A stretch of DNA of 61,790 nucleotides, counting the filler. It is 6 parts of 6 records of this genome, joined end to end, with 100 filler letters (N's around TTAATTAATTAA, not from the genome) between each part and the next. Parts side by side here need not be neighbours in the genome. Positions count along the whole stretch, not along the records: positions 1 to 19,806 come from SRR20825010_5720; 5 more parts are not named here. The stretch is one strand, 5' to 3'. Both the position numbers and the translations under genes were made by a program. Below the pieces are notes generated by a model, which saw only the letters and a program-made list of their open reading frames with translations, was not told the origin of the DNA and searched no databases. Position 1 is the first letter of the stretch, and each line of letters starts with the position of its first letter. This document shows positions 1 to 61,790 of this stretch, piece after piece.

Positions 1-934
<934 letters not shown>

Positions 935-976
935 AGCGTCGTCTCTTCCCGATGTGATGGTTTCTGTTTTGTTTGC

Positions 977-1717
977 TCACGCCGTCACCAGGGTGAGGGC
1001 GGGATAGCGAGCCTTGATGCGGTCGTCATTCATGGCGACTTCGAGATTGCGCCGGGCAAGGCGGGCATGCTCGCGGGCGAGGGCCTCGGCCCTGCTGCCC
1101 TCCCGCAACTCGATGGCGTTCACGATGGCCCGGTGCTGCGATTGGGCGAGCACCAGAGAGCCATGAAATTCGGGCAGGTCACGCTGCACCATGAGAAGCG
1201 CATTCGGGCTGGCGAAAGGCAGAGCCGTCAGCCGGTCTATTTCCCGGGCAATCACCGAACTGCCGCAACTTTCTCTCACCAGGGCATGGAATGCGGCATT
1301 GCAGGCGGTATAGGCATCATGATCGAGATCGTTGCCCGTGGCCTGAAGCAGAGCGTCGATCTCCGACAGCAATGTCCTGAAAGCCATGATCTGTGCCGGA
1401 GAGATGCCGCGTTCGGCGGCAAGACGGGCGGCGGTGCCCTCAAGCACGCCGCGCAGTTCTATGGCATCCAGAATGTCGTCGGTCGCGAATTTGCGGACGG
1501 CAAAGCCACCGGACGGAATGGCGTCGACCGCGCCTTCCTGCTCCAGCCGGGCAAGGGCGGCGCGGACCGGAGTACGGGAAAGCTGCAATCGCTCGGCGAT
1601 GGCCGGTTCGCTCAATCGGGCGCCAGGCTCGAATACTCCGGAAAACAGAAGTTCTCGAATTCCGGTGAGCGCGCGCTCAGACTGGCTTCGCGTCCTTTCC
1701 TGGCTTTCGCTCTCCAT
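977..1717 (-). CDS. GntR family transcriptional regulator (FadR/VanR-like, FCD domain)
   Basis: wHTH RLSEPAIAERLQLSRTPVRAALARLEQEG; FCD motifs NAAFH and AQSQHRAIVNAI. Start taken at MESESQ (1717). Confidence 0.9.
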   Translation of the reverse strand: MESESQERTRSQSERALTGIRELLFSGVFEPGARLSEPAIAERLQLSRTPVRAALARLEQEGAVDAIPSGGFAVRKFATDDILDAIELRGVLEGTAARLAAERGISPAQIMAFRTLLSEIDALLQATGNDLDHDAYTACNAAFHALVRESCGSSVIAREIDRLTALPFASPNALLMVQRDLPEFHGSLVLAQSQHRAIVNAIELREGSRAEALAREHARLARRNLEVAMNDDRIKARYPALTLVTA

Positions 1718-1775
1718 CAGTCGGGTGTCCCGGGTGTTTTGAACTATGCGAGATGATATTCGGTCAATCGTCACA

Positions 1776-1846
1776 TGTATACAGGTCGCTTTTATGTTGG
1801 TGGATTTTGTTGTGTTTTGGGGGTGATTTAACTCGTGATGTATACA
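1776..1846. promoter_or_regulatory. Two TGTATACA palindromes, putative GntR/FadR-type operators
   Basis: TGTATACA at 1776-1783 and 1839-1846, upstream of the GntR gene. Confidence 0.55.
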
Positions 1847-2076
1847 CAATGTTTCTTGATTGCCGGAATGCCGCCCTCTCGGGCGGGTTTCCATCATGTG
1901 GCATATCATCGAATTTTCTGATTAACCCTGTGTGTTCTGTCTAAAGTAATGCGTGATATGGACGGAGCCTGTTCCCGTTCATGTGACAAAGGCACGTGAT
2001 GTGTAGAAAGGGGCGACAGGAGGGCATCGCAAAACTGCATTGTAAATCATGGACAGGTGGCTGTGGGCGGAACTGA

Positions 2077-2577
2077 ATGACACTGCAAATTGTCCGGGGG
2101 ATAGAGGATCTGGAAGGCACCGATCCGGCTATCCAGGATTTTTATAAATATTGGCTGCGCCTTGTTCGAGAGAATGACGCTCTTCCGGCGCGGCGCCAGA
2201 TTGATCCGATCGAGATCTGGCCGCATATCGGTAAAATTGCGATCGCGGAGCTCTATAGAGACGGCGTTTTTGATCCCTGGTACCGGCTGGTTGGTGCCAA
2301 TATTTCGGAGCTTGCAGGCCGCTTTCTAAAAAACCGTCTGTACAGGGATCTGTATTCCAAAGAGCAGGCAGAGCAGCTTGGTGTGCTTTATCACGAGATA
2401 ATGCAGGACAAGTTGCCGCGCTATGAAGTCTCCAGCAACAAGCTGCCAGACCGGGAGTTCGTGAAGATTGCCCGGCTGATGACCCCGTTTGCCACAGATC
2501 ATCATAATGTTGATGTTATTGTTGGCCTTGTTGTCGCGGTTCAGGAGCGCCGGACAGTCCCCCGGCGATTATTTTAA
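2077..2577 (+). CDS. Stand-alone PAS-domain protein (PAS_5/DUF1457-like)
   Basis: Y..W....LPARRQIDP.EI..HI, YRLVG and RLMTPFATD...VDVIVG pattern, typical of alphaproteobacterial PAS_5 proteins. Confidence 0.75.
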   Translation: MTLQIVRGIEDLEGTDPAIQDFYKYWLRLVRENDALPARRQIDPIEIWPHIGKIAIAELYRDGVFDPWYRLVGANISELAGRFLKNRLYRDLYSKEQAEQLGVLYHEIMQDKLPRYEVSSNKLPDREFVKIARLMTPFATDHHNVDVIVGLVVAVQERRTVPRRLF

Positions 2578-2770
2578 AACTGTAATGTCTGATTCCGAGT
2601 CCGGGAAACAGGGAAACGCCAGATCGGAGGGGAGGAAAGCCCTCTCCGAAGCCGTTTTGCCGCACCCGCGTTGACGCTCCGGAAGCTTTCGTGAATAGTC
2701 TTCCCGCTAGAAAAAACTATTGAAATGTCATGCGTTAGATCGCATTCCCGGGCAAACATGCGAGCGGTAA

Positions 2771-4885
2771 ATGGGGTTCTCGAAAACTAATTTGCGCTTG
2801 CGGCCGGTCATTCTGACGTTGTTCGTCATTCTGACCTTGCCCGTATTCTTGAGCATCGTTGCGGTGAACTACGTTTCCAATCAGGAAGCGGCGCATGCCT
2901 ATGCGGAGAAGCTGCTTCTCCGCTTCAATAACGAAGCTATCGACAATATGGAGCAATTGTTCGAGCCGATTAAGTCGCTGGTGCGCAGTGCCGCGACACT
3001 GGGCGGCGCGTTGCCTTCATTCTACGAAGATAACGGGTCGATCACCTATCTTCACAGCATCCTCCAGCATAGCGACGTTATCATCAGCGCCTATGTCGGG
3101 TTGGAAGACGGCTCTTTCCGGCAGGCCCGTCAGATCGATCCGGCTGTCCAGGTACAAGGCAAGTTGCCGCCGCCGGAGACGCGATACGCCGATCGCTGGA
3201 TCACGCGCGCGCCTGGGCAGGTGCCGACCGATCATTATATTTTCCTTGATAAGGAGCGTCGGGAGATTGGCCGGTCCGACAAAGGCACCTCCTACGATCC
3301 GCGCGGACGGCTTTGGTATGAAACGGCCCTGGCGTCGGGCGGTCTCTCCGTCAGCGATGTCGATGTTTTCGCCGTGCTGGATCTTGTCGGCTTCACCGTC
3401 GGAGCGCCTTTTTACGGAGCGGACGGCAATCTGCGCGGCGTTGCCGCCGCTGACATCACCCTGGACGGTCTGTCGGACTATCTGGCCGAGAGCAAGATCA
3501 GCGCGGGGACAATCTCCTTCATTCTGGATCATCAGGGCGGTGTGATCGCCAATTCGCGTCAGGAAAAGACCTATGGCAGCCGAAGCGGCCGTCCCGAGCT
3601 GATGCATGTGACCTCGCTCGATGACGATCTGCCGGCGATTGCCTTCAGCCTGCGGCCGCGCGACAGCGAGGGGATGTATGTCTTTGAACATGATGGCAGG
3701 GAATATGTTGCGAGCCTGACGACATTCCCGCCGTCTTTCGGCAAGGCATGGCAATTGTTCGTCGTCACGCCGTTCTCGGACTTCACCGGCACACTGGAAG
3801 AGCGGAACAGGCAGCTTTTCATCTTCGGTCTGATCGCCATCCTGGTGCAGATCATCATCATCTACTTCCTCTCGGGCGTGATCTCTGCACCGCTTGAGAG
3901 GCTCGCGGTGAAGGTGACGAGGATCAAGGATCTGGACGTGGAGAGTCCGCTGGCGCTGCAAACCCCGATCCGGGAGGTCGCCCTGCTCGGGCGTGCGATT
4001 GATACGCTCGATACGACGGTTAAATCCTTCGCGTCCTTCGTGCCGGTCGATCTGGTGCGGCAGCTTCTCGACACCGATCAGAAGATGGCGCTGGGCGGCT
4101 ACAACAAGTTCCTCACCATCTTTTTCTCCGATATCGAGGGCTTCTCGACACTTTCGGAATCCACACCGTCGAAACAGCTTTTGCAGCGGGTTTCGGCCTA
4201 TCTCGAGGCAGTGACACGGGCGACCAAGCAGGAAAGCGGAACCATCGACAAGTTCATTGGCGATGGGGTAATGGCGTTCTGGGGCGCGCCGAACCGGCTG
4301 GACGACCATGCCATGCATGCCTGTTTCGCGGCTCTCAGAATTCAGCATGAAATGGCCCGCATGAACGCGGAGTGGAAAGCCCAGGGGATGATGCCGCTGA
4401 ACATCCGCATCGGCATTCACAGCGATGCGGTTCTGGTCGGCAATATCGGGTCCTCGGACCGGATGAATTACACGGTCATGGGCGATGGCGTGAACATTGC
4501 TTCCCGGCTGGAGGGTATCAACAAGGATTACGGAACACGGATCTGCATCAGCCACACAGTGTTCAAGGAAGCTGGTGACCGGCTGTGCGTCCGGCCGATC
4601 GACGAGGTCGCTGTCAAGGGGCGCCGGTCCAAGGTGCCGATCTACGAGCTGGTCGGCGCTTACGATCTGGAAGCCGAGTTCGAGCCCGACGCACAGCTTG
4701 TGCGGCTTTGCGAGATGACGCGCGATGCCTATACGGCGCTGGTTGCGGAGGATCTTGAACTCGCACTGGAACGCTACGAGGCAATCCTGGTCGAATATCC
4801 GGATGATACAGTAGCGCGTGAAATGGCGCGGAGGCTCGCTCCCGCTGCACCAAAATTGAGTGAATCCAAAGAAATTTCGGACTGA
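2771..4885 (+). CDS. Membrane class III adenylate/guanylate cyclase (TM-dCache-TM-HAMP-cyclase-TPR-like tail)
   Basis: Two hydrophobic segments flank a Cache region (YDPRGRLWY, GVAAADITL). Cyclase motifs FFSDIEGFS, IDKFIGDGVMAFWGAP, YTVMGDGVNIASRLEG and VKGR. The K and T specificity residues point to ATP use. Confidence 0.93.
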   Translation: MGFSKTNLRLRPVILTLFVILTLPVFLSIVAVNYVSNQEAAHAYAEKLLLRFNNEAIDNMEQLFEPIKSLVRSAATLGGALPSFYEDNGSITYLHSILQHSDVIISAYVGLEDGSFRQARQIDPAVQVQGKLPPPETRYADRWITRAPGQVPTDHYIFLDKERREIGRSDKGTSYDPRGRLWYETALASGGLSVSDVDVFAVLDLVGFTVGAPFYGADGNLRGVAAADITLDGLSDYLAESKISAGTISFILDHQGGVIANSRQEKTYGSRSGRPELMHVTSLDDDLPAIAFSLRPRDSEGMYVFEHDGREYVASLTTFPPSFGKAWQLFVVTPFSDFTGTLEERNRQLFIFGLIAILVQIIIIYFLSGVISAPLERLAVKVTRIKDLDVESPLALQTPIREVALLGRAIDTLDTTVKSFASFVPVDLVRQLLDTDQKMALGGYNKFLTIFFSDIEGFSTLSESTPSKQLLQRVSAYLEAVTRATKQESGTIDKFIGDGVMAFWGAPNRLDDHAMHACFAALRIQHEMARMNAEWKAQGMMPLNIRIGIHSDAVLVGNIGSSDRMNYTVMGDGVNIASRLEGINKDYGTRICISHTVFKEAGDRLCVRPIDEVAVKGRRSKVPIYELVGAYDLEAEFEPDAQLVRLCEMTRDAYTALVAEDLELALERYEAILVEYPDDTVAREMARRLAPAAPKLSESKEISD

Positions 4886-4888
4886 ACT

Positions 4889-5599
4889 ATGCCTGAATAC
4901 AAAGAATTTACCGTGGCGCCGCCTGCGCTTCGACCGAGTGAGTATACGGCGGCACTGATCCATGCCCTGCAATGTGACAGGGATCGGGTCCGCGGTAAGA
5001 ACGTGCTGGAAATGGGTTCCGGAAGCGGTGTGATACTTGCCGCACTGGCCGACCTTGGTGCTGCATCCCTGTGCGGAATCGATGTTGAGGATGACGCCGT
5101 TGCCGCTGGCACGTTCCTGCTTCAGGAACTGGGACATGGCAAGCTGGGCAAGATCCATCAGGGCAGCATGTGGCAACCGGTGACAGGCCGCCGCTTCGAT
5201 CTTATCGCGGCCAACTTGCCGCATTTTGCGATGGAAGACCACGAAGTGCCGGGGCGGCACACCACCTGGAGCGCCGGTGGTCCGAACGGCCGCAGGCTGC
5301 TCGACCCCTTTTTGCATGGCTTGAGCGGGCATCTGGCCGAGGGCGGCCGGGCGATCATCACCCATAATGGTTTTGTCGGCCTTGACGCCTCGCAGGCGAT
5401 TGCCGCTGAATATGGTCTCTCTCTTCAAGTCGTCGCGACGGTTCTCGTGTCGATACCGCCCGAAAAGCTCGCCCTGATGACCCCGCAGATCCTGTTGGCG
5501 GAGAAGGGGAAATCAGTGCACCGTTATGGTCCCTATACATTTGCCGATATGCATGTCGTTGAAATTGCCGGCAAGGGGCAGGTCTCGAATGATGCATGA
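4889..5599 (+). CDS. Class I SAM-dependent methyltransferase, HemK2/PrmC-like
   Basis: Motif I VLEMGSGSG, NPPY-like FDLIAANLPHF, and WSAGGPNGRRLLDPFL. Starts 3 bp after the cyclase stop. Confidence 0.8.
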   Translation: MPEYKEFTVAPPALRPSEYTAALIHALQCDRDRVRGKNVLEMGSGSGVILAALADLGAASLCGIDVEDDAVAAGTFLLQELGHGKLGKIHQGSMWQPVTGRRFDLIAANLPHFAMEDHEVPGRHTTWSAGGPNGRRLLDPFLHGLSGHLAEGGRAIITHNGFVGLDASQAIAAEYGLSLQVVATVLVSIPPEKLALMTPQILLAEKGKSVHRYGPYTFADMHVVEIAGKGQVSNDA

Positions 5600-7250
5600 T
5601 TGGCGCTTACTGGGGCTGGTCGCAGGGTTTCTGACTGCCATGATGGTTCCGGCAGTGGCGGAAAAACCTGATGCGGCACTGACGCGCCTGATCGGTGAGG
5701 CCCGTATCGAGGCTGAAACGCCCGGGACCTGTGAGAAGCCCGGTATCGATCGTCTGATACGGATCTTCTGTGACGGCCAAATCCGGGCGGGTATTCGCGA
5801 AAAATATCCTTTGTTCGGCACGCGCGAAGGCGATGAGCGTTTCGGCTATGACGTGGACGTTGCCCGCGCGGTTGCAGCAAGGCTGGGAGTCGAGCCGGTC
5901 TTCACCCGGGTGAAGGCGGCGACCCGTATCGTCCTGCTGGATGAAGACAAGATCGACGTGGTTCTGGCAACCATGGGCCATAACACCCAGCGCGACGGTC
6001 AGGCCCGCTTCATCCGTCCGCACTATTACCAGTCCGAAACCGTTCTGATCGGGCCGAAAGAGCTGAAGGTGGCGGGCTGGAAGGATATTGCCGGGCATAG
6101 TATCTGCGTGACGATAGGCAACGGCTCCAACGCCCAGATGATCTCTCATCAGGCCCGCCTCATGCTGTTCGAGGAGGCGACTGTGCTTCCTGTGCGCCTC
6201 GCGGATGAGACCTGCATGCTGGCGGCGCAGGACAACAGCTTCTTCGCCTCCTACTTCACGGATGAGGATTTTGCCCGCCGTTTCGAGCCGAAATTCGGTT
6301 TCGCGCAAGTGCCGTGGGGCATGGCGGTGGCGCGCACCGGTAGTGACAGGCTGGCACAGGTGCTCGACCTGATGAGCCAGACCTTCCATCGCACTGGCGT
6401 CTTTCTGGAAAACGGCCGGAAGAACAAGATTGCGGCCGGTTTTCTGGAAAGCCAGAAAGAGGTCTGGGCCAGGCCGGAATGCAATACAGCCGAAGGCAAC
6501 AAGGACCCAGCATGCATCCTGCCGCCGCTCGATGCGGCTCTGGAGCCGACATCGTTCATCGGAAATATCGTCGCGGTGGAACAATGGATAGCCGACACTA
6601 CGGGGCTGTCCGTGTCCCTGCCGATGTTCAAGACAATGCCGGCATGGACGCTGTTCCAGAGCGGCGTCGTCAATTCGCTTTATCTGGTTGTTGGCGCGCT
6701 CGGCGCGACACTGTTTTTTGCCCTTCTTCTGGGGGCGTTGCAAAGCTCGGAGAACCCCGTCGTCCAATGGGTCTTTCATGCCCTGACAGTGATCCTGCAA
6801 TCCTCTCCGGTGGTGCTCACCGTGGTGATTGCGGCGGCTGTGGCGCAGGAATTCTTCACCTATTCCTCCGTGGTTGCGATTGGCGCCGCCATCGTGGCGC
6901 TTGGCCTGATGAACGGCAGTAATGCGGGGCAGGCAATTGGTGAGGCGATGCACACACTGCATGCGGAGAACGCGGGTAAGGATATTCCCGAAACCCAGCT
7001 GTTCGGCCGTGCCGTGAGCCGGTCGGCCACCCAGATCGTCTCCTTTCTGATCAATGCGGCGAAAGGCACGCCTGTCGCCGCTTTCATCGGTGCGCCGGAG
7101 CTGCTGAGTGCCCTGACGGACATCACCTCCTTCGCAAGCGGACGGGCAACGACCTATACGATGCTGCTGGTGTTCTACGTTCTCGTCGTCATGGTCGTGG
7201 TCTGGCTGTGTGGCCGGTTACGGGTGGTTCTTGAAAGGAGGCACGCGTGA
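5589..7250 (+). CDS. Polar amino-acid-type substrate-binding domain (SBP family 3) fused to an ABC-type permease domain
   Basis: Signal peptide; GYDVDVARAVAARLGV, RIVLLDEDKIDVVLATM and HYYQS SBP3 motifs; C-terminal TM helices with GVVNSL and INAAKGTPVAAFIGAPEL permease pattern. Overlaps the methyltransferase stop. Confidence 0.85.
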   Translation: MMHDWRLLGLVAGFLTAMMVPAVAEKPDAALTRLIGEARIEAETPGTCEKPGIDRLIRIFCDGQIRAGIREKYPLFGTREGDERFGYDVDVARAVAARLGVEPVFTRVKAATRIVLLDEDKIDVVLATMGHNTQRDGQARFIRPHYYQSETVLIGPKELKVAGWKDIAGHSICVTIGNGSNAQMISHQARLMLFEEATVLPVRLADETCMLAAQDNSFFASYFTDEDFARRFEPKFGFAQVPWGMAVARTGSDRLAQVLDLMSQTFHRTGVFLENGRKNKIAAGFLESQKEVWARPECNTAEGNKDPACILPPLDAALEPTSFIGNIVAVEQWIADTTGLSVSLPMFKTMPAWTLFQSGVVNSLYLVVGALGATLFFALLLGALQSSENPVVQWVFHALTVILQSSPVVLTVVIAAAVAQEFFTYSSVVAIGAAIVALGLMNGSNAGQAIGEAMHTLHAENAGKDIPETQLFGRAVSRSATQIVSFLINAAKGTPVAAFIGAPELLSALTDITSFASGRATTYTMLLVFYVLVVMVVVWLCGRLRVVLERRHA

Positions 7251-7891
7251 TGAGCCAGTTTCCGGATCTCTCCCAGTTCCTGCCGCAGTTGCTCGCCGGC
7301 ATGGTGGTCAATTTCGAGATCGCCTTCATCGCGCTGGTCGTTGGCCTTGTCCTTGGCGGGGTGCTCTGCCTGCTCAGCCTCTCGGGCGGTATTCTCAAGG
7401 TGATTGTCGCCACTCTGGTCGGGGTGATGCGGGCAGCCCCAACCTTTGTCGTCATGTTCTTCCTGCTGAACGCCATCCCGAGCGGGACCGCGATCACCAT
7501 CGGAGAGATGAGCTTCGGCCTGGCGCCGTCGCCTCTGATGGCAGTCGCGCTTTCCCTCGTGCCGTATTCAGCGTCCTATGTGGTGGATAACGGGATCGAG
7601 GCGGTGATGCAGTTGCGCCGGGGCTCGATGCTGGGGGCGCTGCTGTTCCTGCCGAACATCACCCGGGCCTTCTTCGTGCTGGTCATGTCTTCCAGCACCG
7701 GTGCGGCCATTGGTGTGAACGAGGGGATTGCCGTTATCCTGAGGGCCGCGGCGCCGATGACCTCGCTTGCGGACAAGATGGTCCTGTTCGCCATCGGCAT
7801 TCTCTGTTTCGGTCTGACCCTGCAGCTCGGTTTCTTCCTGATGCGGCGGTTGCAGCGTCAGCTTGGCCGGTATGCGGTACCGGCTGGCTGA
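7247..7891 (+). CDS. HisM/GlnP-like amino-acid ABC permease (divergent)
   Basis: LPQLLAGMVVNFEIA, VMRAAPTFV and SSSTGAAIGV match the permease pattern; overlaps the upstream stop. Confidence 0.8.
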   Translation: MMSQFPDLSQFLPQLLAGMVVNFEIAFIALVVGLVLGGVLCLLSLSGGILKVIVATLVGVMRAAPTFVVMFFLLNAIPSGTAITIGEMSFGLAPSPLMAVALSLVPYSASYVVDNGIEAVMQLRRGSMLGALLFLPNITRAFFVLVMSSSTGAAIGVNEGIAVILRAAAPMTSLADKMVLFAIGILCFGLTLQLGFFLMRRLQRQLGRYAVPAG

Positions 7892-8827
7892 CTAGAGGCT
7901 GATCCCGCTCTGCTCCGGATGCATCAGGCAGCGGTCCCAGTGTGGTGCGCCGCCGAAATGCTCGACCAGGATATCGATCAGCACGCGCACCTTGCCGGGC
8001 ACATTGGCGCCCGGTGGCCGGATCACGTAGATCCCGTGCTCCGCGAGGGGGAAGTTCGGCAGCACCGGCTCGACGGCGCCGCTTGCGAGGGCGTCGGAAA
8101 GCATGAAGGTAGGCCCGCCCGTAATCCCGTGCCCTTCAATGGCCCAGGCGAGCAGGGCATCTCCATTATCCGATCTCAACCGGCCTGACGGACGAACGGA
8201 AACCCACCGGTCGCCGTTGCGGAGGGTGATGTCCGGATCGGAACTGCCGGTATAGATCAGACAGTCATGGTTCGTCAGATCCACCGGTTTTTCCGGCCGG
8301 CCCCGGCGGGCGAGATAGTCGGGGCTGGCGACCAGAACAGAGCGGGCGGGGCCGATGCGGCGGGCGATCAGGCTGGAATCCCGCAATGTGCCGATGCGGA
8401 TGGCGACATCGAACCGCTCGGCGATCAGATCGACTTTCCGATCGCTGAAGGAAACATCGATTTCTAGTCTGGGGTGACGCTTCGCCAGCTCGGAGAGGAC
8501 GGGCACGACATGCCGCGTGCCGAAAGAGAGCGGGGCCGACAGGCGCAGACAGCCGACCACGTCCCCACCATGCTGGGCCACGGCTTCCCGGGCATCGTCA
8601 TATTCCGCGAGAATGCGCTCGCAGCGCATGGTGAATTCCAGCCCGGGCTCGGTCGGGCTGACACCGCGCGTGGTCCGGTTCAGCAGCACGGTGCCGAGAT
8701 CCGCCTCGATCCGGGCGATGCGGCGGCTGACGATGGACTTTGATATGCCGAGATAAGCCGCCGCCCGATTGAAGCCGCCGCTTTTCACCACTTCGAGAAA
8801 GCAGCGTATGTCTTCGATTTCGATCAT
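7892..8827 (-). CDS. LysR family regulator (CrgA/DmlR-like)
   Basis: HTH GGFNRAAAYLGISKSIVSRRIARIEADLG, LLNRTTR, GCLRLSAPLSFG and FDVAIRIG; divergent from azoR. Confidence 0.93.
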   Translation of the reverse strand: MIEIEDIRCFLEVVKSGGFNRAAAYLGISKSIVSRRIARIEADLGTVLLNRTTRGVSPTEPGLEFTMRCERILAEYDDAREAVAQHGGDVVGCLRLSAPLSFGTRHVVPVLSELAKRHPRLEIDVSFSDRKVDLIAERFDVAIRIGTLRDSSLIARRIGPARSVLVASPDYLARRGRPEKPVDLTNHDCLIYTGSSDPDITLRNGDRWVSVRPSGRLRSDNGDALLAWAIEGHGITGGPTFMLSDALASGAVEPVLPNFPLAEHGIYVIRPPGANVPGKVRVLIDILVEHFGGAPHWDRCLMHPEQSGISL

Positions 8828-8831
8828 CAGG

Positions 8832-8850
8832 TGTTCCTCCCAGAGCAACA
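8832..8850. promoter_or_regulatory. Putative LysR box (TGTT-N11-AACA)
   Basis: tgttcctcccagagcaaca, a T-N11-A dyad next to the lysR start in the divergent lysR/azoR region. Confidence 0.5.
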
Positions 8851-8939
8851 GCGTAGCGCATTTAGCGCTCATTCCGATCCGGATGCCGGACCACTACCTT
8901 ATCGGAAACGCCCTGACCAGCAGACATTGGACCCAGATC

Positions 8940-9557
8940 ATGTCGACCATCCTCGTTCTCACCAGCAGCGCCCTCGGTGATGCCTCCACTTCCGGACTGC
9001 TTATCGATGAAGCGGTTGCGAAACTTCAGGCCCAGCAACCGGGTGCGACAATCATCCGCCGTGATGTCGGTGGCTCTCCGCTGCCGCATCTTACCGAAAA
9101 CACAGTCGGCATCATTCGCGGCGCCGAGGCGACGAATGACGAGCAGGTGGCCGCGAAAAAGCTGGCCGCCGAACTCGTTGCTGAACTGCAGGCTGCCGAC
9201 ACCGTGCTGATTGGCGCGCCGATGTATAATTTCGGCATTACCTCGACCCTGAAGACATGGTTCGACCATGTGCTGCAGGTCGGCGTGACGTTCCGCTATA
9301 CGGAGAATGGCCCGGAAGGTCTGTTGAGCGGCAAGCGCGCGATCGTTGTCGAAACCCGCGGCGGCCTCTATAGCGAGGGCCCGGCCCAGGTCATGGACGC
9401 GCAGGAGCCGCATCTGCGCGGCATGCTCGGTTTCATCGGGATCACAGACGTGACCTTCGTCCGGGCCGAGAAGCTCGCCTTTGGTGACGAAGCCCGCGAA
9501 GAATCCCTGACCGGTGCCCGCAAGGCGCTGGATGGCGCGTTCGCGGCTGCTGCGTGA
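8940..9557 (+). CDS. azoR: FMN-dependent NADH-azoreductase
   Basis: ILVLTSS, GAPMYNFGITSTLKTWFD, GVTFRYTENGPEGLL, TRGGLYS and LGFIGITDVTFVRAE. Confidence 0.93.
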   Translation: MSTILVLTSSALGDASTSGLLIDEAVAKLQAQQPGATIIRRDVGGSPLPHLTENTVGIIRGAEATNDEQVAAKKLAAELVAELQAADTVLIGAPMYNFGITSTLKTWFDHVLQVGVTFRYTENGPEGLLSGKRAIVVETRGGLYSEGPAQVMDAQEPHLRGMLGFIGITDVTFVRAEKLAFGDEAREESLTGARKALDGAFAAAA

Positions 9558-9569
9558 TCCATCTAATAC

Positions 9570-9604
9570 AAAGCCGCCGCCGGAGTGATCCGGCGGCGGC
9601 TTTT
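9570..9604. terminator. Probable bidirectional rho-independent terminator
   Basis: aaagccgccgccgga-gtga-tccggcggcggctttt, a perfect stem between convergent genes. Confidence 0.85.
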
Positions 9605-9627
9605 GCTTATCTGCTTTTCAGATACGC

Positions 9628-10524
9628 TTACTTTTTCAGGCGCGGCTTTTCGATATTCGCTAGGTCGCAATGCGCGTCCGCCATGGCGGAGAAATCCTGT
9701 TTGCCGAAGCCCCGGGCGCGGGCGGCGGTGAACATCTCCCGCGCGGCGGCGGCCATCGGCATCGGCACCTTGGCGGCGTTCGCGGCCTGGATGATCAGCG
9801 ACAGGTCCTTGTGGGCGAGATCGATGGTGAAGCCCGGCGCCGTATCGCCCTTTAGCACCTTGTCCGGCCAATTCACCTTGAGCTGGCCGTTCACCGCCGT
9901 CGTGCCGTAGATCACGTCCAGTGTCCGCTCAAGATCGAGACCGAAGCCCTGGGACAGGGCCAGCGCTTCGGCGTTGAACTGGCAGGATGCCACGGCGAGG
10001 AAGTTGTTCACGAGCTTCGTGCGGGTTCCGGTGCCCACTCCGCCGCAGTGATAGACGGTGGTTCCCATGGCTTCGAGCATCGGCTTCACCCGCTCGAAGT
10101 CTTCTGGCTCCGCACCGACCATGAAGAGGGATTCACCCCGGTCAGCATGCTGGGCGAGGCGGCCGACCGGTGCATCGACAAAGCTCAGGCCCTTTGCCTT
10201 GGCGGCCGCAGCCAGTTCGTCCGTCGTCTCCGGATCGACCGTGCTCATGTCGAGGATGAGGGCGCCTTTCGAGGCGTTCGCGATAATCCCGTCCGGCCCG
10301 GCGACAACCTCACGCACAACGGGCGAGTCGGGCAGCATGGTCACGATCACGTCGGACTTGCTGGCGACTTCGGCAACGGTCGCCGCGCTCGACGCCTGCA
10401 GCAGTTCCAGCTCCTTCACCGCATCCTGATTGATGTCGTTGACGACAAGCCGGAAGCCCTTGCGGCAAAGGTTGGACGCCATCGGGCGTCCCATGCGGCC
10501 AAGTCCGATAAAACCGACATTCAT
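9628..10524 (-). CDS. NAD-dependent beta-hydroxyacid dehydrogenase (3-hydroxyisobutyrate dehydrogenase family, YihU-like)
   Basis: GFIGLGRMGRPMA, DMSTV, DAPVGR, catalytic KLVNN, and WPDKVLKGD.APGFTIDLAHKDL. Confidence 0.88.
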   Translation of the reverse strand: MNVGFIGLGRMGRPMASNLCRKGFRLVVNDINQDAVKELELLQASSAATVAEVASKSDVIVTMLPDSPVVREVVAGPDGIIANASKGALILDMSTVDPETTDELAAAAKAKGLSFVDAPVGRLAQHADRGESLFMVGAEPEDFERVKPMLEAMGTTVYHCGGVGTGTRTKLVNNFLAVASCQFNAEALALSQGFGLDLERTLDVIYGTTAVNGQLKVNWPDKVLKGDTAPGFTIDLAHKDLSLIIQAANAAKVPMPMAAAAREMFTAARARGFGKQDFSAMADAHCDLANIEKPRLKK

Positions 10525-10714
10525 TTGGTTTCTTCCTCCCAGAAGATGCCGAGACCGTGCGGCTGATCAGCCTTGCCGGTCTTCATGCACGTGATTGAGT
10601 GCGCCGGAGAGATCCGCCGCTATCGATGGAAGAAGAATTACCACGCCGCGGGGCGGGCGGTCACCGGCCGGAAAGTGCAGGGCGTTATTCCGCCATGTCA
10701 CGATCTGTGAATGC

Positions 10715-12007
10715 TCAGGTGCGCTTCACCAGATCCCGTTCGTCCTGCCATGCCCACCAGCGGGACAGCAGGTCCGCTACCTTTCGGGAGAATGGTTTGA
10801 AGGGGACTTTCTTGAATGGCAGGTCGTCGAAGGCAGTCTCCGCACCCTTCTCGCCAAGAATCCGGCGGGACAGTTTCATGGCGAAATAGAGGCTGCGGGT
10901 GACGCCGGAGCCGCAATACCCGCCGGCGAGCCAGACGCCGTCTTCGAAGCCGAGGTGAGGGGAATGGTCCGGGGTATAGGCGACATCGCCGTACCAGACA
11001 TGCGCGGTCCCGATGCCTTCAAGCTGAGGGAAAATCCGGAGAGATGCGGCCCGGATCGCGGCGGCGCGCTGCTCCGGCGTGCAGCCCGGCTCGCCCATGC
11101 GGCCGCCGAAGATGAAGCGCTTGCCATCGGGCGTGGGCCGGAACCACATGAAGATCCGGGCGGACTCCCCGAACATGCGGCTTTTCGGTGTCAGCTCCGC
11201 CATCAGGTCCGCCGGAATTTCCTCGGTAGCGATGGCGCCGGTGCGGATCTGCACCACGCGCTGATGCATCGCGTTGGAGCGGCGGTCGGCATAGCCGTTG
11301 GTCGCAACCAGAACATCGCGGGCCGTGATCACACGGTCGCCGCAGAAAAGCTCCGTTTCCGTGCCGTTGCGGCGCATGCCCCGAACGGGGGTCGAGGGAA
11401 ACAGCAATGCGCCGGCTTCGATGGCTTTCTCGGCCAGAGCGTTGGCCAGCTTGCGCGGATGGATGCCGCCGTCGCGGTGATAGACCACACCGCCATCGAA
11501 GAAACCCGTGCCGATCTCGGCGCGCTGGTTTTCCTTGGCTACCATCTCGAAGGGCAGGCCAACGGCCTTGTTCAGCCGCTCGCATTCCCGCGCTGTCGAG
11601 TCATAGGCGGCGACGCTGCGGGCACCCCGAAAACGGCCAGTCATCTGCAGGTCGCAATCGAGTTTTTCATCCGCGACGAAACTCTCGAAATAATCGAGCG
11701 CGTTCATGCCTTCCTGCATGATCGCATGGGCTTTCTTCTCACCGTACTGGGAGGTCAGGCCTGAAATGCCGAGCTGATGAAAACTGGGGCCGACCATGCC
11801 GCCGTTGCGGGACGAGCAGCCGTGACCGATCTCCTCCGCGTCGAACACGGCGACGGAGCGTCCCGCCCGCGCCAGATGGATGGCCGAGGCAAGTCCGGTA
11901 TATCCGGCGCCGACGATGGCAACGTCGACGCGCTCCGGCAGCGTGCTTTCGGACGTGGTCCGGGCAGCGGCGGCGCTTGCGTTCCAGTAGATACTGTTGC
12001 TTGCCAT
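10715..12007 (-). CDS. FAD-dependent oxidoreductase (DAO family, PuuB/OrdL-like)
   Basis: DVAIVGAGYTGL, GCSSRNGG, IHPRKL, LVATNGY and GGYCGSGV. Confidence 0.88.
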   Translation of the reverse strand: MASNSIYWNASAAAARTTSESTLPERVDVAIVGAGYTGLASAIHLARAGRSVAVFDAEEIGHGCSSRNGGMVGPSFHQLGISGLTSQYGEKKAHAIMQEGMNALDYFESFVADEKLDCDLQMTGRFRGARSVAAYDSTARECERLNKAVGLPFEMVAKENQRAEIGTGFFDGGVVYHRDGGIHPRKLANALAEKAIEAGALLFPSTPVRGMRRNGTETELFCGDRVITARDVLVATNGYADRRSNAMHQRVVQIRTGAIATEEIPADLMAELTPKSRMFGESARIFMWFRPTPDGKRFIFGGRMGEPGCTPEQRAAAIRAASLRIFPQLEGIGTAHVWYGDVAYTPDHSPHLGFEDGVWLAGGYCGSGVTRSLYFAMKLSRRILGEKGAETAFDDLPFKKVPFKPFSRKVADLLSRWWAWQDERDLVKRT

Positions 12008-12012
12008 GGTCT

Positions 12013-12774
12013 CTAGTCCTTAACGGTCCAGCTGTCCCGGTGCCGTGCGGTGGGGAATCGGTCCTCGAGACCCAACTCCGCGATCCGCTCGATGCTGGCC
12101 TCGAACAGATTGCGCATGATGGGCATGGTTTCGGGCTCCAGCGCAACACGGCGGATGGTGTCTTCGCGTCCCTGATAGGCTTCGTACAAGGCGCGCAGAT
12201 CGGCAACGGCGTCAGTGTTGGAGACATCGATCCGGAGATCGTAGGTATCGATGCCGTGCTCTCCGGTGACGCGCAGAGCTGCCGAACGGAGCGGGCCGAG
12301 GATCTCACCGCCACTGTCGCGCCCGGCTTCCAGAGCTTTCATCAGCCGTTCGGCAAGCGGCAGGGAAGGATCGCGGGTGAACGCGTCTGCCATCTTCTGG
12401 GGGACTTGCGGATTGGCGAGGATATTGCCGAGTGCGAGGCAGTTCCGGCCAACCGTGTGGGAGTAGATCGAATACATCCGGCGGCCATGATAGGCGGCTG
12501 CCCGGCCATCGGAGTCGAGCGCACCGATCTGGCGCCACTCGATATCGGCGGTTGAGGCACAGACCTCCGAGACCACGGCATCCGCCGCCGTGCCCTTGGC
12601 CAGCAGGGAGATACCGAGATCGCCAAGACGGCTGTCGGTGCGGTGCTGGGACAGCATGGCGCCACGTCCGTGGGACAGGCGCACACAGCGGGATCCAACG
12701 GCAAGGTCGGATGTGGTGATGGCCGCGCCATAGCAGCCCGTGCGCTCGCAGCGGCCGATGATTGAAAAGGTCAT
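12013..12774 (-). CDS. DUF1028 family protein (Ntn-hydrolase-like)
   Basis: N-terminal MTFSI, ALGNILA, LAERLMKALEAGRDSGG, RSAALRV and DLRID. Confidence 0.85.
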   Translation of the reverse strand: MTFSIIGRCERTGCYGAAITTSDLAVGSRCVRLSHGRGAMLSQHRTDSRLGDLGISLLAKGTAADAVVSEVCASTADIEWRQIGALDSDGRAAAYHGRRMYSIYSHTVGRNCLALGNILANPQVPQKMADAFTRDPSLPLAERLMKALEAGRDSGGEILGPLRSAALRVTGEHGIDTYDLRIDVSNTDAVADLRALYEAYQGREDTIRRVALEPETMPIMRNLFEASIERIAELGLEDRFPTARHRDSWTVKD

Positions 12775-12812
12775 GTAGTCCCCCTTGGCTCCCGTCGGGC
12801 GGGATTATTTTC

Positions 12813-14183
12813 TCAGACGGGGTCGGTCGCCGGAAGCGGCACGCCCCTGTCCTCTGCTTCGAACTTTTTCCACATCGCCTCGGTCGCGGCCTGCGCTTCC
12901 GTTACGGCGGCCTTCTCGTCGATGGTCAGCAATTCCCTGTCCCGCATCAGGAACCGGCCGTCGACCATGGTGTCGGTGACAAGTCCCGGGTGTCCGTAAT
13001 GCACCAGGTTGGATATCGCGGAAAGCCGCGGCGTCATGGCCGGTGTCATCAGGTCGATCATGGCGAGATCGGCCTTCATGCCGGGCGCGATATGACCGAT
13101 GCCCGGATGATCCAGCGCGCGGGCGGCGTTGACGGTGGCGTAGTTAAAGACATCGTTCGGCGTCGGCGTGACCGAGCGGCCATAGGCGCCGCGATGCACG
13201 GTCAGGCCGAGCTTCATGGCATGGAACATGTCCTCGGTCATGTTGTCTGTGCCGAGAGCGATGTTCACACCGGATTCGAGGATCGCCTTGATCGGCAGAC
13301 TGTGCGGTCCCTTGGCGGACATCGAGGCCGGGCAGTGAGCGAAATGCGTGCCGGTCTCTGCCAGGATCTGGACATCCTGCTCTGTGCAGAAGGTCCAGTG
13401 AACGGCCAGCAGGTCGTCGCCGAGGAAATCGTTGCGCTGGAGATATTCCGTCGAGGTGCAGCCATGCAGGCTTTCGACCTGTTTCTTCTCGCTGATGATC
13501 TGGCTGAGATGGACCGTGCGGCGCAGGCCGTGCTGCCCGGCGAGCTTCTTCAGCTCGGCCAGCATCCAGGGGCTGCAATTGTCCGGGGCGTGGGCGGAGA
13601 TCATCACCCGGACGCGGTCATCCTCGGTGCCGTGGAAGCGTTCGATCAGAGCGCGGGTGCGGGTAAGGAAGGTCTCGCCGAAGTCCCGGTCGAACCGGTA
13701 AGTGCCGCTGCCGACTTCGGTGGTGACAGCGTCGGCGCAGCTTTCCGCAAGCCAGAGCCGCATGCCGGTATCCACCATCGCTGGCGCGTAATCGGCCACG
13801 TGGCGCAGCGGATCGACCATGGTCGTGGTGCCGGAGCGGATTGCCTCGGCGCAGGCCAGCCGGGCGATGGCGGCGCGCTCCTGCGGCTCCAGCAGATAGG
13901 AGGCCGGAACCATGTACTGGTAGACGAGATTGCCCTCGATATCCTCGACCGTTCCCCGCAGCACCAGCAACACCGCGTGGGTGTGGGCGTTGATCAGGCC
14001 GGGGGAGACTAGCCGGTCAGTCATGTCGACGGGTTCGAAATCCGCGAAGTCGGTGCCGTTCAGGCTCTCGGTGATAGCGGCGATCCGGCTGCCGTCGATG
14101 GCGATATGGCCCCGGCGGATTTCGGGCTTTCCATCCGCGCCATGATGGACATAGCGCGCGTCACGCAGCAGCAATCGGGTCAT
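12813..14183 (-). CDS. Metal-dependent amidohydrolase/deaminase (MTA/SAH deaminase, AtzA-like family)
   Basis: PGLINAHTH, SGTTT, SAHAP, HLSQ, AVH, HCP, ALGTD and GMKADL. Confidence 0.88.
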   Translation of the reverse strand: MTRLLLRDARYVHHGADGKPEIRRGHIAIDGSRIAAITESLNGTDFADFEPVDMTDRLVSPGLINAHTHAVLLVLRGTVEDIEGNLVYQYMVPASYLLEPQERAAIARLACAEAIRSGTTTMVDPLRHVADYAPAMVDTGMRLWLAESCADAVTTEVGSGTYRFDRDFGETFLTRTRALIERFHGTEDDRVRVMISAHAPDNCSPWMLAELKKLAGQHGLRRTVHLSQIISEKKQVESLHGCTSTEYLQRNDFLGDDLLAVHWTFCTEQDVQILAETGTHFAHCPASMSAKGPHSLPIKAILESGVNIALGTDNMTEDMFHAMKLGLTVHRGAYGRSVTPTPNDVFNYATVNAARALDHPGIGHIAPGMKADLAMIDLMTPAMTPRLSAISNLVHYGHPGLVTDTMVDGRFLMRDRELLTIDEKAAVTEAQAATEAMWKKFEAEDRGVPLPATDPV

Positions 14184-14184
14184 G

Positions 14185-14964
14185 TCATGCGGTCTTCTTG
14201 CGCAGGGAAACGGCGACGGTGGCAATCAGGGAGAGGATGACAAGGAAAGTTGCAACCGCCGCGATGGTCGGATCGATGCTCTCCTGAATGCCTTCCCAGA
14301 TCTGCTTCGGCAGGGTGTTCACGTTGCGGACGGTGAGGAACAGCACGCCGACGATTTCATCGAAACTGACGATGAAGGCGAAGATGCCGCCGGTCAGCAT
14401 GCCGGGACGGATCGCCGGAACGATGACGGCGACCACCGTCTGCCAGACCGAGGCGCCGAGGCTGCGTGCAGCCTGGGTGATACGGCGGTCAAGATTGGCC
14501 AGCGCGGTGAAGACCGAGATCGAGACGTAGGGCAATGCCAGCAGGGTGTGGGCCAGGATCACGCCGAAATAGGTGTCGATCAGGTCGAGCTTTACCCAGA
14601 ACCGGTAGAAGCCGAGGGACTGGACCACGGGCGGTACCAGGATCGGCACGATCAGCACCCAGCGGGCAATGGTCGAAGCCCGGCTGGAAATCAGCCAGCA
14701 GCCGATGGAGAAAGCGGTGCCGAGCACGGTGGCTGCAAGGGCGACGGCGACACCGACCCAGATACTGGTCCAGGTCGCGCCGAGCCATTCGGCGGAGCTG
14801 AAATAGTTCTCGTAATGCTGCAGAGACAGATGCTCTTTCGGCAGGCCGATATAGCTGGTGTCGGTCAGCGAGATCGGAATCACCACGAGCATCGGCAAGA
14901 GCAGGAACGCTAGGACGGCCCAAGCCCCTGTGTTGAAGAAGATGCGGAACGGCGAATTCTTCAT
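14185..14964 (-). CDS. ABC transporter permease (PotC-like)
   Basis: FLLLPMLVVIPIS, EAA-type loop QAARSLGAS, and FIVSFDEIV. Start MKNSPF at 14964. Confidence 0.9.
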   Translation of the reverse strand: MKNSPFRIFFNTGAWAVLAFLLLPMLVVIPISLTDTSYIGLPKEHLSLQHYENYFSSAEWLGATWTSIWVGVAVALAATVLGTAFSIGCWLISSRASTIARWVLIVPILVPPVVQSLGFYRFWVKLDLIDTYFGVILAHTLLALPYVSISVFTALANLDRRITQAARSLGASVWQTVVAVIVPAIRPGMLTGGIFAFIVSFDEIVGVLFLTVRNVNTLPKQIWEGIQESIDPTIAAVATFLVILSLIATVAVSLRKKTA

Positions 14965-15806
14965 CAGTTGCGCTCCAGCAGGGCTGATTTCAGGTTCACG
15001 AAGCGCGCTGCGATAAGCAGGACCAGCGCCGTCGCGACCAGCAGCGCGACGGAGAGCGCCGAGCCAAGGCCCCAGGCCAGGAATTCCTGGATCTGATAGG
15101 TGATGTATTCGGAGATCATCAGCACGCGGCCGCCGCCAAGTAGCGCCGGGGTGACGAAGAAGCCGAGTGACAGGACGAAGACCAGCAGCGCGCCTGAGAA
15201 CACGCCGGGCAGCGTCTGCGGGAAATAAACCGAGCGGAAGGCTGTCCATTCGCTGGCGCCGAGGCCGCGGGCCGCTTCCGTATAGGAGCGGGAAATGCCG
15301 CGCATATTGGCCAGCATCGGCAGCACCGCGAAGGGCAGCATGACGTGGATCATGGCGATCAGAACGCCGAGTTCATTATGCATCAGGCGCAGCGGGCTGG
15401 TGATCAGCCCGATATCGCGCAGGGTATCGTTCACCAGGCCTGAGCGGCCAAGCAATATGATCCAGCTGAAAGAGCGGATCAGCACCGAGACCCAGAAGGG
15501 CAACAGCACCAGGGCCAGCATGAGCGGTGTCAGCCGGGTGATGAAATTCGAGATCGCATAGGCGACGATATAGCCGAGCAGCAGGCAGCCGACAGTGGTG
15601 ATGGCGGCCACGCGGAAGGTCAGGATGAAGCTGGTCTTGACCGCATTTGACTCCGTCATCTTGACGTAGTTGCCGAAACCGGTCGCCGGTTCGGTGAAGG
15701 AAATCTCCCAGATGCCGAGAACAGGCAGGATGTAGAAGATCACCATGATGGCCAGCGCGGGCAGCACTAGCATCCAGTAGCGGGTCTGGTCGGTCAGACG
15801 CAGCAT
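14964..15806 (-). CDS. ABC transporter permease (PotB-like)
   Basis: LLPFWVSVLIRSFSW, EAARGLGAS and GFFVTPALLGG. Start MLRLTDQ at 15806. Confidence 0.9.
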   Translation of the reverse strand: MLRLTDQTRYWMLVLPALAIMVIFYILPVLGIWEISFTEPATGFGNYVKMTESNAVKTSFILTFRVAAITTVGCLLLGYIVAYAISNFITRLTPLMLALVLLPFWVSVLIRSFSWIILLGRSGLVNDTLRDIGLITSPLRLMHNELGVLIAMIHVMLPFAVLPMLANMRGISRSYTEAARGLGASEWTAFRSVYFPQTLPGVFSGALLVFVLSLGFFVTPALLGGGRVLMISEYITYQIQEFLAWGLGSALSVALLVATALVLLIAARFVNLKSALLERN

Positions 15807-15840
15807 GTCGGCTCCGGTCGGGGAAGGGGCATAAAGGAAC

Positions 15841-15870
15841 GGGGCGGCTCCTGGAGGGAGGAGTCGCCCC
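15841..15870 (-). other. Intercistronic stem-loop downstream of the SBP gene
   Basis: Inverted repeat ggggcggctcct-ggaggg-aggagtcgcccc with one non-Watson-Crick position. Confidence 0.5.
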
Positions 15871-15886
15871 GCCCGCTCGGACAGGC

Positions 15887-17041
15887 TTAGTTGATAAGCG
15901 CGTCCACGTAGAGTTCTTCGGCCGAGATCTGGTTCTTCGCGTACCAGGTGTCGTTGTACATGATCTGGGTGGCCAGGTTTGCCGGGCTGGACGGGTTCCA
16001 TTTCTGGAAATCGTCCGGCACCAGAGCCGCTGCCGCCGGGTTAGCCGGGCCGCAACCGACGAGCTGAAGCCACTGGGCCTGCAGTTCCGGGTTCTGGGCG
16101 TGGGCGATGAATTTCATCACTTCTTCAGAGCCGGCCGGGTTGTTCTTCGGGACGACCCAGATGCCAGGAGCGACCACACCGCCGTTGAAGGTGACGGTAA
16201 AGCTGCCTTCTTCCATCTGGTCTTTCAGCAGATGGGCGCGGGTCGACCAGATATTGCCGATGGAGACCTCTTCCTGCAGGAACAGGTTCTGACTGTCGCT
16301 GCCGGAGCCCCAGACGATGACGTTCTCGCGGAGCTGACGGAAGCGGTCGATGGCGGCTTTGATGCCGTCATCGGTGCCGAGAGCCTCGTAAACGTCCTTC
16401 GGGGCAACGCCCATGGACATCGTGGCGCTTTCCAGCATGCCGCGAACCGACTTACGGAAGGTCCGCATGCCCGGGAAGTCCTTGACGTTCCAGACATCTT
16501 CCCAGCTCTGCGGGGTGTTGCCGCCGAGCAGTTTCGGGTTCGAGGCGAGAACGTAGGAATAGACGTAGTTGGCAACGCCGTTGTTGTAGACGCCGCCTTC
16601 GAGAACCTTGGACTTGTCGACGATGTTGTAGTCGATCGGCTGGGTCACGCCCTGCTGTTCCAGGATCAGTGCCGAGCCGGCGCCGCTGTCGCAGAGGTCC
16701 CAGACCACCGCGCCGCTTTCGACCATCGCGCGGATCTTGCCGGCGGAGGGGCCGGAGCCGTCAACGGTAACCTTGATACCGGTTTCCTTGGTGTAGGTGT
16801 CGCACATGACTTCCTGGAGGATTTCCTTGGGTTTGCCCCCCCAGTTCACGACGATGATTTCCTTTGTCGCGGCCATGGTCTTGCCGCTGAGTGCCGGCAG
16901 GATGCCCAGTGCGCCCATTGCGGCAATGAAACCACGGCGGGTCAACAGGCCCTGCTTGTACCGCTCGACGGCGATATCGACGATATCGGCCTTGGCTTCA
17001 AGATCGGTCGTTTCGTTGATCTCGGTCATGTCTTTCTCCAT
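15887..17041 (-). CDS. ABC transporter substrate-binding protein (PotD/PotF-like, Tat signal)
   Basis: Twin-arginine TRRGFI, VVNWGG, IRAMVESG...WD, DVWNVKDFPG.R and WVVPKNNP. Confidence 0.9.
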   Translation of the reverse strand: MEKDMTEINETTDLEAKADIVDIAVERYKQGLLTRRGFIAAMGALGILPALSGKTMAATKEIIVVNWGGKPKEILQEVMCDTYTKETGIKVTVDGSGPSAGKIRAMVESGAVVWDLCDSGAGSALILEQQGVTQPIDYNIVDKSKVLEGGVYNNGVANYVYSYVLASNPKLLGGNTPQSWEDVWNVKDFPGMRTFRKSVRGMLESATMSMGVAPKDVYEALGTDDGIKAAIDRFRQLRENVIVWGSGSDSQNLFLQEEVSIGNIWSTRAHLLKDQMEEGSFTVTFNGGVVAPGIWVVPKNNPAGSEEVMKFIAHAQNPELQAQWLQLVGCGPANPAAAALVPDDFQKWNPSSPANLATQIMYNDTWYAKNQISAEELYVDALIN

Positions 17042-17078
17042 GTGATGAAACCCTGTTTCTTGCTATTGCGAGGCTCTT

Positions 17079-18152
17079 TTATTCGGCCTCGAGAATGACG
17101 CAGGCATCCGTATCCCAGCCGAAACTGAGTTGGAGGCCTGGAGTGGGGTCGATGCCGGATTTCCAGGTCGGGCAGGAAACGAGGATTTGACCCAAAACCG
17201 AATGTGTCAGGAGCACCTGGCAGCGTTCGCCGAGATAGCTCACCTGCTTGACCGTGCCGGTCAGGAGTTCCTTGCCGGGTTCCGCCAGCCGGATGCGTTC
17301 GGGACGGAGCGCGATCTCGGCGCTGTCCTTGACCGTACCCGCATGACCGGTCGCATCGACGGGGAAGATCTCATCACCGGCAACGCATTCAATGTGGTCG
17401 CCCTGGCGGCCCTTGATCTTGACGTTGAGGAAGTTCGATTTGCCAAGGAAGTCCGCGACAAAGCGGGTCCGTGGCTTGTTGTAGAGCCTGTCCGGGATAC
17501 CAGATTGCTGGATCTTGCCATCCTTCAGGATGACGATCCGGTCGGACATGGACAGGGCTTCGTCCTGATCGTGGGTCACGTAGATGAAGGTGACGCCGAG
17601 CTGGTCATGCAGGGCCTTCAGCTCCCACTGCAGGTCCGCGCGCAGCTTCTTGTCGAGCGCGGAAAGCGGCTCGTCCAGCAGCAGGACCTGGGGTTTGAAG
17701 GAAAGCGCGCGCGCGAGGGCGATACGCTGTTGCTGGCCGCCGGAAAGCTGGCTCGGCATGCGGTCCGCATAGGCGCCCATCTGTACCAGCTCGAGGCACT
17801 CGTCGACCCGCGCGTTGATCTCGCTCGCCGGGCGTTTGCGGACTTTCAGGGGAAAGCCGACATTCTGCCGTACGGTCATCGTCGGGAACAGGGCGTAGCC
17901 CTGGAAGACCATGCCGAAATCGCGATGTTCCGGCGGCTCTTTCGTGATGTCGCGGCCGCGCAGGGATACACTGCCCTCGGTCAGGTCCGTGAAACCGGCA
18001 ATTGCGGTCAGGAGCGTCGTCTTTCCCGAGCCCGAGGGGCCCAGCAGGGTCAGAAACTCACCCTCCGCGACGTCCAGATCGACATGATCCAAGGCATGGA
18101 CCGGGCCATAGCGTTTGACCGAGTTTCGGATGGAAAGAATCGGATTGCTCAT
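17079..18152 (-). CDS. ABC transporter ATP-binding protein (PotA-like, TOBE domain)
   Basis: GPSGSGKT, LSGGQQQR, LLLDEPLSALD and VTHDQ. Confidence 0.95.
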   Translation of the reverse strand: MSNPILSIRNSVKRYGPVHALDHVDLDVAEGEFLTLLGPSGSGKTTLLTAIAGFTDLTEGSVSLRGRDITKEPPEHRDFGMVFQGYALFPTMTVRQNVGFPLKVRKRPASEINARVDECLELVQMGAYADRMPSQLSGGQQQRIALARALSFKPQVLLLDEPLSALDKKLRADLQWELKALHDQLGVTFIYVTHDQDEALSMSDRIVILKDGKIQQSGIPDRLYNKPRTRFVADFLGKSNFLNVKIKGRQGDHIECVAGDEIFPVDATGHAGTVKDSAEIALRPERIRLAEPGKELLTGTVKQVSYLGERCQVLLTHSVLGQILVSCPTWKSGIDPTPGLQLSFGWDTDACVILEAE

Positions 18153-18268
18153 AGAGTGCAGGCGTCCCGTCTATATGGGTGGCCGGGAGCGGTTCGGCCA
18201 GGATCGGGGCTGAGCAGACCATGTGAGCCTAAAACCTGAAAATAATAATTTGCTCAGATTTTATAATG

Positions 18269-19189
18269 TCAGATTATAGGTGATGGTTTGGCTGCTGGAA
18301 TGTCGTGGTTTTTCAGAAAGTCGCTGAAGAACCCTTGGAACTGGAGCGCCAGATTCGAGGTGGGGAACAGGTTGCAGGAAATGCAATGAATGCTGAGGGG
18401 CAACACCGGATGTGTCGGCCGGGCCGCGAGAGTGGTCAGGTCCCGGCCAATCAGGGCGAAGCTGTCGACGAGCGCGACTCCCAGGCCGGAGATCGCCATT
18501 TCCAGGGCGGTTGCTGTATGCCGCACCTCGCAAAAATAGCGCCGTTCCAGTCCCTGCCTGGAGAAAACCGTATCGATGATCTGGCCGAGCGGTGTGCCGG
18601 CGGCATAGGAAATATGCTTCACATGGTTCAGGTCGGTGACGTTCACCCGCTCCGACAAGGCCATTTCATGGTCCGTGGGGCAGACGCACATCATCCGCCC
18701 TTCGGCAACGGGGCGGACGGAAAGCATGGAGTGACGCGGCTGGGTGATCGAGAGGGCGAGATCCGCCCGCCCGCTGACCAGCTTCTCGATGATCTCGTCG
18801 ATGCTGCCAAGTTCGATGGAGAGTTTCAGTTTCGGCTTGTTCTTGACGAATTCGGCGATCACACGGGGCAATATGCCGTGACCGATGGACGGGGTTACGA
18901 CCAGATGCAGCCTGCCGACCGTGCCGCCGCGCAGCTCGTTGATGATGTTTTCAACCCGTTTTTGCTGCATGAAAAGATATTGCGCTTCCTGCGCGATATG
19001 CTGGGCTTCACGGGTTGGTACCAGACGGCCCCGTTCCCGAACGAACAGCGGAAACCCGACCAGATCCTCGGTATGGCGAATCATGTTGCTGACCGCCGGC
19101 TGGCTGACATTCAGCAGATCCGCCGCCCGCGCCGTGGTGCCTACTTCGATGACGGCGCAGAGCACTTCTAACTGGCGTGGATTGATCAT
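18269..19189 (-). CDS. LysR family transcriptional regulator
   Basis: GTTARAADLLNVSQPAVSNMI and LFVRERGRLVPT. Confidence 0.92.
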   Translation of the reverse strand: MINPRQLEVLCAVIEVGTTARAADLLNVSQPAVSNMIRHTEDLVGFPLFVRERGRLVPTREAQHIAQEAQYLFMQQKRVENIINELRGGTVGRLHLVVTPSIGHGILPRVIAEFVKNKPKLKLSIELGSIDEIIEKLVSGRADLALSITQPRHSMLSVRPVAEGRMMCVCPTDHEMALSERVNVTDLNHVKHISYAAGTPLGQIIDTVFSRQGLERRYFCEVRHTATALEMAISGLGVALVDSFALIGRDLTTLAARPTHPVLPLSIHCISCNLFPTSNLALQFQGFFSDFLKNHDIPAAKPSPII

Positions 19190-19193
19190 CTCA

Positions 19194-19208
19194 ATAATCT
19201 CACCTTAT
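19194..19208. promoter_or_regulatory. Putative LysR box (ATAA-N7-TTAT)
   Basis: ataatctcaccttat, a T-N11-A dyad in the AT-rich divergent region between lysR and the carbamoylase gene. Confidence 0.55.
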
Positions 19209-19290
19209 TTATAGGGGTCCTAAATTTATTTCACGGTGATACTTGGCTCGTCTAGCACTTCATGTGTCGGAGATGAAAAGGAGGGCTTAC

Positions 19291-19806
19291 ATGAGCCGGA
19301 AAGAAGTATTCGCCGTTGCCCAGATGGGTCCGGTTCACCTTCAGGATACGAAGGCACAAGTGGTTGCGCGCCTTATCGAAATGCTGCGCGAAGCCCATTC
19401 ACACGGTGCCCGGTGGGTGACCTTTCCGGAACTGGCCCTGACCACGTTCTTCCCGCGTTATATCTACGACAGCCCGGAAGAATACGATGTCTTCTTCGAA
19501 GAGGGGCTGCCCTCTCCGGCGATGCTGCCGCTGTTCGAAGAAGCCAAGTCACTCGGCATCGGCTTTTATCTGGGGTATGCGGAAAAGGTCGAGGAGGGCG
19601 GTCAGACCCGGCGCTTCAATACCTCGGTATTGGTCGGCCCGGACGGCGCCATCCTCGGCAAATACCGCAAGATCCACCTGCCCGGAACGAAGGACCCGAT
19701 TGGGGATCTTGAGTTCGAGCATCTGGAAAAGCGTTATTTCGAAGTCGGCGATCTTGGCTTTCCGGCATTCAAGACCCCGTCCGGCCGTTTCGGCATGTGC
19801 ATCTGC
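19291..19806 (+). CDS. N-carbamoyl-D-amino acid hydrolase-like (nitrilase superfamily), 3' truncated
   Basis: AVAQMGP, FPELALTTFFPR, KYRKIHLPG, HLEKRYFEVGDLGFP and GMCIC give the E-K-C triad and closely follow Agrobacterium D-carbamoylase. RBS ggaggg. Confidence 0.88.
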
Positions 19807-19906
19807 NNNNNNNNNNNNNNNNNNNNNNNNNNNNNNNNNNNNNNNNNNNNTTAATTAATTAANNNNNNNNNNNNNNNNNNNNNNNNNNNNNNNNNNNNNN
19901 NNNNNN
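19807..19906. other. Artificial contig spacer (N44-TTAATTAATTAA-N44)
   Basis: Six-frame stop linker; genes are truncated and composition changes on both sides. Confidence 0.98.
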
Positions 19907-19908
19907 TC

Positions 19909-21360
19909 TATGAGGTCTTCGTGCGGTCGTTCGCCGACTCGACCGAGGGGCCGCTCGCCGGCGACGGTGTCGGCGACATCCGCGGCCTCATCGAGCGGCT
20001 CGACTACCTCAACGACGGCGACCCCGCGACTCACACCGACCTCGGTGTCACGGCCCTCTGGCTCATGCCCATCTGCCAGTCGCCGAGCTATCACGGCTAC
20101 GACGTGGTCGACTACAAGTCGGTCGATGACGAGTACGGCACGAACGAGGACTTCCGCGAGTTGGTGGACGCCGCCCACGCCCGCGGGATGCGGGTGATTG
20201 TCGACACCGTCATCAACCACTCCTCCAGCGAGCACCCGTGGTTCGTCGAGTCCCGCGACCCGGCCTCGGCCAAGCGCGACTGGTATGTGTGGAGCGACGA
20301 GCCGCTCGACGTCGAGTGGGGCTCGACGGTGTGGCACCGGCCGCGGGGCGAGACCGGCGAGCACTATTTCGGGCTGTTCTGGCGGGGCATGCCTGACCTG
20401 AACCTGCAGCACCCCGACACGACGGCGGCGGTGCACGACTTGTCGCGGTTCTGGCTGACCGACATGCGTGCCGACGGGTTCCGTCTCGACGCGGCCAAGC
20501 ACCTGATCGAGGTCTGGCCGCGGGTGGAGAACACGCAGGAGACGATCGACTGGCTGAAGGCGTACCGGGGTGCGATGAAGACCGCCCGCCCAGACGCCTT
20601 CCTGATCGGCGAGGTGTGGGCGGACGCCGAGCAGGTGGCGCGGTATATCCCCGACGCGCTCGACGCGGCGTTTGAGTTCGACTTGGCGTTCGCGATCGTC
20701 GAGGGCGTTCGCGACGGCGACGCGGGACGTATCCGCAAGGCGATCGCGGCGGCGCAGGCTTCCTATCCGCACGGCCAGTTCGCGACGTTCCTGGCCAATC
20801 ACGACATGCAGCGGGCGATGACCACACTGCGCGAGACGGCCGCGGGCGACGAGGAGTCGCTGGCGAAGGCCCGGCTGTGCGCGACGATCCAGCTCACGCT
20901 GCCGGGCATCCCGTTTGTCTACTACGGCGAGGAGCTCGGGATGACCGGCGCCAAGCCCGACCCCGATCTCCGCACGCCGATGCAATGGACCGGCGATGCG
21001 CGCACGGCGGGCTTTACTGATGGCGAGCCGTGGCGACGCCCGAACGCGGACACATCGGTGGTGAATGTCGAGGTGCAGGCTGCGGACGGGGACTCGCTGC
21101 TGGCGACCTACCGGCGTCTCATCCGCCAGCGGCGGGCGCACGCCGAGCTGTGGCGGAGCCCGCTGACGCTGATCGACACGGGGAATCCGGACATCCTCGC
21201 CTACGGCTATACGCTGGGCGGATTCCGGATGATCGTGGCCGCCAACTGCTCCGGCCGCCTGCAGTCCGGGGTCCGCGTGACGCCGGACGGGGACGGCGGC
21301 CCGATCGGCCCGCTGTCTCTGAAGCCCTGGGGCACGACGATCGTGACCATCGCAAACTAA
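19909..21360 (+). CDS. Alpha-amylase family glycoside hydrolase (GH13), 5' truncated
   Basis: YEVFVRSFADS, YHGYDVVDY, INHSS, DGFRLDAAKH, IGEVW, FLANHD and YYGEELGM. Confidence 0.93.
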   Translation, partial: YEVFVRSFADSTEGPLAGDGVGDIRGLIERLDYLNDGDPATHTDLGVTALWLMPICQSPSYHGYDVVDYKSVDDEYGTNEDFRELVDAAHARGMRVIVDTVINHSSSEHPWFVESRDPASAKRDWYVWSDEPLDVEWGSTVWHRPRGETGEHYFGLFWRGMPDLNLQHPDTTAAVHDLSRFWLTDMRADGFRLDAAKHLIEVWPRVENTQETIDWLKAYRGAMKTARPDAFLIGEVWADAEQVARYIPDALDAAFEFDLAFAIVEGVRDGDAGRIRKAIAAAQASYPHGQFATFLANHDMQRAMTTLRETAAGDEESLAKARLCATIQLTLPGIPFVYYGEELGMTGAKPDPDLRTPMQWTGDARTAGFTDGEPWRRPNADTSVVNVEVQAADGDSLLATYRRLIRQRRAHAELWRSPLTLIDTGNPDILAYGYTLGGFRMIVAANCSGRLQSGVRVTPDGDGGPIGPLSLKPWGTTIVTIAN

Positions 21361-21435
21361 GCCCGCTGGTTGGAAGTTGTTGAAACTTGGGAATTGGGGT
21401 TGTGCCCCGGGCCTGTTTCGGTACACTCGATCCCC

Positions 21436-22140
21436 GTGGTGGGCAACCTGTTCATCCTGCTTGCGCTGGGGGGCACCCCGGATGAGGGGTCGGCGACGCC
21501 CCCGTTGGCGGACCTCCCGGTCATCACGGAGGTGCTGTACGCGGTCCCCAAGGGGGCGGAGGGCGACGCCACCGGCGACGGCAACCGCCACGCGACCGGC
21601 GATGAGTTCATCGAGATCTACAACCCGACAGCGAAGGCGATCCGTCTCTCCGGCTGGACGATCACCGACCGCAACAAGCCGGACGCCGGGCAGTTCCTGT
21701 TCGTCTTCCCCAGCTTCCGGCTTGGGCCGGGCGAGACGGTCGTGGTCTTTAACGGGCTCGACCAGACGATTCCCGGGCCGGTCGGCGATGCCGAGACGGC
21801 CCCGGCCAAGCCGAACGACCGCTTCGACGATGCCTGGGTGTTCACGGCGGGCAATACATCGGCCCAGGTGGGGCTGGCCAACTCCGGCGACTGGGTCTGC
21901 CTCCGCACCCCTGCGGGGGAAGTGATCTCGTGCCTGGAGTGGGGCACGACCGACGAGACGCCCCCCGTGGGCGACGCCCGGCTCGAAACGCTGCCCCGGA
22001 CCTCAAGTTCCAGCGTGCAACGCACCCTGGCCTCGCCCGAGGGGGTCTTTGAGGCCCATCCGACGGTCCAGGGTCTACGATGCTCTCCCGGCACGCCCCC
22101 GCCCACGGCGGGTGCCGTCGCGACAGCACCCGACGACTAG
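21436..22140 (+). CDS. Lamin tail domain (LTD)-containing exported protein
   Basis: PVITEVLY, DEFIEIYNPT...LSGWTITD, LGPGETVVVF and LANSGD.V.L. Start codon uncertain. Confidence 0.8.
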   Translation: MVGNLFILLALGGTPDEGSATPPLADLPVITEVLYAVPKGAEGDATGDGNRHATGDEFIEIYNPTAKAIRLSGWTITDRNKPDAGQFLFVFPSFRLGPGETVVVFNGLDQTIPGPVGDAETAPAKPNDRFDDAWVFTAGNTSAQVGLANSGDWVCLRTPAGEVISCLEWGTTDETPPVGDARLETLPRTSSSSVQRTLASPEGVFEAHPTVQGLRCSPGTPPPTAGAVATAPDD

Positions 22141-22197
22141 GCATGGCCCCCGAATCGGCCGTGCGTTTCGGCCAACAGACTCGGCGAGGACACGAAC

Positions 22198-22737
22198 ATG
22201 CCCTGGATCACCAAGGACTCCGCCACCACCCGGATCGAACGGCGCGACGAGCCCTATCTCAGCGAAGCCCTCGTCGCCGAGATCCGCGACAAGTATCTGC
22301 CCCGCTACGAGCGCAAGGCCGGTGCCCTGCTGCCGGCGCTGCACCTCGTGCAGCACGCGTACGGCTGGGTGCCCCATCAGGCGATGGTCGAGGTCGCCAA
22401 GCTGCTCGACCTGGCCCCGGCCGACGTCATCGACACCGCCAGCTTCTACGAGGAGTACTGGCTCAAGCCCAAGGGCAAGCACGTCGTCGCGGTCTGCCGC
22501 TCGATCGCGTGCGAGTTCTGCGGCCAGCCGGAGATCACCGACGCGGTGCGCGAGCACCTCGGCGTCGACGTCGGCGAGACCACCGAGGACGGCGAGTTCA
22601 CGATCATCGAGCTTGAGTGTCTCGGCTCGTGCGGCACGGCCCCGGTCATGCTCGTCGATCACGACCTGCACGAGAACGTCAAGCCCGGGCAGGTCGGTGA
22701 GATCCTCAACAAGGCCAAAGCTTCGGCCGGGCACTGA
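22198..22737 (+). CDS. nuoE: NADH-quinone oxidoreductase subunit E family, [2Fe-2S]
   Basis: ALLPALHLVQHAYGWVP, ASFY, CRSIAC and ECLGSCGTAPVM (four Cys ligands). Confidence 0.88.
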   Translation: MPWITKDSATTRIERRDEPYLSEALVAEIRDKYLPRYERKAGALLPALHLVQHAYGWVPHQAMVEVAKLLDLAPADVIDTASFYEEYWLKPKGKHVVAVCRSIACEFCGQPEITDAVREHLGVDVGETTEDGEFTIIELECLGSCGTAPVMLVDHDLHENVKPGQVGEILNKAKASAGH

Positions 22738-22750
22738 GCAGACTCTCCTT

Positions 22751-23032
22751 ATGGCACAAGAACGGCCAAGCTCGCTCATGCGGTCACTCGGCCAGTTTGT
22801 CGGGCACCTGACCAGCGCGGTCAAGTCGGACCCGGCCAAGGCCGACCTCTCCAAGCGGGAGGGCGAGAAGCGCGAGGTGCGGCGTGAGGTCGAGGAGCGC
22901 GAGGAGACGGGGCCGGACGGGCGCAAGGTGACGCTGCGGCGGACGACGGTGGAGGAGATTGAGATCCAGCCCTCGGCCGGCCCGAACACAACCTCGGGGA
23001 AGGCCACCGACGGAGACTCGCCTCGTGAGTGA
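22751..23032 (+). CDS. Hypothetical protein (93 aa)
   Basis: ATG at 22751 gives MAQERPSSLMRSLGQFVGHL...VTLRRTTVEEIEI. Fills the gap between nuoE and the FUN14 gene with GC3-rich codons. Confidence 0.65.
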   Translation: MAQERPSSLMRSLGQFVGHLTSAVKSDPAKADLSKREGEKREVRREVEEREETGPDGRKVTLRRTTVEEIEIQPSAGPNTTSGKATDGDSPRE

Positions 23033-23509
23033 AGAAGCGGCCACAGGCGGCGGGCTCATCGCCGGGCTGTCCGGCCTGCAGAAGCTGTGCCTCGCGCTGG
23101 CGGCGGTGATCAGCATCTCCGGCGCGGGACTGTGGGGCGTCGGGGCGACGACGGCGGGTGATCGGGCCGAGACGGCCGCGACGGAGGCTTCGGGTGCGGA
23201 CGACTCTGACGGATCGGGGTTCTCGCCGCAGGGATTCACCGACAGCTCGACTTCCGGTGAGGACGATGTCGAGAGCCGCGGCACGGACACCGGTGAGGAC
23301 GCGGAGAAATCACCACTGGAGCTGTACTCCCCCACGATCTTCCGGCTGGGCTTTGCGTTCTTCCTCGGCTTCGCGGTGGCCTTCGCGCTGCGGGCGGCGT
23401 TCAAGGTGGTGCTGCTGGTGGTCGGCGGGGTGTTCCTGCTGCTGATCGGGCTGCAGATGGCCGGGCTGGTGAGCGTGAACTGGGAGGCGTTCGAGGGGAT
23501 GTACAACAC
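23025..23509 (+). CDS. FUN14 family membrane protein, 3' truncated
   Basis: LGFAFFLGFAVAFALRAAFKVVLLVVGGVFLLLIGLQMAGLVSVNW matches the FUN14 pattern. Confidence 0.75.
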
Positions 23510-23609
23510 NNNNNNNNNNNNNNNNNNNNNNNNNNNNNNNNNNNNNNNNNNNNTTAATTAATTAANNNNNNNNNNNNNNNNNNNNNNNNNNNNNNNNNNN
23601 NNNNNNNNN
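23510..23609. other. Artificial contig spacer
   Basis: N-run with TTAATTAATTAA. Confidence 0.98.
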
Positions 23610-24182
23610 CGGCATCAGCACCATCTGCATGCCGATGGTTACGTCGAGATTCTGCTCGCGCTTGATCTCGCCCATGGCCTTGATGTTTTCCGCGACCCGG
23701 TCGAACCAATGCTCCTTCACGCCCATGATCTCGGCATAGCGCTTGCGCTCACCGGCCGAGATATTGACGCGGAGATAGGTCAGGGACGGCAGGACCTCTT
23801 CCAGCTTGCGCCGGTTGAGCACGAAGCCGTTGGTACCGACTGCCATGGAGAGACCAAGCTCGTGCCCGTATTTGCAGGCGTCGACAAAGACCGGAGAGAT
23901 CGTGCTCTCACCATCGGAGACCAGGCTGATGCCCTTGACGCCGATCTCGGCGCAGTCCTCGAGAAACTCGAAGATCGCCTTCTTGTCGATCACCTTGCGC
24001 TCGTTCTCCTGCAACATTGCGTAGCAGAAGTGGCAGGCGAAATTGCAGGCGCGGGTCAGCGACATATCGATGGTGATCGGCGCGATCCGCTCACCGCGCT
24101 CCCAAGCGTCGATACGGTCCTGGTGCCAGGCGATCTTGGTGCCGTCCAGGATCAGTTCAACGTGATCTGTCATTCCGGTCAT
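23610..24182 (-). CDS. Radical SAM protein, 3' truncated
   Basis: CxxxCxxC motif CNFACHFC; GEST, TNG and LRVNISA strands. Confidence 0.9.
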
Positions 24183-24215
24183 GGCTAGGTTCCTTGGACT
24201 GTTGGTCCCGGTTCT

Positions 24216-24959
24216 TCAGAGACGCCGGATACGGTTCGCGTCCTTCACCACTTCGGTGAAGAGTTCGATACGCTCGCCGGTCTGCTCGCGCAGCCAGCGC
24301 TCAAGTTTCATCAGCAGCAAGGGTTTGTCCCAAGCCGGAATCGCATCTGTAAAGACAAGGAAGAGGCGATCATACTGGTCGATTTCCACCAGTTCGAAGG
24401 CATCGCTTGCAATATCGTTTGCCATCTTGAAGCTTTCGATATGCGGTAACACGTGATCGCGCTTGGCCTGTTTGTCCAGGTTTTTCCAAGTTTCGCTGTA
24501 AGGACGATCAAAAAAATTTGTTTCCTTGTGGCGGCCGAACCGCTCTTCTGCTTCGCGCCGAACAGCAGCAACAAGACGCAACGGAATGGAGAAGCAAGCG
24601 CCGGCATTACGCGGTGTGACAATACCTGATACCGGTGCAGGTGCTTCGGGGTCTCGGAGAGACTGTAAAGCAAAGACGAGACCGTGCTCCACCACCTCTC
24701 GTACTGGAGCGCCAATCGCATGATCACAAAGCACATCTAGGACTGCTGCTTCCGGAGCTGCTTCCGGCGCGTAAAAACAGGCATCTGTAACAGTTTCCGT
24801 CTCGTCTTCCAGTGTAAGTGTCAGGCCTAGGCCTTCCGCTTCGACGGAAATCACCGGTGTATTTGATGGAGCTGCCGGCCCCTTATGAACAAGGTGTTGC
24901 AAACGATCCGCGATGGTTCTCGCGAATGCTTTCGGGGTATCAGCAATATCGCTCACCAT
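24216..24959 (-). CDS. Hypothetical protein with probable degenerate NifU-like (IscU-like + Nfu-like) architecture
   Basis: LTLEDETETVTDACF...LCDHAIGAPVRE resembles NifU_N; FELVEIDQYDRLFLVF...LERWLRE resembles NifU_C without CxxC. Visual comparison only. Confidence 0.5.
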   Translation of the reverse strand: MVSDIADTPKAFARTIADRLQHLVHKGPAAPSNTPVISVEAEGLGLTLTLEDETETVTDACFYAPEAAPEAAVLDVLCDHAIGAPVREVVEHGLVFALQSLRDPEAPAPVSGIVTPRNAGACFSIPLRLVAAVRREAEERFGRHKETNFFDRPYSETWKNLDKQAKRDHVLPHIESFKMANDIASDAFELVEIDQYDRLFLVFTDAIPAWDKPLLLMKLERWLREQTGERIELFTEVVKDANRIRRL

Positions 24960-24963
24960 GGCA

Positions 24964-25287
24964 TCACGCTTTGATATTGCTGATATGGACAAGGCAACAA
25001 TCCTCGTGTTCTTCGAGTGAGATATTTGACACTGGTGAGAGAGCTTTTTTCAGCCCTTCTCTCTGGTCAGTTGGAAGGCTGCTGTTTTTGATCCGGATGG
25101 AAAATGCCCCAACACCGAATGCGCCGGCTGCTTCCACCATGTTCAAGATGCTTGAAATGGTGTCTTCGTCCGGGACCCACATTTCGAGGAAATCCAAGTC
25201 CACACCGTGGCCGCGCAACTGATTCAGCAGCCGGTCCTCGTAGGAGGTGACAAGCTGCTCGTAATGGATGGCTTGCTCGCTCATATA
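24964..25287 (-). CDS. Hypothetical protein (107 aa)
   Basis: MSEQAIHYEQLV...FLEMWVPDED; RBS ggag upstream; tightly packed in the operon. Confidence 0.7.
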   Translation of the reverse strand, partial: YMSEQAIHYEQLVTSYEDRLLNQLRGHGVDLDFLEMWVPDEDTISSILNMVEAAGAFGVGAFSIRIKNSSLPTDQREGLKKALSPVSNISLEEHEDCCLVHISNIKA

Positions 25288-25300
25288 CTTTTCTCCAGCT

Positions 25301-26431
25301 TCACGAGGCTTTGGCAAGAAATGCGTTTACCGCATGTGCCACCCGCTGGATCTCCGCCTCGGTCAGGTTTTGGTGTATCGGTAGAGTGATGATCCGCTGC
25401 GATTGCTCTTCGGTTACCGGATAATCCCCCTGTTTGTGGCCAAGATAGGCTGCTGCTGGCTGTAGATGGATAGGTACCGGATAGTGGATCGCCGTGCCGA
25501 TTCCAAGCGAAGAGAGGTGGCTCTGTAGCGCATCACGATGATCGACTTGGATGACAAAGGTGTGGAAGCTGTTGAACTCTATGTCCCGGCAAGGAGGTGA
25601 GAAGGCGAGCGCTGGATCTAGCAGCTCACGATAGCGTGCTGCATTGTTTCGTCGGCGTTCAACAAGCTGGCTCATATTGCCGAGACGGAAGTGAAGAATA
25701 GCGGCCTGGATCTGGTCCATCCGCGAAACCGAGCCAAAACGTGTAACGGTGTTGCGGTCGATCAGTCCGTGATTGCGGTAGAGCCGCGCGAACTCTGCGA
25801 TATCATCCCGGTCGGTTGTGAGAAACCCGGCATCGCCACAGGCATTGAGATTTTTAAGTGGGTGAGCTGAGAAGCAACCTGCATCTCCAAAAGAACCGCT
25901 TGGTTTACCGTCATAGAGCGAGCCGATGGACTGTGCCGCGTCTTCAATGATCGCTAGACCATGCTGGTCTGCGATCTCCTTGATAGGGCCCATGTCGGCA
26001 ATTCTGCCGGTTAGATGGACCGGCATGATCGCCTTGGTTTTAGATGTGATTTTTTTTTCGATCTCAATGGGATCGATATTCTGGTCCGGTAGCACATCAG
26101 CAAAAATCGGCGTAGCGCCGACATGGGCAATCACGGCGGTCGAAGCAACGAAAGAATTCGGCGGAGTGATAACCTCGTCTCCCGCACCGATTCCGAGGGC
26201 AGCAAGTGAGATAATCAGCGCGTCAGTTCCGGAATTGAGCGTCACGACATGTTTGGTGCCGCAGAGTTCTGTCAGTGCCTGCTCAAGTTTGTCGTTCCAG
26301 GGGCCTCCTACATACATACCGCTCCGCAGGACATCCTCTATGATCGGCATGAGCTCGTCGCGTTCTTCGGCGAACTGAGCGCCGATATCGACATAGGGGA
26401 TCGGATTTTGTGAAGGTGTTTTTTCCAGCAT
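25301..26431 (-). CDS. DegT/DnrJ/EryC1/StrS family PLP-dependent sugar aminotransferase
   Basis: NSGTDAL, IMPVHLTG, IIEDAAQSIG, FSAHPLKNLNACGDAG and HYPVPIHLQPA. Confidence 0.93.
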   Translation of the reverse strand: MLEKTPSQNPIPYVDIGAQFAEERDELMPIIEDVLRSGMYVGGPWNDKLEQALTELCGTKHVVTLNSGTDALIISLAALGIGAGDEVITPPNSFVASTAVIAHVGATPIFADVLPDQNIDPIEIEKKITSKTKAIMPVHLTGRIADMGPIKEIADQHGLAIIEDAAQSIGSLYDGKPSGSFGDAGCFSAHPLKNLNACGDAGFLTTDRDDIAEFARLYRNHGLIDRNTVTRFGSVSRMDQIQAAILHFRLGNMSQLVERRRNNAARYRELLDPALAFSPPCRDIEFNSFHTFVIQVDHRDALQSHLSSLGIGTAIHYPVPIHLQPAAAYLGHKQGDYPVTEEQSQRIITLPIHQNLTEAEIQRVAHAVNAFLAKAS

Positions 26432-26472
26432 GCTTTTAGTCAATCCGTGTGTGCTCTGGGCCTGATGACAGC

Positions 26473-28011
26473 CTATTTCAATAGTGCGGTCAGAGCTTTG
26501 ACCACGCTGACCTTATCCACCGAATCGCGGTGGCCGACAATTCCGACTTTGATGGCACCGGCGATACTGCCGATCAGTCCGACATTTGCAATCTTCGTGT
26601 CAATCTTGGCCAGCGGTGCAGTAATCGCGAAGAACGCATCGCCAGCTCCCATAGTATCTACCACACGCGTGGTGAAGGCGGGGATATGTGATGGAGTCTG
26701 ATCGTTGGCATCATACGCAACGCACCCATGCCGCCCGTGTGTCAAAATCATCCGGCTACAATCCATCCGTTTTGGCAATATCTCCTGAGCAATATAGCCA
26801 AGGTCGCTGAAACGATCGCCGACGGCAAGGCGAGCTTCCGGGGCATCGATGCAGACATAGTCCGCGCGCGGGTATTTGGTGATTAAATTATACCCCCGAT
26901 TAGCGCTGTTTGTCTGGGCGTTGACAGCAAGAAACGGAGCTGTTTCGCAAATCAGATCAACGGTGTCTCCGGTGATGAGGCCGTGGCCGAAATCTGCAGC
27001 CATGACAACATCGTATTGAGGTGCGAGTTCACTGATCTTGGCATGTAACTGCTCCTTCGCGACCTGAGGCAGAGGTGAATCCTCGATAAACTGAACTTCG
27101 AACAATTTGCGAAGATAGCTGTTGTCTACATAGCGCAGCTTGCGAGTGGTCGGCGCGTTAGGTCGATAGACTGGGACGATGTTCACATTGTCTCGTGTAT
27201 GTGCCTCGACAAAATGTTCGCGCGAATCACTTTCGCCAAAACAGGTAAGAATATCGACTTGCCTGCAAAAGCTCGCGACATGGTTTGCGGCAGCAATAAC
27301 CCCTCCGGCAAACATCTCAATGTCATGATGGCGGGTAGACATGATATTTTCTTTGGAGGGCTGTCCCGAGGGCGTGACGTACTGATACTCATCAAGAATG
27401 GTGTCGCCGATTATCAGGATTTTCATGTCTTGTATTTGATCGATCAGATCAAGAATGGGTTGTAATCCGATCTCGGCGCGTACCTGGTCCAGATAGTTAC
27501 GCACTTCCGGTTCGAAAACATCGACATGGCGATTGATGAGCTGGCTTGAGCTGAAGGTGATATCCTCTGTAAAGACGACGCGACCGCCGTGGCTCTCGAC
27601 CGCTTTCCGCTCGTCAACGATTTTGCCGGTTACGTCCTGTGCTGCGTCGACGTAATCCGATCCCTTGATATAGGCGTCCGGCTTGATGGCGTTAATGGCA
27701 TCTTCGGCAGAGGGCGCGGGATTGATGCCTACCCAGCTGACATATTCCAGAGCTGCAAGCATTTCTGCTCTCAGTTGGTCTGTGAAAACTGGTCGGCCCG
27801 GACCTTTTCGGACGAACTCATCAGCAGTAACGGTGACAAACAAGACATCGCCTTCGCGTCGAGCATGCTCCAGGTGACGCACATGTCCCAGATGCAGCAA
27901 GTCGAATGTGCCATGCGCATGCGCAATTTTTTTACCATCTTTCTTGAGTCGTTCAGAAATCTCAGAAAGTTGGGAAAGCTCTTTGATCTTGTTGCGCGCG
28001 CTAAGCGTCAT
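26473..28011 (-). CDS. Bifunctional cytidylyl/adenylyltransferase-PfkB sugar kinase (HldE/RfaE-like, reversed domain order)
   Basis: N-terminal HGTFDLLHLGHVRHL, KGPGRP, KGSDY and FSSS; C-terminal IGDTILDEY, DFGHG and DTMGAGDAF. Confidence 0.9.
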   Translation of the reverse strand: MTLSARNKIKELSQLSEISERLKKDGKKIAHAHGTFDLLHLGHVRHLEHARREGDVLFVTVTADEFVRKGPGRPVFTDQLRAEMLAALEYVSWVGINPAPSAEDAINAIKPDAYIKGSDYVDAAQDVTGKIVDERKAVESHGGRVVFTEDITFSSSQLINRHVDVFEPEVRNYLDQVRAEIGLQPILDLIDQIQDMKILIIGDTILDEYQYVTPSGQPSKENIMSTRHHDIEMFAGGVIAAANHVASFCRQVDILTCFGESDSREHFVEAHTRDNVNIVPVYRPNAPTTRKLRYVDNSYLRKLFEVQFIEDSPLPQVAKEQLHAKISELAPQYDVVMAADFGHGLITGDTVDLICETAPFLAVNAQTNSANRGYNLITKYPRADYVCIDAPEARLAVGDRFSDLGYIAQEILPKRMDCSRMILTHGRHGCVAYDANDQTPSHIPAFTTRVVDTMGAGDAFFAITAPLAKIDTKIANVGLIGSIAGAIKVGIVGHRDSVDKVSVVKALTALLK

Positions 28012-28148
28012 GACATTTTCCGTCAACTCTGACTCATACATTAAATTCGATCATTATCCCGCAGCATCGACGGTCTGGCTGCGCTTTGGCGCCTTTGCGT
28101 TCCTACTAGAGTCAATGAGGGAGTTTGTCCATCCGTTGTGCCGATTGG

Positions 28149-31094
28149 CTAATCTACTTTTGTAGCATTTTTTTGAGCCGTTGCGAGATAGGCTTTCAAA
28201 AGGCGTGCGGCGCATATGCCATTGAGTGGGCCGGGGTGCGTCACATCCATAAAATCTTCCGGATCACCTCCAAATTTCGATGGTTCTCGCATGTCAATAA
28301 TGTCGGTGTTTTCAGGGAATGACTCCGAGATTATATTTGTTATTCGATTATATTCTGATTTTGAGATGGGATCGTTTATTACCGCATCAAAAAGCTTAGG
28401 GTGGTATGGGGGAATAATAAATATTATCTTATCGCATTTATCTTTGATGAGATGAGAAAAGCTGAGGAATTTTCTTTTAATTGTGCTTGTTTTTATTTTT
28501 CTAGAATTGTGGGTCCGCATAAAATAAGCAGAAATTCCAGATTGTATGTCATTTTTTGCATGTGTGTATCGGGAGATGTTTTTTCCATTTCGTAAAAATT
28601 CAGAATCTCCATTGGGTTTCAATATTTCTTTTACATCATCCTCAATGGCACCAAATCTTATTTGATTTATCCGCCTGTTACGGACTTGTGCATCTCTGCG
28701 ATCTGCTAATGAAAGGTCAATATTTTCCGAATATTTTAGTAGATATGGTTTGAGAACAGGGGTTCTCAAAACCGAAGAGGATGGAAGTTCAAGAAAACTG
28801 CCAACTCGCTCAATATCTATTGATATTATAAGTGTTTCTATATTTTTTTGTATTGTTTCAAGTATGTAAGATGTGATGGCGTAAAAATCAGGAAGTGAGG
28901 CGCCTCCGGTGTAGAAATTAAAAAAAGTAATCTCATCGGAGCTAAGTTCAGTTGCCGATAAAACTTTAAAATTGCTCGAGGATAGTATGAATGAGGAAAA
29001 TGAGGACGGTGCTTTCTGGAGGATTCGAGTTTTTTCGATCGCATGGGCTGCACCATCAGAAATAACCAGCGGGCGCTCATATTCACCCGTGCGAGCTTTT
29101 TCTGCCAGGTGACAGATTGACTGAATAGACTCGAACTTGTCGAAGCCAACTTCCAAAGGTGACGGCACTGGTTTCCCAACATTTTCCTCAAGCAAAAGAA
29201 TTAGGTCTACGATTGCGAGGGAGTCGAGTAGCCCTGACGAAAGAAAATTTCCACTGTCGATAGCGCTGTCGTTAAGGTTGAAGCGTCGTTTCAAGAAGCG
29301 GTGAATTTTTTCAGAGAGATCCTGTGTTCGTTCTGAGGGCAATGCATCATTTTGAGAGCTTAGGCTGGCAAAGATGGCGTGTGCACTTTTGCGGGAAATT
29401 TTTCCGGAGGATGCCTTTTTCAGCGTTTGTCGAGGGAGCGTTTCGATGACTGCGGGGATAAAATTAAAAGTTTTCAAGATACGGCTGCGAACTTCCGAGG
29501 CTATCGCCTGATTTTCCTCGGTCGTTGATGCATTCGTTTCACAGAGTATGACAATATCTGTCGTCGCCGGATTATTCAATGTGACGCCGATTGCCGCAGC
29601 TCTGCCGGGTATGATGCCTTTGATATCCCAGAGCGCCTCTTCGATTGCGACAGGATCGTAATTGGCGCCATAGGCAATAATCATGTCATCCATGCGTCCA
29701 ACGACATAAAGATGATCGTCGGATATAAAGCCTATGTCGCCAGTTGCGAAAAAGTCTTCCTTTGTGATGTTTGTCGCAGCGGAGGCGGTATTAAAATATC
29801 CCGACATAAGTGACGGTGATTGAACATGAATTGAGCCGACATGGCGATCAGGCAGTTTTTTCTCCTCGGAACTACGAATTTGAAGCGTTGTACCTGCAAT
29901 CGGGACACCTGAGCTGACGATGGTTTTGCGCCCGTCTTTCACGGGCTTTCCGTAAGATAGGGATTGTGGGTTAATTTTTAGTCTGTTCTGGGGGTGTGCG
30001 TGGTTGGTCGATGTCATGGCAAAAGTTGTTTCAGCCATTGCGTAACAGGAGTGCAATTGTTGGCTGTTAATGCCGCATTTGGAGAACGCATCGAGAAATG
30101 CGTTTTGTGCAGCATCCGTGACTGGCTCTGAGCAATTCGTGATCATCTGGATTGAGGATAGATCGAAGGCTCCGTGGATCGATGGTTTGTACCACCGTGC
30201 CATATATGAATAGGCAAAGTTTGGTAGCCATATATGCGTGGCTTGCATTTGTTCAATTCGACGCAAAAACCACTGCGGGTTTGATAGCCAGTCAAATGGA
30301 GACATATGTACTGCTCTTGCCGCAGTCAGAAGCGGAGTCCAGTAAGAGCAAATTAACCCCATATCATGATATAGAGGAAGCCAGCTGCTAATAACGCTGT
30401 CCTGTGTAATGCCGATTGCATTGGTATAGCGCTCTATTTGTTCCAGAAGGGCTGCTTCGGAAATCTCTACGCCTTTTTTTAGGCCGGTGGTGCCCGAACT
30501 ATACTGAATGATGACAGGCATATTGTCGGGGCGAGGGCGGTAGGGGATAGGTTCAGCCGTGGATGTCTGGAGGATGGTAGATGCCCCCAGAACTGGTGAT
30601 TTGCGAGTGTCGATAAAAAGTCGGGAAGCTTCGTCGACGATACTCAGCCGAGGACTGATTTGATCAATCAAAACCGCGATCATCTCGGCATAATCTTGTT
30701 CGGAAATCTTTGGATTTGGCGGCGTCATTACAATTGGAATCGCGCCAGCATGAAAGGCCGATGCAATCGCGAGGAACAGGGCCGTCTGATGAGACATGCA
30801 GATGAGCACTCTGTCTCCGGGTTTCACGCCTGCCTCAATGAGTTTGCTTGCTGATCGGGCTGCTCCTAGGAGAAAGCCTTTGTATGTGAATGGGTGTGGG
30901 ATGTTTTTGCTGTCAACAATGTCGAAGAATGCTTTGGAGGCGTGCTGCTCATAATTGAACTGCATCTGTTTCTGTATAGAGTTCTGGAGCTTCATGGAGG
31001 CAGAGATTTCAATGGTGAACGATTGGGTGACGGTAGCGTGTTCATACGGATAAATTTGCTGTCGCGTAGCGGCGTGCAATGTCTCGTTTATCAT
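28149..31094 (-). CDS. Fatty acyl-AMP ligase + acyl carrier protein + SGNH/DltD-like domain fusion (start may be 30965)
   Basis: QYSSGTTGLKKG, SWLPLYHDMGLI, CYAMAETT, TGDIG, GRMDD and ASSGKI (adenylation/FAAL); SGLLDSLAIVDLILLLE (ACP); ILSSSN, FNFYTGGAS, IPPYHP and FMDVTH (SGNH-like). Confidence 0.8.
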   Translation of the reverse strand: MINETLHAATRQQIYPYEHATVTQSFTIEISASMKLQNSIQKQMQFNYEQHASKAFFDIVDSKNIPHPFTYKGFLLGAARSASKLIEAGVKPGDRVLICMSHQTALFLAIASAFHAGAIPIVMTPPNPKISEQDYAEMIAVLIDQISPRLSIVDEASRLFIDTRKSPVLGASTILQTSTAEPIPYRPRPDNMPVIIQYSSGTTGLKKGVEISEAALLEQIERYTNAIGITQDSVISSWLPLYHDMGLICSYWTPLLTAARAVHMSPFDWLSNPQWFLRRIEQMQATHIWLPNFAYSYMARWYKPSIHGAFDLSSIQMITNCSEPVTDAAQNAFLDAFSKCGINSQQLHSCYAMAETTFAMTSTNHAHPQNRLKINPQSLSYGKPVKDGRKTIVSSGVPIAGTTLQIRSSEEKKLPDRHVGSIHVQSPSLMSGYFNTASAATNITKEDFFATGDIGFISDDHLYVVGRMDDMIIAYGANYDPVAIEEALWDIKGIIPGRAAAIGVTLNNPATTDIVILCETNASTTEENQAIASEVRSRILKTFNFIPAVIETLPRQTLKKASSGKISRKSAHAIFASLSSQNDALPSERTQDLSEKIHRFLKRRFNLNDSAIDSGNFLSSGLLDSLAIVDLILLLEENVGKPVPSPLEVGFDKFESIQSICHLAEKARTGEYERPLVISDGAAHAIEKTRILQKAPSSFSSFILSSSNFKVLSATELSSDEITFFNFYTGGASLPDFYAITSYILETIQKNIETLIISIDIERVGSFLELPSSSVLRTPVLKPYLLKYSENIDLSLADRRDAQVRNRRINQIRFGAIEDDVKEILKPNGDSEFLRNGKNISRYTHAKNDIQSGISAYFMRTHNSRKIKTSTIKRKFLSFSHLIKDKCDKIIFIIPPYHPKLFDAVINDPISKSEYNRITNIISESFPENTDIIDMREPSKFGGDPEDFMDVTHPGPLNGICAARLLKAYLATAQKNATKVD

Positions 31095-31209
31095 GTTTAT
31101 AGGGTGGAAGCCGCGATCAATTTTTCACGAGATGGATATTTCTGAGGGCGGGGGAGAGGCTTGTATTTGGTTTGAGTTTTTTCTGGTTTTTGATTGGTTT
31201 AAATATACC

Positions 31210-32331
31210 TTAATCTATCCCGTCTCCGGTATTTGGAAGTTGTAGAAAATAATTTTTTGTCAAAGTAGGTTTCAAGGGAAGCTCGAGCTTATTAGTGAAG
31301 GTTTTCACGCCGTTATCAGTGTGGTTCGAGGTGCGCCATCCTGAAATGTCTTCGGTGCGCTCATAGAAGTCGTCTGCGCCGAATTTAAGCTCTTCGGCGG
31401 TGCATTTTTCAATGATGATGTCCGGTTTTTTTGATGCTAAGTGCGCCTTCAGTAAGGCCCCGTTCATTAAGCCAGCTTCCAATGCTTCTTTTTGGCGGTA
31501 CTGTTTGCCGTTCATTATGATTTTTGCGCCTAATGAGCGGTCATGCTCGTTCCAAATACCGTTTGGATCTGTGTTTTCAGTGATAAGAGTTGGAGTTCCG
31601 AACGCTGGGCCAAAAGAAAGGGGGCCAGAGTTTGAAGAAATAAAATAGCGAGAAGACATGACTGCGTATGCATGGAGAGAGATGTTATTTTCTATGTGGG
31701 AAATATCAATGATTCCATCAATTTTTGGGAGTGGTGTCATTCCAGGGTGGCCGATTCTAACAACTTGCCCGCCTTGTTTTTTTACTATGTAGTCTGCCAA
31801 CTCGATGTATGGGCGTGGATCAAGAATATCTCTGAAGAGGTGCGGCGGGCGCCCTGGGTATCCTGGTTCTCTCCAATAGAGGCAGGCAAACCAACGGTTT
31901 TCATCGAGGCCTAGATCTATGAGGTTTTGCTTTAATGATATTTGTTTTTTTTCTGGAATGACAAACCTAGATTTTTTTTTGAAAGAAGGCATCGCAAAAT
32001 CATTCAGAGTTTGTGATGTTAATATTATATCGGATCGCCTTCCGTCCATTTTAATCCAATTTTCATTATTAAAAGTAAGAGGGGACCCTGATCTTTTGTC
32101 AAAGCAATCAATGGGGAAATTTTTTATTTTCTCAGGTGATGCGTGAAATGAAAAATCGATTTGTGGCATCATTTCAATGATCTGTGATTTGTACCATCTG
32201 TCATTTCTGTAGTACACTATAAGTGATGCGTCTTCGAAATTTACTTTTATCGTGGTGGCTGCTGCGCATTCTACAATAAAATCTCCAAGCGCTCGAGATC
32301 CTATGTAAGAAAAAATTCTAACTTTCGACAT
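31210..32331 (-). CDS. Putative glycosyltransferase, TIGR04372-like (GT-B/GT9-related)
   Basis: RALGD, WFACLYWREPGY, GGQVVRIGHP and YFISSNSGP...AFGTP. Strongly AT-rich. Confidence 0.7.
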   Translation of the reverse strand: MSKVRIFSYIGSRALGDFIVECAAATTIKVNFEDASLIVYYRNDRWYKSQIIEMMPQIDFSFHASPEKIKNFPIDCFDKRSGSPLTFNNENWIKMDGRRSDIILTSQTLNDFAMPSFKKKSRFVIPEKKQISLKQNLIDLGLDENRWFACLYWREPGYPGRPPHLFRDILDPRPYIELADYIVKKQGGQVVRIGHPGMTPLPKIDGIIDISHIENNISLHAYAVMSSRYFISSNSGPLSFGPAFGTPTLITENTDPNGIWNEHDRSLGAKIIMNGKQYRQKEALEAGLMNGALLKAHLASKKPDIIIEKCTAEELKFGADDFYERTEDISGWRTSNHTDNGVKTFTNKLELPLKPTLTKNYFLQLPNTGDGID

Positions 32332-32347
32332 TTTATTTCCTTTTCTT

Positions 32348-33814
32348 TTAATTTACAAATTTCTTACACAAAAATAGATGTAGTGTGCGGTTTTTTTCTT
32401 TTCCTGTTTTGGCTTTAATTGAGATTAGGTTAGTTACCTCTCCGAACCGTTCCAGGATCGGGAACGGATTATCCCATTTTGCTACCAGCAAAACCGTGTC
32501 ACCGGGCTTGGGGAGATAACGTTCCGTCAACTCGTAATGATGGTCCGGGTGGCCGTCATAGTCCCACATCCTCGGCCGGCGTTCGAGATCACGCAGAGCA
32601 TAGAGCAGGGAGGCCATGGTCTTGCGGTCTTCGGTCAGCCAGACGGCGTCCGGATGGGCGGCGAGGATGGGGCGGAGCTGGTCGGCCACCTGGTCCCAGG
32701 CGCGGAGCCGGCGCAGCGGATCGTTTTTCAATGGAACATCAACGCCCGGCAGATCGAGGAAGAAGAAGCCAAGCACGGCGGCGGCGGTGAGGTTGATGCC
32801 GATACCGGCGACAACCAGCTTCAGGCGGTCACGCTTGAGCAGCCAACACACAACCAGGATCGTTGCCGCGACATAGGCGGTAGCCGCCCAGTTGGCGTTT
32901 GCCCGGCTGAGGAAGGCCTGGCCGGTGATGATCAGCAGCACCGGCAGGGAGAAGCACAGCAGCAGCTTTTCCATTTGCGCCGCCGGGTCCCGGCGCAGCA
33001 TGGCGAGGCGCCAGAGCAGGGCGACGAAAAGCACCGGCCCGAAGACACCGGCCTGGCTGCCGACAAACTCCAGCATTTTTCCGAAATGGAACAGGTCGCC
33101 CTTCAGATTGGTGTTGTCTTTGACGTGCGTGAAGGTCACCCAGCCGGACTCGAAATTCCAGATCAGGTTCGGCGCGAACACGGCAAGCATGATGACGAGC
33201 GCGATCAGCGGCTTCCGGCTTGTCAGCCAGGACCGGTGTGCAGGCGTGATCAGCGTGAACAGGACCAGACCGAGGATGAAATAGGCCATGGCATATTTGG
33301 CGAGAAACCCAGCGCCGAGGGCGAGGCCGAGCAGCAGAGGCCATCCGGGTGCATCGCTTTTCAGGCTGCGGACGAAGGCCAGCATGGCCACAGCCCAGAG
33401 GAACAGAAGCGGCACGTCGGTCGAGATCAGCAGGCTGGAGAGAGAGACAGCCGGAAGCGTCGCAAAACTCAGCCCGGACCAGAACCCGGCTTTCCTGCTC
33501 CCTGTCAGGGTCTCGGCAATGCCGTAGATGACGAGCGCTGTTCCCGCATGCAGCAAGGGCGAGGGCGCGCGGATACAGGCGGTCCCATCGCCGCAGAGCG
33601 ATTGCGCCCCGGCGATGATGAAGGCGATCAGCGGCGGCTTCGTATAATAGCCCCATTCAAGATCGCGGCTCCACGACCAGTATTGCGCCTCGTCGCCATG
33701 AAGGCCGAGCCCGCTGCCTGCAAGCACCGCCAGCCGGAGCGCGGTCAGTGCCGCGACGGCCAGGAGGAGCCACAGGAAGTAGGGGCGGCTGTCATCTTTG
33801 ATCACGGTTGGCAT
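32348..33814 (-). CDS. ArnT/PMT family (GT83/GT39-like) membrane glycosyltransferase
   Basis: DEAQYWSWSRDLEWGYYTKPPL, ISTDVPL, GFLAKY, PNLIWN and ANANWAA; many TM helices. Confidence 0.9.
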   Translation of the reverse strand: MPTVIKDDSRPYFLWLLLAVAALTALRLAVLAGSGLGLHGDEAQYWSWSRDLEWGYYTKPPLIAFIIAGAQSLCGDGTACIRAPSPLLHAGTALVIYGIAETLTGSRKAGFWSGLSFATLPAVSLSSLLISTDVPLLFLWAVAMLAFVRSLKSDAPGWPLLLGLALGAGFLAKYAMAYFILGLVLFTLITPAHRSWLTSRKPLIALVIMLAVFAPNLIWNFESGWVTFTHVKDNTNLKGDLFHFGKMLEFVGSQAGVFGPVLFVALLWRLAMLRRDPAAQMEKLLLCFSLPVLLIITGQAFLSRANANWAATAYVAATILVVCWLLKRDRLKLVVAGIGINLTAAAVLGFFFLDLPGVDVPLKNDPLRRLRAWDQVADQLRPILAAHPDAVWLTEDRKTMASLLYALRDLERRPRMWDYDGHPDHHYELTERYLPKPGDTVLLVAKWDNPFPILERFGEVTNLISIKAKTGKEKNRTLHLFLCKKFVN

Positions 33815-34016
33815 GCGTCGATGCTTTCCTTACGCGCCGGCCTTGCGTGCCGGAGATGTCCCGCCTTAGCCGAGGCGCGCCTCCGAAACAATCGGGAATC
33901 GGTGCGGTGCGGTAAATTGACCTCGATCAGGATCGTCAGAACCCGCAACCGGAGTTTCTTGCCGAAGCCGCCGCAACCCAGTAGGACAAACGCAATAGCG
34001 TGACAAAGAGGCGACC

Positions 34017-35942
34017 ATGGCGATGAAGACCCTGGATGAAAAAACCTTGATGACGCTCGCGGAGGAATCTCCCGAAACGTCTCGCGAAGCCTGGATGAGT
34101 GCTGTCGATACGGTGCTGAAAGGCGCGTCGTTCGACAAGGTTCTCACCCGTCGAACCTATGAAGGTCTGACGCTGCAGCCGATCTATACCGGTGAGGACG
34201 CACCGTCCGGCAGGACCGTGCCAACTCCGGGTGGTGATCGGACTGAGGCCGGCTGGGATGTGCGGCAAATGCAGGCGCATGGCGATCCGGCGGAAGTTGC
34301 CAAGACGGCAAAGCAGGATCTGGAGCGCGGCGCGACTTCGGTTCTGCTGCGGGTCGACCGGCCCGGCGTGGAGGGTGTGGTCATCGGGTCGACGGACGAT
34401 CTCGACAAGGCGCTCGCCGGCATTCACCTGAACATGGCGCCTGTCGCGCTGGATGCGGGCGCATATGCGCCTGCTGTCTCCTCCATGCTGGAAGATCTCT
34501 GGGCCCGCCGCGGCTGCGATGCGGGAGAGGTTTCAGGCAGTTTTCGGATCGATCCGCTCGGCGCGCTGGCCCGGGAAGGCTGGCTGCCGAAGACGGCGGA
34601 AGATGCTCTTGCGGAGATGGCGGAGATTGCCAAGCGGACGGCGGCAAGCCATCCGAAGGTGCGATCCGTAGCGGTCGATACCGCACCGTATTACGAAGCG
34701 GGCGCCAACGAAGTGCAGGATCTGGCCTTCGCGATGGCGACCGGCATTGCTTATCTGCGTGCGCTAACCGCAGCCGGACTTGATATCGCCTCAGCCGCAA
34801 AGCAGATCGAATTCACCTTCGCGCTCGGCGTCGACGTTTTCCAGGGCATCGCCAAGCTGCGCGCGGCACGGCGGCTTTGGGCGCGGGTGCTAGAAGCGTC
34901 CGGTACCGATTCCGCAGATGCTCCGATGAGCTTGCATGTGGTCACGGCGGAGCGGGCGATTGCCGGACGGGATGTCTGGGTCAACATGCTGCGCGCCACG
35001 GTCTCGACCTTTGCCGCCGGTGTCGGCGGGGCGGACAGTCTGACGGTGCTGCCCTACGATCATGCGGTCGGCTTGCCGGACGGGTTCGCCCGCCGCATTG
35101 CCCGCAATACCCAGATCATCCTGATGGAAGAGTCCGGCCTGCATCGCGTGACCGATCCGGCGGGCGGGTCCTGGTATGTCGAACATCTGAGCGACGAATA
35201 TGCGGTCCGGGCCTGGGATATCCTGCAATCCATAGAGGCTGATGGCGGCATGGTCGCCGCGCTTGCCTCTGGCCGGGTTGCTTCGATGGTTGCCGATGGC
35301 TGGGCCGAACGGGAACGGAACCTCGCCCGGCGCAAGGACGAGGTCACCGGCGTCAGCACCTTCCCGAACTTGAGTGAGGAAACGGCGGTAGGCGTCGTGT
35401 GTGACCGGGACGCGCTACGCGGGGTCCTTGGTCAAGGCGCTCTGCCGGACCGTGCGAAACCCGGTGTGGAGATGGTGCCCCTGGCCCGTCACACGCTCGG
35501 TGAAGGGTTTGAAGCCCTGCGTGCCGCGAGCGATGCGGCACTTGAAAAATCAGGCGCACGGCCCCGGATCTTCCAGATCAATCTTGGCACGCCGGCTGAT
35601 TACACGGCGCGGGGAACCTTCGCGCAGAACTATTTTGCGGCGGGCGGTATCGAAAGCGTTCCGGCGGAAACTGGCGGCAGTGATGCCGGAGCCGCATTCA
35701 AAAAGAGCGGCTGCCGTTTTGCTGTTCTCTGCTCCTCTGATAAAATCTACGGCGAAGCTGTGGTGGAAACTGCCGAAGTCCTGAAGAAATTCGGTGCGGA
35801 ACGTATTCTTCTGGCAGGGCGTCCCGGCGATAACGAAGATGTCTGGCGGGCAGCGGGGATCGACGGTTTCATCTATGTTGGAGACCAGACCCTCGCGACC
35901 CTTCGCGATCTGGCCGCCGGATTGGGAGTGATCGAACAATGA
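34017..35942 (+). CDS. Methylmalonyl-CoA mutase small (non-catalytic) subunit
   Basis: [47 protein letters not shown] and VLCSSD; lacks the DxHxxG motif. ATGA overlap with the large subunit. Confidence 0.9.
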
Positions 35943-36520
35943 GCGCGATACCCGATTTCTCGACCGTCTCTCTCGGCAACCCCGCGACTGGCGGATCTGC
36001 TGTGGAAGGCGACGTCTGGGAGACCCCGGAGCGGATCGCGGTCAAGCCGCTCTACACGGCGGAGGATATCGAGGGCCTCGATTTCCTGAAGACCTGGCCC
36101 GGCCTGCCGCCGTTCCTGCGCGGACCTTATCCGACCATGTATGTGAACAAGCCCTGGACTGTCCGGCAATATGCCGGTTTCTCCACGGCGGAGCAGTCGA
36201 ATGCCTTCTACCGCCGCAATCTCGCAGCCGGTCAGAAGGGGCTTTCGGTGGCCTTCGATCTGGCGACCCACCGGGGCTATGACAGCGATCATCCGCGCGT
36301 CGTCGGCGATGTCGGCATGGCTGGGGTCGCGATCGACAGCATTCTCGACATGCGCCAGCTTTTCGACGGCATCCCGCTCGACCAGATGAGTGTGTCGATG
36401 ACCATGAACGGCGCCGTGCTGCCGGTCATGGCGCTCTATATCCTCGCGGCGGAAGAACAGGGCGTTTCCCCGGAAAAGCTCAGCGGTACCATTCAGAACG
36501 ACATTCTGAAGGAGTTCATG
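35939..36520 (+). CDS. scpA: Methylmalonyl-CoA mutase large subunit, 3' truncated
   Basis: [38 protein letters not shown] and [12 protein letters not shown]. Confidence 0.95.
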
Positions 36521-36620
36521 NNNNNNNNNNNNNNNNNNNNNNNNNNNNNNNNNNNNNNNNNNNNTTAATTAATTAANNNNNNNNNNNNNNNNNNNNNNNN
36601 NNNNNNNNNNNNNNNNNNNN
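36521..36620. other. Artificial contig spacer
   Basis: N-run with TTAATTAATTAA. Confidence 0.98.
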
Positions 36621-36650
36621 TGCAGAATCCTGAGTTGTCATAACTCGGAG

Positions 36651-38006
36651 TTATTGCACCAGCTTTCCGTCTCGCAATGAAATAAAGTAGTTGTCCCTAC
36701 CTATCTGGCCGCCTTTGAGAGCGATTTCCAGTTGGGTTCCATCATTGTGAAAGGCGTTACACAAAGGGGACCCCGGTGTTTGCGGTATGGGGTGGCGCAG
36801 TGTTAAGGCGTAAATGTTCATTTCGCTCAGTGCCAGACTAGATGTATCACCGCCGGCAATAACGGCGCGTTCCAACTTATGCTCGCGGATCAACCTGTCG
36901 AGCAGTGCTCCCAGATGGCGCCCGGCGATGTCTGCAGAAGCGGTTTGAGCACTGGTGACCGTTTCTGGGCCGCGCGCTGTGTAAATGATCGGGCTTTTAC
37001 CACTCTGTAGGTGTTTTGACGCAGTCTTGGCGGTTTGTTCGAGAGCAAGCTCAGTTCCTTGCCCGGAAATCAGTGTATGATAGTCAACCGGAACGCCCGC
37101 AAAATTCTCAGAAAGGGCCGTTTCAATCTGGTTTGCCGTGGTTGAAGAGCAACTTCCTGAAACAACAGCAATGCGCTCGAGTTTTTTGGGGCTGGAAATT
37201 TGCGGTGCGGGTCCGATGAGGTCGGCCTGCCGCCATGCCCGAAGCAATGCATACTCAACACCCGATGATCCAACTGCGAACGGGCCGAGTAATTTACGAA
37301 AAGTATGCAGAAACGCGCCAGCGGCCGCCTGACTTGGATCGTCGTAAACATCAAGAAGAAGGCATTGTTGATCTGGAAGTGTGGTTCGCGTTCCGTGTCC
37401 GTCATACGCTCCTTCAAGGAGGGTCTTTACTTGATCAAAAGTAACGCAGGTTGAAGAAAGCGAACTCTGCCTGCCCAGATGCAAAAGAAGGTCAGATTCG
37501 GTCATCGGTGTTGCGGGGTGTTGGCTCATGACCGGGTGTCGGTCGATGCGACAGGTCCGGTCGCGGTATGCGGCAAACAGATGCCCAAAGAAGGTATATC
37601 GGCGAAGCTGGGGGGCGCCGACAATCAACGGAACCTGTTTTTGGTCAAACACGGTTCTGCCGATTTCTATGGCGCGTCCGATCGAACCCTGTTGCGGTGC
37701 ACTGTCGAAAGTTGAACATGTTTTATAATGAAAATGCTTTGCGTTCAGTCGCTGCAACCATTGGAAAACATCAGGCAGATTGTCGTCCATCCATTGAGGG
37801 GGTTGGCTTCGGCTAATCCCTGCCAGACCAACAGCCCTGCAGTTTTTAAACTGTTCAATGTGATGAGCTTCCGGGATGCGCGTAAACAAAACGGTTTCAA
37901 TACCGTTTGAAGACAGTGCCTCCATGACGTCGGTGGAACCGGTAAAGTCATCCCCGTAAAAAGAGAGAAACAGGTCTTGGGCGAATGAATTTCTAGACAT
38001 GATCAT
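36651..38006 (-). CDS. oiaK: Four-carbon acid sugar kinase (DUF1537 family), probable 3-oxo-isoapionate kinase
   Basis: YGDDFTGSTD, HYKTCSTFDS, GSSGVEYAL, SGSCS, AGGDTS and LKGGQIG; coupled to the RLP gene in an apiose locus. Confidence 0.82.
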   Translation of the reverse strand: MIMSRNSFAQDLFLSFYGDDFTGSTDVMEALSSNGIETVLFTRIPEAHHIEQFKNCRAVGLAGISRSQPPQWMDDNLPDVFQWLQRLNAKHFHYKTCSTFDSAPQQGSIGRAIEIGRTVFDQKQVPLIVGAPQLRRYTFFGHLFAAYRDRTCRIDRHPVMSQHPATPMTESDLLLHLGRQSSLSSTCVTFDQVKTLLEGAYDGHGTRTTLPDQQCLLLDVYDDPSQAAAGAFLHTFRKLLGPFAVGSSGVEYALLRAWRQADLIGPAPQISSPKKLERIAVVSGSCSSTTANQIETALSENFAGVPVDYHTLISGQGTELALEQTAKTASKHLQSGKSPIIYTARGPETVTSAQTASADIAGRHLGALLDRLIREHKLERAVIAGGDTSSLALSEMNIYALTLRHPIPQTPGSPLCNAFHNDGTQLEIALKGGQIGRDNYFISLRDGKLVQ

Positions 38007-39250
38007 TTTTTCCGGAAGGTCGAAAGAGCAAGGCGGAGTTCTTCATGGTCTTTGGCAAATTCATCAGCTGGAATGCCCTGCACTGCGGCCGAGGCAGCCT
38101 GCTGAATACTTGCGACGCCGCCTGCAACGCCGCCGGGATGACCGATGATTCCGCCACCTGCGCAATAGATGAAATCAGTATGACCAAGTGCAGCGATGGT
38201 CTGTTCCATTTGCACAGCTGTCTGACCAGATGAGAAAACCGGCATTGCGTGAGCCGTTTGATTGGTGGTGACATTTTCGCCAAGTGCGCGGGCAGACTCC
38301 ATGACAGTGTCGTCGCATTCGGTGAATTTGTTGTCGATCCCGTTGACATGAAGATGGTCAGCGCCCGCCAACCGCCAGAATTTTTGCCAGGCGCGAAACG
38401 AAATACCGATGTCCGGAGATCGTGAGAAAATACCCCAGCCGTTGCGATGGCAGTGCAGGGGAAGAGAAGAATGCGCACGAATAGCACTTAGCCCCGTCAA
38501 ACCGATCGAAAACAGACTGACCATGATGCATGTGCCACCCAGCTCACGTACCAGATCCGCATTGCGTTTCATCTCGTCGATCTCGCCGGTAATGTTAAAG
38601 GCATACATCGGCATTTTTCCGGTGCGGTCGGCATAGTCATTGATGACATGCATGACCTCTTGGGCGCGTTCGGGGAATGGGCAGTGCGGGCCATTTCCCT
38701 GCAGTTCATCATCCTTGATGAAATCGATACCGCCTTCGATCAGTTGAAGGACAAGTTGCGCGGTTTCCTGCGGTGACAGGCCCACACTGGGTTTGATGAT
38801 GGTGCCGATCATTGGTCGGTTGGAAACACCGGCAAGTTCGAGAGTGCCTTTACGCCCGAATGCAGGGCCGGGACAGGTCTGCGAAAATGCATCCGGGAAT
38901 TCGACATCAAGCAAGCGCAATGCCGATATATCGGCCAGTTCAAACAGATTGCCAGCAACTGTCGCAAGAGCGTTGGTAAGCGATGTGCCCATATTGTCCA
39001 AAGGCCAGGATAGCGTGATAACCCCGCGTGAATAACACGTTCCCTGTGTTCGGGTGGGGAGTGACGGTGTTGCCGATCGAGATCGTTCTTCGACCATCTC
39101 AACCCGTGCACCGTATCTTTGGCGCAGTGCGTCTGTTTCCCCGGCAAGTTTCAAAAAAGTTCCCGAAGATTGTTCGCCTGCAATGACTTTGGCGGCGTGT
39201 TCTAGGCTTTTGGGGCTTTCAACCTCGTAATGGGCGAGCAGTCTTTCCAT
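38003..39250 (-). CDS. RuBisCO-like protein (form IV), probable 3-oxo-isoapionate-4-phosphate transcarboxylase/hydrolase or decarboxylase (OiaT/OiaX type)
   Basis: AGEQSSGTF, GNLF, GTIIKPSVG, DFIKDDE, HRNG, PVFSSG and GGGIIGHP; no small subunit; apiose gene context. Confidence 0.88.
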   Translation of the reverse strand: MERLLAHYEVESPKSLEHAAKVIAGEQSSGTFLKLAGETDALRQRYGARVEMVEERSRSATPSLPTRTQGTCYSRGVITLSWPLDNMGTSLTNALATVAGNLFELADISALRLLDVEFPDAFSQTCPGPAFGRKGTLELAGVSNRPMIGTIIKPSVGLSPQETAQLVLQLIEGGIDFIKDDELQGNGPHCPFPERAQEVMHVINDYADRTGKMPMYAFNITGEIDEMKRNADLVRELGGTCIMVSLFSIGLTGLSAIRAHSSLPLHCHRNGWGIFSRSPDIGISFRAWQKFWRLAGADHLHVNGIDNKFTECDDTVMESARALGENVTTNQTAHAMPVFSSGQTAVQMEQTIAALGHTDFIYCAGGGIIGHPGGVAGGVASIQQAASAAVQGIPADEFAKDHEELRLALSTFRKK

Positions 39251-39305
39251 TGATGTAGTCCTCCCGGCGGTAAAGCTTCTTTAAGTTAATATTACGATTA
39301 TCATC

Positions 39306-39332
39306 TCATCATACCAGTTGACAATATGATGA
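39306..39332. promoter_or_regulatory. Inverted repeat TCATCATA-N11-TATGATGA enclosing TTGACA; putative operator in a divergent promoter
   Basis: tcatcata-ccagttgacaa-tatgatga between the RLP and apnO genes. Confidence 0.6.
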
Positions 39333-39381
39333 ATGTTGGTAATTGTTGTTTCAACAAACAAAAACACCAACAGGAGGAAGC

Positions 39382-40206
39382 ATGAAGATCGCTTTGATCG
39401 GTGCCGGTGGCAAAATGGGGGTTCGGCTTTCGGCCAATCTCAAGGGTTCGCGCTTTGATGTTGCGCATGTCGAAATTACCGAAGCAGGGCAGGCTCGCCT
39501 GAAGGATGCAGTTGGTGTCAACTGTGTCGCGCTTGATGATGCTTTGGCCGGAGCACGTGCCGTTATTCTTGCTGTTCCAGATACAGCGATTAGGGCCGTT
39601 TCACATGGTCTGATTGACAAGGTTGCACCAGGCACCATGATCATTGCACTTGATGCGGCAGCACCTTTTGCCGGCCATTTTCCAGAGCGCAATGATGTGA
39701 CCTATTTCGTCACTCATCCTTGTCATCCGCCAATTTTTAATGAAGAAACAGACATGGTCGCCAAGCGCGACTATTTCGGTGGCGTTGCGGCAAAACAGGC
39801 TATTGTCAGCGCCTTGATGCAGGGACCTGACGAGGATTTCGGGCTTGGAGAAGAGATTGCAAAAACAATTTTCCAGCCGATTTTGCGGTCTCATCGTGTG
39901 TCCGTTGATGAAATGGCCTTGCTGGAGCCCGGGTTGTCCGAGACAGTTTGTGCTACCTTGCTGGTTGTAATGAAAGATGCGCTGGACGAGGTCGTGCGTC
40001 GTGGCGTGAATGAGCAGGCAGCACGTGACTTCCTTTTGGGACATCTTAATATTCTTGGTGCCGTTGTTATGGGCGAAATACAGGGTGAATTCTCTGACGC
40101 GTGTAACAAGGCAATTAATAACGGAAAGCCACGTTTGATGCGTGACGACTGGATCGGGGTATTCGAACCGGACGAAATCAAAGAAAGCATCCGTCGGATC
40201 ACCTGA
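39382..40206 (+). CDS. apnO: D-apionate oxidoisomerase
   Basis: MKIALIGAGGKMGVRLSANL, LDAAAPFAG, THPCHPPIF, LEPGLSETVCAT and FSDACNKAI. RBS aggagg. Confidence 0.85.
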   Translation: MKIALIGAGGKMGVRLSANLKGSRFDVAHVEITEAGQARLKDAVGVNCVALDDALAGARAVILAVPDTAIRAVSHGLIDKVAPGTMIIALDAAAPFAGHFPERNDVTYFVTHPCHPPIFNEETDMVAKRDYFGGVAAKQAIVSALMQGPDEDFGLGEEIAKTIFQPILRSHRVSVDEMALLEPGLSETVCATLLVVMKDALDEVVRRGVNEQAARDFLLGHLNILGAVVMGEIQGEFSDACNKAINNGKPRLMRDDWIGVFEPDEIKESIRRIT

Positions 40207-40209
40207 TAA

Positions 40210-41229
<1,020 letters not shown>

Positions 41230-41356
41230 GTGAACAACGACGATAGTATATTTCGTCGGTTACTATCTTTTGTGCCGGATGGGCGGGGCGTAGCGTGGGC
41301 TGCGTTCCCCGCTCTCCGCAGAGATTGAGTTTTGCAATCTTCTCAAGGAGGCCAGC

Positions 41357-42019
41357 TTGAAGCGCGTTGGGCCAATGATAAAATTGCTTCTGCTTTTGCC
41401 TTTGGTGTTCTTGGTCGAGGCATGCCAACTGGTAAAGAACGATGCAGAGAATGACAATAAGGCAACTGTTTCAGGTTCGTCTTATCGAGATATGCCTGCT
41501 CTGGTAGAGGAAATTTGGGCGGATCGGGTTGTCCCGCATCTTAAAAGTTCGGGTGCTGATTTCGCCGACATTCGGGCTGCACTTGAGACCGATCTTGATG
41601 CTACTGGTGACTCTTTTGGATATCGTCCATCCAGCGAGGGCAGTCCGTGGAACTTTGCGACCCGGATTGAGGGGGAAATCGTCGCGGCCAAAACAGATAC
41701 GCGGGCCGCGACTGCAGATGTTGATATCGACGGGGATGGTCGTGCAGACGCCGTCATACAGCTTGGCCCGGTCATCCGTGGCACGACGTTGCGTGATGTT
41801 TTGCCATTCTTCGATTTTACGTCTTTCACCGACCAGATTGAGTTTGCGCAATTATCGCGGGCTCTAAATACCAAGGCCTTTGATACTGTTTTGGCAGACC
41901 TGTCGCGTGAGGGCCTTGTCGGAAAATCTGTTGCCGCCACTGGCGCTTTTACAATGCGAAATCCCGATGACACCGTTCTGATTACCCCGATTGAAATCGA
42001 GGTGACTGGAAATGAATGA
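41357..42019 (+). CDS. DUF2291 family lipoprotein
   Basis: Lipobox-like VEAC, DGDGRADAVIQLGPVIRGTTLRD and FTDQIEFAQL; typical position between SBP and ATPase. Confidence 0.8.
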   Translation: MKRVGPMIKLLLLLPLVFLVEACQLVKNDAENDNKATVSGSSYRDMPALVEEIWADRVVPHLKSSGADFADIRAALETDLDATGDSFGYRPSSEGSPWNFATRIEGEIVAAKTDTRAATADVDIDGDGRADAVIQLGPVIRGTTLRDVLPFFDFTSFTDQIEFAQLSRALNTKAFDTVLADLSREGLVGKSVAATGAFTMRNPDDTVLITPIEIEVTGNE

Positions 42020-43586
42020 CCTTTCTTATAGCGAAGAACACAAAATCGGATTGACGGTGCGGGGGGCAACGAAAGTTTATCCTGGAACGTTGGCGCTGAA
42101 TGAAGCCGACTTTGATGTCAGGCTGGGGGCTGTGAACGTTCTTGTTGGTGAAAACGGTGCCGGAAAGTCGACCCTTATGAAGGTCATCGCAGGGGTTGAA
42201 CAATTAACGTCCGGTGAGATTGCGGTGGATGGCAAACGCGTTCGGTTCGCCGATACACGTGCTGCTGCTGCGCATGGCATCGGCATCGTTTTTCAGGAAC
42301 TTAATCTGTTCCCGAACATGACTGTTGCCGACAACATTTTCATTGCACGCGAGAAAACACGCGGAGGTGTCGACATAAACAGCCGCAGCCAGCGCGCAGA
42401 AGCCGCAAGCTTAATGAAACGCCTGGAACATGACATTTCGCCCGATGCGCTTGTGGGCGAGTTGAGCATCGGCGAGCAGCAGATTGTCGAAATTGCCAAG
42501 GCCCTGGCACAGGATGCGCGCATTCTGATTATGGATGAACCAACATCGGCCCTCAGCGCGGCTGAAGTGGAAATTCTTTTCCGCGTGATCAAGGATCTTA
42601 AAAAGTCTGGCGTGGGAATTATTTACATTTCCCATCGGCTCGAAGAGCTTATTCGGATTGGTGACTATATCACCGTCTTGCGTGACGGGTGCATTACCGG
42701 GTCGCGTTCAATGAAGGGGGTGGAGGTCAGCTGGATTGTACGCAACATGATTGGCGCGGCTTCCAAGGACTTCTCGAAATCACTGACGCACCAACTTGGT
42801 GCAGAAGTATTCCGGGCCGAAGATATATGTCTGCCAAGCAAAAATGGCGGACTTGTCGTTGATAGCGTTTCCATGTCCCTGAGGTCCGGCGAGATCGTCG
42901 GCATTTACGGTTTGATGGGGGCAGGGCGGTCTGAATTTTTCGAATGCATCATGGCCCAGCATCCGGTGTGTACCGGAAAGTTTTACGTGGATGGCAAGCC
43001 CCTTGATGAAACCAGCGTGGCGGGGCGAATAGAGCGCGGAATTGCCTTAATCCCGGAGGATCGAAAAGGTGCAGGACTGGTTCAAATCTTACCGATCCGT
43101 GAAAACATGTCGCTGTCCAGCCTGATGAAATTTACCAGACGCGGGCATTTGAGTCTCAAGAAAGAGGGTGAGGCGGTCGCAGATATGGTGCGTGACCTGT
43201 TTATCAAGGTTGCAAGTGTTGAAAATCCGGTCAGCTCATTATCAGGTGGGAACCAGCAAAAGGTCGTCATCGGCAAAGCCCTGATGACCAACCCCAAATT
43301 GCTGCTGATGGATGAACCAAGTCGCGGCATTGATATCGGGGCAAAGGCCGAAGTCTTTCAAGAAATGCGCAAGCTTGCAGCGGATGGTCTGGGGATATTG
43401 TTTGTGACCTCTGACCTTGAAGAGGTGATGTCTCTTTCTGACAGAATTCTGGTGATGTCAAAGGGACGGGTGATCAGGGAATTTACCCAGCAAGAAGCGA
43501 CCGAAGAAAAGATCATTGCCGCATCTGCAGTCGGTCACACAACAACAAGCCAGAAAACGGCTGAGAACACGGAGTTGCAGATATGA
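42012..43586 (+). CDS. Sugar ABC transporter ATP-binding protein (RbsA-like, two NBDs)
   Basis: GENGAGKST, MDEPTSAL, LSGGNQQK and DEPSRGID. Confidence 0.95.
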   Translation: MNDLSYSEEHKIGLTVRGATKVYPGTLALNEADFDVRLGAVNVLVGENGAGKSTLMKVIAGVEQLTSGEIAVDGKRVRFADTRAAAAHGIGIVFQELNLFPNMTVADNIFIAREKTRGGVDINSRSQRAEAASLMKRLEHDISPDALVGELSIGEQQIVEIAKALAQDARILIMDEPTSALSAAEVEILFRVIKDLKKSGVGIIYISHRLEELIRIGDYITVLRDGCITGSRSMKGVEVSWIVRNMIGAASKDFSKSLTHQLGAEVFRAEDICLPSKNGGLVVDSVSMSLRSGEIVGIYGLMGAGRSEFFECIMAQHPVCTGKFYVDGKPLDETSVAGRIERGIALIPEDRKGAGLVQILPIRENMSLSSLMKFTRRGHLSLKKEGEAVADMVRDLFIKVASVENPVSSLSGGNQQKVVIGKALMTNPKLLLMDEPSRGIDIGAKAEVFQEMRKLAADGLGILFVTSDLEEVMSLSDRILVMSKGRVIREFTQQEATEEKIIAASAVGHTTTSQKTAENTELQI

Positions 43587-44659
43587 CATCCATCGCATCA
43601 GCCGGAACGGCGTCAGGAAACAGCAATCAGACATGGCTTTTGCTTTTGTTGAAGCTGCGCACATTTATTGCACTGATTGTTGTGTTTGCATTTTTTGCAT
43701 TTGCAGCCCCAAATTTTCTAAGCGCGGCCAATTTTGTGATCATGTCAAAGCATGTGGCCTTGAACGCGTTCCTTGCGATTGGCATGACCTTTGTCATCAT
43801 TACCGGGGGCATTGACCTTTCAGTTGGTTCAATTGTTGGGCTTTGCGGCATGGTTGCGGGGTGGCTGATCCTGAACGGTGTTGATATCGGGATTGGCTAT
43901 ACGCTCTATTTCAATATCTTTGAAATCTTTGCGATAACGCTTCTTGTCGGTGTTCTTTTTGGGGCGATAAACGGTGCCTTGATCACCAAGCTTAATGTTG
44001 CGCCGTTCATCGCGACCCTTGGAACGCTATACGTTGCAAGGGGGCTTGCTTTGCTATCCTCTGACGGGGCGACGTTCCCAAACTTGGTCGGCAACCCGGA
44101 ATATGGGTCTAACGGATTGAGTGTGTTGGGTTCGGGAGCCTTTATGGGGATCCCGGTATCAATCTGGATTTTGATCGCGGTTGGATGTGGCGCTGCCTAT
44201 ATCGCAGGTCGTACACCGCTTGGTCGTCACATCTATGCGGTTGGGGGGAATGAGCACGCGGCCGCACTGTCGGGTGTGAAGGTCAATCGTGTCAAAATGT
44301 TCGTCTATATGTTTTCCGGGTTCTGTGCGGCAATTGTCGGGCTGGTGATTTCGTCCCAGCTTGTTGCAGCCCATCCGGCAACAGGCGAGACATTCGAATT
44401 AAACGCAATTGCTGCTGCAGTTCTTGGTGGTACTTCAATGTCCGGCGGACGGGGGCGTATTGCCGGAACCATTATCGGCGCCTTTGTTATCGGCATTCTT
44501 TCTGATGGCTTGGTTATGATGGGGGTTAGTTCGTTTTGGCAAACCGTGATCAAGGGGCTGGTGATTATTGCAGCCGTGGTCGTCGATCAGGCACAGCAAC
44601 GCCTGCAAGCAAAAGTCGCTTTGCAGCAACAGGCCGCATTGAGCACACAGGAAGGATAA
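43583..44659 (+). CDS. Sugar ABC transporter permease (RbsC-like)
   Basis: GGIDLSVGS, PFIATLG, GGNEHAAALSG and ELNAIAAAVLGGTS. Confidence 0.95.
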   Translation: MTSIASAGTASGNSNQTWLLLLLKLRTFIALIVVFAFFAFAAPNFLSAANFVIMSKHVALNAFLAIGMTFVIITGGIDLSVGSIVGLCGMVAGWLILNGVDIGIGYTLYFNIFEIFAITLLVGVLFGAINGALITKLNVAPFIATLGTLYVARGLALLSSDGATFPNLVGNPEYGSNGLSVLGSGAFMGIPVSIWILIAVGCGAAYIAGRTPLGRHIYAVGGNEHAAALSGVKVNRVKMFVYMFSGFCAAIVGLVISSQLVAAHPATGETFELNAIAAAVLGGTSMSGGRGRIAGTIIGAFVIGILSDGLVMMGVSSFWQTVIKGLVIIAAVVVDQAQQRLQAKVALQQQAALSTQEG

Positions 44660-44665
44660 ATTCGT

Positions 44666-45691
44666 ATGTTAAAAGGTGCTTTAATTGGATGCGGGTTCTT
44701 TGCACAAAATCATCTGTGCGCCTGGCGCGATATTGATGGTGTTCGTATCACCGCTCTGTGTGATCGCGATGAACAACGCCTGAGCGAAACCGCAAAACGG
44801 TTCGGTATTGAAAACACCTATACCGACGCGCAACAGATGCTTGCCCGTGAACAGTTGGATTTTGTCGATATCGCAACGACAGTAGAAACACATTTGCCGT
44901 TGGTCGAGATGGCAGCACAAGCTGGCGTTCATATCATTTGCCAGAAGCCTTTTGCGTCTTCGATGGATGATGCAGGCAAGATGGTTTCAATGGCTGATAA
45001 ATCTGATGTTACTTTGATGGTGCATGAAAATTTCCGCTGGCAGTCAGCAATTCGTGCTGTCAAAAAGCAGATTGATGACGGGGCAATCGGAGACGTTTTT
45101 TGGGGACGTGTCAGTTTCCGGTCAGCCTATGATGTTTATTCCGGTCAGCCATATCTTGCGACGGATGAAAAATTTATCATTCAGGATCTTGGCATCCATA
45201 TTTTGGATATTGCCCGGTTCCTGTTCGGGGATGTCAGTTCGATCTCTGCCAGAACAAAACGCGTGAACCCGGATATTCGCGCCGAAGATGTCGCAACCAT
45301 GATGCTTGATCATGACAACGGCATCACGAGTATTGTTGATTGCAGCTATGCCACGAGCCTGCCGGTCGAGAGTTTTCCTGAAACCCTGATTGAGGTTGAT
45401 GGCAGCAAAGGGACGTTGCGCCTGAGCTCTGGCTATCAGCTTACGTGTCACAATCATGATGGCACACGGCACATCGATGTTGCACCGCCACTTTTGCCTT
45501 GGGCAGAAAGGCCATGGCACAATATTCAGGAAAGCGTTTTGAATATCGAGCAACACTTTGTTGATTGTCTGCGCGAAAACCGCGAGCCAGAAACATCAGG
45601 GCATGACAATCTGAAAACGCTGGCACTTGTTTATGGTGCCTATCAGTCAGCGGATAATGGTCTGCAGGTGATCAAGGTCGGAAACGGGTGA
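44666..45691 (+). CDS. apsD: Gfo/Idh/MocA oxidoreductase, probable D-apiose dehydrogenase
   Basis: GALIGCGFFAQNH, ICQKPFA, VHENFRWQ, DLGIHILD and PWHNIQESV; apiose gene context. Confidence 0.8.
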   Translation: MLKGALIGCGFFAQNHLCAWRDIDGVRITALCDRDEQRLSETAKRFGIENTYTDAQQMLAREQLDFVDIATTVETHLPLVEMAAQAGVHIICQKPFASSMDDAGKMVSMADKSDVTLMVHENFRWQSAIRAVKKQIDDGAIGDVFWGRVSFRSAYDVYSGQPYLATDEKFIIQDLGIHILDIARFLFGDVSSISARTKRVNPDIRAEDVATMMLDHDNGITSIVDCSYATSLPVESFPETLIEVDGSKGTLRLSSGYQLTCHNHDGTRHIDVAPPLLPWAERPWHNIQESVLNIEQHFVDCLRENREPETSGHDNLKTLALVYGAYQSADNGLQVIKVGNG

Positions 45692-45727
45692 CCTTCTTTT
45701 CCCCGGCTACCCAAGGATTATGAGTCG

Positions 45728-47569
45728 ATGAGCAAGGTCAGCCAAGCAAGTCCTGTCAGGACCTTCAAAGCAGGCCCGCTGCAAGTGCGTTTTGAGCACG
45801 GGAACCTGAGATATGTCCAATATCACGGGACAGAGATATTACGTGCAGTTTCCTATGTTGTACGAGATAGGGACTGGGGCACACTGTCGCCTGTTTTGTC
45901 CGATATCGTCATTGACGAAACCCCCGACAGGTTTTGCATTTCCTATATTTCAACGTGTCAGAACAACGATGTCGAACTTGCGTTGAAAGCCAAAATCATC
46001 GGGACAGCGGACGGGATGCTTCGTTTTGCCGTTGATGCCACGCCCGATGGCCGTTTTGAAACCAATCGGTGCGGTTTTAATGTACTTCATCCGATTGACG
46101 GGGTTGCCGGGCAGTCTGTCAGGGTTGAGCATTGCAATGGTGATATCGTAGAAACCACGTTCCCCGATCTGATCGAGTCTTGGCAACCCTTCAAATCCAT
46201 CCGTAGATTGACGCATTATCCCGACGCGGGTCTGACGGCAACCTGTCTTTTTTTGGGTGACGAATTTGAAATGGAGGATCAGCGTAACTGGTCTGATGCC
46301 TCTTTCAAAACTTACGTTCGACCCATTGAACTTCCTTGGCCGTATCTTCTGGACGGTGCGAAAACAAACACGCAATCCATAGAACTTTCAATCGAAAGCA
46401 GCACGGTCCGATCAGCAGAAGGATTAGCCAAGGAGAAAGGCCAGGCAGAGGATACGCCGATCCATGTGATCCCAGAAATTGGTCCGGGGCACGTTTTCCC
46501 GAAAACAGGCTTGGTGATAACGCCCGAAGAGGCAAATCAATCTCTTGCGTGTCTGGATGTTTTGAGAAAGCTCGCCCCACAGGTCCTGCTGTGTCATTTC
46601 GATCAGACTGTCGGACATGTAGGGCCGGATTTATCGGCGTTTGCGGCTCTTCAAAAGCAATTTGATGCGCAATATGAACTTGAATATGTGGTCGTCTGTG
46701 ATGGCAATCTTGATCAGGAATTCAGGGCGCTAAAAGACGATCTGGCGCATGCTGGTTTCAAGCCTGATAGTTTGTTGGTGTGTCCCTCGGTTGATCGGCA
46801 ATCAACGCCGCCAGGAAGTGAATGGCCAGACTGCCAAGCTCTTGCCGATATCTATAACGCCGCCCGAAAGGCCTTTCCCGACATGTCGTTGGGCGGGGGA
46901 ATGTTTAGCTACTTTACGGAGCTTAACCGAAAGCGGCCTCCAGTGGATATGCTTGATTTCGTCACCCATGCGACCAATCCCATTGTACATGCGGCAGATG
47001 ACGAGAGTGTTATGGAAACGCTAGAGACATTGCCGCATATTTTCCGCTCCGCTCGCGCCATTCTTGGTCCGGGCAAAGAGTATCGTTTGGGGCCGACCAC
47101 CATCGCTATGCGCCAGAACCCTTATGGTTCACGCACATTTCCCAATCCGAATGGAGAGCGGATCTGCATGACCCATGACGATCCCCGTCATCGGGAACAG
47201 TTCGGGGCGGCTTGGGTGATCGGTTATGGAATGCAGGTTTCTGCAACTGATATTAGCCGTTGGGTGCCAGCCGGGGTGTTTGGCGCACGCGGCATTGTTG
47301 ATGCTGAAAGTTCAAGTTTTTTGCCGATCGGCGATGTCGTGGAGACGTTTTCAGCAATGGCAGGGAAACCTGTTTTGCCTTGCCGTGTTGATGATCAAAA
47401 ACGAATTGCAGCTGTTGCCGTTGACGATGGAACCCATATCACGATGCTGGTGGCCAATCTTACCGGGCAATCAGTCAATGTGGAGATCGGTGGTTCGGTG
47501 GGGTGCAAAGCACTTGGCGCTTACGGAACGCTGCAACTCGAATTACCACGCTCCGAGGTTCTCAATTGA
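45728..47569 (+). CDS. apnL: Probable D-apionate lactonase
   Basis: VRDRDWGT, TNRCGF.VLHP, FEMEDQRNWSDASFKTYVRP, YFTELNRKRPP and IVHAADD.SVME; follows apsD. Confidence 0.78.
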   Translation: MSKVSQASPVRTFKAGPLQVRFEHGNLRYVQYHGTEILRAVSYVVRDRDWGTLSPVLSDIVIDETPDRFCISYISTCQNNDVELALKAKIIGTADGMLRFAVDATPDGRFETNRCGFNVLHPIDGVAGQSVRVEHCNGDIVETTFPDLIESWQPFKSIRRLTHYPDAGLTATCLFLGDEFEMEDQRNWSDASFKTYVRPIELPWPYLLDGAKTNTQSIELSIESSTVRSAEGLAKEKGQAEDTPIHVIPEIGPGHVFPKTGLVITPEEANQSLACLDVLRKLAPQVLLCHFDQTVGHVGPDLSAFAALQKQFDAQYELEYVVVCDGNLDQEFRALKDDLAHAGFKPDSLLVCPSVDRQSTPPGSEWPDCQALADIYNAARKAFPDMSLGGGMFSYFTELNRKRPPVDMLDFVTHATNPIVHAADDESVMETLETLPHIFRSARAILGPGKEYRLGPTTIAMRQNPYGSRTFPNPNGERICMTHDDPRHREQFGAAWVIGYGMQVSATDISRWVPAGVFGARGIVDAESSSFLPIGDVVETFSAMAGKPVLPCRVDDQKRIAAVAVDDGTHITMLVANLTGQSVNVEIGGSVGCKALGAYGTLQLELPRSEVLN

Positions 47570-47634
47570 CTGGAGATACGCTAGAAGTTTGCACAACAAG
47601 ATAAAACTTCAGAATGGTATGGAACCACATTCGG

Positions 47635-48363
47635 ATGAATAGTTGGGAAGATACAGGCGACGATAAAAAAATCGTCCGGCGCAAACTTTCAGACCAGGTG
47701 CTTGAACGGCTGCGCGAGATGATTGTGCGTGGTGAATTAGGGCCAGGTGATCTGATGCCGTCAGAGCGCACCTTGATGGAGCGTTTTGGTGTCGGTCGAC
47801 CGGCAGTTCGCGAGGCGATGCAATCCATGCATACTTTGGGGCTGATCAACATTTCCCACGGTGAGCGTGCCCGTGTAAGCGAGCTTTCCGCAGACCTGAT
47901 GTTCCGACAGATGGATATGGTTGCGCGCATGTTGTTGTCAGCATCGCCTGACAATCTCGAACATCTCAAGGAAGCACGTCGACTATTTGAAGTGGGGATG
48001 GTCCGGATTGCGGCACAGAATGCGACGGTGGATGACGTTGAAGACCTAAAAGGTTTGATTGAAGCACAGCGCGAAAAACTTGGAGATGCGGCGGCCTTTA
48101 TCAAGAGTGATATGGCCTTTCACATCAAGGTATCGAGCATTTCCGGCAACCCTATTTTTCAAGCTGTCAGTGAAGCAATGCTGAACTGGGTTTTCAATTA
48201 CCACACCGACTTGTTGATCTGGTCAGGTCAGGAAGATGTAACCCTCCGAGAGCACAGCGAAATTGTGAAGTGTATTGAAAAGCATGACTCCGAACAGGCC
48301 GCCCGGGAAATGCAATCACACTTGAATCGCTCCAATGACCTTTATCGTCATCGGGAAGGCTGA
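47635..48363 (+). CDS. GntR family regulator (FadR/NanR-like), probable repressor of the apiose locus
   Basis: RRKLSDQV, MPSERTLMERFGVGRPAVREA and DMAFH. Confidence 0.9.
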   Translation: MNSWEDTGDDKKIVRRKLSDQVLERLREMIVRGELGPGDLMPSERTLMERFGVGRPAVREAMQSMHTLGLINISHGERARVSELSADLMFRQMDMVARMLLSASPDNLEHLKEARRLFEVGMVRIAAQNATVDDVEDLKGLIEAQREKLGDAAAFIKSDMAFHIKVSSISGNPIFQAVSEAMLNWVFNYHTDLLIWSGQEDVTLREHSEIVKCIEKHDSEQAAREMQSHLNRSNDLYRHREG

Positions 48364-48413
48364 GTGGCATCATATCCGTTTGCAAGACGTGTGTGTTGCG
48401 GACATCTCAGCGG

Positions 48414-49247
48414 TCACGGCAAATTCCATATCCGTTTTGCGTTTTCAGACGCGAAAGCTGCTTTTTCTGTTTCTGAAACATTTGCGATCAGGGCCTGTGT
48501 TGTGGCCATCCATTGATCAAGCGATGAATTCAATGTGCAGACCGGGCTGTCAGATCCCCAGACGACCCGTTGCCAGCCGAAGTTCTCGATAATGTGTTCG
48601 ACATAGGGGCGAAGTGTGTCAAGAGTCCAGTCCGGCTTGGCATAGGCCGAAATGCCGGAAATCTTGGCGTTCACGTTTTGGCGTTTGGCAAGATCGGTTA
48701 TGGATTTTGACCAATCGGCAAATCCATCCCCGGCAATGTCCGGTACCCCGCAATGATCAAGTACAAAGACAGTATCTGGGCAGGCATCGACCAGAGCAGT
48801 GGCAATGTCGAGCTGCCTTTGTAGTACACAGATGTCAAATGGTAGGCCCTTTCCTCCGATTTTACGGACATTTTCGCGAAACCGGTCCGTCTGCGAGACG
48901 TCATCGGGCACAACGTGCAGAACGCGCCGGATGCCTTTGACGATTGAAAGATCAAGCGTATCGAGAAAAGCGTCGAAATTCTCATCTTCGGGGCGTGCTG
49001 ATGAAATGGCGCCGCGCATCAGACTGTCGGGGTGCGACATCAGTTCGGAAACCCACGTGTTTTCCGTTGCAATATATTCCGGTGCGCAATCGACTTCCAT
49101 ATGCAGCACGCCCGTAATGCCGATGCGTCGGGCAGAAACTTCGTAATCTTCATAGGACCAGTCGCGATTGAGTGCCGGAACGTCCTTGAGCCACGGGTAC
49201 GGGATACGTTTGCGCGCAACCAGATGGAGATGAGTGTCGATGAACAT
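48414..49247 (-). CDS. Amidohydrolase_2 family protein (sugar lactonase-like)
   Basis: IDTHLHL, GIRRVLH, VLDHCG.P, KISG and WGSDSPVC; divergent from a sugar ABC operon. Confidence 0.85.
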   Translation of the reverse strand: MFIDTHLHLVARKRIPYPWLKDVPALNRDWSYEDYEVSARRIGITGVLHMEVDCAPEYIATENTWVSELMSHPDSLMRGAISSARPEDENFDAFLDTLDLSIVKGIRRVLHVVPDDVSQTDRFRENVRKIGGKGLPFDICVLQRQLDIATALVDACPDTVFVLDHCGVPDIAGDGFADWSKSITDLAKRQNVNAKISGISAYAKPDWTLDTLRPYVEHIIENFGWQRVVWGSDSPVCTLNSSLDQWMATTQALIANVSETEKAAFASENAKRIWNLP

Positions 49248-49476
49248 GGGCTTCCTCCTTTTACGTTATCACGCCTGATTAGGTGGCTGACGACGGCGGT
49301 GCAATTGGAATTGCATACCTGTTTTCGCGTTGCGATTGATTTCTTTTGGAGTTCACCTTGACTCCTCGATCAAGTCAAGTTTAAATATAAAAGATGATTC
49401 CGGATATAAAAGCTTATCGAAATGGCACCGGAAATAGCAATCGGCCGAAAGTGGCCTTTCATTCAGGGAGGATAGA

Positions 49477-50805
49477 ATGAAAACGTTGTTGAGCGGTGCA
49501 TCCTGTGCCGTACTTGTCGCAGCCCTTGCTTCGACAACAGTCCTTGCCTTGCCAGATGGAGTGAAGGCAGGTGAATTTGACGGTGTCACCATTGAGGCCA
49601 AGCTTATTGGTGGTCAGCAGTATGAGGCGCTGTATGCCCGTATTCCGGAATGGGAAGAGGCAACCGGGGCAAGCGTTGCAGTCATTTCGAAAAAAAATCA
49701 CTTCGAACTTGATAAGGAATTCAAGTCTGACATTGCTGCAGGGACAACCGACTGGTGTGTCGGATCGAACCATTCATCCTTTGCGTCACAGTATCCGTCG
49801 CTTTACACGGACCTGACGGGGCTGATCGGTCAGGATGTTGTTGATGAGTTTGTTCAGGCCAATATCAAGGCTGCGACTTTTGATGGCAGACTTGTCATGT
49901 TGCCGCGTGCACAGTTTGACGTTTCTGCATTGTATTATCAGAAAGATCTTTATGACGACCCTGAGAACGCCAAGGCGTTTGAAGCAGAATATGGCTATGC
50001 GCTTGCCGTGCCGGAAACCTGGGAACAGGTAAAAGATCAGTCGGTGTTCTTTGCTGATCCGCCGAACTTCTATGGCACCCAATATGCGGGCAAGGATGAA
50101 GCAATCGTTGGTCGTTTTTACGAGATGGTCGTCGCTGAAGGCGGTACGCTGTTTAACGATGATTTCTCCCCGGCGTTCAATTCCGATGCCGGCAAACGAG
50201 CGCTTCAGTGGTTTGTTGATCTTTATCAGGCCGATGCTGTGCCTGCCGGGACGACCAACTATCTTTGGGATGATCTTGGCAACGGGTTTGCGTCCGGTAC
50301 GATTGCACTTAATCTGGATTGGCCGGGTTGGGCCGGGTTCTTTAACGACCCGTCGTCATCAAAAGTTGCGGGTAATGTCGGTGTCGCACCGGCACCAAAA
50401 GGGTCCGCAGGTGTCCGTACCGGTTGGTCCGGTTTTCACGGCTTTTCTGTGACAGAGGACTGCGAAAACAAAGAAGCCGCAGCATCCCTGGTCGATTTCC
50501 TGACCAATGAAGACAGCCAAAAGCTTGAAAGTTCTGCCGGGCCGCTGCCATCGCGCACCGCGGTTTGGGATCATGTCTCTGAGCAGGCGAAAGGTGATGC
50601 GTATCGCAGCGAGGTGCTTGCCGCCTTCAAGGAAACGGCAGCAACAGCCTTTGCCGTGCCGCCGACACCCTATTGGATTGAGTCGACCAACCTGATTTAT
50701 CCGGAACTGCAGGCTGCAATTCTTGGTGACAAGACTGTTGATGAAGCTCTGAGCGACGCGTCAGAAGCAGTTGACGAGCTGATGCAGGAAGAAGGCGTTT
50801 ATTAA
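49477..50805 (+). CDS. Carbohydrate (CUT1) ABC transporter substrate-binding protein
   Basis: Signal peptide; LYYQKDL, PETWEQ and AFNSDAG. RBS ggagg. Confidence 0.9.
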   Translation: MKTLLSGASCAVLVAALASTTVLALPDGVKAGEFDGVTIEAKLIGGQQYEALYARIPEWEEATGASVAVISKKNHFELDKEFKSDIAAGTTDWCVGSNHSSFASQYPSLYTDLTGLIGQDVVDEFVQANIKAATFDGRLVMLPRAQFDVSALYYQKDLYDDPENAKAFEAEYGYALAVPETWEQVKDQSVFFADPPNFYGTQYAGKDEAIVGRFYEMVVAEGGTLFNDDFSPAFNSDAGKRALQWFVDLYQADAVPAGTTNYLWDDLGNGFASGTIALNLDWPGWAGFFNDPSSSKVAGNVGVAPAPKGSAGVRTGWSGFHGFSVTEDCENKEAAASLVDFLTNEDSQKLESSAGPLPSRTAVWDHVSEQAKGDAYRSEVLAAFKETAATAFAVPPTPYWIESTNLIYPELQAAILGDKTVDEALSDASEAVDELMQEEGVY

Positions 50806-50824
50806 AACGCCTCTTCATCGCAAA

Positions 50825-50856
50825 CGGATGGCGCAAACAGGGATTTGCGCCATCCG
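50825..50856 (+). other. Intercistronic stem-loop after the SBP gene
   Basis: Perfect 13-bp inverted repeat cggatggcgcaaa/tttgcgccatccg with no U-tract. Confidence 0.65.
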
Positions 50857-50915
50857 ATCCATCCAATCAGAACGCAATGCATGGGGTCCTCCATGCCGAT
50901 CCACGGGACATTCTG

Positions 50916-51812
50916 ATGAAGCGCTTGAAGCTGCCGCCATGGCTGGTTCTGTTGATGCCTGCCATTATCATCCTATCGGCCGTCGTGCTGATTCCGCTGT
51001 TATTGTCACTGTATTCCAGTTTCACATCCTACAGACTGACCCGGCCTGACAGCCTGTTTAACTGGGTCGGATTGTTTAACTATGAAAAAGCAGTAACCGA
51101 TGTGAAGTTCTGGGCCGCATTCGGACGGACGGTTCTGTTGCTTGCCGTGGCCCTTAATCTGGAAATGCTGTTTGGTCTTGGTCTGGCAGTGATGATTTCA
51201 AAGGTGACACGCGGGCAACGTGCATTGCGCACGATGATGATGTTCCCGATGATGTTTTCACCAATCCTTGTCGGTTTCCAGTTCAAGTTCATCTTTAACG
51301 ACAATGTCGGTCTGGTGAACAATGCGCTGCAGTCACTGGGCATTACCGATACCGCCATTCCGTGGCTGGTGGACGGGAACCTTGCAATGTTTTCAATCAT
51401 CTTTGCAGAGGTATGGACGTCCACATCCGTTTTCGGGATTCTTATCCTAGCCGGTCTGTATGCGATCCCGCGTGACCCGCTGGAGGCTGCAAAGGTCGAT
51501 GGATGCACACCGTTCCAATCCTTTCGGTTCGTCACCCTGCCGTTCCTGATGCCGTTTATCTACATCGCGATGGCTATTCGTTCGCTGGATGTCGCACGTG
51601 CATATGACATCGTGCAGATTATGACCAACGGTGGTCCGGCGCGACGGACGGAACTTCTTTGGACGTTGATCGGACGAACCGGCTATGTCGATGCACGCAT
51701 GGGGTATGCCAATGCGATGGGTTATATCTCCATCTTTCTGGCGATTTTCTTCACCATCTATTTTTTCAAGAAACTGACCGCAGCTCGCAAAGAGCTTGGG
51801 ATGGGGGTGTAA
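50916..51812 (+). CDS. Carbohydrate ABC transporter permease (MalF-like)
   Basis: WVGLFNY, EAA loop EAAKVDG and TNGGP. Confidence 0.92.
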   Translation: MKRLKLPPWLVLLMPAIIILSAVVLIPLLLSLYSSFTSYRLTRPDSLFNWVGLFNYEKAVTDVKFWAAFGRTVLLLAVALNLEMLFGLGLAVMISKVTRGQRALRTMMMFPMMFSPILVGFQFKFIFNDNVGLVNNALQSLGITDTAIPWLVDGNLAMFSIIFAEVWTSTSVFGILILAGLYAIPRDPLEAAKVDGCTPFQSFRFVTLPFLMPFIYIAMAIRSLDVARAYDIVQIMTNGGPARRTELLWTLIGRTGYVDARMGYANAMGYISIFLAIFFTIYFFKKLTAARKELGMGV

Positions 51813-51815
51813 GCC

Positions 51816-52682
51816 ATGGCAACCAATACCAATCATCAAACGCGCCGTGTTGCCCTTAAATGGATGCATTCCGTCGGTCTGTTTCTGGCCATGATGGTGC
51901 TATGTGTTCCCGGTCTGTGGGTCGTTTTGAACTCATTCCGCCCGACTGTGGAAATCATGGCAAAGCCACCGGTCTGGATTCCCAATGATCTTAATCTTGA
52001 TCATTATCGTGCCATGTTTGGCGGGATTGGCGAGGGCAGCGTTCCTGTGCTGACCTATTTCACCAACTCGTTGATCATTTCGGTGACATCAACCGTGATT
52101 GCCATCTTGATCGGTATGGCAGGTGGTTATGCATTTGCCCGCTACAAGTTCAAGTTCAAGGGGGGCATTTTCGTTGGCCTGATGGTTACGCGTGCCGTGC
52201 CGGGGGTAGCGCTTTCGCTGCCATTGTTCATTCTGTTTGCCCGGATTGGCATCATTGATACCCATATCGGTATGATCCTCGTCTATGTCGCCATGAACGT
52301 GCCATTTACGGTATGGCTGATTGACGGGTTCTTTCGCCAGGTTCCGCCGGAACTGGCAGAAGCAGCCGAGATTGATGGCTGTACCCGTTGGCAGGCGTTC
52401 TGGCGCGTGGAGTTCCCGGTTGCCCGTTCAGGGGTTGCATCAGCAGGTATCTTTGCCTTTCTGACGTCGTGGAACGAATACGCGCTGGCATCCCAGTTGA
52501 CCCGTTCGACGACATCCAAAACCATGCCTGTCGGGCTTCTCGATTTCACGTCTGAATTCACCCTGAATTGGGGGGGCATGTGTGCTCTTGCGGTTTTGAT
52601 GATTATTCCCGCGCTCATCCTCACATTCCTCGTGCAGAAACATCTCATTGCCGGACTGACGTTCGGTGGTGTGAAAGGATAA
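51816..52682 (+). CDS. Carbohydrate ABC transporter permease (MalG-like)
   Basis: NSLIIS, AGYAFAR-type, EAAEIDG, SWNEY and GGVKG. Confidence 0.92.
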
Positions 52683-52686
52683 TAAA

Positions 52687-53186
52687 ATGGCTCAAGTCCA
52701 CCTTCGCGATGTCGTCAAGAAATATGGCGTGCTTGAAGTTGTCCATTCCATCAATCTTGATATCGCCGATGGCGAATTCGTGGTGCTGGTCGGCCCATCT
52801 GGCTGTGGTAAATCGACCACTCTCAGGATGATTGCCGGACTGGAAGCAATTTCGGGCGGAGACGTCCGGATTGGGGATGCAGTTGTCAACGATTTGCCCC
52901 CGCGAGAGCGCAACATTTCGATGGTTTTCCAGAACTATGCGCTTTATCCGCATATGTCCGTGCGTGAGAATCTTGGGTTTTCTCTCAAGATTTCCAAGCG
53001 TTCGCAGGACGAAATCGACAAGGCAGTTAATGAGGCGGCCGAAATTTTGTCTCTGACGCCGCTTTTGGATCGCAAACCTGGCGCACTGTCAGGTGGTCAG
53101 CGTCAACGCGTGGCGATGGGGCGCGCGATTGTGCGTCATCCGGAAGTCTTCCTGTTTGATGAACCGCTTTCAAACCTTGATGCCAA
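52687..53186 (+). CDS. Carbohydrate ABC transporter ATP-binding protein (MalK/UgpC-like), 3' truncated
   Basis: [27 protein letters not shown] and [10 protein letters not shown]. Confidence 0.95.
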
Positions 53187-53286
53187 NNNNNNNNNNNNNN
53201 NNNNNNNNNNNNNNNNNNNNNNNNNNNNNNTTAATTAATTAANNNNNNNNNNNNNNNNNNNNNNNNNNNNNNNNNNNNNNNNNNNN
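53187..53286. other. Artificial contig spacer
   Basis: N-run with TTAATTAATTAA. Confidence 0.98.
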
Positions 53287-53557
53287 CTTTTTAAACTCCA
53301 CAATCACATTAGAACACTTTTGTATTGGCGCACCCGCAGGCCGGGTATTGCTATCCTAGCACATAAGTTTCGTCCTTCCAAAAATTTCTCAAAAGGTCCA
53401 TTTTTTGATAGAAAACACGACACGATGTCACAGTTAATTCATAATATTTCTGAAATCAGGTAGGTGATCGATACAGGCTTACGTTATATTTCTGTAAATC
53501 TGCTGAGGTATTTCACCACACAACATATCAACATCACCTGATTAAGGCAGCCGCTCA

Positions 53558-54295
53558 ATGACGACGAACTACGATCCCATCGCCGAGCAATACAAGCGTT
53601 CCAAGCAACAACCCTGGCGGACGTTCATTGAAGGTTACACGCTACTGGAACTGGCCGGTGATCCGCAGGGTCTGTCCGTTCTGGATGTGGCGTGTGGTGA
53701 AGGATTTTATACCCGCATGCTCCGCGAACGTGGGGCCACACGAGTGATGGGCGTCGATCTGTCACAGGGCATGATTGAACTCGCACAGAAACAGGAAGCG
53801 CAGAACCAGCAGGGAATTGACTACATTGTTGGAGATGCACGGGAACTGCCAGTCGCAGAACAGTTTGATCTGGCTGTCGCCGCTTACCTGCTCAACTATG
53901 CCCGCACGCGTGACGAACTGCAGTCGATGTGCAACGGCATCGCGAATGCGTTGAAGCCGGGCGGCAGGTTTGTCACCGTGAACAGCAGCCCGATGTTTCA
54001 CTTCCCCGGCAGTCCTTCATTTCGACACTTCGGTTTTGAAACGTCTGCCAGTTCTGACTGGCAAGAAGGCACGCCGATCACCTGGACCTTCCACCTCGAT
54101 GATGGCCCGTTTGATATTGAAAACTATCACCTGACGGCCGACACCCACGAGGCCGCCTTTCGCGAGGCTGGTTTTTGCGAGATTCGCTGGCATTCTCCCC
54201 AACTCTCACCGGACGGCCTGACAGACAACACGCCGGAATACTGGTCCCCCCTGCTTAATAATTCCCCCATCACGTTCATTGAGTGCGTGAAATAG
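53558..54295 (+). CDS. Class I SAM-dependent methyltransferase (ToxA-like)
   Basis: VLDVACGEG, GVDLS.GMIELA, FDL...AYLLNYA, LKPGGRF and AGF..IRW. Confidence 0.85.
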   Translation: MTTNYDPIAEQYKRSKQQPWRTFIEGYTLLELAGDPQGLSVLDVACGEGFYTRMLRERGATRVMGVDLSQGMIELAQKQEAQNQQGIDYIVGDARELPVAEQFDLAVAAYLLNYARTRDELQSMCNGIANALKPGGRFVTVNSSPMFHFPGSPSFRHFGFETSASSDWQEGTPITWTFHLDDGPFDIENYHLTADTHEAAFREAGFCEIRWHSPQLSPDGLTDNTPEYWSPLLNNSPITFIECVK

Positions 54296-54375
54296 TTTCC
54301 ACCGGGAAGCAGACGTCCCGATCTTTGCACCAGAAGAATTTTCCCTAACAGTTATTCGTCCCGACAACAGTTGTC

Positions 54376-54404
54376 TTGACAAGTATTGTTGAGACCAACA
54401 TAAT
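54376..54404 (+). promoter_or_regulatory. Sigma70-type promoter TTGACA-N17-CATAAT with overlapping palindrome TGTTG-agac-CAACA (putative MarR operator)
   Basis: TTGACA 54376-54381, CATAAT 54399-54404, dyad 54387-54400. Confidence 0.7.
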
Positions 54405-54411
54405 GACGGGC

Positions 54412-54912
54412 ATGACAACACCGGCGTCCCAACCCAATACGGAACAGGTACACTTTGACTCCCCCGAACAGGAAGTCTATCTCCAGCTCTGGCGGACTTA
54501 TGACTGCCTGAAGGCCCTCGAAGAAGCTCTGTTCGTGCAATATGACCTGTCGGCGCAACAGTACAACGTACTGCGTCTGCTGCAGGCCGTCGCGCCGGGA
54601 ACAATGCAGACCATGGAACTGGGACGAAGGCTGATTTCGCGTGCGCCCGACACCACGCGGATGCTGGATCGGCTGGAAAAGCGTGCTTTAATCCAGCGCA
54701 GTCGGCTCCCCGAGAATCGGCGCGTCGTGGAAATTGCCATCACAAAACAGGGACAGGCTCTGCTGGAAAAAATGGCGGAAGCGGTACTCGACATGCATCA
54801 GAGCCAGCTGGGCCATCTGACCGCGGCCCAACAGAAGCAGCTTGTCAAACTGTTGAAACGCACCCGGGAACCGCACGAAGATGCCAGCTGTGACTGGCTG
54901 GAATCGGAATGA
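54412..54912 (+). CDS. MarR family transcriptional regulator
   Basis: LSAQQYNVLRLL, PDTTRMLDRLEKRALI.R and NRRVVEIAIT.QG. Confidence 0.92.
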   Translation: MTTPASQPNTEQVHFDSPEQEVYLQLWRTYDCLKALEEALFVQYDLSAQQYNVLRLLQAVAPGTMQTMELGRRLISRAPDTTRMLDRLEKRALIQRSRLPENRRVVEIAITKQGQALLEKMAEAVLDMHQSQLGHLTAAQQKQLVKLLKRTREPHEDASCDWLESE

Positions 54913-54967
54913 TCGACCGGGCAGCGCGGCTGGTTCGATCGGTGTAGAAGTAACTCGAGAAACTGAG

Positions 54968-56047
54968 ATGGCAAATCAGGCGTGGCGTAATTCGATGCGA
55001 AAGCTGTGGCCCTTTGGTCTGTGGTTACTGGCTTTTTATACCGCCTGGCTGACGATCATTGTCGCCACTGATGGCTGGCAGTCACTGCAGCATCACTGGC
55101 CGATCGCGCTGGCGATGGCATTAGGTTCGTACATCGCCGGCTCGACTCCCATGGGTGGGGGGACCGTGGGTTTTCCCGTCCTGGTCCTGTTGTTTGATAT
55201 GCCCGGTTCCCTGGGACGCAACTTCGGACTGGCGGTGCAGTCGATCGGCATGGTCTCGGCCAGTATCTATATTTTCTCGGCACGACGTCCGCTCGACTGG
55301 GGACTGTTACGCCCCGCGCTCGTCGGTGCGCTCATTGGCACACCTCTGGGAGTCGCGTTTGTTGCACCGTTTGTACCTGACTTGTGGGTCAAGCTGACGT
55401 TTGCCGTCGTCTGGTGCAGTTTCGGCATTATGCATCTGCTGAAAATGCGCGAGCTGGTGTCTGCGACGGGAGTCAGTAATCGCTGGCGGAAGTATGACCG
55501 GCTGCTGGGCCTGGCAGTCGGTCTGTCCGGCGGCATCGTCGCTTCCATTACCGGCGTAGGCATCGATATGATGGTGTATGCGACGCTGGTGCTGCTGTAT
55601 CGCGCGGATCTGAAAATTGCGATTCCGACGTCAGTGGTCATCATGGCGTTTGCGTCGGTCGTGGGAATTTCGACGAATGCGATTCTGTCGCGCATCAATC
55701 CCGGCCTGTATTACATGGACCCGGAAGTGTTTGCCAACTGGCTGGCAGCCGCCCCGATTGTGGCATTGGGTGCGCCCTTCGGTGCGCTGGTGGTGAATCT
55801 GATCCCCCGCACGCCGACACTGCTGCTGGTTTCACTCTTGTGTATCGGCCAGTTCCTGTGGACGATTGCGCATGAAGGCGTCACCGGATTGGTCCTGCTC
55901 TGCGCGGTGGCTGGTGTACTGGCTGTCAACGGAGTCTTTCACCTGCTCTACCGCTGGGGACGCAATGAAGGTGCCTTCCCGGTTCTGCAATCGAACGTGG
56001 CAGAAACATCGGCCGTTCAGCTCGCCAGTGATGAGAACGCCGGCTGA
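54968..56047 (+). CDS. Sulfite exporter TauE/SafE family membrane protein
   Basis: AGSTPMGGGTVGFP, QSIGM, GVGID, AIPTSV and AAPIVALGAPFG; many TM helices. Confidence 0.8.
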   Translation: MANQAWRNSMRKLWPFGLWLLAFYTAWLTIIVATDGWQSLQHHWPIALAMALGSYIAGSTPMGGGTVGFPVLVLLFDMPGSLGRNFGLAVQSIGMVSASIYIFSARRPLDWGLLRPALVGALIGTPLGVAFVAPFVPDLWVKLTFAVVWCSFGIMHLLKMRELVSATGVSNRWRKYDRLLGLAVGLSGGIVASITGVGIDMMVYATLVLLYRADLKIAIPTSVVIMAFASVVGISTNAILSRINPGLYYMDPEVFANWLAAAPIVALGAPFGALVVNLIPRTPTLLLVSLLCIGQFLWTIAHEGVTGLVLLCAVAGVLAVNGVFHLLYRWGRNEGAFPVLQSNVAETSAVQLASDENAG

Positions 56048-56203
56048 AGTATCGCTACTCTGAATTTCTGCAAATCAGAAAACCTCACAAATCATTCCGA
56101 TACAGCGATTCCTGCTTGGCTCATGTAATCTTGTCGAGTATTATGAACGACAACAGTTCTAAGGCTACTCCAACCAGTTGACGTTCAGAAGAGAACCGAA
56201 TTC

Positions 56204-57805
56204 ATGAGCAATGCGAAGAAGCTGGAATCGATGCTCGAATTCCTGTGCAATGATGTTTACGAGGTCCTTTCAGTCAATCTCGACAAGGTACTGGAATATA
56301 CAGGCCCAGGTAAACTGGCAGAACGTATTACGGGACTGTTGCAGTTAGCCAGTCAGGACGAGGGTGCACTCCTCAAACCAATAATTAATGCTTCTGCAAT
56401 CAACAGTGTTCTCACAATTTTACACAACGGCATTCTGACCGATACGGAAGTGGACGACTCAGAACTGCAGATCTCTGCGGAATTGATGAAGTATTCCCTG
56501 CATCGCTTCAGTTTCATGGAAGATTACAAACAGTATCTCTATGGCTGTAATGCAGAAGAATTTCGGGAACTATTGATCCAGTGGGAAGCAGACAACAGCT
56601 GGCTCGGAGGTGCGATTTTTGACGGTGCGGTGATTGAACCTTTTCGATTGCTGGTCATGATTGCCTGTGATATCAAAAAAACTCCGGCTTTATTTCAGTC
56701 TTACAGTAAAATCCTGCTGCTGACGGCGAAAATCATCCTGAATGCCAATGGAATTCAAAAGGAAGATCAGACGTATTTTGCTCAATTGAGTAAGGGCCTG
56801 TCCGAGATTGAAGCAGCGATCTGTCAAGACCTGGAGACCGAAGCTGAGCGACGCAGCACGAAGGAGTCAGTTGGTTCCGAGAAGATAACCAGTCAGATCA
56901 CTCCCGAAGAATCTTTAAAGCAGGGGCTGCAGGAACTCAATGCGTTGATCGGTCTGGATGCGGTCAAAGCGGAGGTCACGCGAATGGCCAACTTTCTGAA
57001 TATCCGCCAGCAGAGACAGTCGCAGGGGATGCCCGTCGCTTCGCAGACGCTGCACTTCGTCTTTACGGGAAATCCGGGAACCGGGAAAACGACGGTGGCC
57101 CGGATCATCGCGAAGATTTTGTACGGTTATCAGATTTTAAACACCCCGAATTTCCTTGAAGCCGACCGGGCAACCATGGTGGGCGGCTATATCGGTCAGA
57201 CGGCGATCAAAACCAATGAAGTCATCGCGAAAGCCACCGATGGCGTGCTGTTCATTGACGAAGCCTACACGCTGGCGAAATCGGGTGGCCAGGATTACGG
57301 CCAGGAAGCCATCGACACGATCCTTAAGAAAATGGAAGACCTGCGGGAACGCCTGGTCGTCATCGTCGCCGGCTATCCCGTCGAGATGGCGGAGTTCATC
57401 GAATCCAACCCGGGTCTGGAAAGCCGCTTCAGCCGCTATATTGTGTTTGAAGATTACCATGTCTCGGATCTGTGTCAGATTTTCGAACTGATGTGCAACA
57501 CCAACGCGTATCAGTTAACGCCCGCTGCCCGCGGCAACCTGGCAATTCTGCTGAACCGGGTCTTCACCGACCGCGATCAGAATTTCGGGAATGCCCGCCT
57601 GGTCCGCAACGCCTACGAACGTACGCTGGGCAATCATGCCGACCGCCTGTCGATGAGCAGTGAGCCGATCACCCGCGAAGCACTGTCGACCATCGAAGCA
57701 ATTGACCTGCCGTTCCGCATTATAAAAGGAATGACCGGCCCCATCGATTTGAGCAACTCCCACTGGCGGGTGCACTGCCCCCACTGTGAGAATGAAACGA
57801 ACGCC
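56204..57805 (+). CDS. AAA+ ATPase, CbbX/SpoVK/EccA family, with an N-terminal helical domain and C-terminal CxxC; 3' truncated
   Basis: LIGLDAVK, HFVFTGNPGTGKTTVA, GVLFIDEAY, VIVAGY, NPGLESRF and FGNARLVRN. Confidence 0.88.
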
Positions 57806-57905
57806 NNNNNNNNNNNNNNNNNNNNNNNNNNNNNNNNNNNNNNNNNNNNTTAATTAATTAANNNNNNNNNNNNNNNNNNNNNNNNNNNNNNNNNNNNNNN
57901 NNNNN
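57806..57905. other. Artificial contig spacer
   Basis: N-run with TTAATTAATTAA. Confidence 0.98.
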
Positions 57906-57906
57906 A

Positions 57907-59883
57907 CATTGGAACTTGGCACCCTCCAACCCAAAAGTATTGGCGGACAACGGAGTCGAGTTTTCCATCACCCTGCACGGACTCAAGTCTCCAAAAGATT
58001 TAAAAGACAAAATAATGAAGGCTATTACTTATGGTCTTCCAGAAACCAAAGCACTAGAGGCCCTTACCACAATCCCTGCTTCAATATTGGGTAAATCCAA
58101 TGAAATAGGGTCCTTGCAACCTGGTAGCCAAGCCAATTTCCTGATTACCTCTGGCGATATTTTCGACAAAGGGACTACTCTTTATGAGAACTGGGTACAA
58201 GGAACCAAGAATATTGTGGAGAGCATGGACGTAATCGATATTAGAGGTGATTACGACCTTACAGTTAACGGAAGTACATATAAAGTTTCCTTGACTGGCG
58301 ATGCCGATAAACCAAAGGCTGAAATCAAAAAAGGAGAAGAGAAGGTTGATTCCAAAATCGACTATTCCGCCGACTGGCTAAATATATCCTTTAGTGATGA
58401 CAATATCGGTTCTTACCGATGGGTAGCACAGGTTATGCCTGGCAACAACAGCATAAAAGGCACCATAGTCCTTCCCAATGGAGATGAAACTACCGCTACA
58501 ATGACCAAGACATCTCCTTTTGAAGAAAAAGCAGAAGAAGATGAAACCGCAGAAAAGCCACAGCTTATGGCCGTTACCTATCCAAATGTAGGATATGGTT
58601 TTAAAGAAAAACCCAAACAGGAAAGTATTTTGTTCAAAAACGCCACAGTCTGGACCGGGGAGAGCATTTTGGAAAATACAGATGTGCTGATCAAAAACGG
58701 GGAAATTTCCAAAGTTGGAAAAGACCTAAGAGCTGGAGGAGCCACAGTTGTTGATGCTACAGGTAAGCACTTAACGGCTGGAATTATTGACGAGCACACC
58801 CACATTGCAGCATTGGCCATTAACGAAGGGGGACACAATTCATCTGCCGAAGTACGTATGGAAGACGTAATCGACCCCAAAGACGTTGCCATTTACCGCG
58901 ATTTGGCGGGAGGTGTTACCACTGCCCAGTTGTTGCACGGTTCAGCCAACCCGATTGGTGGGCAATCCGCCATTATACGAATGAAATGGGGAGAAAGTGC
59001 CGAGGATATGGTATTTGACAACTCACCCAAGTTCATCAAGTTTGCTTTGGGAGAAAATGTAAAGCAGTCCAACTGGGGCAGCTACTCACGTTTCCCACAG
59101 ACAAGAATGGGAGTTGAACAGGTGTATACCGACTACTTCCAACGCGCCAAGGAATATGATGAAAAGAAAAAGAGCGGAGAGCCTTATCGCCATGATGAGG
59201 AAATGGAGACCTTGGCCGAAATATTGAACGGAGAGCGTTTCATTTCTTGTCATTCCTATGTACAGAGCGAAATCAACATGATGATGAAAGTCGCAGAAAA
59301 GTTTGGTTTCCGAGTGAACACCTTCACACACATTTTGGAAGGTTACAAAGTAGCCGACAAAATGGCCGAGCATGGAGTTGGTGGAGGTACATTTAGTGAC
59401 TGGTGGGCCTACAAATACGAAGTGAACGACGCCATTCCCTACAATGCTGCCATCATGACAAGCCAAGGTGTGACGGTTGCCATCAACAGCGATGATGCCG
59501 AAATGTCCAGAAGATTGAACCAAGAAGCGGGCAAGACCGTCAAATATGGAGGGATGTCAGAAATTGAAGCTTGGAAAATGGTCACGCTGAACCCAGCCAA
59601 ACTACTTCACTTGGACGACCGCGTAGGAAGTATCGAGGAAGGCAAGGATGCCGATGTTGTGCTATGGAGCGATCATCCATTATCCGTTTATGCAAAAGCT
59701 GAGAAAACTTTGATTGAAGGAAAAGTATATTTTGACTTGGAAAAGGACAAAAAACTAAGAGAATCCATCAAAAAGGAACGTAACCAGTTGATTGGAATGA
59801 TGCTGAACGAGAACAAAAAAGGAGGAAAGTCCAGAACTCCTGTGCAGAGCAAGAAAGAAGAATTTAATTGTGACACCCTTTAA
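57907..59883 (+). CDS. Amidohydrolase family protein (large, two-domain type), 5' truncated
   Basis: GIIDEHTH, GGVTT, HGSANPIGG, KFALGEN, HSY, HILEG, NSDD and GKDADVVLW. Confidence 0.88.
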   Translation, partial: HWNLAPSNPKVLADNGVEFSITLHGLKSPKDLKDKIMKAITYGLPETKALEALTTIPASILGKSNEIGSLQPGSQANFLITSGDIFDKGTTLYENWVQGTKNIVESMDVIDIRGDYDLTVNGSTYKVSLTGDADKPKAEIKKGEEKVDSKIDYSADWLNISFSDDNIGSYRWVAQVMPGNNSIKGTIVLPNGDETTATMTKTSPFEEKAEEDETAEKPQLMAVTYPNVGYGFKEKPKQESILFKNATVWTGESILENTDVLIKNGEISKVGKDLRAGGATVVDATGKHLTAGIIDEHTHIAALAINEGGHNSSAEVRMEDVIDPKDVAIYRDLAGGVTTAQLLHGSANPIGGQSAIIRMKWGESAEDMVFDNSPKFIKFALGENVKQSNWGSYSRFPQTRMGVEQVYTDYFQRAKEYDEKKKSGEPYRHDEEMETLAEILNGERFISCHSYVQSEINMMMKVAEKFGFRVNTFTHILEGYKVADKMAEHGVGGGTFSDWWAYKYEVNDAIPYNAAIMTSQGVTVAINSDDAEMSRRLNQEAGKTVKYGGMSEIEAWKMVTLNPAKLLHLDDRVGSIEEGKDADVVLWSDHPLSVYAKAEKTLIEGKVYFDLEKDKKLRESIKKERNQLIGMMLNENKKGGKSRTPVQSKKEEFNCDTL

Positions 59884-59893
59884 AAAATAGACC

Positions 59894-61192
59894 ATGAAAA
59901 AAATATTTTTAATCATAGCAATTGTTTTTGGGGTTTCATTGAACGCACAGCAGACCCCTGCCCCGCCTCAATCCGAACAAATTGCCATTATTGGTGCCAC
60001 AGCCCATATTGGCAATGGAGAGGTGATAGAGAACTGTACCATCATTTTTAAGGATGGAAAAATTACCGCTATCGGTTCAGGTTTGATGGCCCCGACCATT
60101 GGGACCATGATCAATGCCGAAGGCAAACACGTGTATCCAGGTTTCATCGCACCATCCAAATCACTTGGTTTGGTAGAGGTCGATGCCGTTAGGGCCAGTG
60201 ACGACCAAGACGAAATCGGAGAAATGATTCCACATGTACGCAGTTTAATCGCATACAATGCAGAATCCAAAGTTGTTGAAAGTATGCGCCCCAACGGCGT
60301 ACTTATCGGACAGGTAACCCCTGTTGGAGGCACCATTTCCGGAACTTCAAGTATTGTTCAGTTCGATGCTTGGAACTGGGAAGACGCAGCAGTCAAAACA
60401 GATGATGGCATCCACATGAACTGGCCTAACTTTTTTAGAAGAGGCCGTTGGTGGGCTGGTGAAGAAAGAGGTTTCATTCCAAACAAAGAGTATGGCAAAG
60501 AAATGGCCGACATTGAAATGTTCTTCCAAAATTCCATTGCCTACGGAAAAGCCAGTGAGGATGAAAAGAACTTGCCATTTGCCGCTATGCAGGGCTTGTT
60601 CGATGGTTCCCAGCGTCTCTACATCCATGCAGATGGTGAAAAAGAAATGACCGATGCCGTGACAATGGCCAAGGAAATGGGTGTTAAAAACGTAGTGATT
60701 GTGGGTGGATATAGAGCCAATAAAATTGTAGACCTTCTGAAAGAACATAATATTCCTGTTTTGGTCGAGCGCACACATGCATTGCCAAGTTTTGAAGACG
60801 ATGATTACGATATCACCTATAAATTGCCAAAATTATTGGTAGATGCCGGCCTTTTGGTTGGGTTGCAAAATGAAGATGCCGCCAATTTCCAAGTGAGGAA
60901 CCTTGCCTTTTATGCGGGACAAACCGTAGCCCAAGGATTGGATAAAGAGACCGCCCTTCAATTGATAACCGGAAATACGGCCAAAATTCTTGGAATTGAT
61001 GATATGTACGGAACCTTGGAAGAAGGTAAAAGCGCAACACTGTTCATCTCCGAAGGTGACGCCTTGGACATGAGGACCAACAAACTTACCAAAGCCTACA
61101 TCGATGGCAGGGACGTTTCATTGGAAACCCACCAGACCGAACTTTGGAAACGGTATATGGGCAAATACGAAAGAGAAAAGGAAGGACAATAG
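59894..61192 (+). CDS. Exported amidohydrolase-fold protein (metal ligands degenerate)
   Basis: Signal peptide; GKHVYPGFI, LGLVEV, TAKILGI and GTLEEGKSATL; no HxH motif. Confidence 0.82.
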   Translation: MKKIFLIIAIVFGVSLNAQQTPAPPQSEQIAIIGATAHIGNGEVIENCTIIFKDGKITAIGSGLMAPTIGTMINAEGKHVYPGFIAPSKSLGLVEVDAVRASDDQDEIGEMIPHVRSLIAYNAESKVVESMRPNGVLIGQVTPVGGTISGTSSIVQFDAWNWEDAAVKTDDGIHMNWPNFFRRGRWWAGEERGFIPNKEYGKEMADIEMFFQNSIAYGKASEDEKNLPFAAMQGLFDGSQRLYIHADGEKEMTDAVTMAKEMGVKNVVIVGGYRANKIVDLLKEHNIPVLVERTHALPSFEDDDYDITYKLPKLLVDAGLLVGLQNEDAANFQVRNLAFYAGQTVAQGLDKETALQLITGNTAKILGIDDMYGTLEEGKSATLFISEGDALDMRTNKLTKAYIDGRDVSLETHQTELWKRYMGKYEREKEGQ

Positions 61193-61204
61193 ATTTTTCC
61201 AAAT

Positions 61205-61234
61205 AAAAAAAGGCGCTCAATTGAGCGCCTTTTT
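61205..61234. terminator. Bidirectional rho-independent terminator
   Basis: aaaaaaaggcgctcaattgagcgcctttttt, a perfect palindrome between convergent genes. Confidence 0.88.
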
Positions 61235-61246
61235 TGTTTTTGTGAA

Positions 61247-61789
61247 TTAATTCATCTTAATGGGAACGTACTCTCCATTTTCTGGTTTTTCGTAAAACGC
61301 ACTCGGTTTGGCATCCTCACTCAGCATAACTTCTTCAAAATTGACCGTGCTTGCCGGTTCCATAATCGTTCTGCCTTCATACTTATGCCATGTAATCGAT
61401 TTTGGCAGCACCAGTCCATTCACTTCTTGCCAGTTATCGTAGTGAATCCATTTTACATTATCCGAACTTTCCCCAGAACGATAGGTCACGGTATAACCCA
61501 ACCAAGCCATCTGGTGGCTCTCTGGATCATAATAAATAAAATATTCATCTTTGGATGAAGCGCCAACACCCGACTCATAGGCTATTTGAAGACCAGGATA
61601 CTTTTTGCCATCATATTCTAAATCTTCGGTAGCAGAATATAGGATACCTTCGTCTGCCAACACAAAGGGCATGGCATAAAAGTAAAACATCAAATTATGA
61701 TAAAAGCCTGCATCGCCTTCATAGTTCCCACTTTCATTCAAGAGCCAAGCTTGTTCTCCGTCAAAACCCATCGAAAATTGTTCCGTGTC
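61247..61789 (-). CDS. Conserved Bacteroidota protein (DUF6503-like), 5' truncated
   Basis: FYHNLMFYFYAMPFVLADEG, GVGASSKDEY and WLGYTVTY. Confidence 0.65.
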   Translation of the reverse strand, partial: DTEQFSMGFDGEQAWLLNESGNYEGDAGFYHNLMFYFYAMPFVLADEGILYSATEDLEYDGKKYPGLQIAYESGVGASSKDEYFIYYDPESHQMAWLGYTVTYRSGESSDNVKWIHYDNWQEVNGLVLPKSITWHKYEGRTIMEPASTVNFEEVMLSEDAKPSAFYEKPENGEYVPIKMN

Positions 61790-61790
61790 A

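Follow-up and report, generated by a model that had tools for sequence, protein, structure and literature searches.

A conserved bacterial cassette of adenylate cyclase, HemK2-like methyltransferase and ATPase-less ABC-type membrane proteins, apparently a nutrient-sensing or nutrient-handling system not yet described

Several sensors and co-sensors are derived from transporters, among them UhpC/UhpB, BceAB-BceS, PstSCAB-PhoU-PhoR and yeast Snf3/Rgt2. ABC importers are defined by their ATPase, and BceAB and Pst require theirs in order to signal. In GlnP, the binding domain is fused ahead of TM1. LuxP-LuxQ provides the example of a binding protein that stimulates a Cache/double-PAS-type sensor. 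To our knowledge, the natural signals of bacterial class III adenylate cyclases are mostly unknown, and we know of no role assigned to bacterial HemK2-like enzymes outside translation. PMC3023708 deals with BceAB, and the review PMC8050422 with the stimulation of sensors by binding proteins.

The locus described here resembles the transporter-derived systems in that it genetically links a transporter-like membrane protein with a signalling enzyme. It differs from BceAB and Pst in that the ATPase is gone, and from the transporter co-sensors generally in that its output would be a class III adenylate cyclase instead of a histidine kinase, with a methyltransferase (MT) as an obligatory member. 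Like LuxP-LuxQ, the locus encodes both a periplasmic binding domain and a dCache-type sensor, which could make contact in the periplasm. The binding domain of the cassette, however, is anchored to an ABC-type membrane dimer, and the dCache domain keeps a ligand motif of its own. The initial annotation did not recognise a described system, and a literature search likewise found no published description of such a module. Together the four genes seem to provide a way of sensing or handling nutrients that has not been described before.

The window, the whole stretch of DNA that was analysed, is 61,790 nucleotides long, filler included. Positions 2771-7891 of its plus strand hold four genes, each confirmed as an open reading frame, for the cyclase, the MT, a fusion of an SBP domain to a membrane domain, and a second membrane protein (Table 1). 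A gap of 3 nt separates the cyclase stop from the MT ATG, and the MT stop overlaps the fusion-gene ATG (5589) by 11 nt. The fusion-gene TGA overlaps the second membrane gene by 4 nt if that gene starts at GTG 7247, or by 1 nt if it starts at ATG 7250, which has AAGGAGG 8 nt upstream. These reading frames and junctions agree with the earlier description of four tightly coupled genes with a 3-bp gap followed by overlapping stop/start pairs. The operon had also been described as closed by lysR. The convergent lysR does abut the cassette here, its stop meeting the TGA of the second membrane gene (7889-7891) with no spacer, but it adjoins the cassette in only 4 of 80 related loci, all from Nisaea, and is a lineage-specific neighbour outside the conserved cassette. 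Promoter-like sites number 4 in positions 1900-9000, against 2.4 +/- 1.5 in shuffled sequence; since this is not above chance, the site upstream of the cyclase is listed as a weak candidate only. RNA-library contigs from four libraries lie on parts of all four genes, and two of them bridge the junction between the membrane genes, a weak hint of expression; DNA carry-over is possible.

Table 1. Features of the cassette and its borders, in positions of the whole window
Feature	Position	Strand	Remarks
Promoter-like site TTGACG, 17 nt spacer, AATAGT	2671..2699	+	Weak candidate; 72 nt 5' of cyclase start
Cyclase gene	2771..4885	+	704 aa
dCache_1 domain of cyclase	3239..3763 (aa 157-331)	+	Pfam, above cut-off
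Cyclase homology domain, Guanylate_cyc	4112..4648 (aa 448-626)	+	PF00211, 69.8 bits against a cut-off of 21.9
MT gene	4889..5599	+	236 aa
Fusion gene	5589..7250	+	553 aa
SBP_bac_3 (family-3) domain of fusion protein	5781..6332 (aa 65-248)	+	Pfam, E 4e-17
Membrane domain of fusion protein	6636..7247 (about aa 350-553)	+	5-TM, ABC-importer type; without EAA signature
Second membrane gene	7247/7250..7891	+	214 aa; likely start ATG 7250
lysR, convergent LysR-family regulator	7892..8872	-	Pfam matches to HTH_1 and LysR_substrate

The comparison set consists of 80 related loci from species-representative genomes. The cassette occurs in many marine and soil bacteria. Wherever the contig is long enough, none of the 80 loci departs from the order or the strand of the four genes, so the gene order seen at the original locus holds across the set. 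Because of this unbroken order and strand, the arrangement is far beyond chance. A full-length cyclase is present in 68 of the 80 loci, the MT in 77 and the second membrane gene in 74, and most of the missing genes are explained by contig ends. The exceptions are two loci with a damaged cyclase: in L052 it is split into three frames, and in L038 just a remnant is left, with the three genes behind it retained. All four proteins show 52-100% identity across related loci. The membrane genes have intact frames, with identities of 54-100% over 74-80 loci. The genes flanking the cassette differ between Nisaea, the Reyranella group and betaproteobacterial bins. When spacing was compared in about 20 diverse loci, the fusion gene and the second membrane gene were found to overlap by 1-4 nt in 20 of 21, while the distance from MT to fusion gene ranged from -11 to +47 nt and that from cyclase to MT from -4 to +194 nt.

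The MT gene lies directly 5' of the membrane pair in every locus with room for it, and accompanies the pair in 78 of 78 core loci, in a soil clade of three loci (L084-L086) and in L101. The soil clade, at 36-45% identity, has the MT and both membrane genes with no adjacent cyclase, so the stable core of the cassette appears to be this trio and not the cyclase. A relative at 36-41% identity shows the same architecture. The initial annotation proposed that methylation tunes the cyclase. That proposal is left without support, because the MT goes with the membrane pair and not with the cyclase, being kept both in the soil clade and in L038. From these same loci, where the trio stands without a cyclase or behind a remnant of one, it follows that the membrane pair and the MT may have a separate function, independent of cAMP output.

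The fusion protein consists of a signal-peptide-like N-terminus (read from the translation), an SBP domain, a Cys-containing linker and a C-terminal 5-TM domain. The nearest PDB relatives of the binding domain are Gln/Arg-type binding proteins, and it aligns to AncQR (4ZV1) and other amino-acid binders. Its residues R135 and D215 do not change in any of 79 sequences, and correspond in the alignment to the carboxylate-binding Arg and the amino-binding Asp region of Gln/Arg binders. The order of domains, with the binding domain ahead of TM1, is that of GlnP, and PDB 6H30, a glutamine ABC transporter permease and substrate binding protein, is among the binding-domain matches. A family-3 binding domain with an Arg/Asp pair is shared with the PAAT type I importers (Art(QN)2 4YMS, HisQMP2, GlnPQ), as is the presence of two 5-TM subunits, with N-terminal three helices that weakly match TIGR01726 and a predicted fold nearest to ArtQ. 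TIGR01726, a model of the N-terminal 3-TM region, scores 24.5 and 29.7 bits for the two membrane parts, below its cut-off of 42.2; the match in the fusion protein spans aa 354-444. No Pfam match to BPD_transp_1 was found for either membrane part, even at E<=10. In two complete genomes (G001 and G002), the cassette membrane genes score 25-33 bits where canonical permeases score 57-99 bits. When the second membrane protein was modelled with AF2 (pLDDT 77.5), the best Foldseek matches were chains C and D of ArtQ 4YMS, with TM-scores of 0.68 and 0.66 and E about 1e-4, followed by MetI, DppC and SugA; judged from this model, the importer fold is kept. The label of permease given in the initial annotation therefore depends on the weak TIGR01726 match and the fold search.

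In an alignment with the four canonical permeases of G001, the second membrane protein shows a 20-column gap at the EAA...LPQ or coupling-helix segment, a gap seen in three clades, and the fusion protein lacks the EAA-G-ILP signature. The region on which an ATPase docks is deleted in the former and degenerate or unrecognisable in the latter. In this respect the cassette pair differs from the PAAT importers, as it does in scoring below every curated cut-off and in always following a methyltransferase gene. An alignment of 14 diverse sequences of the fusion protein contains about 190 invariant columns. The membrane helices show extraordinary conservation, which extends to many small and polar residues, a pattern that would fit a translocation path as well as a signalling relay.

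We scanned up to 8 kb around the cassette in the 80 loci for an ATPase partner. No ABC ATPase-like sequence is present within that distance in 74 of them. A scan for Walker A and LSGGQ motifs gave candidates in 5 loci, and tblastn with two canonical PAAT ATPases gave matches in 6, all at 35% identity or less. None of the six is PAAT-type; one is an exporter half-transporter, and two that were checked by Pfam are tandem-NBD proteins. A further detail is that the match in L057 corresponds to a 379-aa ATPase frame in G001. The lack of an ATP-binding subunit first noted at the single locus is therefore general among its homologs, and sets the cassette apart from the PAAT importers. G001 and G002 each encode four PAAT-type ATPases, all beside canonical permeases, and neither genome has an unpaired one.

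The MT matches Pfam families MTS, Methyltransf_25 and PrmA, and also matches HemK2/MTQ2-type NCBIfam models below their cut-offs (TIGR00537, 58 bits against 87; TIGR03534, 42 bits against 199). With the AF2 model (pLDDT 86.8) as query, the top Foldseek matches are N6AMT1/HEMK2/KMT9-TRMT112 structures, at E about 1e-11 and query-normalised TM-scores of 0.64-0.69. Further matches include the small-molecule N-/S-methyltransferases Asc-Orf2, MmtN and a gentamicin-pathway methyltransferase. Sequence models and predicted structure thus both bear out the earlier naming of this protein as HemK2-like, and it is probably a SAM-dependent, HemK2/N6AMT1-like N-methyltransferase of a distinct clade. Motif I reads LEMGSGSG. 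All 72 MTs have E41, G43, G45, D65, N109 and P111, and 70 of them have G47. Motif IV is NLPHF in 71 sequences and NLPQF in one, in place of NPPY, and takes the form NLP(H/Q/N/A)F in the wider clade. An N-terminal RPSEYT is invariant, and a C-terminal beta-hairpin is present. With HemK2/MTQ2/N6AMT1(KMT9)-TRMT112 and PrmC/PrmB, its best structural matches, the MT has in common motif I and the W-S-x-G-G-x-D-G-R loop that follows motif IV. It differs from them in its N-L-P-H/Q-F motif IV, in the additional RPSEYT and hairpin, and in falling below all equivalog cut-offs. Unlike HemK2 with TRMT112, it has no Trm112-like gene in view in the cassette, and its genomic partners are membrane proteins rather than the translation factors of HemK2 and PrmC. 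It differs likewise from the CheR/CheB adaptation of chemotaxis in being HemK-like and of N-methylating type; neither CheR nor MCPsignal families occur among the Pfam and NCBIfam matches of the four proteins.

No fusion of the MT with a membrane domain or with a cyclase was found among the long matches examined. The Arg/Pro-rich junk linker of an apparent fusion in P0180 marks it as a frameshift artefact, and another, in P0234, looks on the Pfam result alone like a gene-call artefact. The membrane pair offers no obvious family-specific, conserved cytoplasmic Gln or Lys as a methylation target. Q448 is not retained in the distant clade, and K492 and Q482 occur also in canonical permeases.

The cyclase consists of TM1, a periplasmic dCache_1 domain, TM2, a HAMP-like linker that Pfam does not confirm, the catalytic domain and a C-terminal tail of ~75 aa. 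D454, K494, D498, D572, N575 and R579 show no variation among 68 cyclases, and presumably cover the metal Asp pair, the adenine-specifying Lys/Asp and the transition-state Asn and Arg. These canonical six residues are shared with membrane class III adenylate cyclases, to which the protein can be assigned by its sequence; its setting, in a cassette of four genes that includes an ATPase-less ABC pair, is what distinguishes it. Both the cyclase and the MT look active from their conserved residues. The dCache domain has YxxxxRxWY (aa 175-183: Y175, R180, W182, Y183) and D228 in every one of 68 sequences. The AA_motif of dCache_1AA sensors is given in PMC8915833 as Y121, R126, W128, (Y129), Y144 and D173 in PctA numbering. 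With equivalences read by spacing, the cassette domain shares with the PctA type so described YxxxxRxWY and the equivalent of Asp173, and has Phe (F200) in the place of Tyr144. The amino-acid-binding motif therefore appears near-complete. With such a motif of its own the cyclase has no obvious need of a co-sensor, and could sense alone.

The explanation we tentatively put forward, with confidence a little short of even, is an ATPase-less, transporter-derived receptor that works together with a dedicated N-methyltransferase and is here connected to cAMP synthesis. The four genes would form one operon encoding a membrane signalling assembly. The fusion protein and the second membrane protein would be a heterodimer descended from a polar-amino-acid (PAAT-type) ABC importer, and, as the pair no longer has or docks an ATPase, it is proposed to act as a motor-less "transceptor", a ligand receptor rather than a pump. 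The HemK2-like MT would be its constant cytoplasmic partner. In the Nisaea, Reyranella and betaproteobacterial lineage the trio would be co-expressed with the dCache adenylate cyclase, for which reason cAMP is proposed as the read-out of periplasmic amino-acid-like ligands. The four proteins would contact one another, and ligand occupancy of the binding domain would alter cyclase activity, through the membrane helices or through contacts between the periplasmic binding domain and dCache. The initial annotation had suggested a transporter-derived sensor feeding the cyclase. The loss of the ATPase and of the EAA docking region is in favour of the first half of this; the wiring is unsupported, the cyclase having its own amino-acid motif.

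The same trio could instead take up its ligand. The binding domain would then hand an amino-acid-like compound to the membrane pair, which would be a passive or gated path, and the MT would trap the cargo by N-methylating it at the cytoplasmic face, in the manner of group translocation, with the cyclase a separate, co-expressed sensor for the same compound class. We regard this as unlikely, and know of no precedent for methylation-driven uptake. It would suit a unit of MT and two membrane genes, cyclase excluded, that is stable over 36-100% identity, an MT gene overlapping or nearly abutting the membrane genes, the conservation of the membrane helices, the retained Arg/Asp pair, and the small-molecule enzymes among the structural matches of the MT. 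However, the nearest MT relatives in both structure and sequence are protein Gln/Lys methyltransferases (N6AMT1/HEMK2/KMT9, PrmC), and across clades the cassette has no conserved metabolic neighbour that would serve a methylated product. The HemK2-type fold and the invariant N109 and P111 of motif IV speak for another reading, ligand-gated protein methylation, in which the MT, in the ATPase's former place, would be the true output of the receptor, with the cyclase, a translation factor or another protein as target and cAMP as a secondary or lineage-specific branch. The constant company of the MT and the pair without its coupling helix, and the persistence of the trio where no cyclase is adjacent, would be expected in that case. 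Against it are the lack of MT fusions noted above and the very small cytoplasmic surface left to the membrane pair once the coupling helix is lost, and we consider it rather improbable. Both forms of methylation are embraced by a broader idea, that the MT replaces the ATPase by docking on the cytoplasmic face of an ABC dimer that has shed its coupling helices, so that capture of an amino-acid-like ligand by the fused binding domain gates SAM-dependent N-methylation of a cargo or a protein target. If the cargo is methylated, the result would possibly be methylation-driven group translocation; if a protein such as the cyclase is methylated, it would possibly be transmembrane signalling by methylation. 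Such coupling is not known to us for any ABC-type membrane domain, and we hold the idea doubtful.

An ATPase borrowed from another system is possible. ATPase sharing between importers occurs, for example of the MsiK type, each genome has more than 120 ABC ATPase matches, and the importer fold is retained. That the cassette is just an ordinary amino-acid ABC importer of this kind, with the cyclase and MT as mere neighbours, is nevertheless very improbable. The docking segment is missing from one subunit and unrecognisable in the other, BPD_transp_1 is not matched, every PAAT-type ATPase in the two complete genomes adjoins a canonical permease gene, and a four-gene linkage amid changing flanks is unexpected for chance neighbours. 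The loss of family matches and of the ATPase might also be taken as the mark of a decaying transporter whose membrane genes have no function of their own. Their intact frames, the invariant columns of the fusion protein and the distant relative of the same architecture point instead to strong purifying selection on the membrane genes; in our view these conservation data refute decay, which is barely conceivable.

A strongly conserved family that has kept the binding domain and membrane fold of an importer with the docking helix deleted would mean that the ABC scaffold can be reused without ATP, perhaps as a receptor or in a device coupled to methylation. The cassette also offers a specific input pathway for bacterial class III adenylate cyclases that can be put to the test, and gives bacterial HemK2-like enzymes outside translation a role to test. 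Cultured, non-pathogenic carriers make such experiments feasible. They are Nisaea denitrificans DSM 18348, N. nitritireducens DSM 19540 and Reyranella massiliensis 521, together with R. aquatilis, R. soli and Enhydrobacter aerosaccus ATCC 27094.

Four tightly coupled genes had been read here by the initial annotation: a cyclase, a HemK2-like methyltransferase (MT), an SBP-permease fusion and a second permease. The ORF listing, Pfam and NCBIfam scans and a direct reading of the junctions confirm the four genes, all in one direction, as summarized in the table below. The linker of the cyclase resembles HAMP solely through sub-threshold NCBIfam alignments, and the top NCBIfam matches of the MT are HemK2/MTQ2-type models, every one under its cut-off. 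For the membrane parts of genes 3 and 4, earlier called permeases, the assignment stands in part: TIGR01726, which models three N-terminal helices, matches below cut-off, but Pfam BPD_transp_1 matches neither part even at E<=10. Similarly, the convergent lysR said to close the operon does abut it without a spacer in the window, but it follows the cassette in only 4 of 80 related loci.

Features at the cassette and ABC transporter genes elsewhere in the window
Feature	Position	Strand	Description
PAS_5 protein gene	2077-2577		just upstream of the cassette
Terminator-like hairpin	2548-2567		
Gene 1, cyclase	2771-4885	+	704 aa; TM, dCache_1 (aa 157-331), second TM, linker, class III cyclase (aa 448-626)
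Junction of genes 1 and 2			3-nt gap
Gene 2, MT	4889-5599	+	236 aa; small SAM-dependent methyltransferase
Junction of genes 2 and 3			11-nt overlap
Gene 3, fusion	5589-7250	+	553 aa; signal-peptide-like segment, family-3 solute-binding domain, Cys-containing linker, five predicted TM helices
Junction of genes 3 and 4			overlap of 4 nt (GTG 7247) or 1 nt (ATG 7250); strong Shine-Dalgarno sequence ahead of the gene 4 start
Gene 4, second membrane protein	7247 or 7250 to 7891	+	214 aa; five helices
Nearest ABC ATPase	17079-18152		357 aa; ABC_tran + TOBE_2; 9 kb from the cassette
SBP_bac_1 gene	49477-50805		in a sugar-type operon with two BPD_transp_1 genes
Short ABC ATPase ORF	52687-53238		183 aa; ABC_tran alone; last gene of the same sugar-type operon

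Parts of each of the four genes are covered by contigs from four RNA libraries. Two contigs span the gene 3/gene 4 junction; two that reach the cyclase/MT and MT/fusion junctions extend under 31 letters to one side and are not counted as bridging. These contigs, a weak hint that the cassette is expressed, are short; level, strand and a single transcript cannot be read from them, and uncovered parts and flanks are uninformative. Rfam matched nothing in window positions 1-10000, and a promoter and terminator scan gave counts no higher than in shuffles. Among related loci, only L001 and L002, the two closest, also have the PAS_5 gene next to the cassette.

The family of the fusion protein is very tight, with 694 matches among 7998 scored candidates. 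Identity is 61-99% across the 120 listed matches, which belong to Nisaea, Reyranella and betaproteobacterial bins and have PF00497 as their only domain; about 190 columns are invariant in an alignment of 14 diverse members. A neighbourhood check shows that the four-gene order is conserved, with order and strand unbroken throughout the best 80 of 161 relatives found by scanning one genome per species. By tblastn with the window's proteins, these 80 loci contain a full-length cyclase in 68 cases (8 partial, 4 none), a full-length MT in 77 (1 partial, 2 none) and a full-length second membrane protein in 74 (3 partial, 3 none). Every locus scored as none lies on a contig without room for the gene. 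Contig ends cut six of the partial cyclases, the partial MT and the three partial second membrane proteins; the remaining two cyclases are a C-terminal remnant in L038 and one split into three frames in L052. The latter (L052:5059-7130; aa 5-248, 248-429 and 431-692) is either a frameshifted pseudogene or a product of indel errors in a long-read MAG. The tight gene spacing is kept in about 20 diverse loci.

Flanking genes differ between clades. In L006 and about 50 other Reyranella-group loci they are conserved, with galactarate/altronate dehydratase and amidase genes upstream on the same strand, and SDR, Cu/Zn superoxide dismutase and PLP enzyme genes downstream; the amidase gene is directly ahead of the cyclase in 55 loci. 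Neighbours unlike these are seen in Nisaea, the betaproteobacterial bins and a Stellaceae bin. On L035, a contig labelled Lautropia (a betaproteobacterium), the cassette shows Reyranella-level identity (68-70%) and its flanks are of Reyranella type, suggesting that the contig is mis-binned.

Three independent lines agree that, as far as sequence can tell, an ATPase is truly absent from the cassette. The lack of an ATP-binding subunit, reported for this operon, proves consistent across the 80 loci: ATPase-like sequence lies near few of them, and none is of the polar-amino-acid importer (PAAT) type. A scan of all ORFs within up to 8 kb of flank for Walker A and signature motifs gave candidates in 5 of the 80, while tblastn with two canonical amino-acid-type ATPases from a Nisaea genome gave matches in 6, all at <=35% identity. 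The match in L042, 1 kb downstream, is a half-transporter of the exporter type that includes an ABC_membrane domain. Two are tandem-NBD proteins by Pfam, encoded about 4 kb away on the opposite strand, and two more share the position and size of that pair; the sixth, about 6 kb off in L057, matches a 379-aa ATPase frame in G001, the complete Nisaea chromosome that holds this locus. The nearest ATPase in the window belongs to an SBP_bac_8/BPD_transp_1 operon of its own. The short ATPase ORF in the sugar-type operon may be truncated or frameshifted, as it is far shorter than the former.

Each of two complete genomes has more than 120 ABC ATPase matches, a number too large for one-by-one pairing, and our census was limited to PAAT-type ATPases and permeases. 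TIGR01726 identifies eight canonical permease genes in G001, in four clusters, and an ectoine-type ATPase model identifies exactly four high-scoring ATPases (266-400 bits; next best 177 bits), one beside each permease cluster. The cassette membrane genes of this genome (25-30 bits to TIGR01726) have no such ATPase beside them. A Reyranella chromosome (G002) gives the same picture, with four such ATPases that all adjoin canonical permeases.

The membrane pair itself has lost the site at which an ATPase would dock. Aligned to four canonical permeases from G001, the second membrane protein has a 20-column gap exactly at the EAA motif, the ATPase-docking coupling helix, and the LPQ segment that follows; the gap is seen in the window, in Enhydrobacter and in a distant soil clade. 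At this place the fusion protein keeps about as many residues but has no EAA-G-ILP signature. The importer fold is nevertheless predicted to be kept. Modelled with AlphaFold2 (pLDDT 77.5), the second membrane protein most closely matches ArtQ from the amino-acid importer Art(QN)2 (TM-score 0.68), followed by other type I importer subunits.

The MT retains motif I and the acidic residue of motif II, and 71 of 72 sequences have N-L-P-H-F as motif IV. The nearest structural match to its model (pLDDT 86.8) is human N6AMT1/HEMK2/KMT9-TRMT112, with METTL5 and PrmC also among the matches. These motifs and structural neighbours together indicate an N-methylating enzyme of HemK lineage, one that falls outside every curated HemK family. 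A HMMER search of 1.84 billion cluster representatives returned 1601 relatives at E<=1e-3, 46 of them at E<=1e-30. Relatives at 29-50% identity have an RPSEYT-like N-terminus, NLP(H/Q)F and a C-terminal hairpin in common, and the next shell has canonical NPPY; the ESM Atlas added nothing beyond "methyltransferase family protein" clusters. The permease alignment offers no prominent family-specific cytoplasmic Gln or Lys as a methylation target. Ten long matches from the MT search were scanned and contained no genuine Rosetta-stone fusion. An apparent cyclase-MT fusion (P0180) is an out-of-frame artefact with a junk linker rich in Arg and Pro, P0234 looks like a gene-call artefact from its Pfam result alone, and P0261 is unrelated to the fusion protein.

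Both enzymes look active from their conserved residues. Two Asp residues, a Lys/Asp pair, and an Asn and an Arg are invariant across all 68 cyclase sequences; we take these to be the metal-binding, adenine-specifying and transition-state residues, respectively. The fused binding domain aligns with Gln/Arg-type binding proteins, and its R135 and D215 are present in all 79 sequences. The periplasmic part of the fusion protein (aa 48-309) has six invariant cysteines (C48, C61, C173, C209, C298 and C309), which suggest three disulfides, a feature not typical, to our knowledge, of amino-acid binding proteins. In the dCache domain of the cyclase, YxxxxRxWY (aa 175-183) and D228 are invariant in all 68 sequences; they match the carboxyl-binding part and key Asp of a published amino-acid motif (PMC8915833). 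By spacing, the position equivalent to Tyr144 of that motif is Phe.

The stable evolutionary core is the trio of MT, fusion protein and second membrane protein, since the soil clade and L038 both keep it without an intact cyclase alongside. The MT thus belongs with the membrane pair, and the cyclase is a frequent partner, perhaps an ancestral one. The MT family is present in 6 of 401 sampled alphaproteobacterial genomes. In G153, one of the six, the trio (38-41% identity) lies behind transposase fragments, and a 46%-identical cyclase is encoded on a different short contig with a related IS-like repeat at its end. This weakens G153 as an example of a trio lacking the cyclase. Transposase/IS-like remnants on the two contigs (L101:2117-3641 and L102:3236-4136) share a 164-nt repeat at 86% identity, and either an insertion sequence or the assembly may have split the cassette. 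In L038 no more than the last 120 or so residues of a cyclase precede the trio. This is a second cassette copy (L038:1-2400) in the same MAG as L043; the remnant is ORF 1267-1695, behind an unrelated minus-strand ORF, and the three genes of the trio are intact.

These data rule out a locus in decay and leave an ATP-driven importer of the conventional kind unlikely; they fit a transporter-derived device that has lost pumping. Because this device is co-expressed with a cyclase here and in 68 or more further species, we tentatively favour, at somewhat less than even confidence, a role in which the membrane pair and the MT would act as a putative receptor feeding cAMP synthesis. The autonomy of the trio keeps alive two bolder readings centred on methylation. 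That the trio methylates its cargo strikes us as improbable, and ligand-gated protein methylation as less probable again. Something categorically new, with the MT in the ATPase's place, is rather doubtful. Full-text searches of open-access literature returned no description of the gene set or of type I ABC membrane pairs that lack an ATPase.

The neighbourhoods of distant MTs derive from P0147 alone (38% identity), a protein-search match that led to six short soil-metagenome contigs. Downstream of the MT, L084 has a binding-domain/membrane fusion with 37% identity to that of the window and then the second membrane protein (36%), and L085 and L086 have the same MT-to-fusion junction. In place of a cyclase, L084 has two divergently transcribed genes upstream of the MT, one for a PBP_like_2 protein and one for a TAXI-type binding protein. 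The PBP_like_2 protein (L084:1122-2891 and L085:2-1117, both minus strand) is long and PstS-like, with about 200 additional C-terminal residues of unassigned family, and the ESM Atlas places the L084 copy among PBP clusters only. With these two proteins near the trio in the soil clade, orphan binding proteins seem to gather around it.

Follow-up and report, generated by a model that had tools for sequence, protein, structure and literature searches.

The question raised by this locus is what a single polypeptide that joins an acyl-activating ligase, an acyl carrier and an SGNH-type domain would do in a marine bacterium, and on which side of the membrane it would do it. The gene lies on the minus strand at 28149..31094 of the window, by which we mean the whole stretch of 61,790 nucleotides (61.8 kb) analysed, and it is present on one contig each in three DNA assemblies.

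A single chain with three domains

The gene is a single open frame of 981 codons plus a stop, without interruption, as the initial annotation had claimed, and all four motifs quoted there were present (GLLDSL at residues 621-626, ILSSSN at 703-708, PPYHP at 895-899 and DVTH at 950-953). The proposed three-domain architecture also held: based on Pfam, NCBIfam and PDB matches and an AlphaFold2 model, the product is composed of a fatty acyl-AMP ligase (FAAL), a carrier domain and a DltD-like SGNH domain. Because three orthologues begin at the position of Met34 (30995), this is more likely to be the true start, which would give a gene of 948 amino acids at 28149-30995. Residue numbers follow the 981-codon frame unless a Met34-based query is named.

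The N-terminal part of the chain (residues about 60-577; 29364..30917, minus strand) showed matches to Pfam AMP-binding (1.8e-46, residues 67-434) and to the NCBIfam fatty acyl-AMP ligase PRK09192 (2e-80, residues 64-577, below the model's curated equivalog-style cut-off). The closest solved structure was the Legionella FAAL 3kxw (5.8e-52), followed by 3pbk (4.7e-42) and then FadD23/28/32. Within the adenylation motif SSGTTGLKKG, residues S199-K207 except L205 were invariant in all 12 fusions, and the same was true of Lys565, the C-terminal catalytic lysine. In the alignment with 3kxw, the gaps at positions 330-370 of the Met34-based query, past the AET motif, were small (at most 5 positions); we take this stretch to be the place of the FAAL-specific insertion that blocks CoA use. 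Judged by these matches, the N-terminal domain belongs to the FAAL branch of adenylate-forming enzymes, and the acyl-AMP ligase that had been suggested is confirmed above all by PRK09192 and 3kxw.

The carrier domain follows at residues about 590-672 (29079..29327, minus strand), with the phosphopantetheine site at Ser625 (codon 29220-29222). The match to Pfam PP-binding (PF00550) had 18.8 bits (E 0.0019), under the gathering cut-off of 20.8. The fused homologues P0016, P0057, P0064 and P0076 score more than 20.8 bits, and in each of them the strongest PP-binding stretch clears the search threshold by itself. All 21 of the weak PDB matches at E<=1 were carrier proteins, and PltL, the best alignment shown among them, placed its motif serine opposite S625. 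GLLDSL with S625 fits the (D/N)S(L/M) motif with which helix II of carrier proteins begins, and both D624 and S625 were invariant in the 12 full-length fusions, as counted over the 12 whole-protein rows of the full-length fusion alignment. The ACP that had been read from GLLDSL thus stood, although its Pfam score is sub-threshold. A complex prediction between the carrier and SGNH domains in which no alignments were used gave a score of 0.00, which weighs neither for nor against binding.

The C-terminal domain (residues 674-981; 28152..29075, minus strand) was assigned from its AlphaFold2 fold, its SGNH structure matches and its conservation. No Pfam family matched it, including DltD (PF04914) and DUF1574 (PF07611), and the Atlas look-up returned unnamed clusters only, the nearest named ones being DltD, DUF1574 and SGNH. 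Among 59 aligned relatives, PF07611 was matched by 23 (best 7.5e-12) and PF04914 by one (2.1e-4). When the 59-sequence profile was searched against the sequences of solved structures, only chance-level matches were obtained (best E 0.034, a dynein). The AlphaFold2 model based on the 59-sequence alignment reached a pLDDT of 92.8 and a pTM of 0.92, and it replaced an earlier, poor fold from a 3-sequence alignment (pLDDT 61.2; Foldseek best E 0.017). The VIA structure search with this model gave 62 chains at Z>=8, and all 50 matches listed were SGNH enzymes or SGNH-domain proteins. Among the Foldseek matches listed, nearly all were SGNH enzymes, and the three at E<=0.001 were SGNH acetyl xylan esterase. 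CgnD was the top VIA match, and DltD gave the longest structural alignment (248 residues, Z 11.6; a second DltD match had Z 11.3 over 238).

Ser707 and His953 were invariant in 59/59 relatives, and D950, N726 and D760 were kept in at least 90%. In the model, S707 comes after strand 1 and D950-x-x-H953 precedes the last helix, corresponding to the block I serine and the block V DxxH, and the nearly invariant N726 and D760 lie where strands 2 and 3 end, as possible counterparts of the block II Gly and block III Asn of the oxyanion hole. Taken as modelled, the C-terminal domain is an SGNH fold with a conserved predicted Ser/Asp/His triad (minus-strand codons 28974-28976 for Ser707, 28245-28247 for Asp950 and 28236-28238 for His953). 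The SGNH/DltD-like assignment of the initial annotation is therefore well founded, and a C-terminal domain of another fold, which had been raised there as a counter-case, was not what the model and the structure searches gave.

Reality and spread of the fusion

We consider it vanishingly improbable that the fusion is an artefact of assembly or gene calling. The gene lies whole on single contigs of three DNA runs, each from a different study, with 0-3 differences, and metatranscriptome contigs from one library run across both junctions between domains. In addition, ten full-length cluster representatives showed the same architecture, nine of them of 930-1006 amino acids with AMP-binding and one TPR-extended to 1219 amino acids, and one of these clusters comes from the complete genome of Nisaea acidiphila. 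The assembly artefact that had been named as a possible refutation is ruled out by the three intact DNA assemblies. A Chlamydiales MAG also carries a fused ORF of 981 amino acids. The architecture is not confined to this genome but marks a small family, with ten full-length cluster representatives. In all 12 fusions, the residues for adenylation, the serine of the carrier and the triad of the SGNH domain were invariant, and therefore the three activities would be under joint selection.

In a quick tree, the carrier-fused SGNH domains clustered separately from a clade (support 99%) that comprised 38 stand-alone forms, 36 of which are anchored. The fused label required 2 changes on this tree, compared with a mean of 15.0 after shuffling, and none of 500 shuffles was as low. 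The scan of genome contigs for related loci found one distant fused relative only, the first metagenome scan for such loci found nothing, and tblastn against plasmids gave no match. A second metagenome scan, by way of the neighbouring glycosyltransferase, recovered one TARA fragment at 99% and two distant loci with other sugar-modification genes. The gene was detected in 19 sequencing runs from 13 studies, 14 of which contained half or more of the words sampled from it, and several of the runs are labelled marine. In one metatranscriptome library, contigs covered 26 of 30 bins, a weak hint at transcription with DNA carry-over uncontrolled.

Cellular location and neighbouring genes

The initial annotation had placed the C-terminal domain in the cytoplasm, and the properties of the chain support this. 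A hydrophobicity scan of the fusion detected no signal peptide, anchor or transmembrane segment. The only two hydrophobic windows both fall in soluble domains: residues 96-124 belong to the ligase core and align to the soluble 3kxw structure, and residues 616-636 represent carrier helix II and hold two Asp. Considering that the ligase needs ATP and that there is nothing to carry the remainder of the chain out of the cell, the SGNH domain must, by this prediction, be cytoplasmic. The claim that no MBOAT gene lies nearby likewise proved correct within the window: Pfam scans of all its sizeable ORFs found no MBOAT, and an HMM built from 8 MBOATs had no match at E<=10 in its six-frame translation. 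The contig of the fused Chlamydiales gene also had none.

The stand-alone relatives of the SGNH domain present a different picture. They sit in glycan gene clusters, and 55 of 61 have an N-terminal hydrophobic anchor, whereas the fusions have none. In the Chlamydiota stand-alone loci, an MBOAT gene lies directly upstream in 8/8 cases (6 by Pfam, 2 by strong similarity to these six). This pairing, together with the fact that our MBOAT search covered the 61.8-kb window only, could be taken to mean that the fusion supplies a Dlt-like relay of the classical kind by way of an MBOAT elsewhere in the genome, with its C-terminal domain outside the membrane. We regard this as very improbable, since the chain lacks a signal peptide or membrane segment, its SGNH domain is part of the same polypeptide as an ATP-dependent ligase and a carrier, which must both reside in the cytoplasm, and neither the window nor the fused Chlamydiales contig showed an MBOAT.

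Among the neighbours, all on the minus strand, the one immediately upstream encodes a putative glycosyltransferase of the TIGR04372 family (31210..32331; NCBIfam 2e-18, above its cut-off of 45; GC 0.414), which had no sequence relative among solved structures. Further upstream lies a PMT_2/ArnT-like GT-C membrane glycosyltransferase, the first gene of the same-strand row (32348..33814; Pfam PMT_2 8.4e-29, weak ArnT 4.4e-05; GC 0.608). The locus also has LPS-core-like and ArnT-like genes. Downstream, a cytidylyltransferase-like and PfkB kinase gene (26473..28041) resembles ADP-heptose synthase, but the order of its domains is reversed. Next comes a sugar aminotransferase of the DegT/DnrJ/EryC1 family (25301..26443; Pfam 9.1e-107), for which the best NCBIfam matches were PseC, ArnB and WecE-like, all under their own cut-offs. 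The aminotransferase gene and a radical SAM gene share the row of genes with the fusion. Of two ORFs without an assigned family, 24216-24992 matched nothing in Pfam, NCBIfam or the Atlas, and 22784-23509 nothing in Pfam or NCBIfam.

The initial annotation had suggested that the fusion perhaps acylates the amino sugar or glycan made by neighbouring genes, and this link turned out to be weaker than assumed. On the one hand, low GC is common to the TIGR04372 glycosyltransferase and the fusion only (0.41 and 0.45, compared with 0.52-0.61 for the other neighbours). A 65% homologue of the glycosyltransferase lies on a contig 66671 long, and a 70% orthologue of the fusion lies on an equally long contig, which is true of no other neighbour; the two genes thus appear to co-occur again beside the 70% orthologue. 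Because of the low GC common to both and this apparent co-occurrence, the TIGR04372 glycosyltransferase is the likeliest candidate for a functional partner. On the other hand, the cytidylyltransferase-kinase gene shows 80-81% identity across Nisaea and 55-60% identity to its relatives from Magnetospirillum, and it is a conserved core gene outside the low-GC insert. A contig of 553023 bases from a close relative carries homologues of the glycosyltransferase (85%) and of the kinase gene (96%), and the search for fusion orthologues returned none from it. The pairing of fusion and glycosyltransferase is not universal, since N. acidiphila has the fusion and its genome gave no homologue among the 18 matches to the glycosyltransferase.

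This last observation bears on a further possibility, namely that the fusion is a cytoplasmic acyltransferase but its acceptor is a membrane lipid or a lipid A precursor, as an analogue of the FAAL-lysophospholipid acyltransferase fusions that the available text of PMC8460268 notes in bacteria. Besides the N. acidiphila fusion, the fused Chlamydiales gene would agree with a lipid acceptor, as its contig has no glycosyltransferase nearby. However, the low GC shared with the glycosyltransferase, its apparent recurrence in the contig of the nearest orthologue and the position of the stand-alone relatives in glycan gene clusters all speak for a sugar-linked acceptor, and we consider a lipid acceptor improbable.

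Proposed mechanism and comparison with known systems

With about even confidence, we propose that the fusion is a cytoplasmic, MBOAT-independent SGNH acyltransferase fed by its own carrier, and that its acceptor is likely a sugar-bearing envelope precursor. In the first step, as expected from its family membership, the FAAL domain would adenylate a fatty or other aliphatic acid and would then attach it in thioester linkage to the phosphopantetheine arm that its own carrier bears at Ser625. Next, according to the fold and the conserved residues, the SGNH domain would draw the acyl group directly from the arm onto Ser707 with the assistance of His953 and Asp950. Finally, as the genomic context suggests, the acyl group would end up on an intracellular acceptor, at a hydroxyl or an amino group. 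The likeliest candidate for this acceptor is an envelope precursor that bears a sugar and is made with the TIGR04372 glycosyltransferase acquired together with the fusion. The MBOAT channel and the acyl-tyrosine shuttle would be dispensable in this scheme, as the covalent fusion would deliver the carrier instead. As a precedent for the second step, the available part of PMC12148441 describes SGNH transferases as acting through an acyl-serine intermediate and the donor of DltD as stemming from a carrier-protein thioester.

Both transfer rather than hydrolysis and the identity of the acceptor are what we infer for the fusion, and hydrolysis deserves separate consideration. One SGNH enzyme, TesA of E. 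coli, cleaves acyl thioesters, and most SGNH matches in our structure searches are esterases or hydrolases. The SGNH domain could thus be a thioesterase that sets the product free as an acid once other enzymes have finished modifying the chain on the carrier, or that edits a mis-loaded carrier. In agreement with this, CgnD is a cytoplasmic hydrolase according to the available text of PMC10070186, and radical SAM and aminotransferase genes stand in the same row as the fusion. However, these two genes differ from the fusion in GC, and the adjacent aminotransferase belongs to the sugar-nucleotide DegT family rather than to acyl-chain enzymes. Moreover, DltD, whose 248 aligned residues make it the longest structural match, is a transferase. 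We favour transfer because hydrolysing an unmodified acyl-carrier thioester would undo the ATP-consuming activation in a futile cycle, and we consider a thioesterase unlikely, although by no means negligible.

In the papers it covered, the literature search found no description of a FAAL-carrier-SGNH fusion, in line with the suggestion that the architecture is uncharacterised. The main text of PMC12820801 does not contain the terms SGNH, DltD, esterase or hydrolase, and the main text of PMC8460268 does not contain SGNH, DltD, esterase or GDSL. As far as the available text of PMC12148441 covers them, all characterised bacterial SGNH acyltransferases that act on envelope polymers are extracytoplasmic and are fed via MBOAT or AT3 proteins by an acyl-tyrosine shuttle. 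If our proposal is true, a soluble SGNH acyltransferase with its own ligase and carrier would show the same chemistry in the cytoplasm on precursors. More tentatively, and with somewhat less than even confidence, we suggest that the fusions represent a third, membrane-independent use of DltD-type SGNH transferases beside MBOAT-SGNH and AT3-SGNH systems, in which a thioester is passed to the SGNH serine within the cell and a sugar-linked envelope precursor is lipidated before export. This branch would derive from the extracytoplasmic MBOAT partners or have arisen in parallel to them. The single polypeptide would allow the handover from carrier thioester to SGNH serine to be studied, and its spread across runs implies that the product may be a common lipid or glycolipid of the envelope that has gone unnoticed.

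Compared with known systems, the fusion is most reminiscent of the Dlt pathway (DltA, DltC, the MBOAT DltB, DltX and DltD), in which, by the available account in PMC12148441, an ATP-dependent ligase loads an acid on a phosphopantetheinyl carrier and an SGNH Ser-His-Asp enzyme makes the last transfer via an acyl-serine. In contrast to Dlt, the fusion holds ligase, carrier and SGNH domain in one soluble chain, its ligase is of the fatty acyl-AMP type rather than a D-alanine ligase, it has no MBOAT nearby within the window, and its SGNH domain lacks a membrane anchor and would act inside the cell. Unlike members of the DltD family PF04914, the SGNH domain does not match the family model and lies behind a cytoplasmic ligase and carrier. 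With PatA/PatB, AlgI/AlgJ/AlgX and OatA, which represent the MBOAT-SGNH and AT3-SGNH systems, the fusion shares the SGNH catalytic domain, and its stand-alone relatives are MBOAT partners in glycan clusters. Those systems, in the part of PMC12148441 available, use acyl-CoA and an acyl-tyrosine intermediate and act outside the cytoplasm, whereas the fusion brings its own ligase and carrier and no membrane part. DUF1574, matched by 23/59 aligned relatives, is a member of the SGNH clan CL0264 with no activity or structure known according to a 2022 review (PMC9487903). The domain of the fusion itself reaches no Pfam model, and its carrier-fused branch stands apart from the mostly anchored stand-alone clade; the fusion could nevertheless give a first biochemical entry to DUF1574. 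Finally, in FAAL-ACP didomains and FAAL-lysophospholipid acyltransferase fusions, the FAAL is likewise fused to its cognate carrier, from which a transferase acting downstream receives the acyl group with no use of CoA (PMC12820801 and PMC8460268), but the downstream catalytic domain here is SGNH.

Reading frame and domains of the fusion

The fusion gene lies at 28149-31094 on the minus strand and runs for 981 codons without interruption, as the initial annotation had claimed, and the four motifs quoted there all occur where it had placed them. Three orthologues, namely one with 70% identity encoded in a different assembly, the Nisaea acidiphila protein and an identical protein, begin at the position of Met34. 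Accordingly, the true start is likely to be 30995 (Met34) on the basis of these alignments; a clear ribosome-binding site was absent at both candidate starts. The N. acidiphila orthologue comes from a complete genome and shows 55% identity over the whole length and 49% over residues 580-981.

The initial annotation had named an assembly artefact as a possible refutation of the fusion. This explanation fails, since three DNA runs, each from a different study, contain the whole gene within single contigs, and the few differences (0 to 3) leave the reading frame intact. Contigs from a metatranscriptome library, in which DNA carry-over is uncontrolled, cover 26 of 30 bins, and both domain junctions are crossed by individual records of this library. 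The gene was detected in 19 runs from 13 studies, 14 of these runs contain at least half of its sampled words, and several of the runs are marine. The neighbouring glycosyltransferase gene was found at 99% identity on a TARA contig. Two independent sequencing-run assemblies (X6 and X9) show a 1-base deletion relative to the window at 31143, in the spacer before the ORF, and also a substitution at 31001, which lies between one candidate start and the other.

The ligase domain (residues about 60-577) belongs to the adenylate-forming enzymes and is of the fatty acyl-AMP ligase (FAAL) type (Pfam AMP-binding, 1.8e-46), and the top NCBIfam models are a long-chain-fatty-acid ligase (3.4e-84) and a FAAL subfamily (2e-80). 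Among solved structures, its nearest relatives are FAALs of Legionella and E. coli; the mycobacterial enzymes FadD23, FadD28 and FadD32 come next. In the alignment with 3kxw, gaps are at most 5 positions across the presumed region of the FAAL-specific insertion. Residues about 590-672 form a carrier domain, which falls just short of the Pfam PP-binding cut-off (18.8 against 20.8 bits). All 21 of its weak matches to solved structures are acyl, peptidyl or D-alanyl carrier proteins, and in the best alignment shown, the motif serine of PltL stands opposite Ser625. Asp624 and Ser625 are unchanged in the alignment of 12 full-length fusions (12/12).

The SGNH domain and its stand-alone relatives

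Neither Pfam nor NCBIfam has a model that residues 674-981 match. When 1.84 billion cluster representatives were searched exhaustively with a profile, 90 proteins were found at E<=0.001, of which 39, namely the top scorers and almost all that exceed 410 residues, were scanned with Pfam; for the N. acidiphila fusion (P0004), the AMP-binding assignment is the precomputed Pfam annotation. Nine proteins are full-length fusions of 930-1006 residues with an N-terminal AMP-binding domain, one of 1219 residues carries an added TPR region, three begin within the ligase, two consist of carrier plus domain and may be fragments, and one is a TPR fusion. The remaining proteins stand alone, at about 300-460 residues each. 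Of 59 aligned sequences, 23 matched DUF1574 (PF07611), five Lipase_GDSL_2 and one DltD. DUF1574 appears in a 2022 review (PMC9487903) as a member of the SGNH clan listed without known function or structure.

The SGNH fold claimed for this domain was borne out by an AlphaFold2 model built on the 59-sequence alignment (pLDDT 92.8, pTM 0.92; an earlier three-sequence model reached a pLDDT of only 61.2). The Foldseek matches of the model were almost all SGNH enzymes. A structure search independent of Foldseek gave CgnD (Z 12.0 over 204 residues) and DltD (Z 11.6 over 248 and 11.3 over 238 residues), and after these dozens of GDSL/SGNH esterases together with PatB and OatA, which are O-acetyltransferases. 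All 59 sequences have Ser707, right behind strand 1, and His953, and Asp950, Asn726, Asp760 and His898 are conserved in at least 90% of them. Judged from the alignment, Ser707 is the predicted block I serine, and Asp950 and His953 belong to the predicted DxxH of block V, in the SGNH block scheme of PMC12148441.

In a quick maximum-likelihood tree with a midpoint root and some long branches, from whose alignment the cluster representative P0017 was left out, the carrier-fused domains group together (2 label changes, where shuffled labels need 15.0 on average; 0 of 500 shuffles as low), and a clade with 99% support unites 38 stand-alone forms, 36 with an anchor. A hydrophobic segment lies within the first 100 residues in 55 of 61 stand-alone relatives, and two of the six exceptions have a non-Met start. 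The domain occurs in 11 of 200 Chlamydiota genomes. An MBOAT gene stands immediately upstream in all eight stand-alone Chlamydiota loci fetched, confirmed by Pfam at six; the MBOATs of the remaining two loci gave scores similar to the others with an HMM whose building set included both. Glycosyltransferase, Wzy-like and sugar-nucleotide genes surround the stand-alone forms, and the Chlamydiota arrangement is a classical MBOAT-SGNH pair. These eight loci (L017-L024) show recurrent pairs of MBOAT and anchored DUF1574-like SGNH genes in glycan clusters, with GT2 glycosyltransferases, Wzy-like genes, methyltransferases, NTP-transferases and DegT among the neighbours; their SGNH genes reached no Pfam model at E<=1e-5.

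The fused proteins lack the N-terminal anchor. In our protein only two windows are hydrophobic: carrier helix II, and a segment of the ligase core that has a soluble protein as its aligned crystal structure. This is in line with the earlier claim of no obvious transmembrane segment between the domains. The claimed absence of an MBOAT also held across the window, in Pfam scans of the ORFs and with a custom HMM on the six-frame translation; the same HMM found none on the 8.2-kb contig of the sole fused Chlamydiales gene. Considering that the ligase needs ATP and that nothing in the chain would take the rest across the membrane, we infer that the whole chain must be cytoplasmic.

Gene neighbourhood and candidate acceptor

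The fusion is the third gene of a same-strand row, after a PMT_2/ArnT-like GT-C enzyme and a TIGR04372 glycosyltransferase. It is followed by an ADP-heptose-synthase-like cytidylyltransferase-PfkB gene with reversed domain order (26473-28041, minus strand), a DegT aminotransferase, an ORF of no assigned family and a short radical SAM ORF (23562-24182, minus strand). The cytidylyltransferase-kinase shows 96% identity to a close relative, 80-81% to Nisaea species and 55-60% to Magnetospirillum relatives, indicating that the organism is placed near Nisaea; the gene is a conserved core gene. Its cytidylyltransferase comes first and its PfkB kinase second, the reverse of HldE, and the search gave thousands of relatives. 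The radical SAM ORF has only 206 aa, matching only the first ~150 positions of ~350-long models, and could be a naturally short version or else a gene damaged by truncation or a frameshift; the next ORF downstream, in another frame (22784-23509, minus strand), matched no family.

Only the fusion (GC 0.449; SGNH part 0.381) and the TIGR04372 glycosyltransferase (0.414) stand out in the row by GC, the other neighbours having 0.52-0.61 and the window 0.55. Moreover, a 65% glycosyltransferase homologue and the 70% fusion orthologue each lie on a contig of 66671 bases. Based on the shared low GC and this coincidence, the two genes look co-acquired. However, a glycosyltransferase homologue from the N. 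acidiphila genome was not among the 18 matches, and a close relative with an 85% glycosyltransferase had no fusion orthologue among the search matches, both of which count against strict pairing. The low-GC block itself (28149-32331, 0.41-0.45 in the 0.55-GC window) suggests horizontal acquisition of the pair. Our best guess for the acceptor is a sugar-bearing envelope precursor; the leading alternative is a membrane lipid.

Elsewhere in the window, a RuBisCO-like large-chain homologue (38003-39250, minus strand) adjoins an SBD_N/NBD_C sugar-acid kinase (36651-38006, minus strand), and a 6-phosphogluconate-dehydrogenase-like gene and a sugar ABC transporter come after this pair; 36651-40206 looks like a RuBisCO-like-protein sugar-acid catabolic cluster. 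At 34017-36568 (plus strand), methylmalonyl-CoA mutase is matched by each of two ORFs that overlap. The first (641 aa) spans the entire model; the second (209 aa) matches model positions 1-170 again and could be a partial duplicate or else mark where a second subunit begins.

Proposed mechanism and comparison with known systems

In the proposed mechanism, the ligase domain would adenylate an acid, a thioester would form on Ser625 of the carrier domain, and the acyl group would be passed directly to Ser707 and then to the acceptor. The catalytic residues of ligase, carrier and SGNH domains are all invariant in 12/12 fusions, indicating that the three activities are maintained together. A serious rival is that the SGNH domain is a releasing or editing thioesterase. 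Considering that hydrolysis of an unmodified acyl-carrier would reverse the ATP-dependent activation, we favour acyl transfer over hydrolysis, as an argument and not as a result. The acylation machine proposed in the initial annotation is partly supported, in its architecture and topology, and the transfer step and the acceptor are what we infer.

According to PMC12148441, bacterial polymers are acylated by two major systems, one pairing an MBOAT with an SGNH protein and the other of the AT3-SGNH type, and in each the reaction takes place outside the membrane. In two FAAL surveys (PMC8460268 and PMC12820801), carrier fusions, PKS/NRPS contexts and lysophospholipid-acyltransferase fusions are mentioned; the main texts of both contain no SGNH, DltD or esterase, that of PMC8460268 no GDSL and that of PMC12820801 no hydrolase. 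Full-text literature searches found no published description of a FAAL-carrier-SGNH fusion. The cytoplasmic fusions of ligase, carrier and SGNH domain form a family that is small but recurs. On the one hand, they share with the Dlt pathway the logic of ligase, carrier and SGNH transferase. On the other hand, the fusion has no membrane anchor, the MBOAT and DltX shuttle are missing from the scheme, and its ligase is of the fatty-acid type, whereas that of Dlt is a D-alanine ligase.
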